NCBI GenBank assembly: GCA_045837725.1
Contig: JBEWZL010000124.1
Location: 186,001-250,000, forward strand
From: Vermamoeba vermiformis
Lineage: Eukaryota
Direction of reading: 5' to 3'
DNA length: 64,000 bases
In this document: positions 1-64,000 of the stretch, one piece after another
How the letters are laid out: each line of letters begins with the position of its first letter
Position numbering within the stretch: position 1 is the stretch's first letter
Notes under the pieces: generated by a model
What the model saw: only the letters and a program-made list of their open reading frames with translations
What the model was told of the DNA's origin: nothing
Database searches by the model: none
Position numbers and translations under genes: made by a program

Positions 1-2975
1 GGTCTTCTCGTTTTCTTCGTGCACTCATAGTGACTATGAGCAGGACCATGGCTGCAATAAGAAGTATGCCAAGCGGTACTGTCAAGCCAACCACTAACGC
101 TATTGATGTCTTGTCTTGTGGACAGCTCAAAGTGAACGTGATTGTTTTGGAGACGGATCTGATGGACGGTGAATGGCAGGCACGTCCTTCACTCGATATC
201 TTCATCATAGAATCAAAATTACTGCCGCCACATGTTGTCGTGATATAAAACACTGGTGTCTCTACTTCTGACTCGGCCATGTCGAACACAATCTCGCCTT
301 CAAATTGCATGCAATCAATGACCAGAGTGTCTTTGTTGCGTACCACGAGCTTGGCGTTAGGTTCAACAATCAAATCTGAATGAACGAAGGAACTTTAGTA
401 AGTGATCGGATCAGATTCGCTAGTGGGTCGGACTTACTATGAAACGCCGCCAAGGTATGTATATCCGATAGTCTTAACGTTGTTCCTGAATGTACATAAA
501 GCGTTGACTTGGCTGGACAATGAGCTGTTGTTTGGCGGTTAGTACCAAAAAAGACAGACCGGATGCGTCGATTCAGTACGTACAGTCGTAGCACTTGAAT
601 TCCTCTGTAGAGCAACAAAACGCATTTCCATCAATATTACATTGGCTGGCTTCACTTTTGAAGGTCGAAGGTAGCGCCAAACATCCGCGAAACAAATTGT
701 CTTGGATGTGAAGCTGTTGAAGTGTTCTCATATTGTTCATCGCTGGCAACGTGCCAGTAAACCAATTCGAAGAAATATTACTTAAATATCGTTAGTATGA
801 CACTAGTAGCGTTTGTATTAGTATTACTTACAGTTTTCTCAAATTTTGCATCGAAGTTATTCCGTGCCCTATTGTACCATTCAAGTTGTTGTTAGACAAG
901 TCCCTAAATATTATACGTTAGTATGTGTAACTTAAGGCGATACATTCAACGTACAGCTCGGCTAGAGGCAGTTCGAAAAGTTCGACCGGGATCGTGCCAG
1001 CGAGGTCATTGTTGGCCATGTGCAGCTCTTGCAAGCGAAACAATCGAGACAGCGTTGATGGAAGTGTACCACTGAACGCGTTATTGTCAATTTGAACGTA
1101 GTTCAGAGAACTTAATTGTCCAAATGACTCCGGAATCGTGCCGCTGAATCGATTGTTGTCGATCTTTAAAATTCGTAGTAGACCTCTTGTAGTCAATCCT
1201 GGCGGGATAGTTCCGATGAACTTGTTGTCACTTAAGTATAGTTCAGCAATAGTGTTGGTCAAATCAAATAAATGCAACACAGATCCGGTCAGCTGATTGT
1301 TCGACAAGTCGACAGTGCGCAATCTGTTCAGCAACCCGTAAGTGATGGGTACGGTGCCTGTCAGTTGATTGTCATTTGCAGTGAAGTAGCCAAGCCCTGC
1401 GGGTAGAAATCCGGGTGATTCGAATGAAGGCAAAGGACCCGAAAGTCTGTTGGCGCCAAGTGTCAGATCCGTCAATCGTCTGTTTCTTCCGAGTGCTCGA
1501 GGGATGGTACCAATCAAGTTATTGTTGTTCAATATGAGGCTAACGATCGATGGAAGTGATCCAAATGACTCGGGAATGACACCACTGATGCGATTGTGTG
1601 CCACTGCGAAGGTCGTTAAAGATGCCATGCCTCCAATGCTCTGTGGCAACGTGCCAGTGAGATTATTGAACACTATGTTGACGATCTGGAGTTGTTGTAG
1701 GTTTCCTATTGAGTTGGGTATAGGACCTTCCAGTAGGTTGGCGTAAGCGTGGAAAGCTTGAAGTGCGGTGAGCTGTCCAATGCTCTCAGGAATTGTTCCA
1801 GAAAATCTGTTGAAGCTCAATAGCAGTTGTTGAAGTTGCGTTAGCTGGCCTATATCGTTGGGTATCGTTCCAGTGAGCTCGTTATTTTCTACTTGAAGCC
1901 AGAGCAAGTTGCGCAGATTCGTGATCGAGTTCGGAAGTGTTCCGCTAAGTCGGTTCCTGGACGCCAAGAAGTGCGTCAGTCCGACCATATTTCCAATATC
2001 GTTTGGTATTGTGCCAGTAAGCTGATTGTCTGCGATTAAGAACTGCGTGAGTGTTGTGAGCTGCGTAACAGATTTGGGGATCGTGCCGGTCAAATTGTTT
2101 GAAAGGGCTTCAAAGCGCACTAATGTCTTTAATTCTCCTATTGACTCGGGTATTGTTCCACTAAGCTGATTGTATGCGAAGTCGAAGGCTAGAATGTTCT
2201 GAAATTGGCGAATCTTGTTGGAGATCGTGCCAGAGATTTTGTTGTGTGATATACTAAAGATCCCAAGACTCGTTATTTGATATATTGACTCTGGTATAGT
2301 TCCACTAAGCTCATTACGGCCCAAGAGTAATTGTTGCAGTTTGGTTAGCGTTCCAAGTTCCGCTGGGATCGAGCCTGTTAGCTTATTTCCAGCGAGAAAA
2401 ATGGTGTCCAAGTAGGTGTTTGCTGCTAAAGATGCTGGTATCGTTCCTTCAAGCTGATTGGTGTTGAGATAAAGATGCTGAAGGCGTGGAAGGCCACTGA
2501 AATCCGGTATCGTGCCCGTAAATTGATTTGAGGGCAAATATAAATAAAATAAATTCGTTAAATTATTGATCCATGTTGGTATTGTGCCACTAAGCTGATT
2601 TCCACCAAGCCAGAGTCGTTGAAGCATTGACAGATTTTTGATCGACTCGGGTATTGTTCCCGATAAGTGGTTACCTTCTAAATTGATGAGATCGAGCATT
2701 AATAAATTTCCAATCGATTCTGGAAGTGTTCCAGTCAGTTGGTTGCTTGGCAGATTGAGCTGGACGACGCGCGAGTTGATGCACCCGATCCCCGCCCAAT
2801 AGCAGGCTGAAACATTGTTTGAAAGCCAATTATCTGATCGAAGCCAATATTGTCCATTTGTGGAGTGGTAAAGTTGAGTTAATATTGCACGCTCTTCCTC
2901 TTGTGGATCGCATCGTGCGCAATTTGTCAAAAATAAAACAAATACCACCAATGCATGTTTAAATAATACTTTCAT
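1..2975 (-). CDS. Plant-type LRR single-pass receptor-like protein (signal peptide, LRRNT cap, ~25 LRRs, TM); 3' end runs off the window
   Basis: ORF 918-2975 has a signal peptide, a W-x-G-I-x-C cap and 24-aa repeats LxxLxLxxNxLSGTIPxSIG. Spliced downstream exons give ...DKTSIALVVGLTVPLGILLIAAMVLLIVTMSARRKREET (TM plus basic stop-transfer) at the window edge. Confidence 0.9.
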
Positions 2976-3225
2976 CTTGTAATCATGCTTACGGTATTTA
3001 CAAAATGATTGACCGAATTATGACGGTGTCAGAGGCCACAATAAATCACACTTTTTACCTTTTAGATCAATGCATAAGTTTTAGATAAAGCAACACGATA
3101 GCAACGAAAATGTTCATAATCAATCAAGTCTTAATCAAGGTACGACAGCTTTTGTAAAATGTGAAAGTGTCACTTGTCAACCAAAATTAGACGACAATTA
3201 GCATCGGTATTTAAAGGCTATTTTA

Positions 3226-6200
3226 TTAAGCAGTAGTTTGCAACTCGTGCTCCATCTGCGCAGAAGGCAATGTGCTCTGAGTGATCATTTTGCGTTGTTT
3301 GGCAGCTTCATCTTCGTCAAAGCCTTCGAACTCGTCTTGTGGTGACTGCGCGGCCTTCATTTTGTGCACTTGCACGATCACCACAGGCACTACGACTGCT
3401 GCAACTCCGACCACGATAATCACGATAAGAACACCTATTGATGCTCCCTAAGCGTAAAACAATGTCGTTAGTTTCACTTTCGCGGAACGAAAATTTCAAA
3501 TTGTTGTTCGGCAATGAACAAGTTATAATGCTAATTTGATATCCATGTTCAATTACATTATTGCTGGAATGTAGCTGGACATTAATGGTTTCAACAGAAT
3601 CAAAAATCAATTTAAAAGGATGTGAATAATTTTTTACGGCCATCATTGACGACGCCGTTTATACCAATAAATTAATTGAAGCACTGCAATATAATAGCAC
3701 AAAAGTATTTAACTTACCTCGCCAATGCCAAACAATCCACCCGAGTTGTTATTGCTGTCGCCGTTCGGAGATTGAGTGCCCATGCCTGGCTGTTGAGTCG
3801 TGATCAGCACTGGATAGGACAGTGCAATTGACTGCGCGTATTGTTTGCCCAGTGAGGACCAGCAGTACGCCAATCCACCGAATGACTGTGAAACTGAAGC
3901 ACTTAACGAGCACTCCAGTGTTTGTGCACTGAGATACGACGTGTTTGTGCGAATAGTCAGTGTCACCGTGCAATTCATGTCACGTGACAAGTTAGTGCAT
4001 TCTGCTTGTGGCGTGGAGGTGATCAATAGTGATTGGTCTGAACACGTCAGATCTGCCGTGAAGTTCGCGCTTGATGGACCTAGAATTAAGTAGCATAATG
4101 TTACTATGTTCAATAATAATTAAACTAGTTTTGATAAAAGAGTTGAAGTTAGTGGTCGGATCCGTTTTCAGCTGCATGATCCGAATCTACTGCACGACGA
4201 TATAATTTGATTGTACACGTACCGCTATTATGTATCTGAGCGGTTAAGAACTTAGTAAATGCCACTTGATCACTCGTTGACCACTCAACTTGACTCCATC
4301 CAATCAAGTTCATTGACGACAACTCCGGATCTGACTCGTGTTGTGACCACCAGTCTTTGTCCATCAGCAAGTACGACTCACTCGCAATGACATCGTCGCT
4401 GTAGTCCAAGCAGTAGTTGTACGGTGCTTGCATGGTGATGGACTGCGTGAACTGTTTGCCTTTTGATGACCAACAAGTGGCACGTGTCACACTCACTTGC
4501 CAGTTGCACGTGATTGACACATTGCTCAGACCTGGCGAGCCCAAGTATAGCACTGGCACTTGAACTGTCAAGGTGGCACCGGCGTCGATGAGAACTGTCA
4601 CTGAACTTCCATAAATGGAAATAGTGTTATCTCCCGTCGAGATCTGACACTGATCGACAGTGACGTTGAACTCGCCTTGAAGATTGCCTCCGTTTTTGAC
4701 TGACGATGACACGAGCACCGTGAAGTTCTGAGGATTGTTTGCTGAAGTCCACTCGAGAGGTGTGATGGAGAACGGATTCTACGCGAGGTGTTAGCATCGA
4801 TATTTCCATTTATGGTAATAATATGTCGTACCTGCTGAGCAGCGAATGGATTGGGATTGACACGCCACACAGACTCGCTGTACACGAGGAATGGTTGACC
4901 CAAAGCAGTGACTGTGCTCGAGTCCGTGCACCCGTTCTCGAGTGAGAAATCCATCATTGAGGTCACGTACTTGTTTGACGAGCTCCACAGCTTTTGTTGC
5001 GGAATTGAAATAAACAAACTGCAGCTGTATAACAAAGATAAATTAGACTTGCTTGAGCTTTGGTGATTTGCTTCGGTACCTGTAGTTGCCCGTTAATGAA
5101 GTCGCTGTGGCATCCACGGCGATGGTCAAGTTCACTGTCGAGCCTGCTGGAACAGTTTGCGCGGCACCGTCGATCGATATTGACTCGGGACAAACACCTC
5201 CAAAAGGTAAGTCAAGTTACGGGAAAAAACAGCAAGCGATGAAATAAATAATATTGATCAATAAAAAGGATATTAAACAATCCAGGGCCGTCTCCAGAAT
5301 TCGTAATCGTTAAAGTGAGTTCGTACATTTGACCTTTCACCTGTTTGTCAATTGACCACGTGCCAATCATAGGTTCTAATATTTCCATTCCTCCCCGTTG
5401 TGCGTTAATATTAACGGTGAGTTGCACTCGCTCTAATGCCGCATTGTACGACATTACTAAATTCGAACCTTCTATTCTCATTCGCTCCTTAACTCAAGTT
5501 AGTTATTGCTACGTAACGGGGACAAACGTACTTTTGTACCATCGACAGTTCCGTATAATTTGGCAAAGTTGCTAATTACAGCAGGTAGTGTTGAAGTCGA
5601 GGTATCTTTCATCCAATATGAAAGTTGATAGTTCATGCAAGTACCTACCGAAGTTAAAAAGCGAGAATAATGTTATTTGTACATACCATATGCAGATGAA
5701 CAAAAATTTGGTTGATTGTAGAAATCGGCCATTGAAACGTCGATTTTATCGCAACCACCGCCAAAATAGGAAAGAGGTACTAGCCGCCAAAGATAATTCG
5801 ATGGACTTGGTGTTGAGGCTAAATCAGGTAATAATAAACGTCGGCTATTAAACGCGACTGCCTGATTCAATGCAGACCCGCTGGGAAGCGAAGTGTTCGC
5901 ACTAAAAAATCTCTTCAGCCCCATTTCAGTTCCTCGATCAGAAAATTGTGCGTCATCGAAAGTCGCAGAATAATCTAGTCTCACGTAGATCGGATAGACC
6001 AGCTGGTAATCACTTGGAGTTGTATTAATATCGTAAGCGCCGAACGGTAATTGTGAAATTGTGTTCCTAAATCATATTAGGAAATAGATAGATACTGGAC
6101 AATGAATACCATGTATGCAACTCCTGGTCACAATTAGGGCAAAATACGTTACGAACCGAGCCTTTGGCACAAACTTTACCGGCTCTAGCCGTTATTGGTG

Positions 6201-7747
6201 CCATCCACCATCGGAACGTTGGCCTTATTCCTCTAGTTGAATATAATACTGAAATTTGGGTGCCTAAAGCTTGTTAATTAAAGCCAAATTGTATTCGATA
6301 GAATTACCATTTGTAAATGTAAATAACCCACTGTACGCGCTATTTAAAGCAATTGAATCTGCCTCGATGACAGCCACATCTTTTGAATCGCCTTCCTACA
6401 ATAGCAAATTATTACAATACCAATTCATGGGCCAGACTTACATTCCAATAACGACCAACATGAGCTAAATACAGAGTCGCTGAATTTGGAAGCAAATCAA
6501 ACAGCGGTTGGATGTATGTTCTAAAATGTAATTAGACTGTAATTAAACTGGCACTTTTGTGGATAAACGTACGAGGGTACTTCTTCGAAATCGTCGCTCA
6601 AAAGCGTAGAAGTCGCAATATTTCCTTCTACATGCTCAAAATTGGGAGTTAATACCCGATATAATATCAAAGGCAATTTCAGCTCTGTTGATGACTTTTG
6701 GGCGCTAATCTACGACAAACTTTAATATTTCGAAATGACTAAATTACCTTACCTTCAGAGGATACTTCAACAGATAGCTATCTCCCGAGTCGTCAATAAA
6801 AGATGTAATGGTAATGTTGAAGGGCGCATAGCCGGAGAAATCGAGCTGGAGGGAATTATAATGTGATACTGAGGATATAAGGCTTACATTCACGGTTAAC
6901 GTCCAGTTGCACGGAAGACCAGCGATATTGCTTGTGCAGAGACTACCAACAATGCTTGTGACAGGAGGATCTGTGTTTGGCACAACTGTTGTAGGAGAGA
7001 GGACCGGTTGTGCAGGGCAATAACTTGGCCTCGGAGGCACATTGACGGGTGTGCCTGATGCCACTCCACTACCGGTAGTGTAGTTCATATAGCCCAAAAA
7101 CTAGGCGAGTCAGATTATTGTAGCCGTGAGATAAACGATAGTCACGTACCTCCATCAAGTAGTTTTGATAATTACCATCCATAAATCGGTTTGATATAAA
7201 CAAATATAAAAATGCGTTGTTAGGCAGCGTGTTCGCGTTGAAAGTGACTCGGAGAAAATCTCCGCGGCCATTGTTTGTAGCTGAATTTGGCTTGAAAACA
7301 TCGCCCGTTGCGGCATTTGTAAGGTACTAATTATTCGATTAATAAGCCGTATTTAATACACCTATAATTACTTACAACAGCGGCAGGTTTTCCAGTTGAA
7401 GCAGTGTTCAGATCAGTCAACAATGTCGCATAAGTCAATGCACCGCTCGCTGAATAGGCTGACAATAATTTTCGATAACCCGTCGAACGAAAATACCTAA
7501 TAGAAGTCATATTAGTACAATAAATTCGTAACTTCAAGCCGTAAACTTACTCTACATTTTGATTGAAAGTCAAATCAATATTAGTGGCTTGTGCAACGCT
7601 TAATACTGTTCCACTCGAAGGCGATACTGTAACTGATACGCAACCACTACCTACAGTATACGGCAATGATGGATTCGGCTGCGCTTCAACGAAGTAGAGC
7701 AGACCCAACGAAATTGCCGCTAGCAGCAACCATTTCTTCGCCACCAT
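3226..7747 (-). CDS. HAP2: Divergent HAP2/GCS1-like class II fusogen (fusexin), multi-exon, with signal peptide and C-terminal TM
   Basis: Spliced translation contains LWRLVPLSYFGGGCDKIDVSMADFYNQPNFCSSAYGTCMNYQLSYWMKD, matching the HAP2 signature C-x-KI-x-V...F-xx-Q-xx-xC...G-x-C-x-x-x-QL. It also has YPLKISAQKSSTELKLPLILYRV and Ig-like repeats before TM GVLIVIIVVGVAAVVVPVVIV. Exon joins near 5200-5280 are uncertain. Confidence 0.75.
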
Positions 7748-8393
7748 TATGCTATTAAGCTCGCTGAAATGTGTACTCCGTGCTATTAGATTGTTAAATT
7801 AAAAGCAATAGGCAAAAGTAACGTACCAATACTTTGGAAAACTCGTGGAAAACTCCGAATTCGCAACCAAACGTTCGGTCTCCCACTCACCGCGACATTT
7901 GTAAGGTTATCCAACATCAAATGAGAGAGAGACGAAACATTCCCTCGTGTAGCGCGGTTTTGAACGAGGCCACAAGCTTTTACTTGAGATCTTCAGTTTT
8001 GGGTACGCGTTTTCGTCATTTGTCAACCCTAAAGTCATTCGTTGTTGTAAATATTTATAATTTTAAGTTTAAGAATCTTCTTTCGCGCAAACGGGCCTTG
8101 AGACCCCGCCAAGAATTTTAAAAAAAAGAAATATAAAAATTAATGTTTACAAAATGCCAGAGTATAACTGGAATTAAATTCAAGGATCATTAATTTCATA
8201 ATTACTACTAATTTTAAGCATGATATATTTTAAATCCTTACTTGCTGTTATAAATGCGATCAAACGCAAGATCTTGTTCCTAGGAGACAAGATTTCCTTA
8301 CTTTTATACTCATTAGTAATGGAATAGGATGATAAAGTTGTATTGTGACTCTTGCTGCTATTAAGTGAAGCGATTATTTTATTTACAAAAATC

Positions 8394-11300
8394 TTATTTT
8401 CGCTTGTTTCCTGGTGACGTGCCAGTTGACCTCGAGTTGCCCGTGTTCTTATTCAAGATATCATACGTTTCAATAGGCAATGGGTTCTCTGACGACATGA
8501 TGAAGTCACTAATGTACTCGGTAGCGTAGACCGGTGCCTTTGCTTTCTCGAACTGCTCCGCGATTTCTTTCTCGCTAAGCTTGGCCTTGTCTATGATAAT
8601 GTGCGTCACTGAGTTCAAGTTGGTGAATGGTGGTGTGTCTTGCACGACTACTGCTCCACCTGATTCCAAGACACGCCTCAGACCATCTTGTCTCTTAGCC
8701 ACCACGTAGAGTGCTACGCGCCATCCGTCAAACGCGCCCTTCTTGTTTTCTCTAGCTAGTTTCAAGCGCCATCTTCGTGCTGCTTCGAGCAGATCTTTTT
8801 CTCGCGGGTTGGTCGCATCCGCTGCGTTCCACTCGTACGGCTCTTCTTTGACGAATCTGCCGGCCTTTTGACAAGCATCCAGGTACGAAGCTTTCAGTAC
8901 CCAGATACCCATAGCACAAGCGCCAAGGTACTTCTCGGATCTGATCGGCTTGTGCGCGATCACGTGTGTGCACGTGCTGTCAAAGTGCTTCAAATAGACG
9001 CCACCAAGCTCTTTGATTATTTTTGGCATATTGTTCTTAGCATCGGTATTATCAAAGCCAGAGATAGAAAAGACCGGTGCGTCTTTGACTGGCGAGGTCT
9101 TGATCGGTGAACTCGTCTTGCGCTTTTCCACGGGATCCGTATTTGACACGGGTGAAACTCGGCTAGGAGTTTTAGGAGCAGCTGGAGGGTTGCTATTTAC
9201 CCTAGTGTCGGGTAGTAGTTGCTGAGGCACGGGCTTGGGAGGCGGTGACTTCTTAACAGGTGGAACGGCTCTAGCGGTAGGTTTCACAGCCAGCAAGTTG
9301 GACATTGAAGTCTTCTTTTGGCTCTCTTCGTCCACATCAAGCGCTTTGAGGAATCTGTCAATGCCGGCTTCATCCACCTTATTCGACACTCTTCGTCTTC
9401 TTTGGGTTGATTGTGTCGATGTGCCCGTGTCCAATTCACTCTTGTACGCGATGACTTGTGAATCGAATTCTTCTTGTTCCAGCTCAATAGATGCATTGAT
9501 AGTCTGATCTATGATCATATTATCGCTTCTAGGCTCGTTAGATGAATCTCTTAAGATTGCCTCGTTCACCGTCTGGTTCAGTGTCAAAGTCAGATTCGGA
9601 TCACCTCCGCGAGCACGCTGAGAGAATGGCTGTGATTCGTTAGCACATAGTCTAAAAATGTTGTAACTATTACTTACATCGTCAAGAAGCTCGGCACGAC
9701 TAATTCTGCGCGCTGTGCCTTCGACCTGCAACTTGGATGTGTCCTTCGGTTTGAAGGTTTTGATTTGTGGCTTAGCAGCAACAGTTTCCATCAGCTGGTC
9801 CAAATCTTCTAAGATCTGGTTATTAATGGAATGGTCTTCCTCGACTACAGGCGAGTTCTCTTGTTTCAACGCGTCGAGGAACTCCAGATTCGGCAGATCG
9901 GTCATGGTCTCGGTGTTCTGGTGGTAATTGTCATCATTGCTGTTCTCGACTTTGACTGTAGGCAGTGCGTGCGCATTAGCGTCAGAGAGTGCTGAGAGCA
10001 TCTCATCAGAGGCAGCGTTGATCTTAGACTGGAAGTCACGCGAGTCATGACTTTGGTTGACTGCCGCGCTGTCCTCGCCAATGGTGAAGAACTTGCTCTC
10101 TTTGACAGGCTGTTTCTTCGTCGCATGGTGTGAAGGTGTAGCAGCGACAGGACGAGTGAACAATCCCGTAGCATCACGTTGACTTCTGAAGCTTGGACTT
10201 GGCAACAACGAGGCGTTACTCTCGTGTCGGTCCTCGTTGGGTGACGAGTTGGGCGAGGACGGGAAATAAGTCACATTCAAGTGCGAGTCCGTTCTCTTCT
10301 TCTTCGCGGTGCTATTGACATTAGACACAACAGGCGCTGCTTTTCTCTTGCGCGAGGCAGTTGTGCTGTTCGGGGCTGACTTGTTTGGCTGTTGCACCAC
10401 GGGGGATTGCACCAACGACGTCCTCAAAGAGCTCCTGTGATAGGATTAGCGCACGTAATATTATAAAATAGATGGCGAGCTTACTTAGCAGGCGTAGTTG
10501 TTGGAGCTGTGGTGACAATACCAAGTGCCATGCTCGGGTTGTAACTCGACGGGAACGATAACTCCGGAACTCGTCTATTCTCTTCCTTACACTACAACAA
10601 GCATTAGAATGCTAACGTAGACATATATTCATACCTTTCGTAACCAATGTGAAGACACAATGTGCGCGCCGCGTTGCTTGACATTATTGAACTCGCGGTT
10701 ATTCTCGATCTTGCCGTCGTGAATGTAATGCGTAACATTATCGTCATAGCCCCAAGAATAACTACCCCCAAGGCTGCTTACTATATCGATTAACTCAGCT
10801 TGGATATCCTAAGAAACGAACATCAGATCCGCATCCAAAAAAGGAAATTCCAGTACGCGTACCACAAGCTTCTTGCCAACGTAGATTGTAACGCCCTTAA
10901 GTACGTCGCTTATGCGAGGATCTTCTTGTTTGATAGGCTTCTTAGCATAATCTCGCTCTTGTTTGATTGGTCTATCTCGATCCATACTCAAAGGCAACAG
11001 ATCGACTGAAATTGAATTAGAAATTTTGTAAATTAGCTAAGTGCTCTTACCTTCTGCAGGCAGTCCGTAATATTCGCTATTAGATATCTCGTCCTCCTCA
11101 AATGCAATCGGATTATTCATATCGTCTTCTTTGAACAGATCGTCGCTTGTCGGAGCAGATCGCGGATGCTTCTTGCTGCTACGGTTAGCCACTGGTTCGC
11201 TTTCTGCGTATGAGGTGTTGTATCGGCTATTAATGCCAAAGAATGAATGTTTTGATTCCGCTACGTGAAAGCCCTAAAAAAAAGTTCGTGGAGGTTATTT

Positions 11301-14025
11301 CCGGGATTTTAGCAATTTGGCCAGTACAAAAATCATAATCATTATTTTTCCGATGCAATCCTCTTACCCTAGTAACGCATTCTTCAAGCCATTGAACTGT
11401 TACAACACGTATGTCGCATTCAATGGCCTTCTCATACTTCTTGCCCTCTGGTCGCTTACAAATTAAGTGCGTGGTCATTTGGGCTTTCAAAGAGGGATTG
11501 TATGCGGCACCAACTAATCTAATAAGCAGCTCCAAGTTCTCTCGCTCTTCAGGTTCGAAGTTCGAGGTAGTCATCATAAACTTCTCCATAAATGACTTAT
11601 AATGACTAACTGAGAATGGAAAAGGTCTGAATACTATACAGTCTGTCGGATTAAGCAGCTTTTGGCGCTAAAATATGGTTAATTACGCATTTTCAGGTGG
11701 ATCAGATCTAGTTAACTTACGGCTAAACTGACTTCCAACCAGTGAATGCTAACGGCAGGAGGCTTTGGAGCGCCTCTTTGAAGGTTGATAATATCTAAAT
11801 AGGACTCCATATTCGCTGAACCATGAGGCATAACAACGTAATTGATTAGAGTCCGATCGCCGTGGTCGCGCAGCTTGCGAAGAGCGTTAGGAAGAAATGC
11901 TTTGCCACCTTGAGCCTCGATAAATCCTTGTACATCACGTACCTATAATTGTTGGTAAATTATCAATATTAAATAAATATAATTTCGAAGATCTGAACTT
12001 ACATCCGAGTCGCGGAAATTTGCGACCAAAAAATTAATTTTAGAGAACAATGCGTTTGGATCGAAAGGCGAGGACGATATCTCTTGATCCATATCAATAT
12101 CTTCTTGCTCTGTTTTCATTCTCTTTGCTTGAGGCTCGTACTCGCTTCCTTCATTGGACTTCCGTCTTTGTGCCACGATTAGGATTGGCAGGCACTATAA
12201 AATATCATTAATATGTCTACTATAATATGAATCGAATAATAGTACGCTTACATAATCGGTAGTTATCTGGCGCCAACAGCCGTCGCTGTTTGTAACAGTC
12301 TAATAACCATCTCGATGATAAAATTGGCGCCGAAATATTAATCGAGCGGAATGTATCAATATCGCTAAAATAATATCGTTAGATCATAATATATAGGATG
12401 TTTGGAGTTTGAGCGTACCCTTGATTAATAGTATTGCCAACAACAAAATGCGTGACTTTGCCATCCATATGAGGCCATCGAACTCCGCCACCGTTCAATA
12501 TCATATTCTTAATACGAACGTTTTGATTTTCAGTAAATCCGCTCAAATAAATAACGCATCCGTCAAAATACTGATTTCCTTCTTCATCGCTGTTACTTCG
12601 CTCATAATTATTCGCTGAGCTATTGTTCTGATTTCTAATAATATCGTTCTTCTTCGCTTGGATTTCATCGTCAATATTATGAATGTCCTCGCTAGGATTA
12701 CTATTTTCAACTCGTTTTAATTCTTCTTCGGTTACTTGAACTTCTTGCGGAACAAATCCAACCATTTCATCCGTAATTAAATACGGTGTTTCATCTAACC
12801 ACACTATATAACATTAAATTAGCAGAAATTCAAGAGTAAATTTAGATCGGATCGCAATGAAAATATTGTTGAAAACGTACCATTTCGTCTAACGCATTCC
12901 TCAAACCACGAAAGTGATACTACTTTACAATTTGTGCAATGAGTGCGCGCAAACCAATATTTGCTTGAATATCCAACGTTGAGATTTTTAGGCTGTTACA
13001 AATCAGTTAAAGAAAACAAATGCAAAAGTGTTAAATATGGAAAATGAATACGAATGTTTCAAAATAGGATACGTCTACTATTAAGTGAGTATAATCAATA
13101 TTGGTAGTAGTCGTCATGTCTTCGCAAATTCTGCCGCCATGTTTTGCCGCCAGAATTCGCATTTCTTCTCGTTGTTCCGTAAATTGCACGCCAGAAATAG
13201 CCATAACAAATCCTTCGAATGGTCTGACTAAATAATCTACTGTCGGCAATATTCTGTCCTTTTTCTAAAGATAGATCCGGATCAGATCTTTTCTAAAAAA
13301 GCAATAATAGTTCAAAGGCTTACCCAACAGTCTGCTAGCCATGCAAATCGTAATAATTTAACTCCGTATTGCAATGCTGCTTGATGCTTTTCGCTGCCAG
13401 CTTTTTGAACTAATAGATGCGTGGTATCTCCTGACATCGCATCGACGAACTTGCCCATCATATAGCTAATAAGCAGTTGTACTTGTTTCTATTTAATAAT
13501 GATATTAGTCTCTCGCAATAATATCTGACGTTCAAGTTTCAAACAGATCGGATTAGTGTTTTTTTACCTTTTTATCGCCAGCTGCTCCTGATGTGCAAAT
13601 AGTTGTTCCTTCTAATATTCTATTGCATACAGGCAATACTGATAATGGTGGCAGGGGTTTCTTTCTCTCTGCGGATTCTAAAACGGCAGAAGCTCCTGTC
13701 ATAAGTATTGGAAACTGTTCAAAATATTTTTTCGTGGTTATAATATTTACCTAATAAATATTGAGGCTGTCCTTCGCTTCTCAACCTTCTGCAGGTTTTA
13801 ATATAATCTTCCTGTGAAAAATATTAATTCAAGTTCGTATTTCCGCTTAAATTGAGCTCTATAAATTTCACTTACCCCTTCAAATCTTTCTAAAATATAA
13901 ATATCCTTTCCAGGCCTAAATTTGTGCGTGATCGAGGCACCGTGCGTAATTAATGCCTCTCGCACTTGTTGGTCAATACCAACGGGTAAATATGGTGATA
14001 TATGTACAGAAACGCCTGACCACAT
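8394..14025 (-). CDS. TOPBP1: Multi-BRCT checkpoint/replication scaffold (TOPBP1/Rad4/Cut5-like)
   Basis: At least 7 BRCT repeats across exons (e.g. FDGCVIYLSGF...GGG...THFVV; THLICKRPEGKKYEKA...VTVQWLEEC). A C-terminal tandem BRCT pair has THVIAHKPIRSEKYLGACAMGIWVLKASYL and GAFDGWRV. Confidence 0.85.
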
Positions 14026-14261
14026 TGTTTGTGCTATTTAAAATCTATTTACTACAACTGAATAGAACAATTTTCCCGATCAACCATAAAAATCAATTCC
14101 GAGAAAAAATGGCGCAATTTTCGGATCCCGACTTACGCCTTTTCAGTAAGTCCTACAGTCATTAGTATATGGTAAATAAATATAATCCGATTTTTGGAGC
14201 AAATGCCAGCTTTGTTACGCAGACACCTTCGGATCGGTTGACCGCGATCTGCCACGCGTAC

Positions 14262-15906
14262 TTATTTATTAGGTTTGGCATTTTTGCTCTTAAAAGCAAA
14301 TTCAGCACATAAAGGTAAGTGATCCGACGGGAAATTTTCATTCGGCAATGTACCAATCTCTTTCATCCCTTCCTCGTCCGGCAACTGCAAAATCTTCGTC
14401 ACATCCAACGTCTTTGGCGTATAAAACATGTAATCTAGTGTACCACTGAACTCCTCTATATTAAAATATCGTTAGAAATGCGTTAGATCCGGCAAGTTAA
14501 CGGACGGATGTGGCTAACGCCAACGATACGTACTGGTATGATTAGTCGTCCAAGGCTCGCCTATTGTATTTCCATAAGCACTCTTTAAGTTGAGTTTATG
14601 TTGTATTCCTTGTTCCCAAGCAACTCGCTGCGTGCCGTTGTCATCGAACGTCAGATCCGGACTTTGGTGCTCGAGTTCACCGTTGACTATGAAATTATAT
14701 AGGCCCGATGTTGGTTTACTATTGAAATCTCCGCAAAGAACTATCGGCGTCTCGTCAATATTGAGCTTATTATGGTCGAAAAATTGTTGCAAAGACTTGA
14801 CCAACATTTTCGCTTGAATCGTCTTAATTGCTGTATGATCAGGTCTCCAATATAAATGTGTATTGGCAATGACTACTTGTCTTTTTGTATTGTTTTCTTC
14901 GAACAGACAAAACAACGCGACGTGATCTCGTTTGGCAAAGTTGAACAAAAATTTGCTGTTGATCCGTTGCATGAATGAAGGGTCTTTCATATACTCTTGT
15001 ATTCTTCTTCCATATTCTACTTCTTCTTTAACTTTCAGCGTAAACCTAATCAAAAGAATTGGTAACAAATCTAATTTGACACGTGTCATATTGCTTTGAA
15101 TAACGTAAACGAATGTTTGCGGTTATTTAGTCCCTTATAATGTAATTCATACCTCGATTTCCTGTAAAATATTGTGGCGCCATCGACGCTTGGTCCATCT
15201 CTTCCGTCTCTAATTCGGCCCTTGGGCAAGTACACGCCTTCAAAATTTCTGAAGCGGAAATTGATCGTAAAGAAATTGTTAAAATCTGTTTTTTCAAGTT
15301 CCTAATCATAAAAACATTATTATAATATTTCCTTATAAGGAAATATTCGTACTTGTAATGCTACAAAGTCAGAATCGAGTTCTTGAAGCTCCTCTGTCAA
15401 TCATTTGTCGCCTTCGAGGCCAATGTACAATATCATAAGGCACGCCCATACTGGCCTCGTGCTTCGGTACTAATATATTATAGCTTGTAACAAGAAATCT
15501 GTCTGTGAAATGAATGTAAGTCCAGTTGATAGAAGTTTTCGGCTCGATCGCTTGATATTCGTATTGTTAAAAGAAACATTGCTTACCGTTAGCTTTGTAT
15601 TTATTTTCGAATTCTCTAAACGGAAATTTATGCTTGGGGCCCTTCTCGTTCGCTGTAAATGGAGATCCGTCAATAAATTATTTCAATAAATTGCAAAAAT
15701 TGGTAGTGCATTAAAAACAGATGAAATATGATACATTGAATCATATCAGCGTGCTTTCGCGCTTTAAATATTTTCTGTAGCGCAAATAACCATGACAGAT
15801 CAAGTGAATTCATAGAAAACCTACCAAGTCCTCTTACTGATGGCTTAGCGATAATATTGGCGGAATTAAATGCTCGCCGCAGCATTCCAATCAATTTATT
15901 GGCCAT
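14262..15906 (-). CDS. EEP-family (CCR4/Angel/PDE12-like) phosphodiesterase, possibly mitochondrial; apparent +1 frameshift near 15400
   Basis: Motifs SYNIL, ALQE, IANTHLYW, LCGDFNS, LDYMFY, PSDHLPL. The basic, acid-free N-terminus MANKLIGMLRRAF resembles a transit peptide. Confidence 0.85.
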
Positions 15907-15966
15907 GGCTGCTGTTACAAACCGAATGGTCAAGAAAAATCTTCTATTTTTTTCGTTACCTTTCCA

Positions 15967-17131
<1,165 letters not shown>

Positions 17132-17382
17132 TATCAATGATCAATAAGCATAACGATCGTTTTAATCTTGTAAAGTATGTTGTTAGTAGGAAGATTCTAA
17201 ACGTACTGTGTTGCATTGTAACCGGATCCTCGAGTCTTTTAAGAACTGATTGGAAAGGCTAAATTTGGTTGCAATTGCATTTACTTCCAACAAGGCAATA
17301 GTAATATATCTACATCGTCGTTAAATAGTTTGTACCGTTCTTTCCGTCGCGTTCAAAAGCCGATCGACATCCAAAAACACGT

Positions 17383-18628
17383 TTACAAAAGGCAGTCAGT
17401 GGTGACCAAAGCCAATTGATCATAATCTACATGCATTAATTAATTACTTGCACGTGGGAACAATACCATTAAATGGCTACTACGTACTGTAAGTAACTCG
17501 ACCAGAGCGAGAGGGATCGTTCCACTCAAAAATGCTGCGGACGTGAGCCAAATGAGCAGTCATCAACAAGAATGTTTCGTAGGTGATCATGCCTAATTGA
17601 TAAGACGATTAATAACACATTTAACGATTACCTAAAAAGATCTTGCTTCGTGTTGAGTTTGATCGTTACCTGTTCTTGCGCGGTCGAATTTAGCAACCAA
17701 AGCTTGAACAGTAGGCAAGCTGAGTTGGAAACCACCGGCCTACATCAAAATCATCGTTAATAAATGTGCTCTTAGGGTCCCAAAATTATTAGTCGATCGA
17801 GCCATTAGTGAATCGAAATTCTTAATACTTTGCGATCGACCTTAATATCTTTAATATGCCATAAATCACGTTTAAAATCATATAATTCTAAATAGTATTT
17901 TGATGCGGATATTTCAGTAATCGAATCTGCAAGCTTACCATCAAAGCAGTGTAAATTTCGGTGGGATCGAGGTAACCAGAACGATCTCTGTCGCCCATGA
18001 TGAAGGCATTGGTCATAACTGTCAAAAATTGGTGCAAGCCCATGTATTCATTGAACTCGATCGTGCCAGAGCGATCCCTAAAAAATTTTTCAGTTTCATT
18101 AAAAATGATTTGCAATCAAATAGTAATTATTAAAATATTATTCTCTTTACAAAAATATGCTAATTTAAGTATTTTCGTGCTTTCAGTAGTCGCTAGATGC
18201 GGCGTAGAATTTTTGCAATACTTTTCACGAATGATTGAGTGCTTACTTATCGAAGACCTTGATAAACTTATTGGCCAATTCAAAGCCCAAAGGTCTTCCA
18301 CCGAAAGAAGCCATTGCTAATTCCATAGCGGAGATAGAGCCCGATCTATTACGATCGACCGAATCAAACCAAGCCTGAAGTAAAATATTAAAACGCCGCG
18401 CGGGAATTAATCAAATAATATCATCTTATATAAGTATAATAGTAAGGTATATTTCCGAAATATTCATTAATTTGTCCTTTGTTTGCCACTTACTCTAATT
18501 ATTCCTAGTTGCTGCGGGTTGATCTGGTTGATAAAATAGCCCCACCATGTCTGAGGAGCATTTACAGTATATGAGGTCGTTTGATAAACATTTTGTTGCG
18601 GAGGATAATAACCTTGATTATACGCCAT
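17383..18628 (-). CDS. Penta-EF-hand calcium-binding protein (ALG-2/peflin/sorcin-like)
   Basis: EF loops DRNRSGSISAME, DRSGTIEFNE and DRDRSGYLDPTE; Y/Q/P-rich N-terminus. Confidence 0.85.
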
Positions 18629-19293
18629 CTTCTAGAACTTTTGTTAGATCCACGGTCTCAAGACTTAAGATCGGGTTGCAATGTTATAATTAGATATCTT
18701 ACGTACTTGTTATAGTAGTTTACGGTCTGTGCTGTTGTCTACAAGGAAAAATTAGGAATGAAATTGTCACGAGCCCAAATTTATATTTAGACAACCAGTG
18801 GAACTCGTCAAATTTCGTTAAGATAAAGATTTACTTTTACGAAAATGTCGTTAGAGATAGTATTTTTATCCGTTCGTCGAATAGTAATTCCGTTCCGCCG
18901 TTTTGAAAAACAAATCTGTTGGATCTGATAATAACCAGCAATCTAGAAGGAAAAAATGCTTGATATATAATGTTATACCACATTGTCGCGTATATAAGGT
19001 GAATAAGTCATGTTTTCATTAGTATGCTCTGTTAAAATCTCACGCGGAGATTTGTGGACCGAATTATGGTGCAATTTTTGGTCCATTTCATTTTGTTTCA
19101 GTTATTTATATAGTACAATACATTATAGTAAGTCTATATGGCAAATATAATTTGATGGCGGTGATGGAGTTTGACCAAAGTTACAAACTGCAAGATCCGT
19201 TGCAATTTTGAATTTAAATTCGTTTCTTGCTCCATCACGCAGTAATAGCAGCATATTGATTTTCTATAATTAATTATTGTGATTTTATAGCAA

Positions 19294-21160
19294 ATGTATC
19301 AAGATCCTGAAACGAGAGCGAGACAGGCCGAACAACGTGCCAAAGAAGTCGAAGAAAAAGCACAAAAATTAGCTTTATTAGTCAAACAAGAGCGTGAGAA
19401 GTGGTTAAATGTAATTATAACTCATTACCAAGCTTCATACTGAAAATATCAGTAATTCAATATTTAAGATTTTCTATTGATCTAGTGCATTAAACTCCGA
19501 TAGATAATAAGATCTAGCTATTTGACATATTTTAATATTTATTTATAGGAACTTTACGAAAAAGAAAGCCAGATCGCAGAATACAAAGCAAAATGCGAGA
19601 CGTTAGAGCGACAAATGCAACAAACACAAGAAATTAACAAAACTCTCGTTAAAGAAGGCGTAAGTATTAAATATTATATTATTTTTATTTTATAACTCAC
19701 ACGAAATTTTAATCGTGTTGGAATATCTCCTGATCTACTCAGGGTACAACCAATCAATGGACTAGACATAATATAAGATCATTCAATAGTATTATATTGT
19801 TTCTATTTGCTCTTAAGAGCTTTTAGTAAATTTATTTAACGAGATCTGATCAATTTTTGTAACTGTAAGTAAGTAACTTACTTACAGAGTAAATTCCGTT
19901 TGCAAAACAATGAATACAAGATTGAATAGCATAATTGCGCATTATTCTCGACTAATATACCACTTATGATTAGCTTGCACCTTCCAAAGATGATCAACAA
20001 CGACGAGCTGAAGAGTTTGAACGAAGATTGGCTGATTATGCGCAAGGCATGCAGATCTTGAAACAAGTAAGCATTAAATACCGTCAATACGACATATATT
20101 TCATTATTAATTGCCTTGTCTCGTTATTAGGAATACCAAAAGAAACTTTCGAACGCGCAGCAACAAGTACAGGATTCAGAAATTAAAATCAGCGTTTTGG
20201 AACAGAAAATTAAGGACGTAAGTACTATCGATATATTAATACGGCAATAATAATCAGAAACTCAAATTATTGTCTCTTTCGCGGGATCAACATCCGCGTA
20301 CTGGATCTTCCAAACAATACCGAATGGATAATTGGAGACATATTGTTTATTATAGTTATAAGCCATTATATTAATGCGATATTGCGTAGTTCCAAGAACA
20401 ACTGAAAGTGGCCAATGAACGTGCCTTCGATGCTGAAGTTCGTTTGGGCAAGTTGCAGCGATTGAACAAACAGTTGCTCGAAGAGCGCGATCCTAATGAG
20501 GTATATATTTATATAATCTACTATTCTATCTTTATTAATGTCTGAATGTAACGAGCGGATCCCAATTTCAGGGTTTATTTTGTAGTGGCTTACTGCTCGT
20601 TATGCATCGAATTTTATTACCTTTTGATGTTTTTTGATATGACTATGTATTTATTATTATTTTTGTAGGAGGACGCAATTGACTTCGAATTAGCCGAATT
20701 TGAAACCTCGTTGGCAGCCACATCCGAAATGCTCGACATCGATATCGATTTGGACCTCGATAGCATTGACTTGAATGCACCTGAGAAGCCCTCTGCCTCC
20801 ACTACTAAGTCACCTCAAAAGAAAGCTGCATCCGCTAAGACTGACGAAGACTTACTTGCCGAACTCGATGAGAAGCCTAACTGGACTGTAAATAAGGCCC
20901 TTCATGGTCCTAAGAGACCTGCACCTGCACCACCTAAGGCTGCAGCGGCTAAAGTCGTCGCTAAACCCGGAGCCACATCCGCCGCGCCGAAACAAGCTGC
21001 ATCTGCTAACCCAACTGCTGCTGCACCGAAACAACAAGCCGCTAACAGCTCTATTGACGATGAATTAGAGCGACTTATCTTGCAATCTACTAGCTCTAAG
21101 CCTGAAAAGAAGACTAATTGGGACTCGTTGGACGATCTGATTACTTCTTTGGACGGATAA
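19294..21160 (+). CDS. Coiled-coil protein with A/K/P-rich low-complexity tail, unknown function
   Basis: Multiple GT-AG exons rich in E/K/Q with heptad pattern; last exon corresponds to ORF 20711-21160. Confidence 0.7.
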
Positions 21161-21409
21161 GACGAATGGTACTGAGAACGATGCCGTAATTGACTATAGA
21201 TCGTATGGTATGGTCACATTGATCTTATACAAATCACTAGTGTATATATAGAAAATAAATTTACTTCCATGCAGATCCGTTTCAAAATCAAATAACAAGG
21301 CTTAATATTTGTCTTAATAACACTGCATGTTTATTAATACTATCATCGGATACTATACTACAATTTAGGAAGGATTAGTTACAATTTACAATCGAGATCT
21401 TGGCGAGTC

Positions 21410-22378
21410 TCAAGCGTGCGTCTTCAGCTGCTTCGATTTGCCTTGGACTTCGTCATCCACGCCATCTTCTTCGCGCTTTCGCTTGAGAGGTGAAGTGGCA
21501 GTAGGTTGCTTGAAGAATGAGAGCAGAGTCTGTTGTTTTCTATCGCCAGATCCAGCGATCTTGCTCGGCGAGGAAACTGGCTTAGGCTTGGTCGGAGAGT
21601 CCTTAGGTGCAGCCTTAGTATCACTTTCGATCATTTTGTTGGCCGCAGCGCTCGTATTCTCTTTATCAGAGGCCTCTTCAGTACTCTCAGCATCCAGTTT
21701 TGAATGCGCATCGGCTTTGGGAGTTGCAACTAGAGCTTCAACAGGCTTCTCTACCTCTTTAACAGGTGTGGTAGGTTCGATTTTCTTCTCTTCTACCTTG
21801 GTCACAGGCTTAGAAGCTTCAGTGATTGATTGTTGAACTGTCTTTTTTTTAGGCGATGCGTTCTTCATCCTCTCTCTAATCTCTGCGAGCGATACTACAG
21901 CAATAGTAAGCACCGCTATAGTATATAGCACGTGTATACTTACACATTTCATCGTCACTGTCCTCCTCTTCTGGTTTCTGTTCAACAAAGTCACCCGACC
22001 TTTTAAATCTGCGAATGTAATCCACATTAGGCGCCTGAAATCGTATTTAAAGCGAAATAATATGGTCTCTCGATATAATTACTAACGTATAATATTTTTA
22101 GGCTTACTTCTCGACCAGGTGCATCACTCTGCCTGCTGCGCTGTGATCGCGGCGACTTCTGACAACTTTTTTATAACAAGGTGAGGCTCGTTGGCGCCTG
22201 ATAATAGGCACATTATTAATACGGTATTTAAATATTTTATGAGTGCTATTAATGCGTACTCTTTGAAGGCTCTAAGCTCAGGATCTTCAGTTTCCAATTG
22301 TGCGCCCACATCTTCGTCAGTCATGAAAATTGCATCGATTTGATCGACGGGCGCGATACGCTTGAAAGGTGACGCCAT
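21410..22378 (-). CDS. Disordered nuclear protein with a C-terminal PIP box (QQTLLSFF) and NLS (LKRKR)
   Basis: Four exons; Q-x-x-L-x-x-F-F motif near the C-terminus. The exon 2 frame is inconsistent, suggesting an indel. Confidence 0.6.
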
Positions 22379-22644
22379 ATTTGTAAGTAATAGAATAGTT
22401 TTATTGAAAATGAACGGAGCTGAAAATATTCTGAGTAACGGCTACTTTTTCAAATTTTTCAAGCCAAAATTTGGCTACCAAAAAAAAAAAAGCCTCCGAA
22501 CAATCCATTTCTGTTAAACTGCTTAGCCTCAAAATATTCGAGCCGTTGTGAAACCAGTTACCACTACCACTGACGGGCGACACATTCAATTCAGAAGTCA
22601 TCTCGTCAAACTGAAATTAGCGTCATTGTTGAACAGAACTCAAA

Positions 22645-23227
22645 ATGTCGTCCACACCTGATTATTCAAATTTAATAGGCAAAAAAGGTGAGGCTAAGGT
22701 TGTTGTCGAAAAGCATCTCCTTGCAAGCCAGATGAAGAGCGGCGATGTTGAGGTAAGCCTTGCACGCTCAGTCTCATCGTTCTCGTGTTTATTAACGGAA
22801 AGGTGTATGGCAGTCCTGCAATGATAGGCCTCATGGAAGAGGCAGCGGTCAATGCAATTAAAGAGTTGCTTCCATCCGGTCAGGTAAATGAAATCTGACA
22901 CACTCCGCTTCCGACAATTTTTCTAATATTATTAAATAGACATCTGTTGGTACGGGATTTAATGTACAGCATTTGAGCGCGACTCCACTTGGTTTGAACG
23001 TACGAATAATTTTTCTAATTTTTGATCTCGAAATTGAAATATTATTTGGCGCTAGGTGCGAGCTGAAGCAGTCGTGAATTGAAGTCAATGGTCGTAAAGT
23101 TAAGCTTACAGTTACTGCTTTCGATGACAAAGAAAAAATTGGTGAAGGAACACACGAGCGAGTGATCGTGGACAAAGCTCGCTTCATTCAGAAAGCTAAT
23201 GGCAAATTAGAAACAAAATCTAATTAA
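22645..23227 (+). CDS. Hot-dog fold thioesterase (FlK/fluoroacetyl-CoA thioesterase-like); apparent +1 frameshift near 23077
   Basis: Spliced: SGDVEVYGSPAMIGLMEEAA...TSVGTGFNVQHLSATPLG...GEGTHERVIV. Confidence 0.85.
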
Positions 23228-23284
23228 CCAGGTACATAAATATACCCCCGATTATTCCCTACCCGATTTATTTCTTTTTGTTTT

Positions 23285-23410
23285 GGAGGCAGACCGCATG
23301 CGCTCAATGCGATCCGCGACAGTAAAAAATTATTCCTTGTGCCCGTAAGGCACTAAGTACTCGTGCCTTCATGATCACACCGAGTACTCCTTATCAAGGA
23401 AAGGTAAGTA
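23285..23410 (-). ncRNA. U1-like spliceosomal snRNA (short variant)
   Basis: Minus strand reads TACTTACCT (5' splice-site complement). It has helix TTCCTTG/CAAGGAA, stem-loop I with loop GATCATGAAG (U1-70K site), Sm-like site ATAATTTTTTA and 3' hairpin GCGGATCGCAT/ATGCGGTCTGC. Confidence 0.8.
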
Positions 23411-23849
23411 GAAGTTGTTTTCGATGAAACATCGTTCCTTTCGCACGTTTTTGTGAGCTCCATCCGCGTAAGCATACAGAGCTCCGTGGCAGCGGACAAT
23501 GTTCGAGGCTTCGTTAAAAATTATACGATAATCTCGACGTTTTAATATCGTATGAACAGAACGCAGTTTATTTTGGTTCTTTTCACGTCTGGATTTTACT
23601 AGATCGGCTAAGAAATTTCCAAACCTTAATTTAATTACGTTACAATTTAGTGAGTTCAAAATTTATACGGTGACGTGCAGACTTCGCTATTTTGAGTTGC
23701 CAATCGCGAAAACTAACAGAAACTGCAAATGAAAGAACGAAACTTGCTGGTGGCTACAAATACCCGGATCTCAGATTACTTACTATGCTAACTATACACT
23801 CAATAACACTACCAAAGCTAAGACTAGATACTACAAGCTAATTCAAGCA

Positions 23850-24143
23850 ATGGCTGAAGATAAAGAGTCAACTCAAGATCAAAACCCAGTCGCGTTAGAT
23901 GTGATCCACTGCGCTGTCCAAGATTGCCCCAAAGTAGCTTCTTATCAATGCAATAAGTGTACGACACATTATTGCCCGGGCCACGCACCTGTTATGCGCA
24001 ACACACGGTGTCCTGTGTGTGACCAACAGAAAGGCAGATGTTGCGTAAGGAAGCACGAGCGACGCTGTCTTGGTGCCGTCTCATTCATTTTGATTGGAGT
24101 GATCGTCGTGGGGGTACCACTGTTTCTATTTTCATATTACTAA
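23850..24143 (+). CDS. Small Cys/His-rich (zinc-finger-like) tail-anchored membrane protein
   Basis: CAVQDC...CNKC...YCPGH...CPVC followed by a C-terminal hydrophobic helix. Confidence 0.6.
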   Translation: MAEDKESTQDQNPVALDVIHCAVQDCPKVASYQCNKCTTHYCPGHAPVMRNTRCPVCDQQKGRCCVRKHERRCLGAVSFILIGVIVVGVPLFLFSYY

Positions 24144-24390
24144 AGAGCCGCAACCGGAAGTATAACTTTGTTCGCAACTCATTTGGGGTGACTTCGGATA
24201 ATCATAATATCATGGTGATGTGTATATAATATTAACTCTATGAAGGGAGCAATGCTTGTAAAGTATTGTAATCGCAGTACGAAGATTGCAAGCAATAAAT
24301 GTCATTTTCGTTGAAGCGATCGAACACACTATGCAATCAACAAGTAGAGCAGGAGTGATGACCACCTGACATATTAATATAGTAGTATTT

Positions 24391-26267
24391 ATGTCCTTAG
24401 CGCAACTAAAGCAAGTAGAATCGCTAGAAAGCTGAGGATATTTCGTTCGAGCTCGACTCGTGATATTCTCAAATAATTACAGACGCTCCAAATGTTAAAG
24501 AAGATATTTCTTATGGCATTAGAAAACCAGTCTGTACAAATTGTAAAAAACGGAAGATCAAGTGCGATTTTGAACTGCCCTGTTTTCAATGCAAGAGCCG
24601 CAACGTGACCTGTGAATATCCTAAACCCAACGTAAAATCCCCGAATGAAGGACAAATAGTAAATTCATTGATGAAGAAGGTCGATCAGCTGAAAAAAGAA
24701 CTCGAAGATCAAAAACAGATGGTGAATTATTGGCGGAGTTTGTCAGAATCAACGAATACCCGACAAAATAGCCCAACTATAATTAGGAATATCAGAAGAA
24801 CCAATACTTTCTCGAAAGAAACGCAGCAGTTTATCTCTAACGTCACAGCAGCAGTCACATCCGTCTCCAACGCCTTCACAAACGTAATCAAAGCAGTGAT
24901 GCCGAGCTCTACCATCGAGTATAACGTAGTATACGCATCGATGATATGGAATCGATTATTGGACATGACACCAGAAGATTGCGTCGAAAACATCAAATCC
25001 AGCTGTTCACCAGAAACTGCAACTCAATTATTATTACATTGTACGATCTTCGCATTAGGTAAGCATCATAATGATAGATTTATGTTAGTAGTAGCGAAAC
25101 ATAACGATTGCGCTTGCTTACCAATTCTCCTTTTATGGAAATTTGTGCACGTGCTTTAACACGATTTTTGATGTCGTTTAATTAATTAATTATTTTAATT
25201 ATAATAGGATGTCGTTTATATGACCGTAGCATCGCCGATCTCGCAGAGCATTTTCATCTGATCGCGATGAAGTTGATCAACTCAGGCTGGATCGATGCAA
25301 CACGAGACGATACAGCAGAGCAGTGGATATTATCATTGATGTATACTATGTTCTATAATAGGAACAGATTTTTACCCATTGGACCGCTTTGGGAACGAGC
25401 ATCAGAATTGCTTGTAACGCTGCCGAACTTGGAAAACGATACTTATATCGAGTAAGTGCTTATAATACTATAATATCTTAAATATAATATTAATGAACCT
25501 TTTCTTAGAATTGCATTAACTTTGGTGGTCTTTAATCCTTTAAAATGCAATGCGGAGATGAAATGGTTGCAACGACTGGATCAAGCACCACCATTTGAGC
25601 CGGTAAGGATTATCATACAAATATAAATACGATAGGATGTATCTAACGTTTCAGATTGAAATTCAATTCCTTCGTAGTGCGATCCGGTTATGTCTCGCAC
25701 TTGCGAGAGTAGATCCAGCCAATGGCAAGTCTTCGTAAGTATTATAGAGCCACTAATATATATATATATATATATATATATACTGCCCTTTTGAATCCAA
25801 TGATCGATTCGTTGAATGCTAAATAGCTTGTACGATGGATCCGTTCGTACTCACATTTGTTCCTTAGAGATCTGTGGGACTACATGGTGAACCTCGAAGA
25901 TATTTTGAATAGAATGCTAGATATACCGTACTATAAGTTCTATGGCGTACTAGTATACACGCTGAAGTCAATCAGTGCATTCGTTGGTTCACCAGATCCA
26001 CCTGCTGAGATCGCAAAGTGCACGCAGATTATATCGAGATTTTATTCAGAAATAACTGATAGTTCACAACGATATTTCTTAAGTAGGACAATAGAACACT
26101 ATAGATTTGTATTATCGAGCAAATCAATAACATTGCCTGATGGTCGGAAAGTGACTCCGATGGCGGATGTGTTGTACAATATTATCATTCAGATCACTGG
26201 TGCTGAACCTGATAGCGAACTCGAACAGAGCTTGACGAATATGGGACTTAAAGAAGACGATAAATAG
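24391..26267 (+). CDS. Zn(II)2Cys6 binuclear-cluster transcription factor (start uncertain)
   Basis: CTNCKKRKIKCDFELPCFQCKSRNVTC = C-x2-C-x6-C-x5-C-x2-C-x6-C near 24533-24613, followed by a coiled coil and helical exons. Confidence 0.8.
25756..25782. repeat. (TA)n microsatellite in an intron
   Basis: About 13 perfect TA units. Confidence 0.95.
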
Positions 26268-26506
26268 GCGATCTACAGATCTTGATTATTTTGAAGCGGA
26301 TCGCGTAAATGGAGGACAGTTAAAAGAAAGAAGAGAAGAGAAGAAAGAATGAAGAAGCCCTCAAGCGAAAGAAGAAGACAAAAAAGAGGCCAGAAGAATA
26401 AAGACTAAAAAATCTTTACGAAAAAAAAAACCACGACCAGCGCCGAGAGAGAAAGAAAGGAAGGTGGGACACCCACCGAGGAAAGGCCACGGACCACCCG
26501 GCGGGC

Positions 26507-26769
26507 TTTTATTCAGAAATTACGGACAAACCTCAATTATTCTTCTTGAGTAGGACAATAGAGCACTATAGATATGTTCTTTCAAGCATCTCTATCACTC
26601 TGCCTGATGGTCGGAAAGTGACTCCGATGGCGGATGTGTTGTACAATATTATCATTCAGATCACTGGTGCTGAACCTGATAGTGAACTCGAACAGAGCTT
26701 GATGAATATGGGACTCGAAGAGGACGATAAATAGGTGATCTATAGAGACTTGATTATTTTGAAGCGGAT
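26507..26769 (+). repeat. Direct duplicate of the Zn2Cys6 gene 3' end (copy of 26040-26301)
   Basis: Both copies encode SRTIEHYR...LPDGRKVTPMADVLYNIIIQITGAEPDSELEQSL...EDDK* and share the start of the 3' UTR. Confidence 0.9.
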
Positions 26770-27200
26770 GCCGATCGGATCGGAAAGTAGCTGCTATGGT
26801 GACTCAGTCTACGAATACTAACGAACAGTATTGATTTTGTTATTAATACTATGTAATATATGAGTAAGGTTAGTCTTGAGACTTGTAATATAACTCATAA
26901 ACCTGACGCGGTACTACTTACTCTACATCATAACACCTTTGTTAATTAAATAACACATATTGCTCGCTTTCAAGCATTATTTAACCATTGCAATCGCCAT
27001 TATGCCGATTCTCTAAAATCTGTATTCGGATCCAACTTCGATTTTCTTCGTATTGTAGAAACAGTTCAATATCTATGTTACTGTACCGTTTTGAATTTCA
27101 GCACGTAAACGTACGCATTAGCGCATAATGAAAGTCCATTAGCAAATGAAATGAGATTGTAATTAAACTTCGTAAGGTACGGGTTGGATCTGCCCCTAAT

Positions 27201-28018
27201 TTAATTGTTGCTGGACGCATTACTAGCGTTATCATATTTGTGTAACTTCGCTTGCAAATTCTTTTTGACAGTTTCCCACTCGCTGTCAATGACCGAGAAC
27301 CACGCCGTGTCACGATTTTTGCCCTTGACGAGCATGTGTTGTCTAAAGACTCCTTCAAATGAGAATCCAAGGCCTAATGCAGCATTATACGATTTTTTGT
27401 TATCGTTGTTGCACTTCCATTCAACTCTGTAATGTTCAGCAAGTGAGTTCACGGGTAAATAAAAAAATGTCGGATTTGACTTTCGAACGAACCTTCGATA
27501 TTTAAGAGTTTCAAACGCATATTTCATTAGCAGATAACTAGATTCAGTATTTGCATATGTTCTATGGAATCGAGGAGTGTACCAAATGCCTAAATTATTA
27601 ATTAAAAAAACGATCTGACCAAGATCTAGGCGCGTGCGACTTACCTCCAATCTCTACACGCTTATGCTCGTGTACAATATTCAAAAATGTAATTACACCG
27701 ATTTTTTGCTTCGAAGCGAGGTCATTAACGACGTAAATCCGTGTTGCAGAGTTGATCATGTACGGATCTTTCTCGTATTTATATCTCATCTCCTCTAAAC
27801 TCTAAAATAACGTTAAAAATAAATTATAAATTATTAAAATCAATAATATTTGTTACGTTAAAAGGTCCGTAAGGTAAATACTGCCAAATAGACTCTAATG
27901 TCTCGTCACCATGGCTGTTCTTGTACAACTCTTCAATATCTTCCGCGACATTGATAGGCGTGAGCTTAATTTTCTCGCCAACGAGTTCAACAAACGGAAA
28001 TTGTTCTGTGGTCGCCAT
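27201..28018 (-). CDS. GNAT N-acetyltransferase, RimJ/RimL-like
   Basis: Spliced: VEIGGIWY...ANTESSYLLMKYAFETLKYRRVEWKC...N..S..AA..LGFSFEGVFRQHMLVKGKNRDTAWFS. Confidence 0.9.
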
Positions 28019-28264
28019 CTGCAAGATTTTTCAAAAATGACGTTTTTTTTTTCTCTACTCATTACGAGTTATTTTAGTAAATTAATTTACCATGGGGTTT
28101 TAAATGCCATCCATAGATTTCCTACTGTGGTAAGCAAAGGCACGCTCAATACTGGAGCACATGCTCGAATTTATTACTTTAAAAAAGCCATAAATACGCT
28201 ATCTTTCAGCTTCAAATCATTAATTCAACAATTACGTACGTTAAACCACAACTAGCACTCCATA

Positions 28265-28597
28265 ATGAAATACATTGCCATCGCTGCCATTATTTTAGGC
28301 TGCATCTGCTACAATGCCTCTGCTGATTGCGACCAGTCTCTCTTTAACAACTGCTACGATCCGTACGCATCGTGCGCCGTGGCTGCTAACACTACCGCGG
28401 CGTCTTGTGCCTGCATCTCAACGTATGGCTCTTGCTTGGATAAGAACAACTGCTACGGGATCTCAGGCACTCGCGATCAATTCTTGACTGAATGCCAACA
28501 AAAGGGCTGTACTGCTCAACAATGCAGCAGCGGTATGGCGTATGGTATTAACGCCATTGTACTCTTGGCTAGCGTGTTGTTCGCTTTGTATCATTAA
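28265..28597 (+). CDS. Small secreted Cys-rich, probably GPI-anchored surface protein
   Basis: Signal peptide, about 10 Cys, small-residue omega site (SSG) and hydrophobic C-terminus. Confidence 0.75.
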   Translation: MKYIAIAAIILGCICYNASADCDQSLFNNCYDPYASCAVAANTTAASCACISTYGSCLDKNNCYGISGTRDQFLTECQQKGCTAQQCSSGMAYGINAIVLLASVLFALYH

Positions 28598-28889
28598 TTG
28601 ATAAAATTGTAAATTTCAATTTTACTTCTTTTGATTCTCGTTACATCTTTTATAGATAAAATGACAAGTAAGGGTAATATAATTCTCAATTGACTGTCTA
28701 ACATCAATTGGTATATTTTGTATACTGTTGTACATCATTTATTCTAGAATTCAAAATTTAATGCTAAAACTCAACGGATCCTGGTAGAACCGCCCTTTTT
28801 TGCCGTTGGAGCTTTAGAATAGCTATAATTCTATTTAATGAATTATATAGCTCTTAAAAATATTCGCAGACATTTGTTACATTTTTTTA

Positions 28890-31800
28890 TTATTTCGAAA
28901 CATCGTCTTCATTTAATTCAGCAGTAGGTTTTTGTGTGGTAAAATAAGACGATAAAGCCAAGTGATCAGAAGGCCATTGATAATGAGGCACTCCACCGAG
29001 TTGTTTGAGCAGATCCGGGCCAGGAAGTTCAACGACATGTGTTCGCGCCAGATCTTCCGTATAAAATATGTAATCCACCGTGCCTTTAAACACCTTGAAG
29101 TAACTCGTGAAATAAGGCTCTGACAATTCTTCAGTATTGTATTCTTCGTAAGCAGATCTGAACTTGAACGGATGTCGGATCACCATCTCATCACTACTAC
29201 TATTTTCTTCGCTACTACTACTATTAATACTACTTTGACTCTCGACACTATCACTCTCATCGCTGTCCAACAAATGAATTCTTTTTCTTGGCAGTCCTTC
29301 AATTTCTTGACTCGGTTTTCGTTTCAATCCAACGTTGACTTCTGATTGGTCAATTTTTACACCAGCATTTTGCTTGAGAATATTTCGTGCTGTTGCTCGT
29401 TCATCTAGCTCATCAGGCGTATAGAGACTAAGATCCAGACTTCCATTTCGAACAAACTGGTACAAGCCACTCGTCGGGGTGCTGTTGAAATCTAGCGAGA
29501 GATCGTTAGTGAGACTTGCCTTATTTGGAAATAAGTTGACGGACTTACCTCCGCACAAGATCGTGTTACGTAGACTAGGATTGAATTTTGCAAGTTGTAA
29601 CAAGACTTGCTTGATCTGCTTCATCTTAACATCGATGTACTTCATATAACAGACATTAATATGTATCATATATTAGGTTTTTCTATAAGAACTTACCTTC
29701 GGATTCCAATAAATGTGCGTTGTGGCAATGCAGATCTCTTCAGCCACGCTACTCGCGCGTGCCTTGGACTTCTCCTCACGGATCTGCCCTTTATAATTCT
29801 TGTTGCCATTGCTTGATGCCGCCGAGGACTGCTTCTTGATGCCATATAGAGTCCCGTAGAAGTTATTTTGATTGGTGTTTGTGTTGTTATTTACATGACT
29901 ATTCACATCCGTTGAACTTGACTCGCTGTCACTCAACGAAGATTCCTCGCTAGAAACGTTTGTATTTGTATTCGCAGCATCGATTGGCTGTAACATTGCA
30001 AATAACGCAATGCAGTCCTTCTTGTTCCGATCTGTTGCTAGTCCGCGACTGTAGCCTCGGAAGAATTCGTCCAATTTTTGCATGTCCGGATCGTTGTAAC
30101 TAAATTTGTTCAACTCTACTGACTCGGTCCTGACGACCTTAAACCTAAAACATAATTAGTATTTGTACTAAAAAGCATAGACAAGCTTGAACCAAGCGCA
30201 TCTGAGCTCGATCTACGTACTTTTGGTCTTGATAAAAAATTGCGCATCCATCAGTTCGACCTCGTGTTCGTTGCTTCCATAAGCCTTTGTAACCAACTAA
30301 AATACAAAAATTGTAAGCATAATAAGCCAAAAAAAGAGTGCTCTAGGCTGGGCTCGAACCAGCGACCCTGGCGTTATAAGCACCATGCTCTAACCAACTG
30401 AGCTACAAGGGCGAGTGATGCCAGCGCCTTAAACTAAGGCGTCTAGCGCCCAAAAAGGACGAACGCGGCTAAAGGCGATATCCGCCCTTCACCCAACACT
30501 TTGCCCAAAAAGACTAGTCTAGGACTTTTGTTCGGAAAATTGGTTGAGAAAAGCGAAGCTGTACAACTGGGCCAGATCTTCACGACGGAGAGACGTAAAG
30601 CGTGTTTGAACGCAATCTTCTCCTCCTTCGACGCCAAGTAAGGCAGCTTTCCTCCTACTGACCTTTTTTTCATAAGGATCGAAACAATCAGACAGAATGC
30701 TTTGGAGGCCGTGGCAGCGATGCTCAACTTGAAGACAGCCACTGGAGCCGATCTATTTTATATCACAAATATTTTTTTTTTTTCCCTTACATCAGTACTA
30801 TTCAAACTACTTTAACCATGAATTTTCGTCAAACTTTTTCGGCTAAAATGGGAAGCCCCACGTGACAACACTTACTTGACTTGAACCGTACATAGAAAAG
30901 TATCTTATTTTTTCACGTTATCAGATGAAAGCTTTACTATTCACTTATATTTTATCGTTGCTGCTGCTATTCGTGCAGGCTTCATTCATAATTGAAAGCA
31001 TCGGTTGCAACGCATCCACACCGTTTGTACAAGCCGATGTACGAGTATATAATGGCAATTGCTTTCCAGAAAAATTTGGTTGGAAATTAATTGAGTGCGG
31101 TGAAGATGAAGCAATCGAATCGATGTGCGATAATTCCCAATGCACTCAAGGCTGCCTACAAAAACAAGTATACCAGCTCAATAAATGCAAGGATAATGTC
31201 TACACGATGTGCACAAAAAGCTTTCCAAACATCACCAAATTAACTGGAAATCCTGGTCCCTACGTTGTCTCAAAAAGCTTTAACGAAGAGTACCATGCGG
31301 GTTGTGAAGCAAAGTACGCGGAAACGACGTACTACGACTTGACCGGCGTATGTCGCAAGTATCTACAAAGCAAGTCGTACTTTTTATCGTGCGATCCGAA
31401 CGACGCGCTAGAGTGGTTGTTCGAAAAGAACACTGTTTGTCAGGGAGCAGTTACTGAATTACTCACAACCCGATTTAGCTGCACTCCTACCTCGTTTGTA
31501 ACGTGCGAATATTATCCTTAATAAATACACGAACTTAAAAAAAAAAAGTTGGCTGAGATCGAATCCGCATCTGATGGTCGCGGCGACAAAACGATATTCT
31601 ACCAACTGAACCACAGGGGCACCCAAAAAAATTATTGCTGCTTAATCTGCTGAACACGAGCAAAAAAGTAATGAGGGCGACGTGATTCGAACACGCAACC
31701 ATCGGACCTGGAATCCGCCGCTCTACCGTTGGAGCTACGCCCCCTCAGTTGAACGCCCAGTAAGCGGCTCTAAGGAAGTCGTCAAAAAGAACAAAGCCCT

Positions 31801-32762
31801 GGGCTGACACGAAGCAGCTCGCGAGCCCGAACATTTTGACACGCCCAAAAAAAAATGTAGTTGAGTGTAAAATTACACCACGAACTTGTAGCAAGCGCAC
31901 GATATCCCAACGATTGAGAAGCAAAAAAGAAAAAAAAGAGGAATCCGACCTGCCGGAATCGAACCAGCGACCTAAGGATTGATGCTTCACTACAGTCCTC
32001 CGCTCTACCGACTGAGCTAAGGTCGGTTTGATGACCGCGGCCTTCGCTGGTCCGTCGGGGCGACAGGACGGAGGAGCACAACTCAGGAACACCCCGGCAG
32101 TCCCGGATAGTCCCAGTCCGGATCCCCAGGATTGCAAGAGCTTGGCGTGCGCACTAATTCTCTCCTGAACAGTTGCACAACTAGCCCCTCAATATGGATA
32201 CGGCTTGACAAGTAACCGTCAAGGTAAACTCACGACCTCAGTCGGTAGAGCATAGGCAACGTTGTGTATGGATAGCATTTGAAGTAACTTACGTGTTTCC
32301 AAATTGTTCTTGAACCAAGCGTAATCCTCGAGCTCTTGCATGCATATAATGTCGGGTGTCTTGTCTTGAATAGCGTTGAGAATGAGTTTCCTTCGATACG
32401 GCCATTTCAAAGCAGGGTACGGGCAGTATGGATAGAACGAATAATTGATGTACGAATCAGCAAGGACATTCCAAGTCATTAAGCTGAAGTTGGTGCCTTG
32501 ACACGATCGGGTCAGTACGTTCATTAAAAATTTAATTCGTTTACGTACCAACAGTCTGCATCGTTCCTTCATCGTGCATCATTTTATTATTTTTGCATTC
32601 CATAATTTTTAAAGGAAAGCAAATTTCTGACGTTTGTTGGTGTCGTTGCGCTGAGATCGAGATCGACCTTGTGGATCCATTATTTGACGATGATCGAACG
32701 TGTAAATATGTACAAGTTGATGATTTTCGACAATAGCCACGAGCGAAGTACTTGCAAATCAT
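28890..32762 (-). CDS. CCCH zinc finger plus EEP (Angel/CCR4-like) phosphodiesterase; 2-kb intron 30297-32292
   Basis: N-terminal CKYFARGYCRKSSTCTYLH; motifs TWNVLA, ICMQE, DGCAIFY, ATTHIYW, CGDFNS, VDYIFY, PSDHLAL. Splicing 32293 to 30296 joins in frame as LETLGYKG. Confidence 0.85.
30339..30412 (-). tRNA. tRNA-Ile (TAT), intronless, inside host-gene intron
   Basis: Cloverleaf with anticodon arm TGGTG-CTTATAA-CGCCA, A and B boxes and an oligo-T terminator. Acceptor stem has C3:A70 and T6:T67 mismatches. Confidence 0.9.
30925..31521 (+). CDS. Secreted Cys-rich protein nested antisense in the EEP gene intron
   Basis: Intronless 198-aa ORF with signal peptide and two Cys-rich halves; AATAAA at the stop. 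Confidence 0.75.
   Translation: MKALLFTYILSLLLLFVQASFIIESIGCNASTPFVQADVRVYNGNCFPEKFGWKLIECGEDEAIESMCDNSQCTQGCLQKQVYQLNKCKDNVYTMCTKSFPNITKLTGNPGPYVVSKSFNEEYHAGCEAKYAETTYYDLTGVCRKYLQSKSYFLSCDPNDALEWLFEKNTVCQGAVTELLTTRFSCTPTSFVTCEYYP
31548..31620 (-). pseudogene. Degenerate tRNA-like element (possible GTC/Asp anticodon)
   Basis: GCCCCTG-TGGTTCAGTTGGTAGAAT (intact A box/D arm), TTCGA-containing B-box-like loop and T11 terminator. The 3' acceptor strand is missing. Confidence 0.55.
31672..31744 (-). tRNA. tRNA-Trp (CCA) with G27:A43 mismatch
   Basis: Acceptor GGGGGCG/CGCCCTC, anticodon arm GCGGA-TTCCAGG-TCCGA, T arm GCGTG-TTCGAAT-CACGT, T6 terminator. Confidence 0.9.
31944..32026 (-). tRNA. tRNA-Tyr (GTA) with 10-nt canonical intron (31980-31989)
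   Basis: C1-G72 acceptor CCGACCT/AGGTCGG; GAGGA-CTGTAG-[TGAAGCATCA]-ATCCTT; oligo-T terminator. Confidence 0.95.
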
Positions 32763-33306
32763 CTGATTATGGTTAGCGAAAATGAATTATTGCAATTACT
32801 GAAATCCGCTGAACAACGCGACTAATTGGTGAAAATAAGCTTATTATTATTACAAAAAATATTTAGAAATTAATATAAGGCCAAACAAGTAAAGTAATGT
32901 CCGGATCTAAATTGGGTCCCAAAAAAATATTTCAACGTCAAGAAATGCCAAAACAATAATTGTCATCAAAATAATCCATTTATAATCACGATCAAATATG
33001 GTAGGATTTATATAATTGCCGCGAAGTCTTTAATTTGCACGATCTGATCCTGGTCTTCTGCCAACACTTACTGAAGCCTGCATGATTGCTGAACTGCACT
33101 TCTGAGATCGCTCGTATGTGTTATTGTTCTATTTACAAATAAATAATGTTAACCGAACAGAAATTTGGATCAATTTGAAAAATAGGATTGACTCGTGAGC
33201 TGGAACTAACCGTTTGGATTTTATTGTACAATTCCAAAGATTAAAAATACATTTGACTATCTAGCTAACTATATGAATACAAGTTATTTATATTTTCAGA
33301 TCGTTC

Positions 33307-33972
33307 TTAAGGGCGAACGCATTGAGAAGGTTGGCAAGGAGCATCAGCGCAGGTGTGAGTAACGCGACGAGCGCAGCCTTCACGACCAGCGACGTAAGTG
33401 GGCCAGGGCAAGAGGGGGTTGGCGGATTCGTCGTAGTTCAAGACACCGTATTGTTGCAAGAAGCGGACTGAATCCGACAACCATTCAGTGAACTCGGTGA
33501 ATTGATCGCCAAAGAAGTTGGTCTTAGCAAACCAAATGTCGTTGACAACAGACTTGACACCAGCTTGAGTGACTTGTCTGTATTGGACCTTGACAGCAGC
33601 GTTTCTGGTGACCGGATCGATGGCCATGCCGTCGGCTTCAAAGAAGACGGTGACGTTGGCAGGGCGAGAAGTAGGAACGCAAGTGGCGTCCAAATCGGTC
33701 AAAGCGTTGGTGAGGCCGTGGTAAACTCTAGTGGGGTAAGCAAAAATGACATCGTCGTCGAAAACTTCAATCATTTTGTTTCTGTTGCAAGTAGTCCAGG
33801 CTTCAGCAAACTTGAAGATAGCTCGTTGAACGCGACCTTGGTAGCCAACATAGAGAGGACCATTGTAGGTGACGCCTTGGGGTAATTGGTTGAACCAACC
33901 GAAGGTTTCAGTCTCGGCGGTGGCAAGAGCCAAAACGCATCCGAAGACAGCAAGAAGAAGAAGCTTGTTCAT
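33307..33972 (-). CDS. Secreted protein with probable NTF2/SnoaL-like fold, strongly codon-biased
   Basis: Signal peptide; FAEAW...F-DDDVIF..P...HG pattern; intronless; codon usage resembles the actin gene. Confidence 0.6.
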   Translation of the reverse strand: MNKLLLLAVFGCVLALATAETETFGWFNQLPQGVTYNGPLYVGYQGRVQRAIFKFAEAWTTCNRNKMIEVFDDDVIFAYPTRVYHGLTNALTDLDATCVPTSRPANVTVFFEADGMAIDPVTRNAAVKVQYRQVTQAGVKSVVNDIWFAKTNFFGDQFTEFTEWLSDSVRFLQQYGVLNYDESANPLLPWPTYVAGREGCARRVTHTCADAPCQPSQCVRP

Positions 33973-34455
33973 TTGTGTTGTTGTGTTGTCGATTTTGAAT
34001 TGAATAATTGACAGCGAAAATTCGTTATTTATACTTTCTGGACCATAAAATTTATTAGCGATTCACATCAAAAAAGGTGTAATTATTATTTAATTGTATT
34101 CCACTTACTATATCAGGACTATGGCGAATTCGCAAAAGTCATAGATTACCTAATTACTACTGATGCGCGGTGCAAAAGCCACTCGTCTCCATGACAGCTC
34201 GGCTTGATTTTTTATTTGCGGCAGATCGTCGAAAAGTGTCACCAGATCCAACCTGTGTAAAACAAAAGGAGGTTATACTGCGCTAGTCTATACTCATACT
34301 CGATCGAGAATAGCGTTTTAGAACACTATCGGTCCGAATGAGTTAAAGTTAGTTGTGAAGTGCGTAACGGAAATCACCCGCATTCAATCTCCGTGCGTTG
34401 TACGCACGAGATCCCTCCAAGAACACCTCTCTTTGCTGTTTGGAACCTCGATTTA

Positions 34456-37092
34456 CTAAATTCTAGAGTCCACAAACGTATGTACAATGAACTTCAACAC
34501 TTTGTCGAGATGTGTTGCGCCCGGTAGTTCGCTGAGATCGAGCGAGATCATCGCTCCACCTTCGCTTGTTTCGAAGACATTGAAGCATATATCGCACTGC
34601 TGCACGCTATATAACACGTCGATAGTGCTATCGGGTAAATGGGGTTAGATCTCGGTATTCGGATTCAAAAAATTTGTTGTCTCGCAAGGTTGTCACAAGA
34701 AGATTTGATTTAAAATGTAAATAAATTGTGTGAGTTCGATATTCAAAGAAAATAATAGGATAAAAGACCTTATACGATAATAAAACGCTAAACTTACATG
34801 AAAGTGTTTGAGTACGGGAACACGACACGAGATGCCTTCTTTTTGACGAGATCTTTGCTGATCCAGTTGCAGACCTCGCTACAAATCTTATTCATAAACG
34901 CATCGCTCAATTTTTGCAGTACGTGGTTGCATAATTCTTCCGCTGTTTCAAAAATAGTGACTTCATCAATTCGAATTTCAGTGCCGTCCAACAGCACCTT
35001 CATCGAAAAACTTTATATGAATAGTTAGTATACCATATCTATATTCATATTAGATAGGTTATTAATGATATTCTTACTCGTTCAAATACTTGAGCTCGAA
35101 TTCGGAGATAAATTCCTGGTCGCTCTTTTTGTCCTCAGTCGTCCAATGCAAACGCAACGGCGTCAAATTATCGCACATTCTATGCACCCTCTCGTTGATC
35201 TGATAACGCAGCTTATAGTGCTTGACTAAGGTAAGCAACTGGTCGAGCATCGTGTCTTCTTTTTTCCTAGGGATCGAGATCCGTCAGTACACAAGTAACT
35301 AGATCGAGTTCATTTTGTAACGTACTTCTCATCTGTTCGCAAAAAGTCCTTAATAAATTTAGGCCTATGATCTTCTTTCTCTTTTTCCACGTGTTTGTTT
35401 CGTAGAAATTCTTGTAGCTTAATGTAGATCAGCGAGTATAACGTATCAGCTTGCAGTTTGCTAAGCGATATATCATTCGACTCCATATCGATACGCTCTT
35501 TCGGCTAAGCGTAATTATCGTAAGTTAAAATTGTGATCCAATTACACAAAATTTGCCGCTTAATTAACTTACTAATTGTGCGTGTTCAGGTGAATCAAAG
35601 ACAATAGTAAACGACTCTTCGTGTTCTGTAGTCTCGAGTTTGATTTCATTCTCGAATATTTGTAGCAATGACTTTTTACATTTTTGAGCGTCTCTCGAGA
35701 TCTGTTTTTAGGGTTAGTTTTGCACCGCTGGATCCGGACAAAAGATGTTACCTGTCTAAATAATTCATTAAACCATAGTGTCCGCTGCGCTTGTACAAGC
35801 AAATTATGGCACTCGTGGACTCCCCGTGCCTTTTCAATGGTCTCATCATCCACGCTATCTTCGCTCATGCTGTGATCTGCTTCACAACGTCATTAAGCAC
35901 ATAAGTCTTATAATAGTAATCTTACCATCGAGTTCATCAACGTTATCTATTGACGTGAAGTTAGACATCTCGACATAAGCCGAGGTTGAAGTCACAGCGA
36001 ATTGTTTCGTGACCAATGAACGCGGCAGCGTCAACTCGACATCACCTGTCTCCTCGTTGATTTCAAGCGGCAATTCTCGCGCTCGAACCGAAGAACCATC
36101 TACACGGGCGTTAGTAAAATATCGATATAGTGAAAGCACTGCGTACCATTGAAGTAAGTAAAATCGACTGAAAACTTGGGTTGGTAACGATTGACATTTT
36201 GAGGTGGAGCTGTAATCTTCCATTCTTTTCTTAGTTGCATTACTGAGTCAAAATAATTATTTTCTTTTTGTACGCTGATTCGTAATTCTTCAGCAGCTTG
36301 TGCGAGCTTGACTGCGCTCTTTTTGAGTTGCTGTAAGGCGTGGAAAATTTAGTACTAGGAATGCTTATTATAGGCACTTATACCTTTTGTTTGCTTCCTA
36401 ATTCATAGACCTTCTCGTTCATAATAACTTTAGGCATTTGCGGTGGTCTCATAATGCCAATCAAGCCCACGTGTTCACCCTTCAACAGCAGATCCAACAA
36501 AGCTACGAGTTGTTCCATTTCACCTCGTGCACGTCTAAAAATAAGATAAATATTCATGTATGGTTTCAATAAGGATTTTTTCGACGATTGAAAAAATTTA
36601 ACAGATCTGACTTACGTTATGCTGTCATTGACTTTTGACCAAACCCACTCATTTTGATTCTTATTTTTATTTTCCTCTTTTTCTTTCTTTTTCTTGCTCT
36701 TTTTAGAAAAATCTATCGTCCGAACAAGTTCCATAAACTGATCTTCATAAGTTTTCTCCCTAATCATTTAAAAAATTAAGATTATAATTTATATTAAATC
36801 AATAAATACTATATGGTTTGATATTGACAATATAACTGAATGTGTAAATAGCTCCAGGATTTTTTTCAATTATTTTGAAAGCAATTTTTTGACGGATGGC
36901 TTACTCTTCATAATTTTCTCCTCCATCGTCCCCATAAAATTCTACTTTTCGTTCGGGAAGTGTTTCAATTGCAATTTTTAATTTCTTAAATGGAGGCTCT
37001 TGAATCCCGTCCATCTGATCATGTCCATTAACACCATTCTTCGAGTCATGGTCATGATTGAGCACACCGTTGTGCTCTCGCTTTATACTCAT
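34456..37092 (-). CDS. MED17: Mediator complex subunit 17-like
   Basis: Spliced: ...RARGEMEQLVALLDLL...KQKQLKKSAVKLAQAAEEL...YFDSVMQLRKEWKI...LVQAQRTLWFNELFRQISRDA. Confidence 0.7.
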
Positions 37093-37270
37093 CGAAATAA
37101 TTGCCTAATGTTGTTAGGGGTCCAGATCAAATGACAAAACTGAAATTTTACCAATTCATCATATTTACTTCACCGCACTACTTCTGATTCGTGTATATGA
37201 CAATTTTATCGTCCTTCACTCATGAGAAAATGATTTCTGAAGTCAAGATGAAGAGATAGCTGAGCTAGGA

Positions 37271-37279
37271 TTTCCCGCC
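37271..37279 (+). promoter_or_regulatory. E2F-type motif TTTCCCGCC in the MED17/DNMT1 divergent promoter
   Basis: Matches TTTSSCGC about 100 bp upstream of the DNMT1 ATG; short motif, function inferred. Confidence 0.35.
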
Positions 37280-37371
37280 TGTTTCGGCTGCACCGTTGCA
37301 AAATATTCAAACATCGGACACGAACAATTTTATCATTTTTTTATTACACTACACCTCTTCAGGCTAGAATA

Positions 37372-40300
37372 ATGTCGAAAAAACTAAAGAAGGGTAAGGC
37401 ATCGCAGATCCAAGGCAGTGAATCCGATCGAGCGAATGATTATTGACACTACACGAATATTTATGCATACATAAATTCGCCAATAAATATTCTATAATAT
37501 TAACAACCATAATTACGCATAAAACATTAATTTTTGACTCATTGTAACGAATATATTTAGGCCAAGACACCGAAGAAGACTTAGCCTTGAGCTTTTGGTT
37601 CGCTGAAGAGCACGAAAAACAAGAAGAGGAATTATTAGATAAATTAATAATTGAAACGAATAATGATCAAGTCAGCGATTTTGAGAATCCAGCTCAACCC
37701 GAGTGGCTTTTAGACGAGTTCGTTATTTATCAATCACACGACCACGCTGTAAGTTTTAATCGATTAATATTACATTTAGTATTATATTAATATGAAACGC
37801 ACGCTAGATCTTTAACTTGGAGCAATTGTCATTCGCGGATGCGATTATCGCCGCATCAGGCACAGTAAAGCTTCTGCCTCGTGAATTTAGCGACGACGAT
37901 GACGAAGAAGAGATCGAACGATACAGAGAACGCGAGAGAAATTTTGAACCCTTCCGCGTTCAATTAGGCCGTATTGCTCAATGGAGTGTTTCTTACGATA
38001 TTGCTTCATCTGCGAAGACCAACATTTGGATCCGCACTGAATTTTGCTGGTACAGATTAGGCCAACCTCTTGAACAATACGCCGAGGTACGTACACGTAT
38101 TCTACTCCTATATGAGTTGGTCTTAACAATACAATGTAGCAATACTTCCCCTTACAAATCAAATCGCAATTGTGCTCGAAGGTCATCGCACTTCTCGGTA
38201 ACAATCCTGGAGCTACTTTTGAGGACTTTGTCAAAGAGGTATGTCAGAACCATCTCCGGATCTGGTAGCTAAGATTAACTAACCGCCCATCGTATTAGAT
38301 TACCGCTGTTGAAGAAGCAGACGATGATGACGACGATGTTTGGGAGAGCAATGCTTTGACCTTCACGGAAGATGACTTGGTCGAACACGCCGAGTTCATT
38401 TTGCAACAAGTACGTAACGGATCCAGCTGCAATTGAATCATTATTACGAGTTACTAACGCGATGTTAACGTGCCACAGATTGACAGTCTCGCTGCCGAGC
38501 ATGATAACGCCGAGTTATGGTTGTCTCCTTTCTTCCAAGAGTTGGTAAGTTCTTGATCCGAATCCGGTGCTTGCAAGCGTTGGAGAAGCAAATGGATGGT
38601 TTAGTGTTCATTCCTGGTGGAAGTAGTGACCCGAACACGATGTTGCAGTCGCTCTCGGGCACGACCACACTAACAAGAATGCACCGCTTCCCGTCCGATC
38701 AGCGAAGTTAAGCTTGTTCAGGCCTTCTTAGTACTGGGGTAGGAGACTACCTGGGAATCGGAGGTGTTGTGCTCTTCTCTTTTTTGCTTTTTGCCTCTTA
38801 TCGCACAAGCCTGATAGAAAGCCTTGCGAATAAGCTCCGGCGAAAGTGGATCTCGCATCTAATATTTTTGATCTAGAACGTTCGTCTCGAAGCGAAGAAG
38901 AAGCTGCCTAACAAGAAGCTTGCTGGCAAGTCTCAACTCCGAGCCAATCAGACCAAGGGTAAGCCATTCAGCCGCTTTATTTATTTTGGCCTATTTTGTC
39001 TCGCAAAATCAACGCCAATTTTTTGCTCGCGAGCTGCTCCTTCATTCTAATTATCGCAATCTACGATAACACCATGGCGTATCTAACTAATACATTGGTT
39101 AGCCACAACCACCCCGCTCGTTTACTCGATCTGGAAGGGCTTCTGGGCTAAAACACTTGCCTTCAATAGAAAAGCTATCAAGAACAAGGCTGTACCCAAG
39201 AAAGCTGCTAAACCGAAGAAAGGTCTTGCTGAGAAGTCTAAACTCTTCGAGTATGTATTTTTAAATATTTTATTTGATTTTATTTTTAATTTTGGATGTG
39301 ATCTGCAGAGATCGTAAGCTCAATATCCAATGGATCGGCGCACCTGTCAAGACCGAAACTACTGACAAGGGCAAGAGAACGTATTACAAGTCCGTTTACG
39401 TTAACAACACCAAGTAAGTCAAAACTCAATCCGCTGTTGGATTGTCAGTTCCCAGACTAACGCGTTATAGATACGAGGTTGGTGAGGCCGTCTATGTTCA
39501 ATCACCTACAGAAGGTGAAGACGAATTCATTGCCATCATTACTTCGTTGTGGCGTCAAGGAGAGGACAACTTGTTCCACGCTCTTTGGTTCTGCAAATCC
39601 AAGGACACTGTTCTCGGTGATTCCGGTTCCGAGCATGAGGTAAGAATAATAGACACGTTATATACCTAAGTAGATCCGATACTTATGTTTCGCAGCTTTT
39701 CTTGACCGATCTCTGCGACAACAACTATTTGGAAGCCTTGATCGGCAAGCCCGACCGTCTCGTCTACGTTAAACCTGATGAACCTACTCCTGACTTTGGA
39801 GAGAGCCCTGATTCATATTTCTTCCGCTTGTTCTATCACCAAGGCAAGGTCTGCTTTACAAATCCGCCGTACCAAATGGATTGCACTACTGGCGACTGCC
39901 CTGTTTGCAAGGTAAGAATAAGGATAAATATAAACTCAACCCTGTTGTCCCGCCTACATTGTTCCATATACGATGATCGGCTCATATCAGCAGGGAATAT
40001 TTCAATACAAAGTTTGCTACGCGAACTCGATCTAATTTTTTCTTGAACTAGCATAAAGAGACTTCCAAGCCTACTGCTGTTCCTGTTGGCGAGCCTATCA
40101 AGGAAGACGGAAAGTACAAGCTATACGATGCCTTCCAATACAATGGCGTTACTTACCGAGTGAACGACACCATCTACTTGGATCCGTCTGAAGTCGATAC
40201 TGTTACTATTGCCGAAGATGACGCTCCTGTTGTCCGCTCTGACAAGAAGAAAAAGAAGAAGAAGGAAGAAAGCGATAAGAGTCCTTCTAAGACCATCGAC

Positions 40301-43300
40301 TCGTTCTTCAAACCTGTTGCTAAATCCAGCAACAAAGATGACGACCAAAGCGCTACTAGCGAAGAGTCTAGCTCTGAATCCTCTGATGATGAAGACGTTG
40401 AGGAAGAAGACGATGATATGGACGAAGATGAAGACGAGGACAAGCCCAAGAAAAAGAGCGGCAAATCCACCAAAGGTAGTCGTTACTGGTGCCAAAGCTA
40501 AGCCTAAACCTGCTGCTACTGAGTCGCCTGCCAAAGAAGCTGTTAAGGAAGAGGTCGTTAAGACTGAAGGTGCTCCCGCTGCCGCATCTGCTACAAACGG
40601 AACTGCATCCGAACCGATCAAGGTCGAAGGTGCTGTTGAAGAGGCTGGCACTAAGAAGAAGCAGCAACGCATTTATGTTCGCCCCGATGAAGACGAAGGC
40701 TGGCGTATTCGATACCCCAAAGCTTTGGCTGCAGACAAGGCTTTCAGAAAACGCATCTACAACTTGAATCCGTACTACGTGGCTCGTATTCTCAAGATTG
40801 CCGGACGCCGTAATAGCAACTCGATTAAGATCCACGTTCAGTTGTTCTATAGATTGAAGCAAGTCAAGGGCAAGAAAGCTTTGGGTTCTGATCGCGAGAT
40901 CTTCTACACCGAGTAAGTAGCTCTCCTTTACGGCGCTTAAATTGCTCAAATTATTATCTGCGCTTAATTAACCATATCTATTAGGCGCGAAGAGGTTTTG
41001 AAGGCCAGCGTCGTCAAGGGCAAGTGCGTCGTCCGCCATTACAAATCGATCGTGAAAGGCCAAGAAGACAAAGAAGAGGCCCTGAATAATCATAGAAGCA
41101 AGGACCATCACTACTACTTCCGCGAAGGCTTCGTCATTAAGACTAAAGAGTTTTTCGATGCTCCTGTGCCTCAAGCGGATGGCTCAGAAGATCTTATGGA
41201 ACAGATCAAGCTTCAAGCCAAACAAACCGTGACTCCTCTCAGAACCATGGACTTGTTCTCTGGATGCGGGGGTCTATCTACAGGTAATTACATCATTCCT
41301 TTAACGCACATCCACAACAATTTACGATTAATATGATGCTTAATCAACCCATTGGGACACCTTAAGAGTAGTAGTTGGCCTAATCAACCGGCTGCTCATG
41401 ATAAAAAAGGGAACTGAACATTAATCAACCCTCTATCTAACTTAAGCAATTTATTCTCGGAAACAATTTTTAACCACATCCGCTTCGTTTAGGTCTCGAA
41501 CAGTCCGGCGTTTCAAAGACTTATTGGGCCGTAGAAAAGGATACTGAAGCCTCTGAATCGTGCCACCGTAACCACGAAGGCTGCAAGGTCTACAACAACG
41601 ACATTAACGAGCTGCTCAAGCGCATTATCAGCGGAGATCCGACTTTGCCCAAAAAAGGTGAAGTCGACATGATCGTCGGAGGTCCTCCGTGCCAAGGCTT
41701 TAGCGGTCTGAATCGTTTCCAAGAACGCACTAAGGGCGAAGAAACCATCAATGCTTTGGTCGTGACGTACCTCTCGTTCATCGATCACTTCAAGCCTCGC
41801 TTTGCGGTCATGGAGAACGTCAAGGGCTTGCTGTCCACAGCCAAGGGCAGTGTCTGCGCATTGATCTTGAGCACGTTGATTGCTATCGGATATCAAGTCC
41901 GATTAGGCATTCTCAATGCCGGTCAGTTCGGCTTGCCGCAAAGTCGAGTCAGACTTATCGTGATGGCCTCTAAGGTCGGCGATGTCTTGCCCGAGTTCCC
42001 CGTGCCCACCCACTCCTTCATCATTCAAGGCGCACGCTTCCGTGAAATTCCCGTGGCCTTGGGCAAAAGCGGCGCTCAAAGCGCACCGGGCGTTTTGACC
42101 ACGACGCGCATGGCTTTGTCCGACTTGCCGCCAATCGAGTATGGCGCTAAATTGTCTCAGGGCCTGTCTTATGCCACCGAACCTCCTTCGGACTTTGCCC
42201 GTGAATTACGAGGCAAAGAAACAGAGGTAACCAATCACATCACGAGAGACTTGGACGCGTTGAACTTTACGCGCATCAGTTCGATTCCTCGCGAGAAGCC
42301 TGGTGTCGATTGGCGTTCACTGCCGGACCACTTGATTCCTTGGTGCTTGCCCAACACTGCCGACCGACACAACGATTGGCGTGGCCTCTATGGTCGTTTG
42401 GACTGGGACGGTACGTTTACCTCGCCATATATTATCTTATAAATGATAACTAATAACTTCTATTAGCCTATTGGAAGACGGTGCTGTGCAATCCAAACTA
42501 CTTCCGTCACGCGGTTATTCATCCGAATCAAGACAGGTAAGCGCTCAAATTTTGTCGTTGATATGGTGGAGTTACTGAGGTTTGGGTCTACAATGATTAT
42601 TGAACCCACTATTGGTCCGTGTTAATGAATTTAAATGATTCAGAAGTGATAATGAACATAGATCCAACTCAACAAAAAAAACAATTTTTTTCTTTCAAAT
42701 TTAACGCTAATCTTAATTTCTTTATAATAGAGTCGTATCTGTGCGTGAGTGCGCTCGAGCTCAAGGTTTCCCCGATGACTTCCGTTTCTTGGGCAAGATC
42801 TTCGCTCAGTACAAACAAGTCGGTAACGCCGTGCCGCCACCCTTGGCCAGAGCTATCGGCAAAGAAGTCAAGAAAGCCATGATCCAAGCTGAAGAACAGA
42901 AGCCTTTCCCTGTCGTTATCAAGACTACCACTGAGACCCCTGCTCCAATGCACGTGGATCAAGATCACGTGACTAACGGCAAAGAAGAGAGCTCTGAGAA
43001 GAAGACCAAGACTAAGGAGAAGAAGAGCAAGGGCAAGAAAGAAAATATCTTTGGTGCCTCGAACGGCGATGACTTGTCCAACAACTCCGACGAGAACACC
43101 TCTGACAAGGAGAATCACGCGAGCAATAAGAGCAAGAAGGCTAGCTCGAGCCAAGACGAGAAGAAAGGCACGAAGCGAAAGCGCGAGTCAGGTGAAGAGG
43201 CCAGCGACGATGACGTGCAGTTGACACGTGTCACTAAGAAAGCGAAAGTTGCTGCCAGCGGTGACAAGAAAGAGAAAAAGAAGCACAAGAAGAAGAAAGC

Positions 43301-43343
43301 CAACAAAGAGAGTATTTTTGCGACTGGCAACAACGATATGTAA
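37372..43343 (+). CDS. DNMT1: DNMT1/MET1-type C5 cytosine DNA methyltransferase (RFTS-like, BAH1, BAH2, MTase); apparent +1 frameshift near 40472
   Basis: Motifs [86 protein letters not shown] and RFTS-like exons upstream. Confidence 0.93.
38657..38775 (+). rRNA. 5S rRNA gene inside DNMT1 intron 38545-38876
   Basis: 119 nt; terminal helix GGGCACGAC/GTTGTGCTC; CCCGTCCGATC, box A (AGTTAAGC), TTAGTACTG, CCTGGGAA; T-run terminator. Confidence 0.95.
41326..41426 (+). ncRNA. Box C/D snoRNA, U58/SNORD58-like, in DNMT1 intron 41284-41492
   Basis: 7-bp terminal stem GATTAAT/ATTAATC; box C ATGATGC (41333); box D CTGA (41414); C' ATGATA. Guide TTGGGACACCT (41352-41362) is complementary to conserved LSU AGGUGUCCUAA. 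Confidence 0.75.
42576..42671 (+). ncRNA. Box C/D snoRNA, U18/SNORD18-like, in DNMT1 intron 42537-42730
   Basis: External stem TGAGGTTTGGGTCTA/TAGATCCAACTCA; box C ATGATTA (42593). Guide TTGGTCCGTGTT (42612-42623) is complementary to conserved LSU AACACGGACCAA. D' and D both read ATGA. Confidence 0.8.
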
Positions 43344-44081
43344 TTTATTTAGTAAAGACCTCGTTAGAAACTACCTGGCTTGATGTACCAATATTGCGAA
43401 GCTACTCAATCAAGCAGCCAAACTTCGTACTGCGGATCCGCTCTGTTTGCCACACTGAAGGACGAGGAGCAGCGAAGAACGAGCAGAGTGATATGTACTC
43501 TACACTAGTTGTTTATGAACGCAGTGGTGAGCTGGGCTAGCTAGTGCGTAGGGGTTGCACAACGGAGCGAGATCTGTATCTCAAGACCGGTACTCATCTT
43601 CGGTTCTAAGATCCATGAGATAGCATAACCTTGCACTCAGTTAGTCCGGAGTCAATGTAGCGCTCGACGGATGAAAGAGGACGCCGAAAAGAAGGCAGAT
43701 CTATTACAAGGCGGTGACAGACACGGTGTCTACAGCCATCTCCACCTCCACAATAAAGCTGCTCAATAAAAACTATATCGAGGCTGCTAATGCGCTTACA
43801 GGGCCTTCTTGTCGCTTGCCTGCACTTCATCAACAAAGATGTACTGGGCCGAGAACATTCACCAATACAGCCGTTGCTCTGCGTGTCATGTATACATTGC
43901 GCAATTTGATCAGTTTTTAAGAACAGCAGCACCTATACAACTTGTCTGCCTTCGAGTAAAAGTCTTTCTAAGAAATATTGATAATTTCAGCTCCGATTAG
44001 TATGCTATAATACGTTAATTTATTCTACAAAGTATGAAAATACACCACTATATTGGGTTTGTTTATTGCTTTGTACGTAAC

Positions 44082-44315
44082 TTAACCGCTACCACGGAGA
44101 ATTAGAACCAAGTGGAGAGTGACACCAGCTTTAAGTCCTAAGTCGCTGGCAGTTTTATCGTCAGCCATCGCACGTCCACCGAAGATAAGTCTTTGTTGTT
44201 GCGTCGGAATGCCTTCTTTTTCTTCTACACGCTCCTTGAGGCGAGTGATGGTATCGGTGGGTTCGATATCGAGATCGAGGGTTTTGCCAGTCAAAGTCTT
44301 AACTTTAATTTGCAT
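44082..44315 (-). CDS. NEDD8: NEDD8/Rub1-like ubiquitin-family protein with atypical LILRGSG C-terminus
   Basis: [11 protein letters not shown]...IEPTD...[26 protein letters not shown]; intronless. Confidence 0.8.
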
Positions 44316-45778
44316 TGTGTATTACGTGTTGTTGTTGTTGATTTGAATGTTTGTATGAGAACGTTTTTTCCCTTTTGTTCGGCAGCCCTGGAACAGCGTT
44401 GTTTTGGCATTCGAAGAATTTTGGACAAACAGAAAAAAAATTAGAATGCCTTTGCCTACTTCCAATTTGAAAAGTTACGCTCGTGATTGACAATTCAGCG
44501 CTGTTGTCAATCACATAGGCAAGTAGCGAGAGTGACAGAGGTCGTCACGTTCAGATTTGGATCTGCACTTTCGTCTGGCAACGCGTCCTTTCCGCTGTAC
44601 TTTTTTGCCGTACTGTCCGCCTAACTACTCCGTCTAAATATAGACGCGATTACTTTATATCTCGTGCAATGGCCCCAAGGATTATTCTTCATTGTGGACT
44701 TTAATCATTTGTACTGCCTCGCGATCGGATTCGATGACCGTTTTGTTTATCATGTCTTTGGCTATCTCTATAAGAAGCCGACGACTCTATTAAATATAAT
44801 GTATTAGAACTATTCATGCTTAATATGGATGAACTGCAATAAAATTGTATTAGACACATTACCTAGCGAGATTGAAATATAGTTCCGCGGATCCTCGTGC
44901 GAGCTTTCAAAACTGAATTATTACTTGCTTAAAGAGTAATTTTCACGCAATAAAATTATTCGAAATATCTAGTACTTCGAGCTTAAAATAGGCATTGTTC
45001 CGGCCTGAAGATTTTTCCGTTGAGCCGGATCCAAGTTACCGTTACAGGCTTAATAATGGCTAACAATATGTACTGCGAAGAATATCATCATAGAGTGCAT
45101 TTTATAACGATTTTGAAGCTCAAATGCAAAAAATTAAAAAACAAAAGTGAGATTGCATGGTGATGAAAATTTCGCTGGAAATTTAATTTTGAGTGCCTGT
45201 GTTGTCTATGAATACATAAAGATATAATTTGTCGCCCGTATCAATATCAAAAATATTAAAAATTAACAAATATCTTTTTTTGTGTACTAATTTAGATTGA
45301 GCTGTTGCGCGAGGAAACAGTCCAGGCGACCGTGAAATTAACGGTATATCAAGAAAGAACAAGCGATTGTTGTATTTCAATGTCGTCGTGACAATTTCAG
45401 ACAGAGAAGGAAATTTACGAGATGCTGCGTTGTGAGGAGGATGTGTGGATCACTACACGCGCCAAACATTCCAGAACCTCAGCGAACGATAAAATACAGA
45501 TATGTACACCGAATCGATGACCAGAAACTTACATGAGGCGGCTAGAAGCTCCAACTAAGCGCATCTTCTGCTGATCCACGAACGAACTTGATCCAAATCA
45601 ACTTCTCGTGCGTCTGCTCAGTGAAAATCTGAATCCCTTCGCTACACAGCGGTCTTGGAATCTCAACCACAAGATTACGAATCAGGCCAAATTTAGACCC
45701 CACGTGACTTTCCGCGCGGTATTTGCCAGAGAACGCGAAATTTCAGTCACCACAGGAAAATCTTCGTCACGAGCATAA

Positions 45779-46969
<1,191 letters not shown>

Positions 46970-47175
46970 ATTATTTGATCGCCTACGAGCATCTTGTAAC
47001 ATTAAAAACCCATAAAAATACACAAATTAAAAAAATATCGAGTCCTTTATTCAATTTGATTGCTACAAAGCTTACCACGCAAACTCTTCGTTGCGACGTT
47101 TACTAACATTGCCCATTGTGCCGTTTTAGTTTTGACCAATTTTGTTTGCCAGCACCGTTCGAACCAATACCACAA

Positions 47176-48388
47176 ATGGACGCTCGAGAATGCTTATTTG
47201 AGCAACTTCCTTCGGAGCTTAATGTACTCATAATAAGGATGTTAGACACGCATACTTTAATAAGGTACTAATATTAGCAAAGAAAATTGAACTCGAATTA
47301 TACTTTAAATCGAAATATTTTGAATAATTGTTTTTAATTCAGTATTTGACGCAGAACGTATACGACCTGCAAGCGATGGCTAAATAATGCCCAGTGGGCA
47401 ACTGATGTTGATATTATTTATACATCCAAAAACGGAGAACCAATTAACAACAAAGGACCAATAGATTGGAGTGCTGTTGACCGTACTTTTGAAAGATTTT
47501 CTCCAGCAAAAATTAGGTCTTTTGCTATGCAATTCAGGCCTAACGAGGATTGCCATACTTTCCCCATTGTTAGACGTACGTATTTATGTTTCGGCTACTT
47601 CGCTAAATGAGTATACCAAGTTTATTCTAACATATAATTATTATTAGGGTTTATTAATAAAATGACCCGCTTAGAGTCGCTGACACTTAGCAGCAGTATT
47701 ATTTGCCCGTATGTGACAAACGAGCGAATAACCGAGTTGCATGTACTTGGGATTATTCCTTGGGAGGAAGTATTTACGGGCTCCGTTATAGGAATGCCGA
47801 ATTTGGAAAAGCTGTCATTTCAGGCCGGAGTTAGCGTAACTAATTCTCTCGACTTTAAACTTTGCATCAGAAACGGAGCTCTGAAGAAATGCACGTGGCT
47901 GAAAGTACGAAATATTAGTTCTAGGCCTATTGGGTTAACCGTGGCTTTCATGACGCAATTAAAGCATTTGTATTTGGAGGATGCGTTCATTGAAGACGAT
48001 CGGTTCTTCAACCTCGTGACAATGACTAATTTGGAAGTGTTAAGCCTATCAGGGCTAAAAGCACTAATGCCGCTAAGCCTTTTTGAAAAGGAATTGTATG
48101 TGGATCGCCCTCAACCGATTTCAAATCCTCATCCGATCAGCGGATTGCGACACTTGACTACCTTGAGGAGCTTGACTTATTTGGATATTTCAGAAATACG
48201 CCAGCCTACTAGGATGGCTGACTATGATACATACAGTTCTGAATTTGACGTGGCCGAGTGCATTAAGTGCTATTGGCCAAAGTTAAAGACTATCAAGCTT
48301 ACTGGCACTAATATTGGAGAGGCGAATGAAGAAGAAACTACGCGAAATTGATGGATTGACTATTGAGAAGCAAGATTGGACTGCTTAA
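47176..48388 (+). CDS. F-box/LRR protein; apparent +1 frameshift near 48337
   Basis: Exon 1 FEQLPSELNVLIIRML...TCKRW (F-box) followed by irregular LRRs. Confidence 0.7.
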
Positions 48389-48602
48389 ATACTCTTCGTA
48401 CTGGCATCGTTATGCAGATCTTACGTGAATCCGTTTATGTCAGATTACTTGGTTATAAAGGCTAATAAACGATAGAACAGTTTTATATTAAATTAATTAT
48501 AATAGCTTAGTAGTACACGTTAAGTGCGTTGGTTCTGCTTTTAGAATTGCAAAGTACGACTAAAGTTCAAAACGTTTCATTTGTATTATTTACATTAAGG
48601 GG

Positions 48603-50656
48603 CTATATTACAGCGAGTTTCAATAGAGATCCACAAACGGATCCTAAAGCTAATCCTCCAACTAAGAAGAATGCCATTGTCGTGGATGCAGTCTCTTTTT
48701 CGTGCGTATCGCATTTTGACGGTCCGTACATCATTAAATAGCCTAACAATAGCTCATTAGTACTTAATATATAATCGCGATATAGGACTTACTGCCGCTG
48801 TAGCCGTTTGACAACGCAAATAAGGCCATGAAAAGGAACGGGAACAGATCGAAGTCAAAGACTTTGGGCTTAACGCACAGAATAAATAATGGCAAGAATA
48901 CGATACGAATGATGTTCATGATGTATATTTTCTTTGAGGAGACTGTTTGGAAATATTTCCATTTCGGTAAAAACTTGCCGATCAGATCTCCAACGTTGAA
49001 AACTAGCTGTGGCGAGTAATCATTAGATAATCATCGTAATATATTAGTATAGTATTAGGATGGTACTTACGAATAGCGTAATAACGAACCAAGCGCTATC
49101 ATTAAAGTCCTGATTTATCGATTTCATCTCGCCTGGCGAATTGCAAAAAAAAGATTAAAATACTTGACATCATTCATAATAATTTTTAATCATCATCTCA
49201 CCGCTAATTCCGGGAAATAATGACAAAGTAATGAAGAAATTCAACGCGATCATAACAGCTGGTAGCCACATCTTGCGCATAATACTCTTCAGACTAACTT
49301 TTTCGTACGCTTCTTTTCGCCATTCACCTGTTCGGCCGGTACGATTAACATGCAATTCGTGCATATAATAGCACTATTATATAATGCTATTATCTATATT
49401 TACCTTCATCGCGGCTAAAATCGATATTGACAGCTGGTTCAACTGGATCTTCAAGCGGAACATTTTCAAAATTTGTACTCTCGTGTGGCACTTTAGTAAC
49501 ATCAGATGTCTAAATAAGGCAATTAATACCAAAATCGGAGATTATTTTCAGTGAAAGTTAGAGTACCTCACTATAGCCAGAAATTTTCCTCATGTGATCT
49601 TTGACGAACTGAGATCGTTGGGTGAGAATGAATGTAATGATGCAGCCGGCCATAATAAGCGCGGATATTAAGAAATAAATAAGCGAGCTTATTACAACGC
49701 CACTAGCGTCATCGAGCAAGAATAATTTCGTCAAGATCCGCAATAACGATGAAAGAACTCCAGAAAGTCCATTGCTACGAATAACATTAATATTTTAATA
49801 AGAAAAATAGACATAATATATAGTAGTGATATTATATATGTAATTGTTCTTACCCTACTTGAACTCCTTGAATAAAAATAGATCCAATCATACTCGCGTA
49901 ACCATACACTTTAGAGCAATAAATATACATTAGTAGGGGACTATAGGGAACATCATTAATATGAACGTACCTGCACTCTGGACTAGTGAGTCAGTAAGAC
50001 CCAATAAGACCATTAATATAATTAGGACGGTGTAGGAAGCGTCGCTAGATCCGAGTCCAGGGATGTATCCCATAATCGGCAAAAATACCAATAATAAGAA
50101 GAAAAATGCAAAACCTGGGACTATACGCGAGAAAAAGCTAAATCTATGGCCGTATTTGACCGCTATTAAAAATCCTAATGATTTTTGTTAGATGCGCAAC
50201 GTTTCAGCGAATAAGGCATAGAACGTACCTAATACATTAGGAATCATATAAGCGACCGCAAAATCGAAACTGGAGTGCTTTGTAGGGTATAAATATTGAA
50301 AATAATCGAGGGCATTGATTATCTGAAGGAATAATGAATGTAAGCGAGATTAATCTTGTCATTATATTTTAAAAATTACCGAGTTCCATGGCATTAAAAA
50401 TCCAGCGCCCCATAGAATAAAATTGGCGTAAACAAGCGAGATCTAAAAATAAATGTCAAAATTAATTCAAAAAATCCAAATAAAATCTAGGCATGTCATA
50501 TTGATTCCGCTTTACTTGTATAAAGTCCTATCATAGTATTATTCTCAATAAATAAGAGAATCTTACCGTTCGATCTCCTTTAGAAAACCGTTCTTCGTAT
50601 TCATCAACGATATGCTCCTCAGCAACTACCTCCTTCGAAACTTCATTATATGCCAT
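48603..50656 (-). CDS. Equilibrative nucleoside transporter (SLC29/ENT)
   Basis: Exons with GAGFLMPWNS, GLSGVLSSLLRILTK, NFFITLSLFPG, FNVGDLIGK, FALSNGY; multiple TM segments. Confidence 0.9.
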
Positions 50657-50844
50657 TTCATACTTGATGTTAATTGTGCTGTTCACAAGACGGTTTGAGT
50701 AATTTCAGCTAACGGATGGGACAGGGTAATTTTTCGTGTCCTGGATGTTTTGGTTCCTTCGTGATTATAAACCTCAACAATAGTATTCAACATCAATTCA
50801 ATTATCAGCATTATAGTGGCTAAATATTGCAGTTCTCTGGAGCG

Positions 50845-52687
50845 ATGATGGTAATTACCATGGCGCGCCGTTGGCGCAAACCACTTTTTGAAAATTTCTA
50901 TCGAATACTACGCAATAATAAGTACTTTCGAGCCAATATTTGATGATAATTGGTCGCTAATAATCCTTTCGTTTCAAAATTAATTAAAAAAAATTAATTC
51001 TCAGGACATCCCGGCCTTGCCAAAGGAGCTAATCGATTTCTTAATATCATGTCTTGATGCTAAATCAAAGAGGATGATGCGAACGACAAGTAGATATTGG
51101 TTTGCGCACGTAAAACTGGACGAGTTCAAGATCTACTTCGCAAATCCAAAAACTGTTCCTGACATCGTGCAGCATTTCGCAAAATACTACGAGAATGTGG
51201 CAATCGGCATAAGATTGGACAAGATCATGGCACCAAATATGAAGACGTTTCCCGTGGATCAATTTGCGCGATTAACGAATCTGACTTCTTTCCAATTTGC
51301 CGACCACGAGTCCATTTCATGGGTCGAAAATGCATCAGCGTTAACTACATTGACCAATTTACAAACTTGCCCAATAGCAGTCACCAGCACCTTGATAAAT
51401 TTAACCTCACTCAAACTTGGCTCATTCGAATCCGATCTGCCACGTCACTTTACCAACTTACGAGAATTAACTGTCAGCAAATGTGTGGAATATAAGCGCG
51501 CCTTATCACTAGTGGCCAACCCTAGTCGATTGACAGCACTCACATTAGCCGCATTGGATCCTGAGGAGGATGAGCACATCCTCGCCGACTTTTCAAATTT
51601 GAACAAGTTGAATATCTACGATATGAATTCTCATTGCAGCATCAAATACTTGAAGAATTTAGAGAGTTTGACGATAACATGTGGATTTATAGCTCCTGAT
51701 CTAGTTCATTTGACACAATTGACATACTTGGCGGGTACGATAATGAATCCGTCTCGAGACATAGAATTGATTTCAAAGCTGGCGAACTTAAAGTATCTTA
51801 ATCTACAAGCTTCTTATTCAAGCGAGGTCGATTATTCATACGTATCAGCATTAACGGCGCTGGAGACATTTTATCCGAGCTCACCACAGGCCTGCAAAAA
51901 AGAATTGCAATCGTTGAATTCAAACAAACTTACTCAGCTATACACTAACCAAACATTAGACGAGTCTATTGGAAGATTATCATCGTTATTGGAACTGTAT
52001 CTGACGGAAAGCGACTGGCAGAACTACAATTACGAATCATTCACTGGCTTAAGAAACTTAACTAAGCTATTCTTATCAACTACAAAGACTTATATGGAAT
52101 GCACAATACTCAATCAATTACAATCGTTAAAGTGGCTCAGATTTGGTGTTCATTCGATGAAAGAAGCGCCGAAGGATTTTACACTGAAAAATTTGACAAA
52201 TTTGGAAGATTTAAATTTCGTTTGCAGAGCGTCAGCGAAAATGTACAACGATATGACCAATTTGACACGTTTGACATCTTTGCAGATTAATTTGCCTGCC
52301 GAAGTGTTGCTAATCGATATAACGCTATTGACAAACCTTCCTTTGCGAAAGCTCGTATTCCACAAGCAATTTTACTTCGTGGAAAGAGAAGGTTATTATG
52401 TCCAACAAGTTATGGCGATGTGTACGAATTTACGAGAATTGGAGCATTTGAAAGTATGGAAAGTGAGCTCTGAAGAAGCGATTGAATCACTTTCAGTCTT
52501 GACGAATTTGACTTATTTGGCGTTGAATAGAACACGTAGAGTGGAAGGCATTCATTTGACAAAGCTAACGAGCCTTCAAAAATTGCATTTTGTCTCGAAG
52601 AAGGCGCGTAATAAGTACTGCAAGCGCGGTGACTTTTTGACTGAAAAATTGACGCGTTTAATGTCGCAAGAATTTATGAGCGAGTAG
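50845..52687 (+). CDS. F-box/LRR protein (probable ATG microexon at 50845-50850 spliced to 51005)
   Basis: LPKELIDFLISCLD...TSRYW F-box, then many LTNL/LTxL LRRs; ATGATG|GTAATT...CAG|GAC is in frame. Confidence 0.75.
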
Positions 52688-52750
52688 CGTCAAGATCAAC
52701 GCAATAAATTCAGGTTCAAAATATTTAATTTTTTTTTATAATTTAATTTT

Positions 52751-53192
52751 TTAAAAAATAGAGGAGGGTGCTCCCATCATAAAGTAGATAGCCAACAGAG
52801 GGTCCATTACGGCACATCCTACTGACGAGAACCACATCCAATGAACGAGTGGGTAATCAGCGTAATGATGGAACGCATCCACTATTCCATGAACGAGCCA
52901 TCCAAGTCCAATCCAGAAAGGATTATACAATCCAAGGTACGCGCACACATAGAAGAATACTCCTCCTGCGCTTTCGAGCTTGCCGAACGGACCGTTGACG
53001 TAGCATCCGCCACAGAAAGCAAGCATAAGACTTGCCAAATTAAGACGCGTTTGATATTCGCAGAACCCAAGGCCGACGATAGTAGCTACACCAAATAAAA
53101 AGCTTATGGTCACCCATGGCCAGGTAAAGATCGAGTGTTTGTTGTGCTGGTCGCAGATGTCGCTGGGCTTTTTTTTCGTTTCTGTTCTTCAT
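52751..53192 (-). CDS. Small multi-TM protein resembling bacterial DUF6010; +1 frameshift in an A8 run near 53170
   Basis: AYLGL..FWIGLGWLVHGIVDAFHH...SSVGCAVMDPLLA...GAPS; intronless. The family assignment is from memory. Confidence 0.6.
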
Positions 53193-53400
53193 TGTGACTG
53201 TCGATAGATTAAATGAAAATAATGGACGTTAGATATTTTATAATGCTTGCGGAGTAGGTGGAGCTCGCGGAGTTGCCAACATGAGGAAATTTCTGAAGGC
53301 GGCGCTTGGTGTTGGCGGCGCTGGTAATTCGTAGTTATTTACTGTAATGTCATTTACAGTAAACTCAGGAATGATTTCGAATAAAAATACATTTATTAAT

Positions 53401-54960
53401 TTAATTTTGTTTTTTCTGAGCGAGGTCAGCTTCTTTTTTGGCATTCGCTGCTCTTTTCGTAGCAGCCACATCCGCCCAAATATACAAAAATGAGCCGACA
53501 GCTACTAATGCAGTACCGGCCCAATGTTGCATAGTAAAATCGTGTCGGAAATATACTATGCTGAGAATAAGACTCAAAAATTTTCGTACCGTTGTAATAA
53601 AGGTGCACGTCAATGTTCCTAAACTAGCTGTGAACAGAGTAAGCCTCACATTGCCAAATTAGGAAATGAAAGATAACGTACCTGTCACGTGGTGTACGCC
53701 ATTAATACAGAAATATTGAGTAATGCAATTGACGAAGATGTAGATCCACGCGATCGGGACAGCTAGCGATAGAATCGAAACTGGATCTGATGCAGTCCAA
53801 ACCTTCATAACTCGGACTGTATAATAGTATTAGCTATAAATAATCGTTAAGAAGATCTTCAACTCACTTGATTCGTTGCCAAAGAGCATGAACATCGGCA
53901 AAGGCAGCAGATGTGTATAAAACACCATTTCTTCGGGATGTTTGCCGTACTTCTCGTATGCTTGGCCTTGCACGTAGCCTAATACAGCTAACAATACCAT
54001 GGTGATGAATACAATAGTCGTGCCGATGATCCACGAGAAATACTCAGCCTACAAATTAAAGACAGCCTTAGTAAATTTTGGAGAAGCCAAAATATTCGCT
54101 TATTATAAACATTATAGTAATTAATGCATAGCACAGTATCGCGAGATTTAACAACAAATTTTGATGGAGAAATAAATGTTTGTTGGATGTGATCTGTTTT
54201 CGGTCCGTTTACTTACTTGAGCTTTCGCTTCAGTGTTTGCCAGGTCATTATTATTGCAGTTAAGACAGCCTACTGGATTAATTGGGGCTTTATTTGCATG
54301 CTGCTTATGTTCGGCTTCAGCTAATGTCGTGGCAATCACGCCGATCGTGACAATCAATACAGCCAAAAAGTGGCCCAGTGAGTATCTGGGAGACTATTAG
54401 GCACTAAAATTATTTTAAATATGGTACTTACTTCTTTTTATATAGCCACAGACCGACGAGGAAAGAGATGAGCAAGCTGCCGGATCGAAACACGATCACG
54501 AATGGCTGGCTGACTCCAAAATCGAATGCTTTATTGACGCCAGCAGAAACAATGAAAAATATTAGCGTCATTTTGAGGTATTCTCGAAAAGGAATCTATG
54601 ATGACGTGTTAGCACGGATCAAGTTTGTGAGTCACATCTCCGATCCAGATGCGCCGATAAGATTAATATTTTGACTTGCCTTGGTTTTAAACGTGAGATT
54701 TTTCAAATCAAATTGATGAAAAGCTGAAAGTATGGAGGTTGCAGCAAATTGAAAAAATGTTAGCATAGGCCCACTTCCAGAGTCAATCCTAATGATAAAT
54801 GTGTTAATTTAATTATTAATAAATTATATAAATTAATTACGTACTTTAAAATGAGCTCTAGTACCATGTTATTAATAATGCATCCGCCGAGTAACGAAAA
54901 AATAAAGTACAGTACTGAACCTCCCGATCCACCGGTCGAGGGTTGCTTAGTGTTAGTCAT
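53401..54960 (-). CDS. SLC35B4: UDP-GlcNAc/UDP-xylose nucleotide-sugar transporter (SLC35B4/YEA4-like)
   Basis: GGCIINNMVLE, AFDFGVSQPFVIVFRSGSL, YGKHPEEMVFYTHLLPLP, TVRKFLSLILS, C-terminal KKxx motif. Confidence 0.85.
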
Positions 54961-55056
54961 TTGGCTAATATTGCTTCACACTATTATTTGAGAAAGTAAA
55001 AGAAGTTTTTGGTTGTTGAAATTTTTCATTTTTTCAGTTATCGCTTAGGATCGACA

Positions 55057-58000
55057 ATGGATGAGAAGCAGATCGATGCCATTGTTTTTAATTATTTAAA
55101 AGCAAGGGGTTATGCAAATGCAGCTGGTCAGTTGAAGCAGGAATCCAGAATCCAGACGATCGAAGATCTCGCATCTCAACTGAAAGCAGAAAGTGATATT
55201 AGCTTACCAAATATAATTATGTTCCATAACAAACAAGAGAACACACCAAAGCGATATGACGAGAGTTACACAGCATTGAGAAACTGGGTTTTCTCATCCC
55301 TCGATATGTATAAAGTATGTGATCTTCAATCGTTTATTTTTAATTTTATAATCCTTCCAAAATTATGTATATGCTTAATATCATTACGGACATCATTTTT
55401 TACTATTTTTTATTGCCTCGTAATATTTATTTTAATTCTGATATTTTTAGGCCGAATTATTATCAGTATTATATCCTATTTTTGTACACTGCTACTTAGA
55501 CCTCGTAGAAAAAGGGCACTCGGAAGAAGGTAAATATTAATTTAATCAATAATGTAACGTGTAATACTCACATTCGACAGCCCGCCAATTTATGGCTGCA
55601 CACAAAGAAGATCACGAAGATAAATATGGAAATGAGATTAATAGGCTACAGGTAATTCATAAAAAATATTTATTATTTTTTTGGCGTCACGCTAGATATT
55701 TTGGAATATTTTTTTCGCTCGATCCAAAAAAACGGTCTAACGACATTGCTTATTTAGGCTATCACCACTGTCGATCATATGAAAGAAAACGAATTGGCGA
55801 ATTTATTCCGCAATAACAAATTCAATTTGAAGATGTGCAATTACAGTTTTGAATTATTGTTGAGTTATTTGCACGAAATGAAGTTTATGATGATTTTAAG
55901 TATCGTCAATCAATATCTCAATATTACAGGTACGTGATTAATATACACATCGAAAAGTCGTCTTTTAAACGATAACACTCGTGCTTCTAATATATTTAAT
56001 CATGGCTTACAACATTATTTCTGCTAGTTTTTGCCGGACAGCCGCAACAAATGCCCGAAATAGAATTCAAAGCAATTAGCGGATACACTGAAGAGTCTAT
56101 TCGGTCCTTGCACAAAAAGGCTATTTACTGGGGCTTATTCGAAGAACAAAAACGGCTACAGACATTGCCTGAGCCCGAGGAAGGCGACGAAAATGACGCT
56201 GAAGAGGGCGATGCAATGGACGTAGACGAGGCTGGTAAAGAGGGCAAAAAGAAAAAGGTACTTAGTCTCTTCGAGCACGTGACTTGCACGTGTCAACTAT
56301 CGCTTCTAGCGTTGATGTTAACGACGCGTTTTATTGTAGAAGAAAGAGCCTAAGAAGAAAAAGAAAGAAAAGAAGGCTGAGGGCGAAGAAGAAGAAAAAG
56401 ATCAAAAATCAGCGGTGCCTTTGCCAAGAGTGTACGTGACCCTTTTCACCGATCGTTGTGCTTGTGATTCTTATTGATTCATATTTTAGTTCTGACGATA
56501 TGGAGCAAGAGATTATGAATGACTTAAAGAACCGCGTACCAATCAGCGCATCGAATTTGCCTTCAGTGGCGTTTTACACTTTCTTCAACACTTACGGAGC
56601 GTACGTACATCACTAAATGAATTATAGCAATGAATATAATTAACGCGGTACTAGCATGAACACATTGGCGTTGAATCAAGAAGGCAGTTTGGTCGCCACT
56701 GGCCACGCAGACTCGTCCATTAAAGTGTGGGACTTGTCGAAAGACAATTCTAAATGGGTCAAGAGCACGAAGGAGTACTTCGAAGGAGATAGTAAGTGAA
56801 CACAACAAGTACATATTCGCCTGCTGGCGCTTTCCTTTTTGACCGGTCTTGGTTGGCGTCGTTTTTCGACTCCAACAAGCTTCCATAGCTCAGTCGGCAG
56901 AGCGTTCGGCTGTTAACCGAAAGGTCCCTGGTTCGAACCCAGGTGGGAGCGAATTTTTTTTTGGCTTGCTCGCCCCTCTTCGGCGAACGCCTGATGTTCT
57001 TTTGCATCAGTCTTGCTTACTTTTTATTAGATCGAGACAACCGTTACAAAAACTATCGCGATCGTGCATATAAAGAAGACGATGCCGCGTTCCAATCGGA
57101 TCTTGTCGGTCATACTGGTCCCGTCTACGGTCTTGACTTCTCCCCTGAGGGGCAGTTCTTGTTGAGCGGTGGTCAAGACGGTACTGTAAGACTTTGGAGC
57201 ATGAACACCAAGACCAATTTGGTTGCTTATAATGGTAAGGAAGATCGCGCGTACGTTAGTATTTGCTAGTCACTCACAGTTCACACAAGGTCACAATTAT
57301 CCTATTTGGAACGTAAAGTTCTCTTCTCTGGGCTTCTACTTTGCCACTGCCTCATACGATCGCACAGCTCGCTTGTACTCGACGAATCAGATCTGGCCTT
57401 TGCGAGTATTCGCTGGACATTTGAGCGACGTTAATGTAAGTGTAGACTGTGAAGCTGTTCTTTATTAATACTTGCATGTAGGTCGTTGACTTCCATCCCA
57501 ACTGCAATTACGTTGCTACCGGCTCGAGCGACAAGAGCGTTCGATTCTGGGACATCAACACGGGCATGTGCACGCGCGTCTTCACAGGACACTTTGGCTC
57601 TATCTACAGCTTAGGTGTCTCACCGGAGGGTCGATTGCTCGCCTCAGCTGGTGAAGACAAAGACGTCTTGTTGTGGGACATTGCCTCAGGCACGAAGGTG
57701 TCCACTTTGAGAGTAAGTTTGGCACGCGAGAAGTAGCAACTTACAGAGCCGTTGCTAACGATATTTTCAGGCTCACACAAACACTGTTTGGTCAATCAAG
57801 TTCTCAAGCGAAGGTAATATCTTGGCCTCAGCTGGTGCCGATGAGACAGTTTGTTTGTGGGACATTAGAAACCCAAGCGTGCCACTCGACACCCAAGCAA
57901 TGTAAGTTCAACAGCTATTAGGGATCTACGTAATAGCAGCGTACTAACGCAATACATAGTGCCTCGTTGAAGCCTACTCTGTTGGGCAAGTACCCCACGA

Positions 58001-58083
58001 AAAAGACGCCCGTCTATCAAGTGCAGTTCACACGAAGAAACTTGTTGCTGGCCGCTGGTGCATTCCACACGAATGAAAAATAA
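55057..58083 (+). CDS. TAF5: TFIID subunit 5 (LisH, NTD2, WD40)
   Basis: Lis[38 protein letters not shown]40 repeats [28 protein letters not shown]. Confidence 0.93.
56879..56951 (+). tRNA. tRNA-Asn (GTT) inside TAF5 intron 56792-57030
   Basis: Acceptor GCTTCCA/TGGGAGC, anticodon arm TTCGG-CTGTTAA-CCGAA, G73, T9 terminator. Confidence 0.95.
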
Positions 58084-58270
58084 GCGATGAAAAATGAGCG
58101 CGTTATTGATTTTGGACTCATAATAAAACTGCTATATTAGTAACACTTCACTCGCTTCCTATTGTAGGATCGGGTGTGATCCAAATCTGGTCTTACGGGC
58201 CGTAATGTTGATGTAGTTTTGGTTTTCGGCTGGATCGACTTTATTTTTTTCTTATTTCCTATCTAACACA

Positions 58271-59696
58271 ATGCTGCGTCAATTCGTCAAATATTCTTCG
58301 AGGTTATATAATATAAGTCGTAGTAGAGCATCTCGTACGTTATCAAAGTTAAATACAAGGAGGAGGATAACGAGAATAAGTCAACCAAACACATCTGCTC
58401 GAAAGTTTTGGTCTGCTTCAATAGCAAAATATAGTACTGAAAATAATCCGAATAAAAATAATATATTAGAGGAGGAAGAGATTCCAGAGGCAGAATGGGA
58501 CGTACCGCCAGGTAAGATCGAATTAAAAATGCTACAAAATTAAAGAAAAATCATTTAATTAGTCTAACGACCTACTTAATTATAGAGGACAAAATGAGCT
58601 TCACTGATGGTAAGATTAAAAAATTTGGTTGCGATCCACTGAGTTCATACTGAACTCTACGCATAAATTGGTCCCTTATACCTGATTCCGTACTAATATA
58701 CACCTAGTGGTTCATTTAATGAAGGAAAATGGCGTTATTGAGCATGACGACGTCTTGGAAACTTGTTTGAGAATCGAACCAGATCTGTTCGTGCCTGAGC
58801 AGCACGAAGTAGCAGAACTAAACGATCCTTGTAAGCCTATTATTATTGCTTACAATATAGGTACTAACTTATTATGCTGTAAGCTGTAAAGCGCTCCTTA
58901 ATTACGCCTGAAGAAACAGCTCAGTCGTACGTGATCTACATGCGCACTCTAGAAGAGCTTCGACCAGGACTACAGAAAGGAATGAAAGTATTAGATATCG
59001 GAAGTGGTACTGGATTTATGACGGCTTGTTTAGCTTCAATGGTACGCTGATCTAGGATACATTTCCAAATTAGGAAATTCCAGTACGCGATGAGATGGAC
59101 TGAAAGCTAAATTATTTGTATTGTTAGGTTGGAGAAACAGGAGTTGTAGTTGGCATTGATACTGATATTACTCAACTCGCGCACGCGAATAAAGTGATCA
59201 GCCAACATTATCCGGATCTGAAAAAAGCAATCAAATTCAGACAAGGCGATGGCTTGGAGGGATTCGATGTTCATAAGCCCTATAATGGTACGTCTTATTA
59301 ACGAGACAATAATAAGAGCATTTCTAACGTCCTCTCCAATTTTAGCGATTCACATTGGAGGTGCTGTTGACGGTACGTTTCCATATTTGATAATTGATAG
59401 AAGGTGTTCTCATTGTTAATATACTATTTATAGCGCTGCCTGCCACGTTGTTTGACCAATTAGCTCTCGGAGGATTAATGACAGTACCGATAATCAAGGA
59501 CGGAACTCAGTACTTGTGCTTGATCGAAAAAGTCGAAGGAAACAAAGCCAAGCAGACGTTAATGATGGAAGTGGACTTTGAGCGGTTAATTAAAAAGGAA
59601 AAGGTGAATGAGAACGATAAGCCGAGCGGTGATTCAGATCCAAACAAATTAGATCCTGCTAACCAACCACAATCACAATTATTCCAAAAGTATTAA
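58271..59696 (+). CDS. Protein-L-isoaspartate O-methyltransferase-like protein with mitochondrial-type presequence
   Basis: KVLDIGSGTGFMTACLASMVG...GDGLEG...PYNAIHIGGA...LFDQLALGG; R/S-rich N-terminus. Confidence 0.8.
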
Positions 59697-60089
59697 GCGA
59701 GTATTATTTATTCATTGTATTGGAATCGACGGGAAGATTTGATGCGAAATCGCATGTATTTGCGGCTTGGTAATTGGCATTTTTTGTGAGTTAGATCTGA
59801 GACTAATAAATTACCAGGACACGAAAGATGCAAAATGACTAACTGAGATGATATTTTCGCTCTTTACAATATAACTATTGGGTCAACGTTTTTCTTCTTG
59901 TTGCGTGGGAAAAGTGACAGCGGCTGTCAAAAACTTAATTGAACCAGAAAATACCGAGAATAGCACAATGGAGGTAAATATTATGGTCAAATAATGGCCA
60001 ACCGTTAATATGACACATGATATTAATTAATTATATTTACATCCTTGAAGCGCCGAATATACAACGAATATAAACGAGTCAATGCATAA

Positions 60090-60270
60090 CCCAGGGGCCC
60101 GACCCCAAGGCGGAATGCGAGGGGTAGCAGGAGAAGCCTGGACGATAGGGGGTGGGAGATAATCGCGAAAAGCCAGAGTTAGGGGGAGGGGTGGGAGGGA
60201 GCGGGCCGCCGACGAGGGAGGGGCGGGATGAGCGGTGGGGGGGGGGGGGGGAGGGGGGGGGGTTTTTACA
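60090..60270. other. G-rich low-complexity stretch, probable assembly artefact
   Basis: Abrupt switch from AT-rich DNA to G runs of more than 10. Confidence 0.6.
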
Positions 60271-60584
60271 GGAGTAAGGATTGATAAAAAAGTTTAAAGT
60301 GTTAATCGTAATCGCTAGTATGTACTTTTGATGAACGCTACAGATCCGTGGGTCTGGTTGCAAAATATAAAAAAATGTTTATTTATGTTGTCAATAATCG
60401 AGTCATTAGATTCATTTAAATAGAGAACCAATGCGAGTTGAAATAGAAGACAAAACGGATGAAATTGTCCACGACCGCTTATTGTGAGCCGGATCCGCTT
60501 CAACCGGTTTCACCTTCATTTCATTGGGCAATTTTCGCCATCTACAAAGATATTAGCGTTATTAAAAAACAACTTGATTTATTC

Positions 60585-61913
60585 TTACGTCAATCTGGCC
60601 AATGCATCTTCAGCAATCTCTTGCAACATTTCGTTGAGATTGCCACGAGGATATTGTTTGCACGACACTTCAAAGTACTTCATGTGAAGTTCACCAGCCA
60701 CCGCCTAAACAGTGCAAGTTAAAATTAAAGTTTTCATGAACGGCGAAAAATGTGCCGTACTTCAGCCTCGTCAACTGACACTGCACGATCTTGTGCCAAA
60801 TCAGCCTTCAATCCAACGAGATAGAACTGCGGAAGATCTAATCGATCGAAGAAAACATAACATTGCGCTAATGTCTTTTCCATCAATTGCACGAAGCTGG
60901 ATCTGTCGTTGATAGCAAAGCATAACAACACTACACTAGTGCCACGGAAGTACGATGATGATAACATTTGGTATCGCTCAGGCTAACAATATCAGTGCCG
61001 TTAAAAACAGTCTTGTAAGAAAATTTTTCACATGTGACTTTTTGACACTTTGACACTTCCGAAAGGTACTTACGTAATGCGTGTCCCACTATATAATTAT
61101 AGTTAGTACTACATTATCAAATGTTAATGACTTACTATTTGCAGTTGTGCCGACACACCATCGCTGTTCGTGATAAGTTTATTGGACTAACGTAGCAAAG
61201 TTACTTAAAGTTTAATAAATAATTCAATGAATTTTGAACTTACAAATTCAGAGCAGACTCTGCTAGTGCCTAATTTGGGCTCGTAGTCGGTATACCACCC
61301 TTGCTAATTCAAGATTATTCTTATTTGAAATTTCGAAGTTTATTTGTTCGCAAAGAGGAACTTACGCTGATCGTTCGTCGAAATGTAGCTTTGCCCGAGT
61401 TCACTGGGCCCACTAATACTGATTTGATAACGAACAGGAGCTCCTTGTTGTCGTAATTCTTATCTCTCGCTTCGGGATGTGAGTTCCAGCTTGCAAATCG
61501 TTAGTACAGAAGCATGGATTATAATATGACGTACTAATTGTTAATCTGCTCTTTCGTAGCACGAGGATGTACTTGTTGACTTGCAAAAAACGAAGTGACT
61601 TCTGTTTTTGGGGTCAGATCCATTTTCAAATAAAATCAGATGAATGTAAAAAGAAATTACTAATTAAATAAATTATACTATTTCGCGAATGATAATAAAA
61701 GATGATGTTCAATTGAAACGGAGATGAATAAACTAAATATGGAAAGCGATCTGACTTACTTTCATCCCATTGGATGCCTGCTACCTTTGGAAAGGCTTTT
61801 CTGCTCTTTGCAACATTGTACAAGACCCAAGATACGCGCTTGCACGAGATAACGTCGCGGTAACTTGTCACGAAGTTGAGGATGTGGCACCAAATCTCTG
61901 TCGGAACCTCCAT
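60585..61913 (-). CDS. F-box fused to a degenerate Rab/Ras-like GTPase domain
   Basis: Exon 1 VPTEIWCHILNFV...CKRVSW. Spliced in frame to KSVLVGPVNSGKAT, QLQIWDTHYPERYQML...YFRG, LVGLKADL, YFEVSCK. Confidence 0.8.
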
Positions 61914-62367
61914 TGTAGGTATCTGTTTGTCTCTACCGTGTTCTTGTATTAAATTAAATATTAAACTTAAAAAATGAGGCGAGATGCTTTTTGTTCGCGT
62001 TTTTCCGAACTTTACTCCGTAGCTAGTTCCAGATTAAATCCGATCTTTTTGGGAAGCAGCTGTAGCTTTTTTAAGAGCAGAAGTGATTATTTTCCAAACT
62101 CGAGTTTCAGCCAGGAGATTGAAAAATGGGCTGAAAATTGCCAGATCAATTAACGTTGTTTGTACAGGCACCTGAGACCCTTTTGCCGATTGTAATAAAA
62201 TATTGCCCTTATATTCATATTCACAGAAATTTTTCGTGAAACGCAACCGCTCTCGTGCTTCGTGTAAATTACGCGGTTACGAAAAATCGGAAAATGACGC
62301 AAACAAAAAATCGACACAACTCGACTGAGGTTAATTATTTGCTTATAGTACGCAACCACAATTGAAA

Positions 62368-64000
62368 ATGGAAAATACTGCTCATTCAAACACTCGTGCG
62401 CAGCATCTAGCGAGTTTTATGCAGCGAGCCACTGCTTACATAGAGGAGGCAAAGAAGCATGAAAGGGAGGAGAAATTTGACGGAGCCATTAGTAATTATA
62501 ATAACGCAGTCGATTTATTGGAGATTATTCGAAAGAGTAAGTGAAACACGAATTGTCGGATTTACAAGGCACCACCTAATTTTATTTTATGGAAAAAATA
62601 TCGGGTTAATAATATTAACACGTAAATCAGACAAAAAATTACCCAATGTTCCAAACGGAAATTTTTGAAATTTTCATAAAATCGGATCTGACCAAATTTT
62701 AGATGAGGCAGACGTCACTAAGGCTACGGAGCTTCAAACTCAAATAGACCACATCAAATTTAGACTGGCTCAGCTTGACGGTGTCAAAGAATTAAATTCA
62801 GACTTACTAGCCCCGCTCGCAAGCCTCCCGAACACCTCAGGATCTGGTAATTTCCTAATTACCACATAATATATTTTAAATTTATAAAGCGCCGCATTAT
62901 TTAGCAGGCGCCGCCCTCTATACATTTTACTAATATTTAGGTATGTAGACGCAAATGTCTCGTTCCAAGTGGTGTACGAAAGTCGCGGTGTGCAATGCTT
63001 TTTGATCGAAAGTTTCAACGAAGGCAATGAAATTAAGCGAACGGATTTAGCTTCAAATTCGCACTTGGTCATATTAAAACAATCGTAAGTAACAATTATT
63101 GCTACCACTAATCAAAAAGCAATGTGGGATCGGATAACTTACTTTTTACCTTTTTTAGTAACGGACCACTTGGCATCCTTAAAGTCGAAGGAGTAATGGA
63201 TTACCCGTTAACTTCACAAGTCCCGTGCCTCAGCAGCGGCCCTGGCAGATACACTTTCGCATTGCCAATGCAGAACACATTCTTAGGCCTCACTATCACG
63301 TACGACTTTATTATCAAACACCTTACAAAAACTAACGTGCGGTTTACTGCAGAGCCGATGAAAGGAGTATTAAATTGTTCGAATCGATCGTGAGTGACCT
63401 CTGTGTGTTTAAGAAAGTCGTCGATCAGAGCGCTACAACGGACGTGATGGACAACAAGAAAGTCCAAGTAAGGGATATCAATTATTTGAATATACAAACT
63501 ACAGTTATTAACATCTTTCTGTTGCAGATTCGTGAATTGTCTAAGACTGAAAAGGTCGTTAACGCGATTGAAGTCGGTGGAGGTGTGGTGGCACGTGGCA
63601 TTCAATCAGGCGCCTCGTACTTGAAGTCATGGATCGAACAGTAAGTAGGACACATCGAAAGTATACTTTGAACTTATTCATAACGATGTGTCTGTTAGGG
63701 GAGGCAAATATTTGACGAGCAATATCCAGCCTAATGCTGAGCCGTCAAAAGTGCCAGAAGGTGTCAAGACAGGTGTCAACGTCGTGTCAAAAATTTCACC
63801 GGTCGCCGTACAAAGTAAGAACTCTTATTTCATCATTAACGTCGAGCTTAATATTCATATAATGTATTGTTTAGTTTCTACTGCCGCTGTTGAAGGTCTC
63901 GGTTATATTGCCTCGAAAGTTGGTGGCGCAATTCTTTCTTCTCTACCAGCACCTGACGTAAGTGTTATTGCACGTGCTTTTGTCTTTGCAACAATTTTGC
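62368..64000 (+). CDS. SPART: Spartin-like protein (MIT domain plus senescence domain), 3' truncated
   Basis: MIT ATAYIEEAKKHE...AISNYNNAVDLL; YPL...P motif; senescence-domain helices AIEVGGGVVARGI...IQPNAEPSKVP. Confidence 0.8.

What the first reader, a model, noticed from the sequence alone, without database searches (positions are those of the whole stretch)
3226..7747. Divergent HAP2/GCS1 fusogen with extra N-terminal domain and three tandem domain-III-like modules
Seen: roughly 200 aa (ending in a P/T-rich linker) precede the HAP2-like start (...LCTSNIAGLPCNWTLTVNV). The usual Cys-rich CCxC segment appears absent, replaced by a stretch carrying a candidate fusion loop RPTFRWWMAP followed by ARAGKVC. 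Three Ig-like modules each end in WSSxxK (LWSSSNK, CWSSKGK, CWSSLGK). Established: HAP2 is the ancestral gamete fusogen, typically with one domain III. Inference: this indicates cell fusion or cryptic sex, via a fusexin with added adhesion or reach modules, or a non-fusogenic paralogue.
Basis: partly seen in the sequence, partly recalled or inferred. Interest (0 to 1): 0.75.

Follow-up and report, generated by a model that had tools for sequence, protein, structure and literature searches.

The report
Divergent HAP2-like fusion protein gene
This is an intact, evolutionarily conserved gene for an unusual relative of HAP2, the protein that fuses gametes in many eukaryotes, carrying an extra front domain and three repeated modules before its membrane anchor, so the organism probably has a cell-fusion (sexual) stage.

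Summary
On the minus strand, 7747 to 3226, I built a 16-exon gene that reads as one open 1155-aa frame. It encodes a signal peptide, about 195 extra N-terminal residues ending in a P/T-rich linker, a HAP2-like body, three homologous modules each with WSSxxK, one transmembrane helix and a 48-aa tail.

Its ATATCCTTTT donor, terminal AC and reading phase are conserved in a 74%-identical metagenomic relative, L001.

Window versus L001 gives dN/dS about 0.10 over 583 codons, so this is not a pseudogene.

HAP2 kinship rests on the signature motif only:
- The window exon scores 20.2 bits against Pfam PF10699, below the 27.4 cutoff.
- The relative's uninterrupted stretch covering window exons 9 and 10 scores 28.2 bits.
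- A family profile puts all five distinct HAP2 PDB sequences on top, the best at E 3.2e-6.

The class II fold and the domain-III identity of the modules could not be tested: the spliced protein is not accepted by the fold tool, and the two piece models had pLDDT 42-46. Three RNA runs showed almost no reads. The organism is unresolved.

Verdict: new variant of a known kind.

The parts
3226..7747 (-). Whole gene, from ATG to TAA: 16 exons and 15 introns, giving an 1155-aa product
   Evidence: Shortest-path exon model plus manual revision; one open frame with no internal stop
7551..7747 (-). Exon 1 (aa 1-66): signal peptide (aa 1-22, 7747-7682) and the start of the N-terminal extension
   Evidence: N-terminal hydrophobic stretch; GTAAGT donor
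7376..7496 (-). Exon 2 (aa 66-106), N-terminal extension
   Evidence: no relative covers it
7150..7326 (-). Exon 3 (aa 107-165), N-terminal extension
   Evidence: no Pfam hit
6748..7100 (-). Exon 4 (aa 166-283): end of the extension, P/T-rich linker (aa 181-215, 7055-6951) and the HAP2-like start with C220 and C229 (6950-6876)
   Evidence: the likeness to the HAP2 N-terminus is recalled and was not tested
6573..6704 (-). Exon 5 (aa 283-327)
   Evidence: colinear with relative P0005
6442..6520 (-). Exon 6 (aa 327-353)
   Evidence: Colinear with P0005 and L001
6308..6395 (-). Exon 7 (aa 354-383)
   Evidence: Colinear with P0005 and L001
6110..6263 (-). Exon 8 (aa 383-434): aromatic and basic loop RPTFRWWMAP (6225-6196) and the cysteine cluster C414, C424, C427 (6174-6130)
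   Evidence: Conserved in L001, P0005 and P0012
5687..6066 (-). Exon 9 (aa 434-561): carries the HAP2/GCS1 signature motif, which spans aa 527-569 (5789-5619) and runs on into exon 10
   Evidence: PF10699 at E 2.5e-4; best PDB hit is 5ow3 HAP2; family profile scores 5ow3 at E 3.2e-6
5532..5644 (-). Exon 10 (aa 561-598)
   Evidence: Contiguous with exon 9 in L001 and P0001, which lack this intron
5274..5487 (-). Exon 11 (aa 599-670): includes the first strand of module 1 (..ELTLTITNSGDGPGLF)
   Evidence: 83% identical to L001 over aa 599-776
5207..5273 (-). Intron 11: U12-type AT-AC intron of 67 nt. Donor ATATCCTTT, branch-like CCCGTAAC 11-12 nt before the end, terminal AC
   Evidence: Motif located. 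The same donor, terminal AC and phase occur in L001 while the interior differs and is 8 nt longer. No GT-AG or GC-AG intron joins the two frames (my reading)
5080..5206 (-). Exon 12 (aa 670-712), module 1
4832..5024 (-). Exon 13 (aa 712-776): end of module 1 with WSSSNK (4987-4970), then a linker
   Evidence: Contiguous with exon 12 in L001
4223..4778 (-). Exon 14 (aa 777-962): module 2 (aa 795-897) with WSSKGK (4472-4455), a linker, and the first strand of module 3
   Evidence: Relatives P0013-P0015 and L001 are 72-77% identical and end at the same exon border; dN/dS 0.157
3718..4079 (-). Exon 15 (aa 962-1082): module 3 with WSSLGK (3861-3844) and a Gly/Asn/Ser-rich stem
   Evidence: Homologous to module 2, z 9.1. 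The acceptor is chosen from sequence alone; an alternative acceptor would place the exon start at 4103
3226..3447 (-). Exon 16 (aa 1083-1155): transmembrane helix (aa 1084-1107, 3444-3373), 48-aa acidic cytoplasmic tail, and the stop
   Evidence: Apart from the N-terminal signal peptide, this is the only strongly hydrophobic stretch; 19-aa windows reach Kyte-Doolittle 3.4. It is preceded by an unusually long 270-nt intron

Best explanation
This is a working gene for a type I membrane glycoprotein of the HAP2/GCS1 (fusexin) family, of a divergent subfamily. After the signal peptide the ectodomain has four parts:
1. A beta-rich extension of about 160 aa and a P/T-rich linker, which canonical HAP2 lacks.
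2. A HAP2-like body that keeps the family's signature motif.
3. Three tandem homologous cysteine-containing modules. The first sits where HAP2 domain III sits.
4. A short stem, one transmembrane helix and a short acidic tail.

The pre-mRNA needs both spliceosomes: 14 short GT-AG introns and one U12-type AT-AC intron. That intron holds the stop codon that makes the gene look broken.

Inferred mechanism: the protein is made only at a mating or cell-fusion stage. Like HAP2, it inserts an aromatic tip into the partner membrane. The candidate tip elements are RPTFRWWMAP and the HTW..LPFGAY stretch, which flank a small disulfide cluster. The protein then folds back to merge the membranes. The two extra membrane-proximal modules would act as a longer stalk, and the N-terminal domain would serve recognition or adhesion.

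Shown here: gene structure, intactness, purifying selection, motif-level HAP2 homology, internal triplication, and membrane topology from hydropathy. Inferred only: the class II fold, the fusion loops, trimerisation, fusogenic activity and stage-specific expression.
For: Intact gene:
- The 16 exons give one 1155-aa open frame.
- Relatives confirm many exon borders. P0005 spans exons 5-9, L001 spans exons 6-14, and P0013-P0015 end exactly at the exon 14 donor.

U12-type intron:
- A perfect ATATCCTT lies at 5273-5266. That is where the two frames need an intron and where no GT or GC donor fits the phase (my reading).
- L001 has the same ATATCCTTTT donor, a TTCCTTAAT branch site, a terminal AC and the same phase.
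- The interior is diverged, 8 nt longer in L001 (75 against 67 nt), and holds a stop in both.

Selection:
- dN/dS is 0.096 over 583 codons against L001, with synonymous sites near saturation (pS 0.69).
- By region it is 0.064 for the motif, 0.074 for module 1 and 0.157 for the extra module 2.

HAP2 homology:
- 1 of 16 exon translations hits PF10699 (E 2.5e-4, 20.2 bits).
- L001's uninterrupted stretch covering window exons 9 and 10 (74% identical over 163 aligned residues) scores 28.2 bits against the 27.4 cutoff.
- More distant family fragments P0011 and P0012 score 38.0 and 30.1 bits.
- A profile of the family (A4) against 177,635 PDB sequences returns 7 hits at E up to 10. The top 5 are the five HAP2 sequences: 5ow3 at 3.2e-6, 7s0k at 0.031, and 6e18, 5mf1 and 6dbs at about 0.1. 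All align on the same C..[IL][GD]V....F..QP.FC motif.

Triplication: M1 against M2 gives z 4.9 and M2 against M3 gives z 9.1, with 0 of 300 shuffles reaching either score. The joint alignment keeps the cysteines and WS..K in register.

Topology: an N-terminal hydrophobic signal and one strongly hydrophobic stretch at aa 1084-1107.

Precedent: Dictyostelium HgrB resembles HAP2 only in the motif, which sits at residues 496-556, yet it is required for gamete fusion (PMC4910948, passages read).
Against: - Homology to HAP2 is detectable only over about 45-85 residues. No other exon or module hits PF10699, even at E up to 1 or 10.
- Of the 9 family fragments scanned, 5 gave no PF10699 hit. Two of those, P0002 and P0008, cover the motif.
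- The window's own exon is below Pfam's cutoff.
- The module profile found no HAP2 domain III in the PDB; its only hit was a phage protein at E 0.46.
- The two structure models were unusable (mean pLDDT 42.1 and 46.4), and Foldseek on one of them gave no hit at E of 0.001 or better. The class II fold is therefore untested.
- No full-length relative and no named HAP2 was retrieved by three word-index searches and one exhaustive phmmer search.
- Three RNA-seq runs under the same species label laid only 12 partly fitting reads on 5 kb and no splice joints. Neither expression nor any intron has transcript support.
- Exons 1-4, 15 and 16, and the long introns 14 (143 nt) and 15 (270 nt), rest on sequence signals alone.
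Confidence: 0.6

Rival explanations
1. A non-fusogenic HAP2 paralogue. The organism also has a canonical HAP2, and this protein has kept only the motif-bearing core. It would work as a recognition, adhesion or co-factor protein of the fusion machinery, as proposed for Dictyostelium HgrB or MatD/MatT.
For: - Similarity to HAP2 is confined to the motif. That is how HgrB is described, and HgrB's motif also lies about 200 residues further from the N-terminus than HgrA's (496-556 against 283-331; PMC4910948).
- The extra N-terminal domain and the repeated modules are typical additions for adhesion proteins (inference).
- There are fewer cysteines in the presumed domain II than I recall for HAP2 (22 in the whole protein, no CC pair).
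Against: - The aromatic and basic loop next to the cysteine cluster is conserved across relatives down to 22-37% identity. That would be expected for a membrane-inserting tip.
- HgrB itself is needed for fusion, and its precise role is unknown.
- No canonical HAP2 could be looked for, because no genome is held.
- phmmer of exon 9 against 1.84 billion representatives returned no full-length relative, so no closeness to HgrB is shown.
Confidence: 0.28
2. A decaying or dead gene: a pseudogene, or a gene broken by a frameshift or by an assembly error near 5200-5280.
For: - There is an in-frame TGA at 5214-5212, and the reading frame changes between 5274 and 5206.
- There are practically no RNA reads in three runs.
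- Two unusually long introns lie near the 3' end.
Against: - The frame change is removed exactly by an AT-AC intron whose donor, terminal AC and phase are conserved in L001.
- There is no other stop in 1155 codons.
- dN/dS is about 0.10 overall and 0.157 or lower in each of the three regions that could be scored.
- Four environmental relatives keep exon 14 at 72-77% identity.
- HAP2 transcripts are reported to be hard to detect outside mating stages (PMC6263441, passage read).
Confidence: 0.05
3. Not a HAP2 relative at all: an unrelated secreted Ig-like repeat protein that shares a short cysteine motif with HAP2 by convergence or chance.
For: - Only one short region matches.
- The language-model neighbour search on exon 9 gave only unnamed or bacterial Ig-like clusters at scores of 0.85 or lower.
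- No structural confirmation was obtained.
Against: - All five distinct HAP2 sequences in the PDB rank first among 177,635 sequences with the family profile, the best at E 3.2e-6.
- Three family fragments pass Pfam's curated cutoff.
- The motif lies in the expected order between an N-terminal two-cysteine strand and a membrane-proximal beta module followed by a transmembrane helix. This colinearity is judged from recall of HAP2 and.
Confidence: 0.07

Closest known systems
HAP2/GCS1 gamete fusogens (Pfam PF10699; solved structures 5ow3, 5mf1, 6dbs, 6e18, 7s0k as listed)
   Same: - Signal peptide, large ectodomain, single C-terminal transmembrane helix and cytoplasmic tail.
- The signature motif with its three cysteines, in the same relative position.
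- A beta module after the core, where domain III lies.
- Pfam and PDB-profile matches.
   Different: - About 195 extra N-terminal residues.
- No adjacent-cysteine segment and few cysteines in the presumed domain II.
- The membrane-proximal module is present three times, with its trailing linker also duplicated.
- Sequence similarity is undetectable outside the motif.
- The tail is short and acidic.
- One paper search for extra or tandem domain III in HAP2 or fusexins listed only the archaeal Fsx1 paper, which concerns a domain IV.
Dictyostelium discoideum HgrB (PMC4910948; passages read)
   Same: - A divergent HAP2 homologue similar to HAP2 only in the motif region.
- The motif is central (residues 496-556; here 527-569).
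[quoted passage not shown]
- HgrB is shown by knockout to be required for sexual cell fusion alongside the canonical HgrA.
   Different: - HgrB is reported as limited to dictyostelids.
- The exhaustive phmmer search with exon 9 found no full-length protein, so orthology is neither shown nor likely to be close.
- Whether HgrB has repeated modules is not stated in the passages I read.
Archaeal Fusexin1 (Fsx1; PMC9259645, seen only in search listings)
   Same: A fusexin-family protein with an additional domain beyond the three class II domains.
   Different: The extra domain IV of Fsx1 is a different kind of addition (recalled). The protein here has repeats of one module between the core and the membrane, and it is eukaryotic with introns.
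U12-type (minor spliceosome) AT-AC introns
   Same: Donor ATATCCTT, a TCCTTAAC-like branch site 10-12 nt from the 3' end, terminal AC, and conservation of position and phase in a relative.
   Different: The window's branch site matches the recalled consensus TTCCTTAAC at only 7 of 9 positions (L001 matches 8 of 9). There is no transcript evidence, and the minor-spliceosome snRNA genes could not be sought because no genome is held.

Membership tests
HAP2/GCS1 (Pfam PF10699) | Significant match to the family profile, at Pfam's gathering score | tested here: met
   - Window exon 9 alone: E 2.5e-4, 20.2 bits, below the 27.4 cutoff.
- The spliced window protein could not be submitted to the tool.
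- L001's uninterrupted stretch covering window exons 9 and 10, which is 74% identical (120 of 163 aligned residues): 28.2 bits.
- Family fragments P0011 and P0012: 38.0 and 30.1 bits.
- Family profile A4 against the PDB: the top 5 of 7 hits are HAP2, the best at E 3.2e-6.

The feature is met for the family and for its closest relative, and only by E-value for the window's single exon.
HAP2/GCS1 (Pfam PF10699) | Type I topology: signal peptide, ectodomain, one transmembrane helix near the C-terminus | tested here: met
   Hydropathy shows an N-terminal hydrophobic stretch and one strong stretch at aa 1084-1107, followed by a 48-aa tail. No dedicated signal-peptide predictor was available.
HAP2/GCS1 (Pfam PF10699) | Class II fusion protein fold (domains I, II and III) | tested here: inconclusive
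   The full spliced protein is not accepted by the fold tool. The model of exon 14 (module 2) had pLDDT 42.1. The model of the domain II proxy P0012 had pLDDT 46.4. Foldseek on the latter gave 0 hits at E of 0.001 or better. Sequence profiles of the modules do not reach HAP2 domain III.
HAP2/GCS1 (Pfam PF10699) | Hydrophobic fusion loop or helix at the tip of domain II | not testable with these tools
   The candidates are RPTFRWWMAP (aa 396-405) and HTW..LPFGAY (aa 432-445). The first is conserved as an aromatic and basic loop in L001, P0005 and P0012. No structure places them.
HAP2/GCS1 (Pfam PF10699) | Expression restricted to gametes or a mating stage | tested here: inconclusive
   12 partly fitting reads in three RNA runs of the same species label, about 39 million records read, and no splice joints.
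HAP2/GCS1 (Pfam PF10699) | Necessary and sufficient for membrane fusion | not testable with these tools
   Needs a knockout and a heterologous cell-fusion assay.
Dictyostelid HgrB-type divergent HAP2 homologues | Sequence orthology to HgrB | not tested
   No HgrB sequence is available to the tools. phmmer with exon 9 against 1.84 billion representatives gave only fragments of the window's own subfamily, plus three long repetitive proteins that I set aside.
Dictyostelid HgrB-type divergent HAP2 homologues | HAP2 similarity limited to a centrally placed motif, with a signal peptide and a C-terminal transmembrane region | tested here: met
   Motif at aa 527-569 of 1155. No other region hits PF10699. 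HgrB as described in PMC4910948.
U12-type AT-AC intron | Donor /ATATCCTT, branch site close to the 3' end, terminal AC, and frame restored on removal | tested here: met
   Donor at 5273-5266. The branch-like CCCGTAAC puts an A 11-12 nt before the terminal AC at 5208-5207. Removal joins the two frames. The motif by itself is not rare: 3 in the window against 4.3 expected. The argument therefore rests on position and phase.
U12-type AT-AC intron | Conservation of the intron and its signals in a relative | tested here: met
   L001 has ATATCCTTTT, TTCCTTAAT and a terminal AC in the same phase, within a 75-nt intron whose interior is diverged.
U12-type AT-AC intron | Splicing seen in RNA | tested here: inconclusive
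   No joints were reported in the laid RNA runs, and depth was effectively zero.

The most novel reading that the evidence does not exclude
The genome may belong to an early-branching fungus or a close fungal relative. The window holds a Zn2Cys6 zinc-cluster gene, a DNMT1-type methyltransferase gene and very short introns. In that case this divergent subfamily would be the first HAP2-type fusogen candidate in Fungi, where reviews state that none has been identified, and would suggest that fungal HAP2 was missed through divergence rather than lost. A milder version: HgrB-like, motif-only HAP2 paralogues with repeated stalk modules are widespread outside dictyostelids.
Probability: 0.12. Interest if true: 0.85.

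Novelty: new variant of a known kind. Interest (0 to 1): 0.5.

Why it matters
HAP2 is the only widely conserved eukaryotic gamete fusogen. Its presence is used as evidence that an organism can have sex, and its apparent absence from some lineages is an open question: the abstract of PMC8784728 asks whether loss or divergence explains it.

This gene shows how far a HAP2 relative can drift while staying under strong selection. Only the signature motif is still recognisable. The architecture also gains an N-terminal domain and a triplicated membrane-proximal module, which I did not find described for HAP2 in one search.

It is also a practical warning. A single U12-type intron makes the gene look like a pseudogene to GT-AG-only gene finders. 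That, together with stage-limited expression, may explain why no full-length relative appears in protein databases, although at least eight environmental fragments exist.

If the protein is fusogenic, the longer stalk and the unusual tip would broaden the known design range of class II fusogens.

Tried and rejected
Searches for relatives and names:
- Word-index searches for longer relatives, with exon 9 and with alignment A1, scored nothing.
- The cluster look-up for names and sources was not available.
- No genome is held for the window or for L001, so I could not look for a canonical HAP2 paralogue or for minor-spliceosome snRNAs.
- The earlier-findings index had nothing for this place or this sequence. 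A word search returned HAP2 notes from other genomes that do not bear on this gene.

RNA:
- No RNA holder is listed for the stretch.
- The three same-species RNA runs gave 12 partly fitting reads at 90-99% likeness and no joints. The exon model therefore has no transcript support, and silence cannot be claimed either, because no control gene was laid.

Structure:
- The two AlphaFold jobs on pieces were low-confidence.
- Foldseek on the second model returned only noise.

Other sequence tests:
- The profile of the three modules against the PDB found no HAP2 hit.
- The protein-atlas neighbour searches were uninformative, both for the methyltransferase (bacterial clusters) and for exon 9 (scores 0.85 or lower).

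Gene model:
- A minimal-intron path skipped real exons, and a first short-intron path mis-modelled 5231-4783. Both were replaced.
- For the 5200-5280 frame problem I considered a 37-nt GT-AG intron (5220-5184), a GTTTAA donor at 5278 and a GC donor. I rejected them because they break the frame, delete the conserved cysteine, or are shorter than any other intron here.

Organism:
- Actin's best PDB matches are 4efh, which I recall as Acanthamoeba, and the chains labelled 'Major actin', which I recall as Dictyostelium. They score 831 and 826 bits against 820 for human beta-actin.
- An LRR_ComC hit leans weakly towards Amoebozoa.
- The zinc-cluster domain is not decisive, because it occurs patchily outside fungi (PMC5415576, passage read).

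Full report
**What is there.** The window is eukaryotic DNA of about 41% G+C. On the minus strand, between the ATG at 7747 and the TAA at 3228-3226, lies a string of short open frames separated by AT-rich spacers of 40-55 nt with GTAAGT..TAG ends.

A shortest-path search over GT..AG introns gave a first model. After manual revision the gene has 16 exons and reads as one open frame of 1155 codons. Fourteen introns are GT-AG: twelve are 42-55 nt long, and the other two are 143 and 270 nt.

Relatives found later confirm much of the model.
- P0005 is colinear with exons 5-9.
- The metagenomic locus L001 is colinear with exons 6-14 and lacks introns 9 and 12.
- P0013-P0015 run exactly to the exon 14 donor.
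- Exons 1-4, 15 and 16 have no such support.

**The apparent break at 5200-5280.** Upstream of about 5274 the protein continues in one frame (..TITNSGDGPGLF). Downstream of about 5206 it continues in another (..GGVCPESISIDG..). A TGA sits at 5214-5212. No GT or GC dinucleotide in the gap has the right phase.

The gap does begin with a perfect U12-type donor, ATATCCTTT (5273-5265). It also holds CCCGTAAC 11-12 nt before an AC at 5208-5207. Removing 5273-5207 (67 nt) joins the frames as ..GLF-TF-GGVCPES...

The 8-mer alone is not rare: there are 3 in the window against 4.3 expected. The case rests on position, phase and conservation. L001 has ATATCCTTTT at the homologous codon phase, a better branch site (TTCCTTAAT) and a terminal AC, and it reads ..GLF-SF-GGVCPDL.. 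across the junction. The interior of its intron is diverged, 8 nt longer (75 nt), and contains a stop. An 8-nt length difference is incompatible with coding sequence.

**Is the gene alive?** Codon-by-codon comparison of the window with L001 over 583 aligned codons gives 74% amino-acid identity, pS 0.69, pN 0.16 and dN/dS 0.096. By region:

| Region | dN/dS |
|---|---|
| Signature motif | 0.064 |
| Segment holding module 1 | 0.074 |
| Extra module 2 | 0.157 |
| Presumed domain II | not computable (pS 0.81, saturated; pN 0.23) |

The alignment was protein-guided and synonymous sites are near saturation, so the ratio is approximate. It is nonetheless far from neutral.

Four relatives keep exon 14 at 72-77% identity. 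At least eight environmental fragments of the subfamily exist, at 40-77% identity (P0001-P0006, P0008, P0012), plus the more canonical-looking P0011. Three further hits (P0007, P0009, P0010) are long repetitive proteins matched in 6-8 short stretches. I set them aside as spurious.

**Is it HAP2?**
- Scanning the 16 exon translations one at a time against Pfam, only exon 9 hits PF10699 HAP2-GCS1. The hit is E 2.5e-4, 20.2 bits against a cutoff of 27.4, on profile positions 227-288 of 515.
- The spliced protein cannot be given to the tools.
- In L001, exons 9 and 10 are uninterrupted. That 163-aa translation, 74% identical to the window, scores 28.2 bits.
- Of the 9 fragments scanned, 4 hit PF10699 and 3 pass the cutoff: P0001 at 28.2, P0011 at 38.0 and P0012 at 30.1 bits.
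- The other 5 do not hit. Two of them, P0002 and P0008, cover the motif.
- phmmer of exon 9 against PDB sequences puts Arabidopsis HAP2 (5ow3) first, at E 0.16 only.
- A profile of the subfamily (A4, 13 rows) returns 7 sequences at E up to 10. The first five are the five distinct HAP2 sequences in the PDB: 5ow3 at 3.2e-6, 7s0k at 0.031, and 6e18, 5mf1 and 6dbs at about 0.1. All align on the same cysteine motif. Fibrinogen gamma follows at 0.37.

Homology of the motif-bearing core to HAP2 is thus well supported. Outside those 45-85 residues nothing is detectable.

**Architecture.**

| Residues | Feature |
|---|---|
| 1-22 | Signal peptide |
| 23-180 | Extension with no Pfam match |
| 181-215 | Linker, 51% P, T or S |
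| 396-405 | Aromatic and basic loop RPTFRWWMAP |
| 414, 424, 427 | Small cysteine cluster |
| 527-569 | HAP2 signature motif |
| 652-735 | Module 1 |
| 795-897 | Module 2 |
| 945-1057 | Module 3 |
| 1084-1107 | Only strongly hydrophobic stretch apart from the N-terminal signal (transmembrane helix) |
| 1108-1155 | 48-aa acidic tail |

A second aromatic stretch (HTW..LPFGAY) lies just after the cysteine cluster, and a Gly/Asn/Ser-rich stem precedes the transmembrane helix. There are 22 cysteines, none adjacent, and 17 N-glycosylation sequons.

The loop at 396-405 and the cysteine cluster are conserved in L001, P0005 and the distant P0012.

The modules are true repeats. M1 against M2 gives z 4.9 and M2 against M3 gives z 9.1, with 0 of 300 shuffles reaching either score. 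M1 against M3 alone is not significant (z 1.1). In a joint alignment the cysteines, the WS..K motif and even the linker after M1 and M2 (..N.C.D.S....[QE][PS][FY]L......W) stay in register. The duplicated unit therefore included part of the stem.

**What could not be shown.** Mean pLDDT was 42.1 and 46.4. Foldseek on the second model gave nothing at E of 0.001 or better. The module profile does not find HAP2 domain III among PDB sequences.

Three things remain inferences from position and composition: the class II fold, the equation of module 1 with domain III, and the fusion-loop role of aa 396-445.

Three RNA-seq runs carrying the same species label, each about 46-48% read, laid 6, 3 and 3 partly fitting reads at 90-99% likeness and no splice joints. 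This neither confirms the model nor proves silence. [quoted passage not shown]

**Mechanism proposed.** The protein is a stage-limited surface protein that works like HAP2. The aromatic tip inserts into the partner membrane, and the protein folds back around a module-1 (domain III-like) hinge. Modules 2-3 lengthen the stalk, and the N-terminal domain adds recognition. I give this about 0.6 in total. The gene-level statements are near 0.85 and actual fusogenicity is about 0.4-0.5.

The main rival (0.28) is an HgrB-like accessory paralogue. In Dictyostelium, HgrB resembles HAP2 only in the motif, which lies at residues 496-556 against 283-331 in HgrA. It has a signal peptide, a transmembrane region and a short tail. 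It is required for gamete fusion without substituting for HgrA (PMC4910948, passages read). The similar displacement of the motif here (527-569) is suggestive, but I could not compare sequences. Pseudogene (0.05) and chance similarity (0.07) are unlikely, for the reasons above.

**Surroundings and organism.** On the same strand, a TopBP1-like BRCT gene lies upstream (8394-12813) and a plant-type LRR gene lies downstream (918-3017). Further along are:
- a Zn2Cys6 gene;
- a DNMT1-type gene with RFD, BAH and methyltransferase parts;
- an almost intron-free actin gene;
- two more LRR genes;
- a TAF5-like gene;
- a 5S rRNA gene and four tRNA genes.

Actin's best PDB matches are 4efh and the 'Major actin' entries, which I recall as Acanthamoeba and Dictyostelium. 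One LRR hit is to the Dictyostelium ComC family. The zinc-cluster domain is common in fungi but patchy elsewhere (PMC5415576, passage read). I favour an amoebozoan weakly and cannot exclude an early fungus or another protist.

This matters for novelty. HAP2 is on record in Amoebozoa (PMC6263441). The abstract of PMC8784728 states that no HAP2 or other fusexin has been identified in fungi or vertebrates.

**Verdict.** The gene is a new variant of a known kind: a constrained, divergent HAP2-family gene with an N-terminal extension, a triplicated membrane-proximal module and a conserved U12-type intron that mimics a break. Interest is 0.5. It would be higher if the host proves to be a fungus or a supposedly asexual lineage, or if a confident structure shows a class II core on a three-module stalk.

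Noticed in passing
window 5207-5273 (-) and L001 1290-1364 (+): A conserved U12-type AT-AC intron implies that this organism and its relative keep a minor spliceosome. Two other [AG]TATCCTT sites lie in the window, at 13901-13908 (+) and 41537-41544 (-). I did not examine them, and the second is antisense to the methyltransferase frame.
   Followed up: partly
window 37808-43340 (+), with 5S rRNA at 38657-38775 (+): This is a DNMT1-type gene in pieces: RFD at 37808-38269, BAH at 40164-40913, and methyltransferase at 41474-42439 and 42717-43340. A complete 5S rRNA gene (104.7 bits) lies on the same strand between the RFD and BAH parts, apparently inside an intron or a gap of that gene.
   Followed up: no
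window 28893-32578 (-): Three tRNA genes (Ile-TAT 30338-30412, Trp-CCA 31672-31744, Thr-AGT 31944-32026) are flanked by open frames with endonuclease/exonuclease/phosphatase domains (28893-29672, 32222-32578; another at 14517-15122). This may reflect non-LTR retroelements that insert next to tRNA genes, as I recall for dictyostelid TRE elements.
   Followed up: no
window 918-3017 (-), 47638-48348 (+), 50984-52684 (+): There are three genes with plant-type 24-residue leucine-rich repeats. The first is a single 699-aa open frame with a signal-like start, immediately downstream of the HAP2-like gene. It hits Pfam LRR_ComC at E 7.5e-15.
   Followed up: no
window 24464-25156 (+): An open frame carries a Zn2Cys6 binuclear cluster domain (E 3.5e-10). 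This family is mostly fungal but patchy elsewhere, and it is the main hint that the host might be a fungus.
   Followed up: partly
window 3167-3333: The few RNA reads that touch the gene cluster over the last exon and 3' end. All carry the same two differences (C3250A, A3262G) and run on into unlike sequence. They could come from another allele, another strain or a paralogue.
   Followed up: no
L001 541-1029 and 1367-1684: The relative has lost two introns that the window keeps (introns 9 and 12) but keeps the U12-type one. Intron positions in this gene therefore turn over among close relatives.
   Followed up: partly

Follow-up and report, generated by a model that had tools for sequence, protein, structure and literature searches.

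A shortened gene for a U1-type small nuclear RNA (snRNA) is located on the minus strand of the window, the whole stretch of 64,000 nucleotides of DNA that was analysed. It is very probably a real U1 snRNA gene from which the arm bound by U1A is missing. Its RNA has no stem-loop II and is predicted to form a three-way junction. As judged from sequence and predicted structure, the RNA would belong to the functional class of U1, having the 5' end, the loop of stem-loop I, and an Sm site with a terminal hairpin.

Results

Sequence elements and fold of the U1-type gene

The initial annotation had described a minus-strand unit of ~125 nt that contained ACUUACCU, a closing helix, a GAUCAUGAAG loop, one further hairpin, an Sm-like site and a 3' hairpin. 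All of these elements were present, in a unit of ~123 nt (Table 1). The spacers between them are short. On the minus strand, 6 nt follow the UUCCUU strand of helix H, one unpaired A separates stem-loop I from the small hairpin, a single U precedes AAUUUUUUA, and 4 nt lie between AAUUUUUUA and the 3' hairpin. The small hairpin is flush against the 3' strand of helix H, with zero spacer. The reported lack of an AUUGCAC loop was likewise confirmed, as ATTGCAC is absent from 23287-23411 and the small hairpin carries no U1A-type loop. Elsewhere in the window ATTGCAC occurs in 14 copies, about the number expected by chance.

Table 1. Features of the U1-type gene and its upstream neighbourhood. Bounds of the gene are approximate, since its mature ends are predicted only.
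Feature	Positions	Strand	Description and basis
U1-type snRNA gene	23287-23409	minus	~123 nt; RF00003 alignment, fold and motif pattern
5' splice-site recognition sequence ACUUACCU	23409-23402	minus	single-stranded; sequence and ensemble fold
Helix H (closing helix, 6 bp), 5' strand UUCCUU	23401-23396	minus	MFE fold, pair probabilities
Stem-loop I	23389-23355	minus	stem ~12 bp; aligned to the stem-loop I columns of RF00003
U1-70K-type loop GAUCAUGAAG of stem-loop I	23376-23367	minus	loop motif AUCA(N)GAAG present
Single short hairpin GUGCCU-UAC-GGGCAC	23353-23339	minus	6 bp, 3-nt loop; replaces stem-loops II and III
Helix H, 3' strand AAGGAA	23338-23333	minus	MFE fold, pair probabilities
Sm-type site AAUUUUUUA	23331-23323	minus	single-stranded, between helix H and 3' hairpin
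3' terminal hairpin, stem-loop IV equivalent	23317-23289	minus	11 bp; Rfam alignment and MFE fold
Upstream region, presumed promoter-bearing	23412-23500	minus	contig X9 spans the region with 1 listed change
Probable first (5' UTR) exon of divergent neighbour gene	23398-23467	plus	X22 reads, GTAAGC donor at 23468

The minimum free energy (MFE) fold obtained with ViennaRNA was a three-way junction that reproduced exactly the layout of the motifs, at -44.0 kcal/mol. The corresponding energy of 200 dinucleotide-preserving shuffles was -31.8 +/- 3.6 kcal/mol (z = -3.43), and only 1 of the 200 folded as well. In the ensemble, the probability of being unpaired was 0.90 (mean) for the 5' end, 0.92 for the loop of stem-loop I and 0.95 for the Sm site. 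Pair probabilities reached 1.0 in the core of stem-loop I, 0.8-1.0 in the small hairpin and ~1.0 in the 3' hairpin. Helix H formed with probabilities of 0.57-0.77, and a rival local pairing in its place, CCUU-GAU-AAGG, was rejected as less favoured than the 6-bp helix.

Rfam match and specificity of the motif pattern

The U1 family model RF00003 aligned end to end (model positions 1-166) at 23287-23411, with a score of 23.3 bits (E = 6.5e-4, 501 bases searched) that falls short of the curated gathering cut-off of 69.5. The blocks that matched were all functional ones (5' end, helix H, stem-loops I and IV, and Sm site). For stem-loops II and III the model has blocks of 43 and 27 nt, which shrink here to 7 and 10 nt, and the score is low because these two stem-loops are deleted in the alignment. 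The four-way junction of canonical U1 was not found, and one 15-nt hairpin takes the place of stem-loops II and III.

The whole-window Rfam scan at the gathering threshold listed 5S rRNA and four tRNAs only, and the U1 match was also missing from the whole-window scan at E<=1. A local scan with E up to 10 returned three matches, RF00003 and two chance ones (mir-2001 and sar). Two other identities were considered and rejected at this E value: U11 of the minor spliceosome, which gave no match and does not agree with the U1-type 5' end, and a yeast-type U1, which likewise gave no match in the local scan. With a score this far below the Rfam cut-off, the U1-type gene would escape standard annotation.

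A combined pattern was built from the 5' motif, a gap, the loop motif, a gap and the Sm motif, with the observed spacings. The window contains a single match, and none of 100 shuffles contains one. Outside the window, the pattern turned up at 3 loci in metagenome contigs, 8 in prokaryote genomes (596 Gb) and a single viral one, the metagenome scan having used the pattern with one additional leading base. None of these 12 loci was U1-like by Rfam at E<=1 on its metagenome, viral or prokaryote contig, and alignment of the three metagenome loci showed no body in common with the unit in the window. The 12 loci were rejected as relatives, being chance matches, and were kept as a background rate only; the three collections thus yielded no diverged relative from which covariation could be read. 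Since none of them is U1-like, the pattern alone is very rare and the added structure is specific. Among the pattern matches, a U1 fold accompanies the copy in the window only.

Variation of the unit in contigs from other studies

Part of a 301-base query was contained in 20 of the 24 public runs listed, and one DNA run held 0.62 of its words. Four runs were aligned to the window; environmental metagenome runs with small shares of the query were left out. Contig X3, from an independent study, is 229 nt long, covers 23218-23446 and differs by 6 substitutions and 2 one-base indels. Contig X9, from another study, is 184 nt long, covers 23317-23500 and differs by 7 substitutions in a gap-free alignment. 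Between stem-loop I and the Sm site, neither X3 nor X9 has any additional sequence. Because both show the same short layout, loss of stem-loop II through an assembly deletion, which the initial annotation had named as a way in which its proposal could fail, is excluded, and the short architecture is real. Both contigs include flanks and may therefore derive from DNA, so that they are no evidence of a mature RNA.

Seven variant sites were located inside the unit in X3 and X9, and 0 of the 7 fell in the 5' motif, the loop of stem-loop I or the 3' hairpin. By our own arithmetic, the chance that randomly placed variants would miss those 47 of 123 nt is ~0.035. X3, which spans the 3' hairpin, has no listed change in it. 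This distribution lends weak support to constraint. Three of the changes fall in helix H and stem-loop I. An A>G change (RNA sense) at 23337, present in X3 and X9, converts a U-A pair of helix H to U.G, so that pairing is kept. A G>A change at 23380, also present in both, gives stem-loop I a clean 10-nt loop when folded, and a G>U change at 23389 in X9 affects the wobble pair that ends the stem of stem-loop I. Three changes in X3 (23340, 23344 and a deletion at 23347) lie in the small hairpin, where they are uncompensated and bring the stem down to 3 bp; X3 also has one additional U within the U-run of the Sm site. When folded, the X3 and X9 versions both kept the three-way junction. The small hairpin seems to be under little constraint on its sequence.

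The gene body of X3 has 4 substitutions and 2 indels in ~123 nt, compared to 1 listed change in ~104 nt of flank. A body more changed than its flanks would count against constraint. The depth of X3 is only 2.5, and some of its differences may therefore be errors.

RNA-seq reads and a probable overlapping neighbour gene

Two raw-read RNA-seq runs that carry the same species label as the DNA run richest in the query yielded 13 and 6 aligned reads, of ~12.97 and ~12.95 million records, respectively. All of these reads lay on the flanks, and depth was zero at 23255-23397 in both runs. The reads are 90-95% like the window and therefore come from a diverged strain. The library record is silent on poly(A) or size selection; had the library been selected in either way, a 123-nt unadenylated RNA would have been lost and zero depth would be uninformative. 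Both runs are ordinary cDNA libraries, a type probably ill suited to an RNA of this size and kind.

In run X22, four or five reads covered 23398-23467 and then continued into sequence unlike the window. A plus-strand GTAAGC donor starts at 23468, precisely where the depth drops. The simplest reading of these few reads from another strain is that they represent the first untranslated exon of a divergent plus-strand gene. This neighbour would have its ATG near 23851 and an open reading frame (ORF) for a small Cys-rich protein within 23733-24140; a search of the protein atlas gave no usable match for the downstream neighbour ORF. The probable exon overlaps the first ~12 nt of the U1-type gene in antisense. 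If the exon reading holds, the neighbour mRNA would start inside those ~12 nt and the region upstream of U1 would double as a 5' UTR exon; an active snRNA promoter at this place would be as compatible with such an arrangement as its absence. Read on the plus strand, positions 23402-23409, opposite the U1 5' end, form a perfect AG/GTAAGT donor-like site.

Upstream of the U1-type gene, no snRNA promoter element was recognised, and no 11-mer of the 149-nt upstream stretch was repeated at a meaningful position elsewhere in the window. A scan for bacterial-type promoters and terminators was set aside as irrelevant to the locus.

Host context and splice donors

The window comes from the nuclear genome of an intron-rich eukaryote and contains a 5S rRNA gene, four tRNA genes (one with an intron), an intronless actin gene, and genes for LRR proteins, a BRCT protein and a multi-exon DNMT1-like protein. 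The DNMT1-like gene, at 37563-43340 on the plus strand, encodes RFD, BAH and C-5 methylase domains. For the catalytic ORF there is a single match at 95%, in Logan assemblies only, and the next matches are at ~40% (insects, plants and algae). The BRCT ORF has 3 homologues in 5.8 billion clusters, and metagenome data include a homologue of the BRCT protein at 79% identity. With so few relatives of these two ORFs, the lineage is poorly sampled. The solved structure nearest to the actin ORF is 4efh, followed by 1nlv and 3chw (actins of Acanthamoeba and Dictyostelium); actin is too conserved to place the lineage.

In the DNMT1-like gene, nine exon junctions that had been mapped with P0121 were inspected. 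The donor was clear at seven of the nine (GTAAGT twice, GTACGT twice, and GTAAGA, GTAATT and GTAAGC once each) and unclear at the other two. ACUUACCU is complementary to the GTAAGT and GTACGT donors of the introns in the window. Since ordinary donors pair with ACUUAC, the organism needs conventional U1 activity. The interpretation first put forward for this locus is supported in part. Its structural reading, a U1-type RNA without the U1A-binding stem-loop II, is supported, but the specialised role offered as one option lacks support, as the 5' end is fully canonical and fits the ordinary donors of these introns.

The 5S rRNA gene (104.7 bits; 38657-38775, plus strand) is located inside an intron of the DNMT1-like gene (38545-38876) and on the same strand. 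The upstream exon of this intron ends at 38544 before GTAAGT, and the next exon begins at 38877 after TCTAG. A T-run follows the nested 5S gene, indicating a polymerase III gene within the intron of a polymerase II gene. Three tRNA genes are clustered on the minus strand (30339-30412, 31672-31744 and 31944-32026), the last with a 13-nt intron. At 46643-46726 on the plus strand, within the coding sequence for actin, Rfam gave a match to mir-3533 below threshold (69.8 bits, cut-off 104), which is almost certainly a false positive of a family model derived from actin. An ORF at 24464-25156 (plus strand) encodes a fungal-type Zn(2)-Cys(6) binuclear cluster domain (E 3.5e-10) and sits among markers that are otherwise not fungal-looking. 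Two minus-strand ORFs, at 14517-15122 and 28893-29672, have weak matches to the endonuclease/exonuclease/phosphatase family and are possibly remnants of non-LTR retrotransposons.

Discussion

Proposed function and alternative explanations

A free 5' end, a U1-70K loop and an Sm site with a 3' hairpin constitute the minimal working set of the U1 snRNP. Starting from the observed motifs, fold, reproducible layout and canonical donors, we infer how the RNA would be transcribed, bind proteins and serve as main U1. The free ACUUACCU 5' end would pair with donor sites, and the loop of stem-loop I would bind U1-70K, with U1C recruited by way of U1-70K and the Sm core. Assembly of the Sm ring would fall to the Sm site and the flanking 3' hairpin. 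Stem-loop II, the docking arm for U1A, would be gone from this particle. In the U1 cloverleaf, stem-loop III sits directly against the 3' strand of the closing helix. The small hairpin occupies the position of stem-loop III and is able to stack on helix H, and is read for this reason as a probable remnant of stem-loop III that would keep the geometry of the junction. Since the parts essential for finding introns are kept and the U1A arm is gone, the particle would act as an ordinary U1 snRNP in 5' splice-site recognition, minus RNA-anchored U1A. Transcription would presumably be by polymerase II, because the run of six U in the Sm site would stop polymerase III.

On balance we lean towards a functional, reduced RNA with a three-way junction that serves as the principal U1 of the organism. 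A less probable explanation, to which we still give appreciable weight, is that the gene encodes a variant U1 paralogue, an expressed or weakly expressed minor copy minus stem-loop II, and that one or more canonical four-stem U1 genes elsewhere carry out bulk splicing. Canonical copies may exist elsewhere in the genome, and the lack of body reads in the two RNA-seq runs of the diverged strain and a divergence between strains that is at least as high in the body as in the flanks would both fit a minor copy. Against this, the canonical 5' end and the other functional motifs are intact, and nothing marks specialisation. X3 runs unbroken from flank through unit to flank, and its depth is not raised over the unit (2.5, versus 7.6-10.1 on a neighbouring contig), so that there is no sign of a multi-copy family with the same sequence.

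That the locus is a dead copy appears improbable; in this reading, a U1 pseudogene or retro-copy would have lost stem-loops II and III by internal deletion and be out of use. The same absence of body reads could be taken in its favour, as could the uncompensated variation of the small hairpin and the apparent mRNA start that overlaps the U1 5' end. An A-rich tract lies directly beyond the 3' hairpin, and AAAACAA is common to this 3' flank and the upstream flank, but a match of 7 nt between A-rich flanks is weak. Moreover, a retro-copy mirrors the architecture of its parent, and retroposition therefore leaves the missing arm unexplained. A random deletion would rarely yield a closing helix of 6 perfect pairs with a 6-bp hairpin flush against it, and this clean arrangement is probably unlike the leftover of a random internal deletion. 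That the variant sites spare the 5' motif, the loop of stem-loop I and the 3' hairpin also speaks against a dead copy. Chance resemblance with no RNA gene at all could draw on the RF00003 score below the family cut-off; we regard it as having next to no chance of being correct, given the absence of the pattern from the shuffles, the z-score of the fold, and the finding of only 8 pattern matches, none with a U1 fold, in all of the prokaryote genomes.

Significance of a U1 without the U1A arm

The contact between U1A and stem-loop II is among the best-studied RNA-protein interactions. More tentatively than its role as principal U1, the RNA may be the sole major U1 of a free-living, intron-rich lineage in which the contact between U1A and stem-loop II was lost independently of kinetoplastids and nucleomorphs. 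If so, thousands of ordinary introns would be kept without this contact, and the U1A-type protein would be lost, held by protein contacts only, or part of the U2 snRNP only. In an intron-rich, free-living host this would amount to a natural experiment, showing that bulk recognition of 5' splice sites can do without RNA-anchored U1A, and the RNA would provide a naturally minimised U1 scaffold with the U1-70K, Sm and 3' hairpin elements. Because standard annotation does not see the gene, U1 would be wrongly reported as absent from genomes of this lineage. A parallel is seen in Entamoeba, for which an atypical U1 with four stem-loops is described in a 2022 preprint (bioRxiv 10.1101/2022.06.08.495308), whereas a 2026 review still lists U1 as absent (PMC13292270). 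A 2008 screen needed unfiltered Infernal searches for U1 on several protist and early fungal genomes (PMC2396436).

Comparison with known U1 RNAs

Canonical U1 is about 165 nt long and has a four-way junction. The present RNA and canonical U1 (RF00003) have in common ACUUACCU, the closing helix, a stem-loop I with a GAUCA(N)GAAG loop, the Sm site and stem-loop IV, which follow one another in the same order at similar distances. They differ in that ~70 nt of stem-loops II and III in canonical U1 correspond to one 15-nt hairpin here, and the junction is three-way. In a word-matching literature search that missed subscription journals, no description of a U1 with a three-way junction like that of the present RNA was found, and phrase searches for a U1 without stem-loop II turned up the trypanosome case only. 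Within the literature found, natural U1 RNAs without the U1A site are those of kinetoplastids, whose hosts have almost no cis-introns, and of one nucleomorph.

The nucleomorph case is Bigelowiella natans, whose U1 is given in PMC6461891 as 102 nt long, with the cloverleaf kept and no apparent U1A site. Like the present RNA it is shortened, has no apparent U1A site and retains stem-loop IV. Unlike the present RNA, it keeps a cloverleaf with three stem-loops and belongs to a highly reduced endosymbiont genome, whereas here an arm is missing and the genome is unreduced. The U1 of Giardia lamblia (PMC3510501) and that of the Guillardia theta nucleomorph (PMC6461891) are also naturally simplified, but in the opposite direction. 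The Giardia RNA is described there as a cloverleaf with a U1A-type site and without stem-loop IV and a U1-70K site, and the Guillardia RNA as lacking stem-loop IV. The two keep the cloverleaf and a U1A-type site and are without stem-loop IV and a recognisable U1-70K loop; in the present RNA, stem-loop IV and the U1-70K loop are kept and the U1A arm is absent.

The absence of the U1A arm is shared with kinetoplastid U1. The Trypanosoma brucei RNA is reported to be 75 nt long and without stem-loop II (PMC4041458), and kinetoplastid U1 is outlined in PMC11613528 as a two-hairpin RNA that carries a 5' motif, an Sm site and a loop motif for U1-70K. The latter source also describes a cloverleaf in the U1 of diplonemids, which are related to kinetoplastids. 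As in the present RNA, stem-loop II and the U1A site are missing from kinetoplastid U1, and the 5' motif, U1-70K loop and Sm site are kept (PMC4041458, PMC11613528). A two-hairpin U1 of the kinetoplastid type, with the layout given in PMC11613528, was rejected as a description of the present RNA, which has three hairpins and a closing helix. Kinetoplastid U1 has no closing helix or junction and its 5' motif has diverged; the present RNA, by comparison, has retained a junction and stem-loop IV, has three hairpins in all and a canonical 5' end, and comes from an intron-rich genome. Set against these descriptions, the present RNA is an intermediate form, in which the U1A arm is absent as in kinetoplastids and the junction and stem-loop IV are kept.

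Follow-up and report, generated by a model that had tools for sequence, protein, structure and literature searches.

A DNMT1-type gene of Vermamoeba vermiformis with a 5S rRNA gene and two candidate box C/D snoRNAs in its introns

The 64,000-nucleotide stretch of DNA analyzed here (the window) contains a DNMT1-type DNA methyltransferase gene on the forward strand, at positions 37372–43343. The model of 16 exons and 15 introns is based on Pfam domains, splice sites, spliced contigs of run X6 from a close relative and colinearity with P0001, a transcript-derived protein of 1410 amino acids, also from a close relative, which carries PF12047, PF01426 and PF00145. Pfam searches with exon pieces place DNMT1-RFD on exon 3, BAH on three exon pieces and DNA_methylase on exons 14 and 16; the BAH pieces each score below the whole-protein cut-off because introns split these domains. 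The exons from 37563 to 43340 are colinear with P0001 and identical to it in 1278 of 1417 aligned columns. The other relatives among the matches listed, from beetles, land plants and other animals, show 34–41% identity, and no match listed is named as a fungus. The product combines an RFD, two BAH domains and, at its C-terminal end, a C5 methylase, and is therefore a DNMT1; the domains together with the colinearity bear out the original prediction of the gene's identity. The coding sequence as written in the window contains a one-base frame shift at 40470.

All 15 introns are of the GT..AG type and in phase. Thirteen of them are precisely absent from the spliced X6 contigs, including the introns of 332, 209 and 194 nt, while for introns 1 and 2 no joints are seen in these contigs. 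Nine of the 15 measure 53–72 nt, and the three longest are those that host RNA elements. Intron 6 (38545–38876, forward strand), the longest with 332 nt, is bounded by GTAAGT..TAG, lies in phase, is skipped by an X6 contig over exactly 332 nt and hosts the 5S rRNA gene. Intron 13 (41284–41492, forward strand; 209 nt, skipped over its whole length in X6) lies directly 3' of methylase motif I, and intron 15 (42537–42730, forward strand; 194 nt, likewise skipped) lies between methylase motifs. Each of these three introns contains one RNA element, all in the same sense as DNMT1, so that the predicted presence of a 5S rRNA and two box C/D RNAs in three separate introns holds. The RNA elements account for these introns being three to six times the usual length. 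Rfam searches of 38950–40060 and 37380–37570 returned nothing relevant for introns 1, 7 and 11.

The 5S rRNA gene at 38657–38775 (forward strand) matches RF00001 with 104.7 bits (E 6.6e-22) over model positions 1–120 of 120, against a gathering score of 38 bits, and is complete, as had been claimed. It is preceded at 38626–38647 (forward strand) by a motif common to other 5S copies, GTGACCCGAACAC at 38626–38638 followed by GTTGCA at 38642–38647, which is a candidate Pol III promoter element. In reads of paralogous 5S copies, the loose-end consensus, compared with the window by eye, retains the letters of this motif and differs around them. Downstream, 5 nt past the 3' end of the 5S gene, T runs (TTTTTT, then TTTTT; 38780–38792, forward strand) form a candidate Pol III terminator, judging from the letters. 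Reads of other copies match the 3' flank in intron 6 through 38784 or 38794 and diverge beyond.

Three RNA runs bearing the species label are of poly(A) type, contain 5S reads and have near-zero coverage of DNMT1, and because of this coverage they are uninformative on snoRNAs. They cover the 5S gene, and between 38657 and 38775 no variant reaches 10%. At position 38777 the window has C and most reads have T (13/17, 10/12, 16/16, 11/13, 3/4 and 4/8), with C in 0/16 to 4/8 reads per run and strand class. The majority of 5S reads derive from other copies, and since the reads of the 3' flank mostly carry the letter of those copies at 38777, none is assignable with certainty to the copy in intron 6.

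The intron 6 gene is one of several dispersed 5S copies and appears to form a Pol III unit of its own within DNMT1. With its own family-typical upstream motif, its T run and its membership in a dispersed family, it should not be listed among the products of the host, and the suggestion that DNMT1 serves as a host for 5S production is not supported. This particular copy would most likely be transcribed by Pol III on its own, from the internal promoter and the family-typical upstream motif, with termination at the T run, and its location in DNMT1 would be a matter of nesting, with no dependence on the host transcript.

Intron 15 contains an 86-nt candidate for a U18-like box C/D snoRNA at 42582–42667 (forward strand), recognized by an Rfam snoU18 match and a target test. 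It is made of a 5' stem (42582–90), a C box ATGATTA (42593–99), a guide (42612–23), a D' box ATGA (42625–28), a C' box ATGATTC (42635–41), a D box ATGA (42652–55) and a 3' stem (42659–67), and a terminal stem of 9 bp joins the C and D boxes. The guide forms 12 Watson-Crick pairs with LSU AACACGGACCAA, without G-U, and the A of ACACGG faces the 5th nucleotide upstream of D', which is the correct +5 spacing. Of 110 eukaryotic LSU loci, 87 contain the exact target and 6 more a G-U variant of it; these loci come from a metagenome scan, are other than the organism's own LSU, and were fetched by a pattern that already holds 7 of the 12 target letters. A box-adjacent 12-bp duplex free of G-U occurs only here in the 128 kb of the window's two strands. 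Another box-adjacent complement, at 62541–62552 on the reverse strand, has no C/D boxes nearby and was rejected.

All 12 nt of the guide agree with the Rfam snoU18 consensus, and the likeness extends through the D' box (21 of 22 letters, AUUGGUCCGUGUU-AUGAAUUU). The score for the whole element is 27.9 bits, with E 0.013 for intron 15 alone and 0.53 for 8 kb, and lies below the gathering score of 47. The label U18-like is thus upheld by the guide, the +5 spacing and a weak snoU18 match, although the profile score falls short of family membership. With the 12 Watson-Crick pairs, the +5 spacing and two compensatory box changes, the assignment to U18 is solid. The adenosine concerned, in LSU ..AAC[A]CGG.., would be directed to 2'-O-methylation by the D' guide and would correspond to A649 of yeast, A1313 of human and A844 of Dictyostelium; Table 1 of PMC8817022 gives Am649, Am1313, Am844 and Am647 as equivalent and U18-guided. 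Among LSU sites, this one ranks with the most widely conserved.

The intron 15 element has non-canonical boxes, each of the pairs C/D and C'/D' having U in place of G at position 6 of the C-type box and A in place of C at position 1 of the D-type box. Position 6 of the C box and position 1 of the D box pair with each other in stem II of the k-turn. The paired changes in both box pairs thus keep the stem II pair, and the tandem GA is kept as well (for the box consensus and the k-turn as described, see PMC8413462). These doubly compensated boxes are a natural test of k-turn stem II pairing.

The second box C/D snoRNA candidate, of 101 nt, lies in intron 13 at 41326–41426 (forward strand) and is recognized by its stem and box anatomy and by a duplex with AGGTGTCCTAA. 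Its parts are a 5' stem (41326–32), a C box ATGATGC (41333–39), an antisense element (41352–62), a predicted internal hairpin (41366–97), a C' box ATGATAA (41398–404), a D box CTGA (41414–17) and a 3' stem (41420–26). The C and D boxes are canonical and are joined by a 7-bp terminal stem, and the predicted hairpin is placed precisely between the D'-like region and C', as for a stem I. Canonical C/D frames with a stem of at least 7 bp number two in the window (128 kb, both strands), compared with 0.25 per shuffle, and the intron 13 frame is one of them; the other, at 7666–7764, resembles coding sequence.

The antisense element and the conserved LSU segment AGGTGTCCTAA form an 11-bp duplex with 10 Watson-Crick pairs and one G-U, and of 10 loci with the P-loop motif, 8 contain the target segment without a mismatch. 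Terminal stems and guides of 11–12 nt had been claimed for both box C/D elements, and stems of 9 and 7 bp and LSU duplexes of 12 and 11 bp are indeed found. The 11-bp duplex is not significant alone, since such matches to conserved rRNA with at most one G-U occur about once per 339 nt. The duplex is followed by TAAG, starting at 41363, and no CUGA-like D' box is present at the +5 distance; AAGA at 41364 would place the target G at +6. An Rfam search of the 209-nt intron 13 alone yielded, at E≤10, two weak matches of no relevance and none to a snoRNA family. When the guide region was compared with 16 long LSU loci by RNAduplex, the best site differed from locus to locus and no further conserved target emerged. 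For the D guides (9–10 nt) of both the intron 13 and the intron 15 elements no conserved rRNA complement was found. A 10-bp complement between 41359–68 and CTCTTAAGGT was dropped, being at chance level and having no fitting box.

In all 10 loci the G paired to C41358 follows the second P-loop G on its 3' side at a distance of 32 nt, and the equivalence of sites drawn from this distance is founded on our assumption as to which P-loop G is methylated. The same spacing of 32 separates human Gm4198 (SNORD58A; PMC9616492) from Gm4166 and Dictyostelium Gm2984 from Gm2952, the latter two listed in Table 1 of PMC8817022, where no human equivalent is listed for Gm2984. By this arithmetic of distances the AGGTGTCCTAA segment may hold the human SNORD58 and Dictyostelium CD5 sites, a weaker assignment than that of the U18-like element. 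The description of the intron 13 element as U58-like is overstated: it is based on one 11-bp duplex with the segment of the SNORD58 site, and neither an Rfam family nor a CUGA-like D' box at the right distance was found.

The 3' ends of the two box C/D elements are 63–66 nt away from the 3' splice sites of introns 13 and 15. This is the spacing expected for snoRNAs released from spliced introns, so both would be co-produced with the DNMT1 transcript. The intron 15 snoRNA would be of the U18/snR18 type, and debranching of the spliced intron and trimming by exonucleases would free it; the intron 13 snoRNA would be made in the same way, each persisting as a stable RNA. The first antisense element of the latter most likely pairs with LSU AGGTGTCCTAA, some 30 nt beyond the P loop on the 3' side, and in a U58/CD5-like role a 2'-O-methyl group would be expected within LSU AGGTGTCC. 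The claim that the RNAs would be co-produced with DNMT1 is thus supported for the two box C/D elements by their intron position, but not for the 5S, which has Pol III signals of its own.

A chance resemblance or a dead relic is very unlikely as the origin of either or both box C/D-like elements. The non-canonical boxes in intron 15, the common kind of duplex in intron 13 and the further canonical frame of coding appearance would agree with such an origin. Intron 15, however, is three times as long as usual and combines a 12-bp guide with +5 spacing, a 9-bp stem and two compensatory box changes. Frames like that of intron 13 are expected at 0.25 per 128 kb, and this one is in sense orientation, belongs to an intron of excess length and keeps the customary distance to the 3' splice site. 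The intron 13 element could also be a real box C/D RNA that serves another site or is an orphan, in place of a U58/CD5 counterpart, which is unlikely. The absence of an Rfam snoRNA family for intron 13 and a first duplex without a proper D' box speak for this, and a fungal survey (PMC5824354) reports target switches and, as a minority, box C/D snoRNAs that are orphans. The alternative target would be the A of AGT[A]GCTGG, reached through 41386–96, whose duplex with AGTAGCTGGTT has a D-like ATGA (41398) at +5; the segment occurs in 65 loci plus 6 of 110, and box-adjacent duplexes of such a kind number ten in 128 kb. However, 41386–97 forms the 3' side of the hairpin predicted inside the element, the C'-like ATGATAA begins with this ATGA, and the gap from D' to D would be 12 nt, leaving no room for a C' box. 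Methylation at AGT[A]GCTGG is moreover absent from the four-species list in Table 1 of PMC8817022.

For the intron 6 gene, it has to be considered whether it is a silent or decaying passenger, with 5S-like RNA only within the DNMT1 pre-mRNA, as the prevalence of the other copies' letter at 38777 and the lack of any read surely from this copy would allow. This seems quite improbable, as the copy is full length with 104.7 bits, equals the expressed population at the 10% variant level and retains the upstream motif and T run of the other copies, and as some reads do have C at 38777. It was also proposed that the three RNAs reside in DNMT1 for co-regulation of ribosome biogenesis with a proliferation-linked, E2F-driven methyltransferase. 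Three ribosome-related RNA genes are indeed found in one gene, all in sense, intronic snoRNAs require host transcription (PMC11028025), and an E2F-like octamer TTTCCCGC is present at 37271–37278 (forward strand), 94 nt upstream of the ATG. The octamer, correctly predicted as to its presence, carries no weight because it is no commoner in the window than by chance (10 matches observed, 9.52 expected). The 5S brings a promoter-like motif and a terminator of its own, the three RNA runs that do contain 5S reads have almost none from DNMT1, and several snoRNAs in different introns are the norm for such hosts as described in PMC11028025. Co-regulation is thus highly improbable, and nothing beyond co-location speaks for this locus coupling ribosome biogenesis to DNA methylation. 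Harder still to credit is DNMT1 as a dedicated carrier of ribosome-biogenesis RNAs, in which the two guides would need its transcription and the sense-oriented Pol III 5S gene would modulate the passage of Pol II or be modulated by it; if true, a single locus would tie maintenance DNA methylation mechanically to ribosome production. In a variant of it, the frame shift may be real in the sequenced strain, with the gene kept as a non-coding snoRNA host.

The reading preferred here is that DNMT1 probably carries three separate RNA genes in sense, a nested Pol III 5S unit in intron 6, a U18-type snoRNA in intron 15 and a second box C/D snoRNA in intron 13. For the annotation of a so far unannotated microbial eukaryote, this means a gain of two likely methylation guides and one 5S gene.

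The intron 15 element is similar to U18/SNORD18/snR18 (snoU18 RF01159, Plasmodium snoR30 RF01605, Dictyostelium CD24), which are box C/D RNAs with a D' guide, the same as here over 12 nt and directed to the same LSU site at +5. Members of this family are likewise intron-encoded in vertebrates and yeast, where the host genes are RPL4 and EFB1 (snR18), respectively, whereas the host here is a DNA methyltransferase. The element differs further in its score, below the family gathering threshold, and in having a C box ATGATTA and ATGA as both D' and D, instead of RUGAUGA and CUGA. The intron 13 antisense element pairs with the same segment, counted from the P loop, as human SNORD58 (28S Gm4198; PMC9616492) and Dictyostelium CD5 (26S Gm2984; PMC8817022, Table 1). 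Unlike these, it shows no sequence or profile likeness to any Rfam snoRNA family, its D' box is unrecognizable and the equivalence of the sites is a matter of arithmetic alone.

The intron 6 5S gene resembles dispersed 5S genes, such as those described for Yarrowia in PMC2911113, in being complete, having its own flanking signals and lying away from rDNA units. MIR in Polr3e (PMC5358760) is an example of a Pol III unit located within a Pol II intron, whereas the nested unit here is a 5S gene, in sense, inside DNMT1; a literature search for a 5S gene within an intron found no paper on 5S in a DNMT1 intron and no directly comparable case. As in the multi-snoRNA host genes covered by PMC11028025, one snoRNA is found per intron and several introns are used, while the function of DNMT1 is chromatin-related and not one in translation or ribosome assembly. 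The original prediction was right that the host is unusual, yet no new principle is involved, because the hosts reviewed in PMC11028025 span many functions and include non-coding genes. The arrangement in the DNMT1 introns is an ordinary mechanism in an unusual host.

The DNMT1 gene lies on the + strand, with its ATG at 37372 and its stop codon at 43343, and is modeled with 16 exons from stop-to-stop frames and a search for in-phase GT..AG pairs. Pfam searches with exon pieces matched exon 3 to DNMT1-RFD (40.4 bits vs a cut-off of 22), exons 14 and 16 to DNA_methylase (113.1 and 51.3 bits) and three further pieces to BAH (21.3, 28.6 and 19.7 bits), the latter each falling below the whole-protein cut-off of 30.8 because introns split the domains. 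The sole close relative among the matches listed for exon 14 in a protein search is P0001, a protein of 1410 amino acids with 96% identity over the query; the remaining matches listed are insect, plant and other animal DNMT1s with 34–41% identity. P0001 is encoded on a 4.3-kb transcript-type contig, and contains RFD, BAH and methylase domains; its alignment follows the exons in order between 37563 and 43340, spanning all three RNA-carrying introns.

Introns of this organism are short, as seen in the window sequence. Those of DNMT1 measure, in order, 167, 59, 53, 60, 69, 332, 144, 58, 57, 56, 140, 72, 209, 56 and 194 nt; nine of the 15 are 53–72 nt long, and the longest three are exactly those with RNA elements (introns 6, 13 and 15). 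The contigs of X6, labelled an RNA run by guess only and derived from an organism that differs by 1–3% from the window, skip 13 of the 15 introns exactly, all with GT..AG ends, and the skip lengths reproduce the values from 53 (intron 3) to 194 nt (intron 15) in the same order. No splice joints were seen in the X6 contigs for introns 1 and 2. Splicing of intron 10 (56 nt) is also present in raw RNA reads under the species label, two from run X21 and one from X23. The DNMT1 introns are real.

The frame is shifted by one base at 40470, so that the CDS as written has 4246 nt and a stop after codon 644. An X6 contig lacks one base there, and omitting it yields a 4245-nt CDS of 1414 codons uninterrupted by stops; the shift reflects an assembly error or, alternatively, a genuine frameshift of the strain. 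At 39911, four X21 reads exit exon 11 at the splice site into letters that are similar but not identical to exon 12, which indicates either that the RNA-seq strain is unlike the window there or a paralogue.

Intron 6 contains a complete 5S rRNA gene in sense (38657–38775, +), the single one found by an Rfam scan of the whole 64 kb at gathering thresholds (104.7 bits vs a cut-off of 38, model positions 1–120 of 120). The 5' splice site is 112 nt before the gene, the 3' splice site is 101 nt after it, and T runs start 5 nt past its end. In bins about 200 nt wide, the two bins holding the 5S gene have a read depth of approximately 3–12 per strand class in three RNA runs, vs 0 in most DNMT1 bins. 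No variants of at least 10% were reported by RNA reads inside the gene, so the intron 6 copy is the same in sequence as the expressed 5S population. Immediately past the 3' end, at 38777, the window has C and the reads mostly T (13/17, 10/12, 16/16, 11/13, 3/4 and 4/8), and many reads diverge into other flanks at 38654–38660 and 38776–38794; several 5S genes with different surroundings thus exist, with most reads coming from other copies. Upstream, GTGACCCGA.CA (38626–38638) is kept at the same place in two loose-end read consensus sequences, and GTTGCA (38642–38647) in one of the two, with the letters between these motifs varying. This region is a candidate upstream promoter element common to the 5S copies. 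The most economical account of the intron 6 gene is that of a candidate Pol III gene, self-contained and lying within an intron of a Pol II gene. Some RNA reads carry 19–25 A's after the 5S 3' end (38773–38776), followed by a second 5S piece, and represent either oligoadenylated 5S molecules or library chimeras. A limited literature search on intronic 5S genes found none describing a 5S gene within a DNMT1 intron.

The element in intron 15 (42582–42667) was originally predicted to be U18-like, and its guide and +5 spacing agree with this assignment, although its snoU18 match of 27.9 bits (E 0.53 in an 8-kb search, 0.013 in the intron alone) is under the Rfam gathering score of 47. A second Rfam match is to Plasmodium snoR30, with 19.3 bits. 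From the guide through the D' box to the five letters after it, 21 of 22 letters are those of the snoU18 consensus. The targets were sought in 110 eukaryotic LSU stretches from metagenomes, fetched with the LR3 primer complement. The 12 nt before the D' ATGA at 42625 pair by Watson-Crick rules with AACACGGACCAA in 87/110 loci, and a variant differing by one letter (G-U) is found in 6 others; the LR3-based pattern guarantees 7 of the 12 target letters, and the independent part of the match is therefore a 5-nt extension. The 12-bp pairing is the only box-adjacent duplex of this length without G-U on both window strands. The A of ACACGG is opposite the fifth nucleotide upstream of D', and the U18 site is equated in Table 1 of PMC8817022 among yeast Am649, human Am1313, Arabidopsis Am647 and Dictyostelium Am844.

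A 9-bp stem with one G-U closes the element. Its boxes are C ATGATTA with D ATGA and C' ATGATTC with D' ATGA, and both pairs have position 6 changed from G to U and D position 1 from C to A, a combination that, by the box C/D pairing rule, preserves the stem II pair. Two independent double changes of this kind favour a functional k-turn rather than a relic. Consensus C/D boxes, sheared G-A pairs and stem nomenclature are described in PMC8413462. The 12-mer AATGATTATTGA, which at 42592–42603 includes the U18-like C box, also occurs in intron 1 (167 nt) at 37435–37446, where a D box, a stem and an Rfam match were looked for and none was found.

In the box C/D candidate of intron 13 (41326–41426), the C box, ATGATGC, is near-canonical, the D box, CTGA, is canonical, and the terminal stem has 7 bp. 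The window has 2 frames of this type with at least 7 bp of stem (7666 and 41326), vs an average of 0.25 over 20 block shuffles; the other, at 7666–7764 (+), ATGATGG..CTGA with an 8-bp stem, resembles coding sequence. The predicted fold keeps the terminal stem and contains a hairpin (41366–41397) with a C'-like ATGATAA directly after it; in this model the region is laid out like an internal k-turn possessing a stem I of its own. Searching intron 13 alone gave no Rfam snoRNA family at E≤10, so that SNORD58 membership, suggested by the original U58-like label, is without profile support.

Two guides can be proposed for this element. In one, which is the guide originally noted and is borne out as a complementarity, 41352–41362 pairs with AGGTGTCCTAA through 10 Watson-Crick pairs and one G-U, and AGGTGTCCTAA is exact in 8 of the 10 loci having the LSU P-loop motif, a count that leaves out an eleventh match, far off-site, in locus L012. 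The match alone means little, since 11-bp duplexes between this sequence and conserved rRNA 11-mers, allowing up to one G-U, number 378 in 128 kb, or one per 339 nt. The G opposite C41358 is, in 10/10 loci, 32 nt 3' of the second G in the P-loop GGGG; human Gm4198 is 32 nt 3' of Gm4166, and Dictyostelium Gm2984 (CD5) is 32 nt 3' of Gm2952. The P-loop G of the Gm4166/Gm2952 site is assumed from equivalence with E. coli G2251. SNORD58A guides Gm4198 (PMC9616492), and Table 1 of PMC8817022 equates Gm4166 and Gm2952 with yeast Gm2619 and gives Gm2984 without a human partner. The position at 32 nt adds weight to this putative guide. Its weak point is D', which the +5 rule requires at 41363 (TAAG); AAGA at 41364 would set the G at +6 and the preceding T at +5. 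D' boxes are often degenerate in eukaryotes, according to PMC8413462. The alternative candidate guide, 41386–41396 beside an ATGA, pairs with AGTAGCTGGTT (two G-U) in 65/110 loci, plus 6 with a variant, and only 10 box-adjacent duplexes of at least 11 bp with at most two G-U in at least 30 loci occur in the window. However, the predicted hairpin uses this segment as its 3' arm, C' begins with the same ATGA, and Table 1 of PMC8817022 lists no methylation at the AGTAGCTGGTT site in its four species.

The over-long introns 7 (38959–39102, 144 nt) and 11 (39912–40051, 140 nt) fold much more stably than their shuffles (z-scores of −3.45 and −3.62), with 1/200 shuffles folding as well in each case; intron 11 contains a hairpin with an 8-bp stem at about 39940–39995. 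Neither has an Rfam match, and both may be further ncRNAs. Just upstream of DNMT1, 36562–36645 (+) shows a weak SNORD96 match (22.9 bits vs 43, E 1.2). The Rfam scan found four tRNA genes in the window, a cluster of Ile-TAT, Trp-CCA and Thr-AGT (13-nt intron) at 30338–32026 (−) and tRNA-Asn at 56879–56951 (+); an intronless actin ORF is at 45779–46969 (+). Pol III genes are dispersed among protein genes in the window.

The original observation of a complete 5S gene and two box C/D candidates with terminal stems in DNMT1 introns is confirmed, and its interpretation is partly supported. The E2F-like octamer at 37271–37278, originally noted upstream of the gene, lends no weight to the interpretation, as the window contains 10 such octamers vs 9.52 expected, and 51/100 shuffles reach at least 10. 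The distance to the 3' splice site is 66 nt from the end of the intron 13 element and 63 nt from that of the intron 15 element; a preferred snoRNA-to-3' splice site distance is known from mammalian work. These positions fit a release of the two candidates from the excised introns through debranching and trimming, a route described in PMC11028025. The two snoRNAs, if made, would come along with the DNMT1 pre-mRNA, which preserves this part of the proposed co-production; the 5S gene, a probable Pol III unit, should not be counted among the host's products.

The elements belong to known kinds, intron-encoded box C/D snoRNA candidates and a nested Pol III gene candidate, in an unusual host. According to PMC11028025, snoRNA hosts are chiefly ribosome, translation and RNA-processing genes, with non-coding hosts also occurring, and one host may carry several snoRNAs in different introns. 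The Dictyostelium box C/D genes described in PMC8817022 are intergenic with one exception. By comparison with these systems, the host is unusual and the mechanism would be ordinary.
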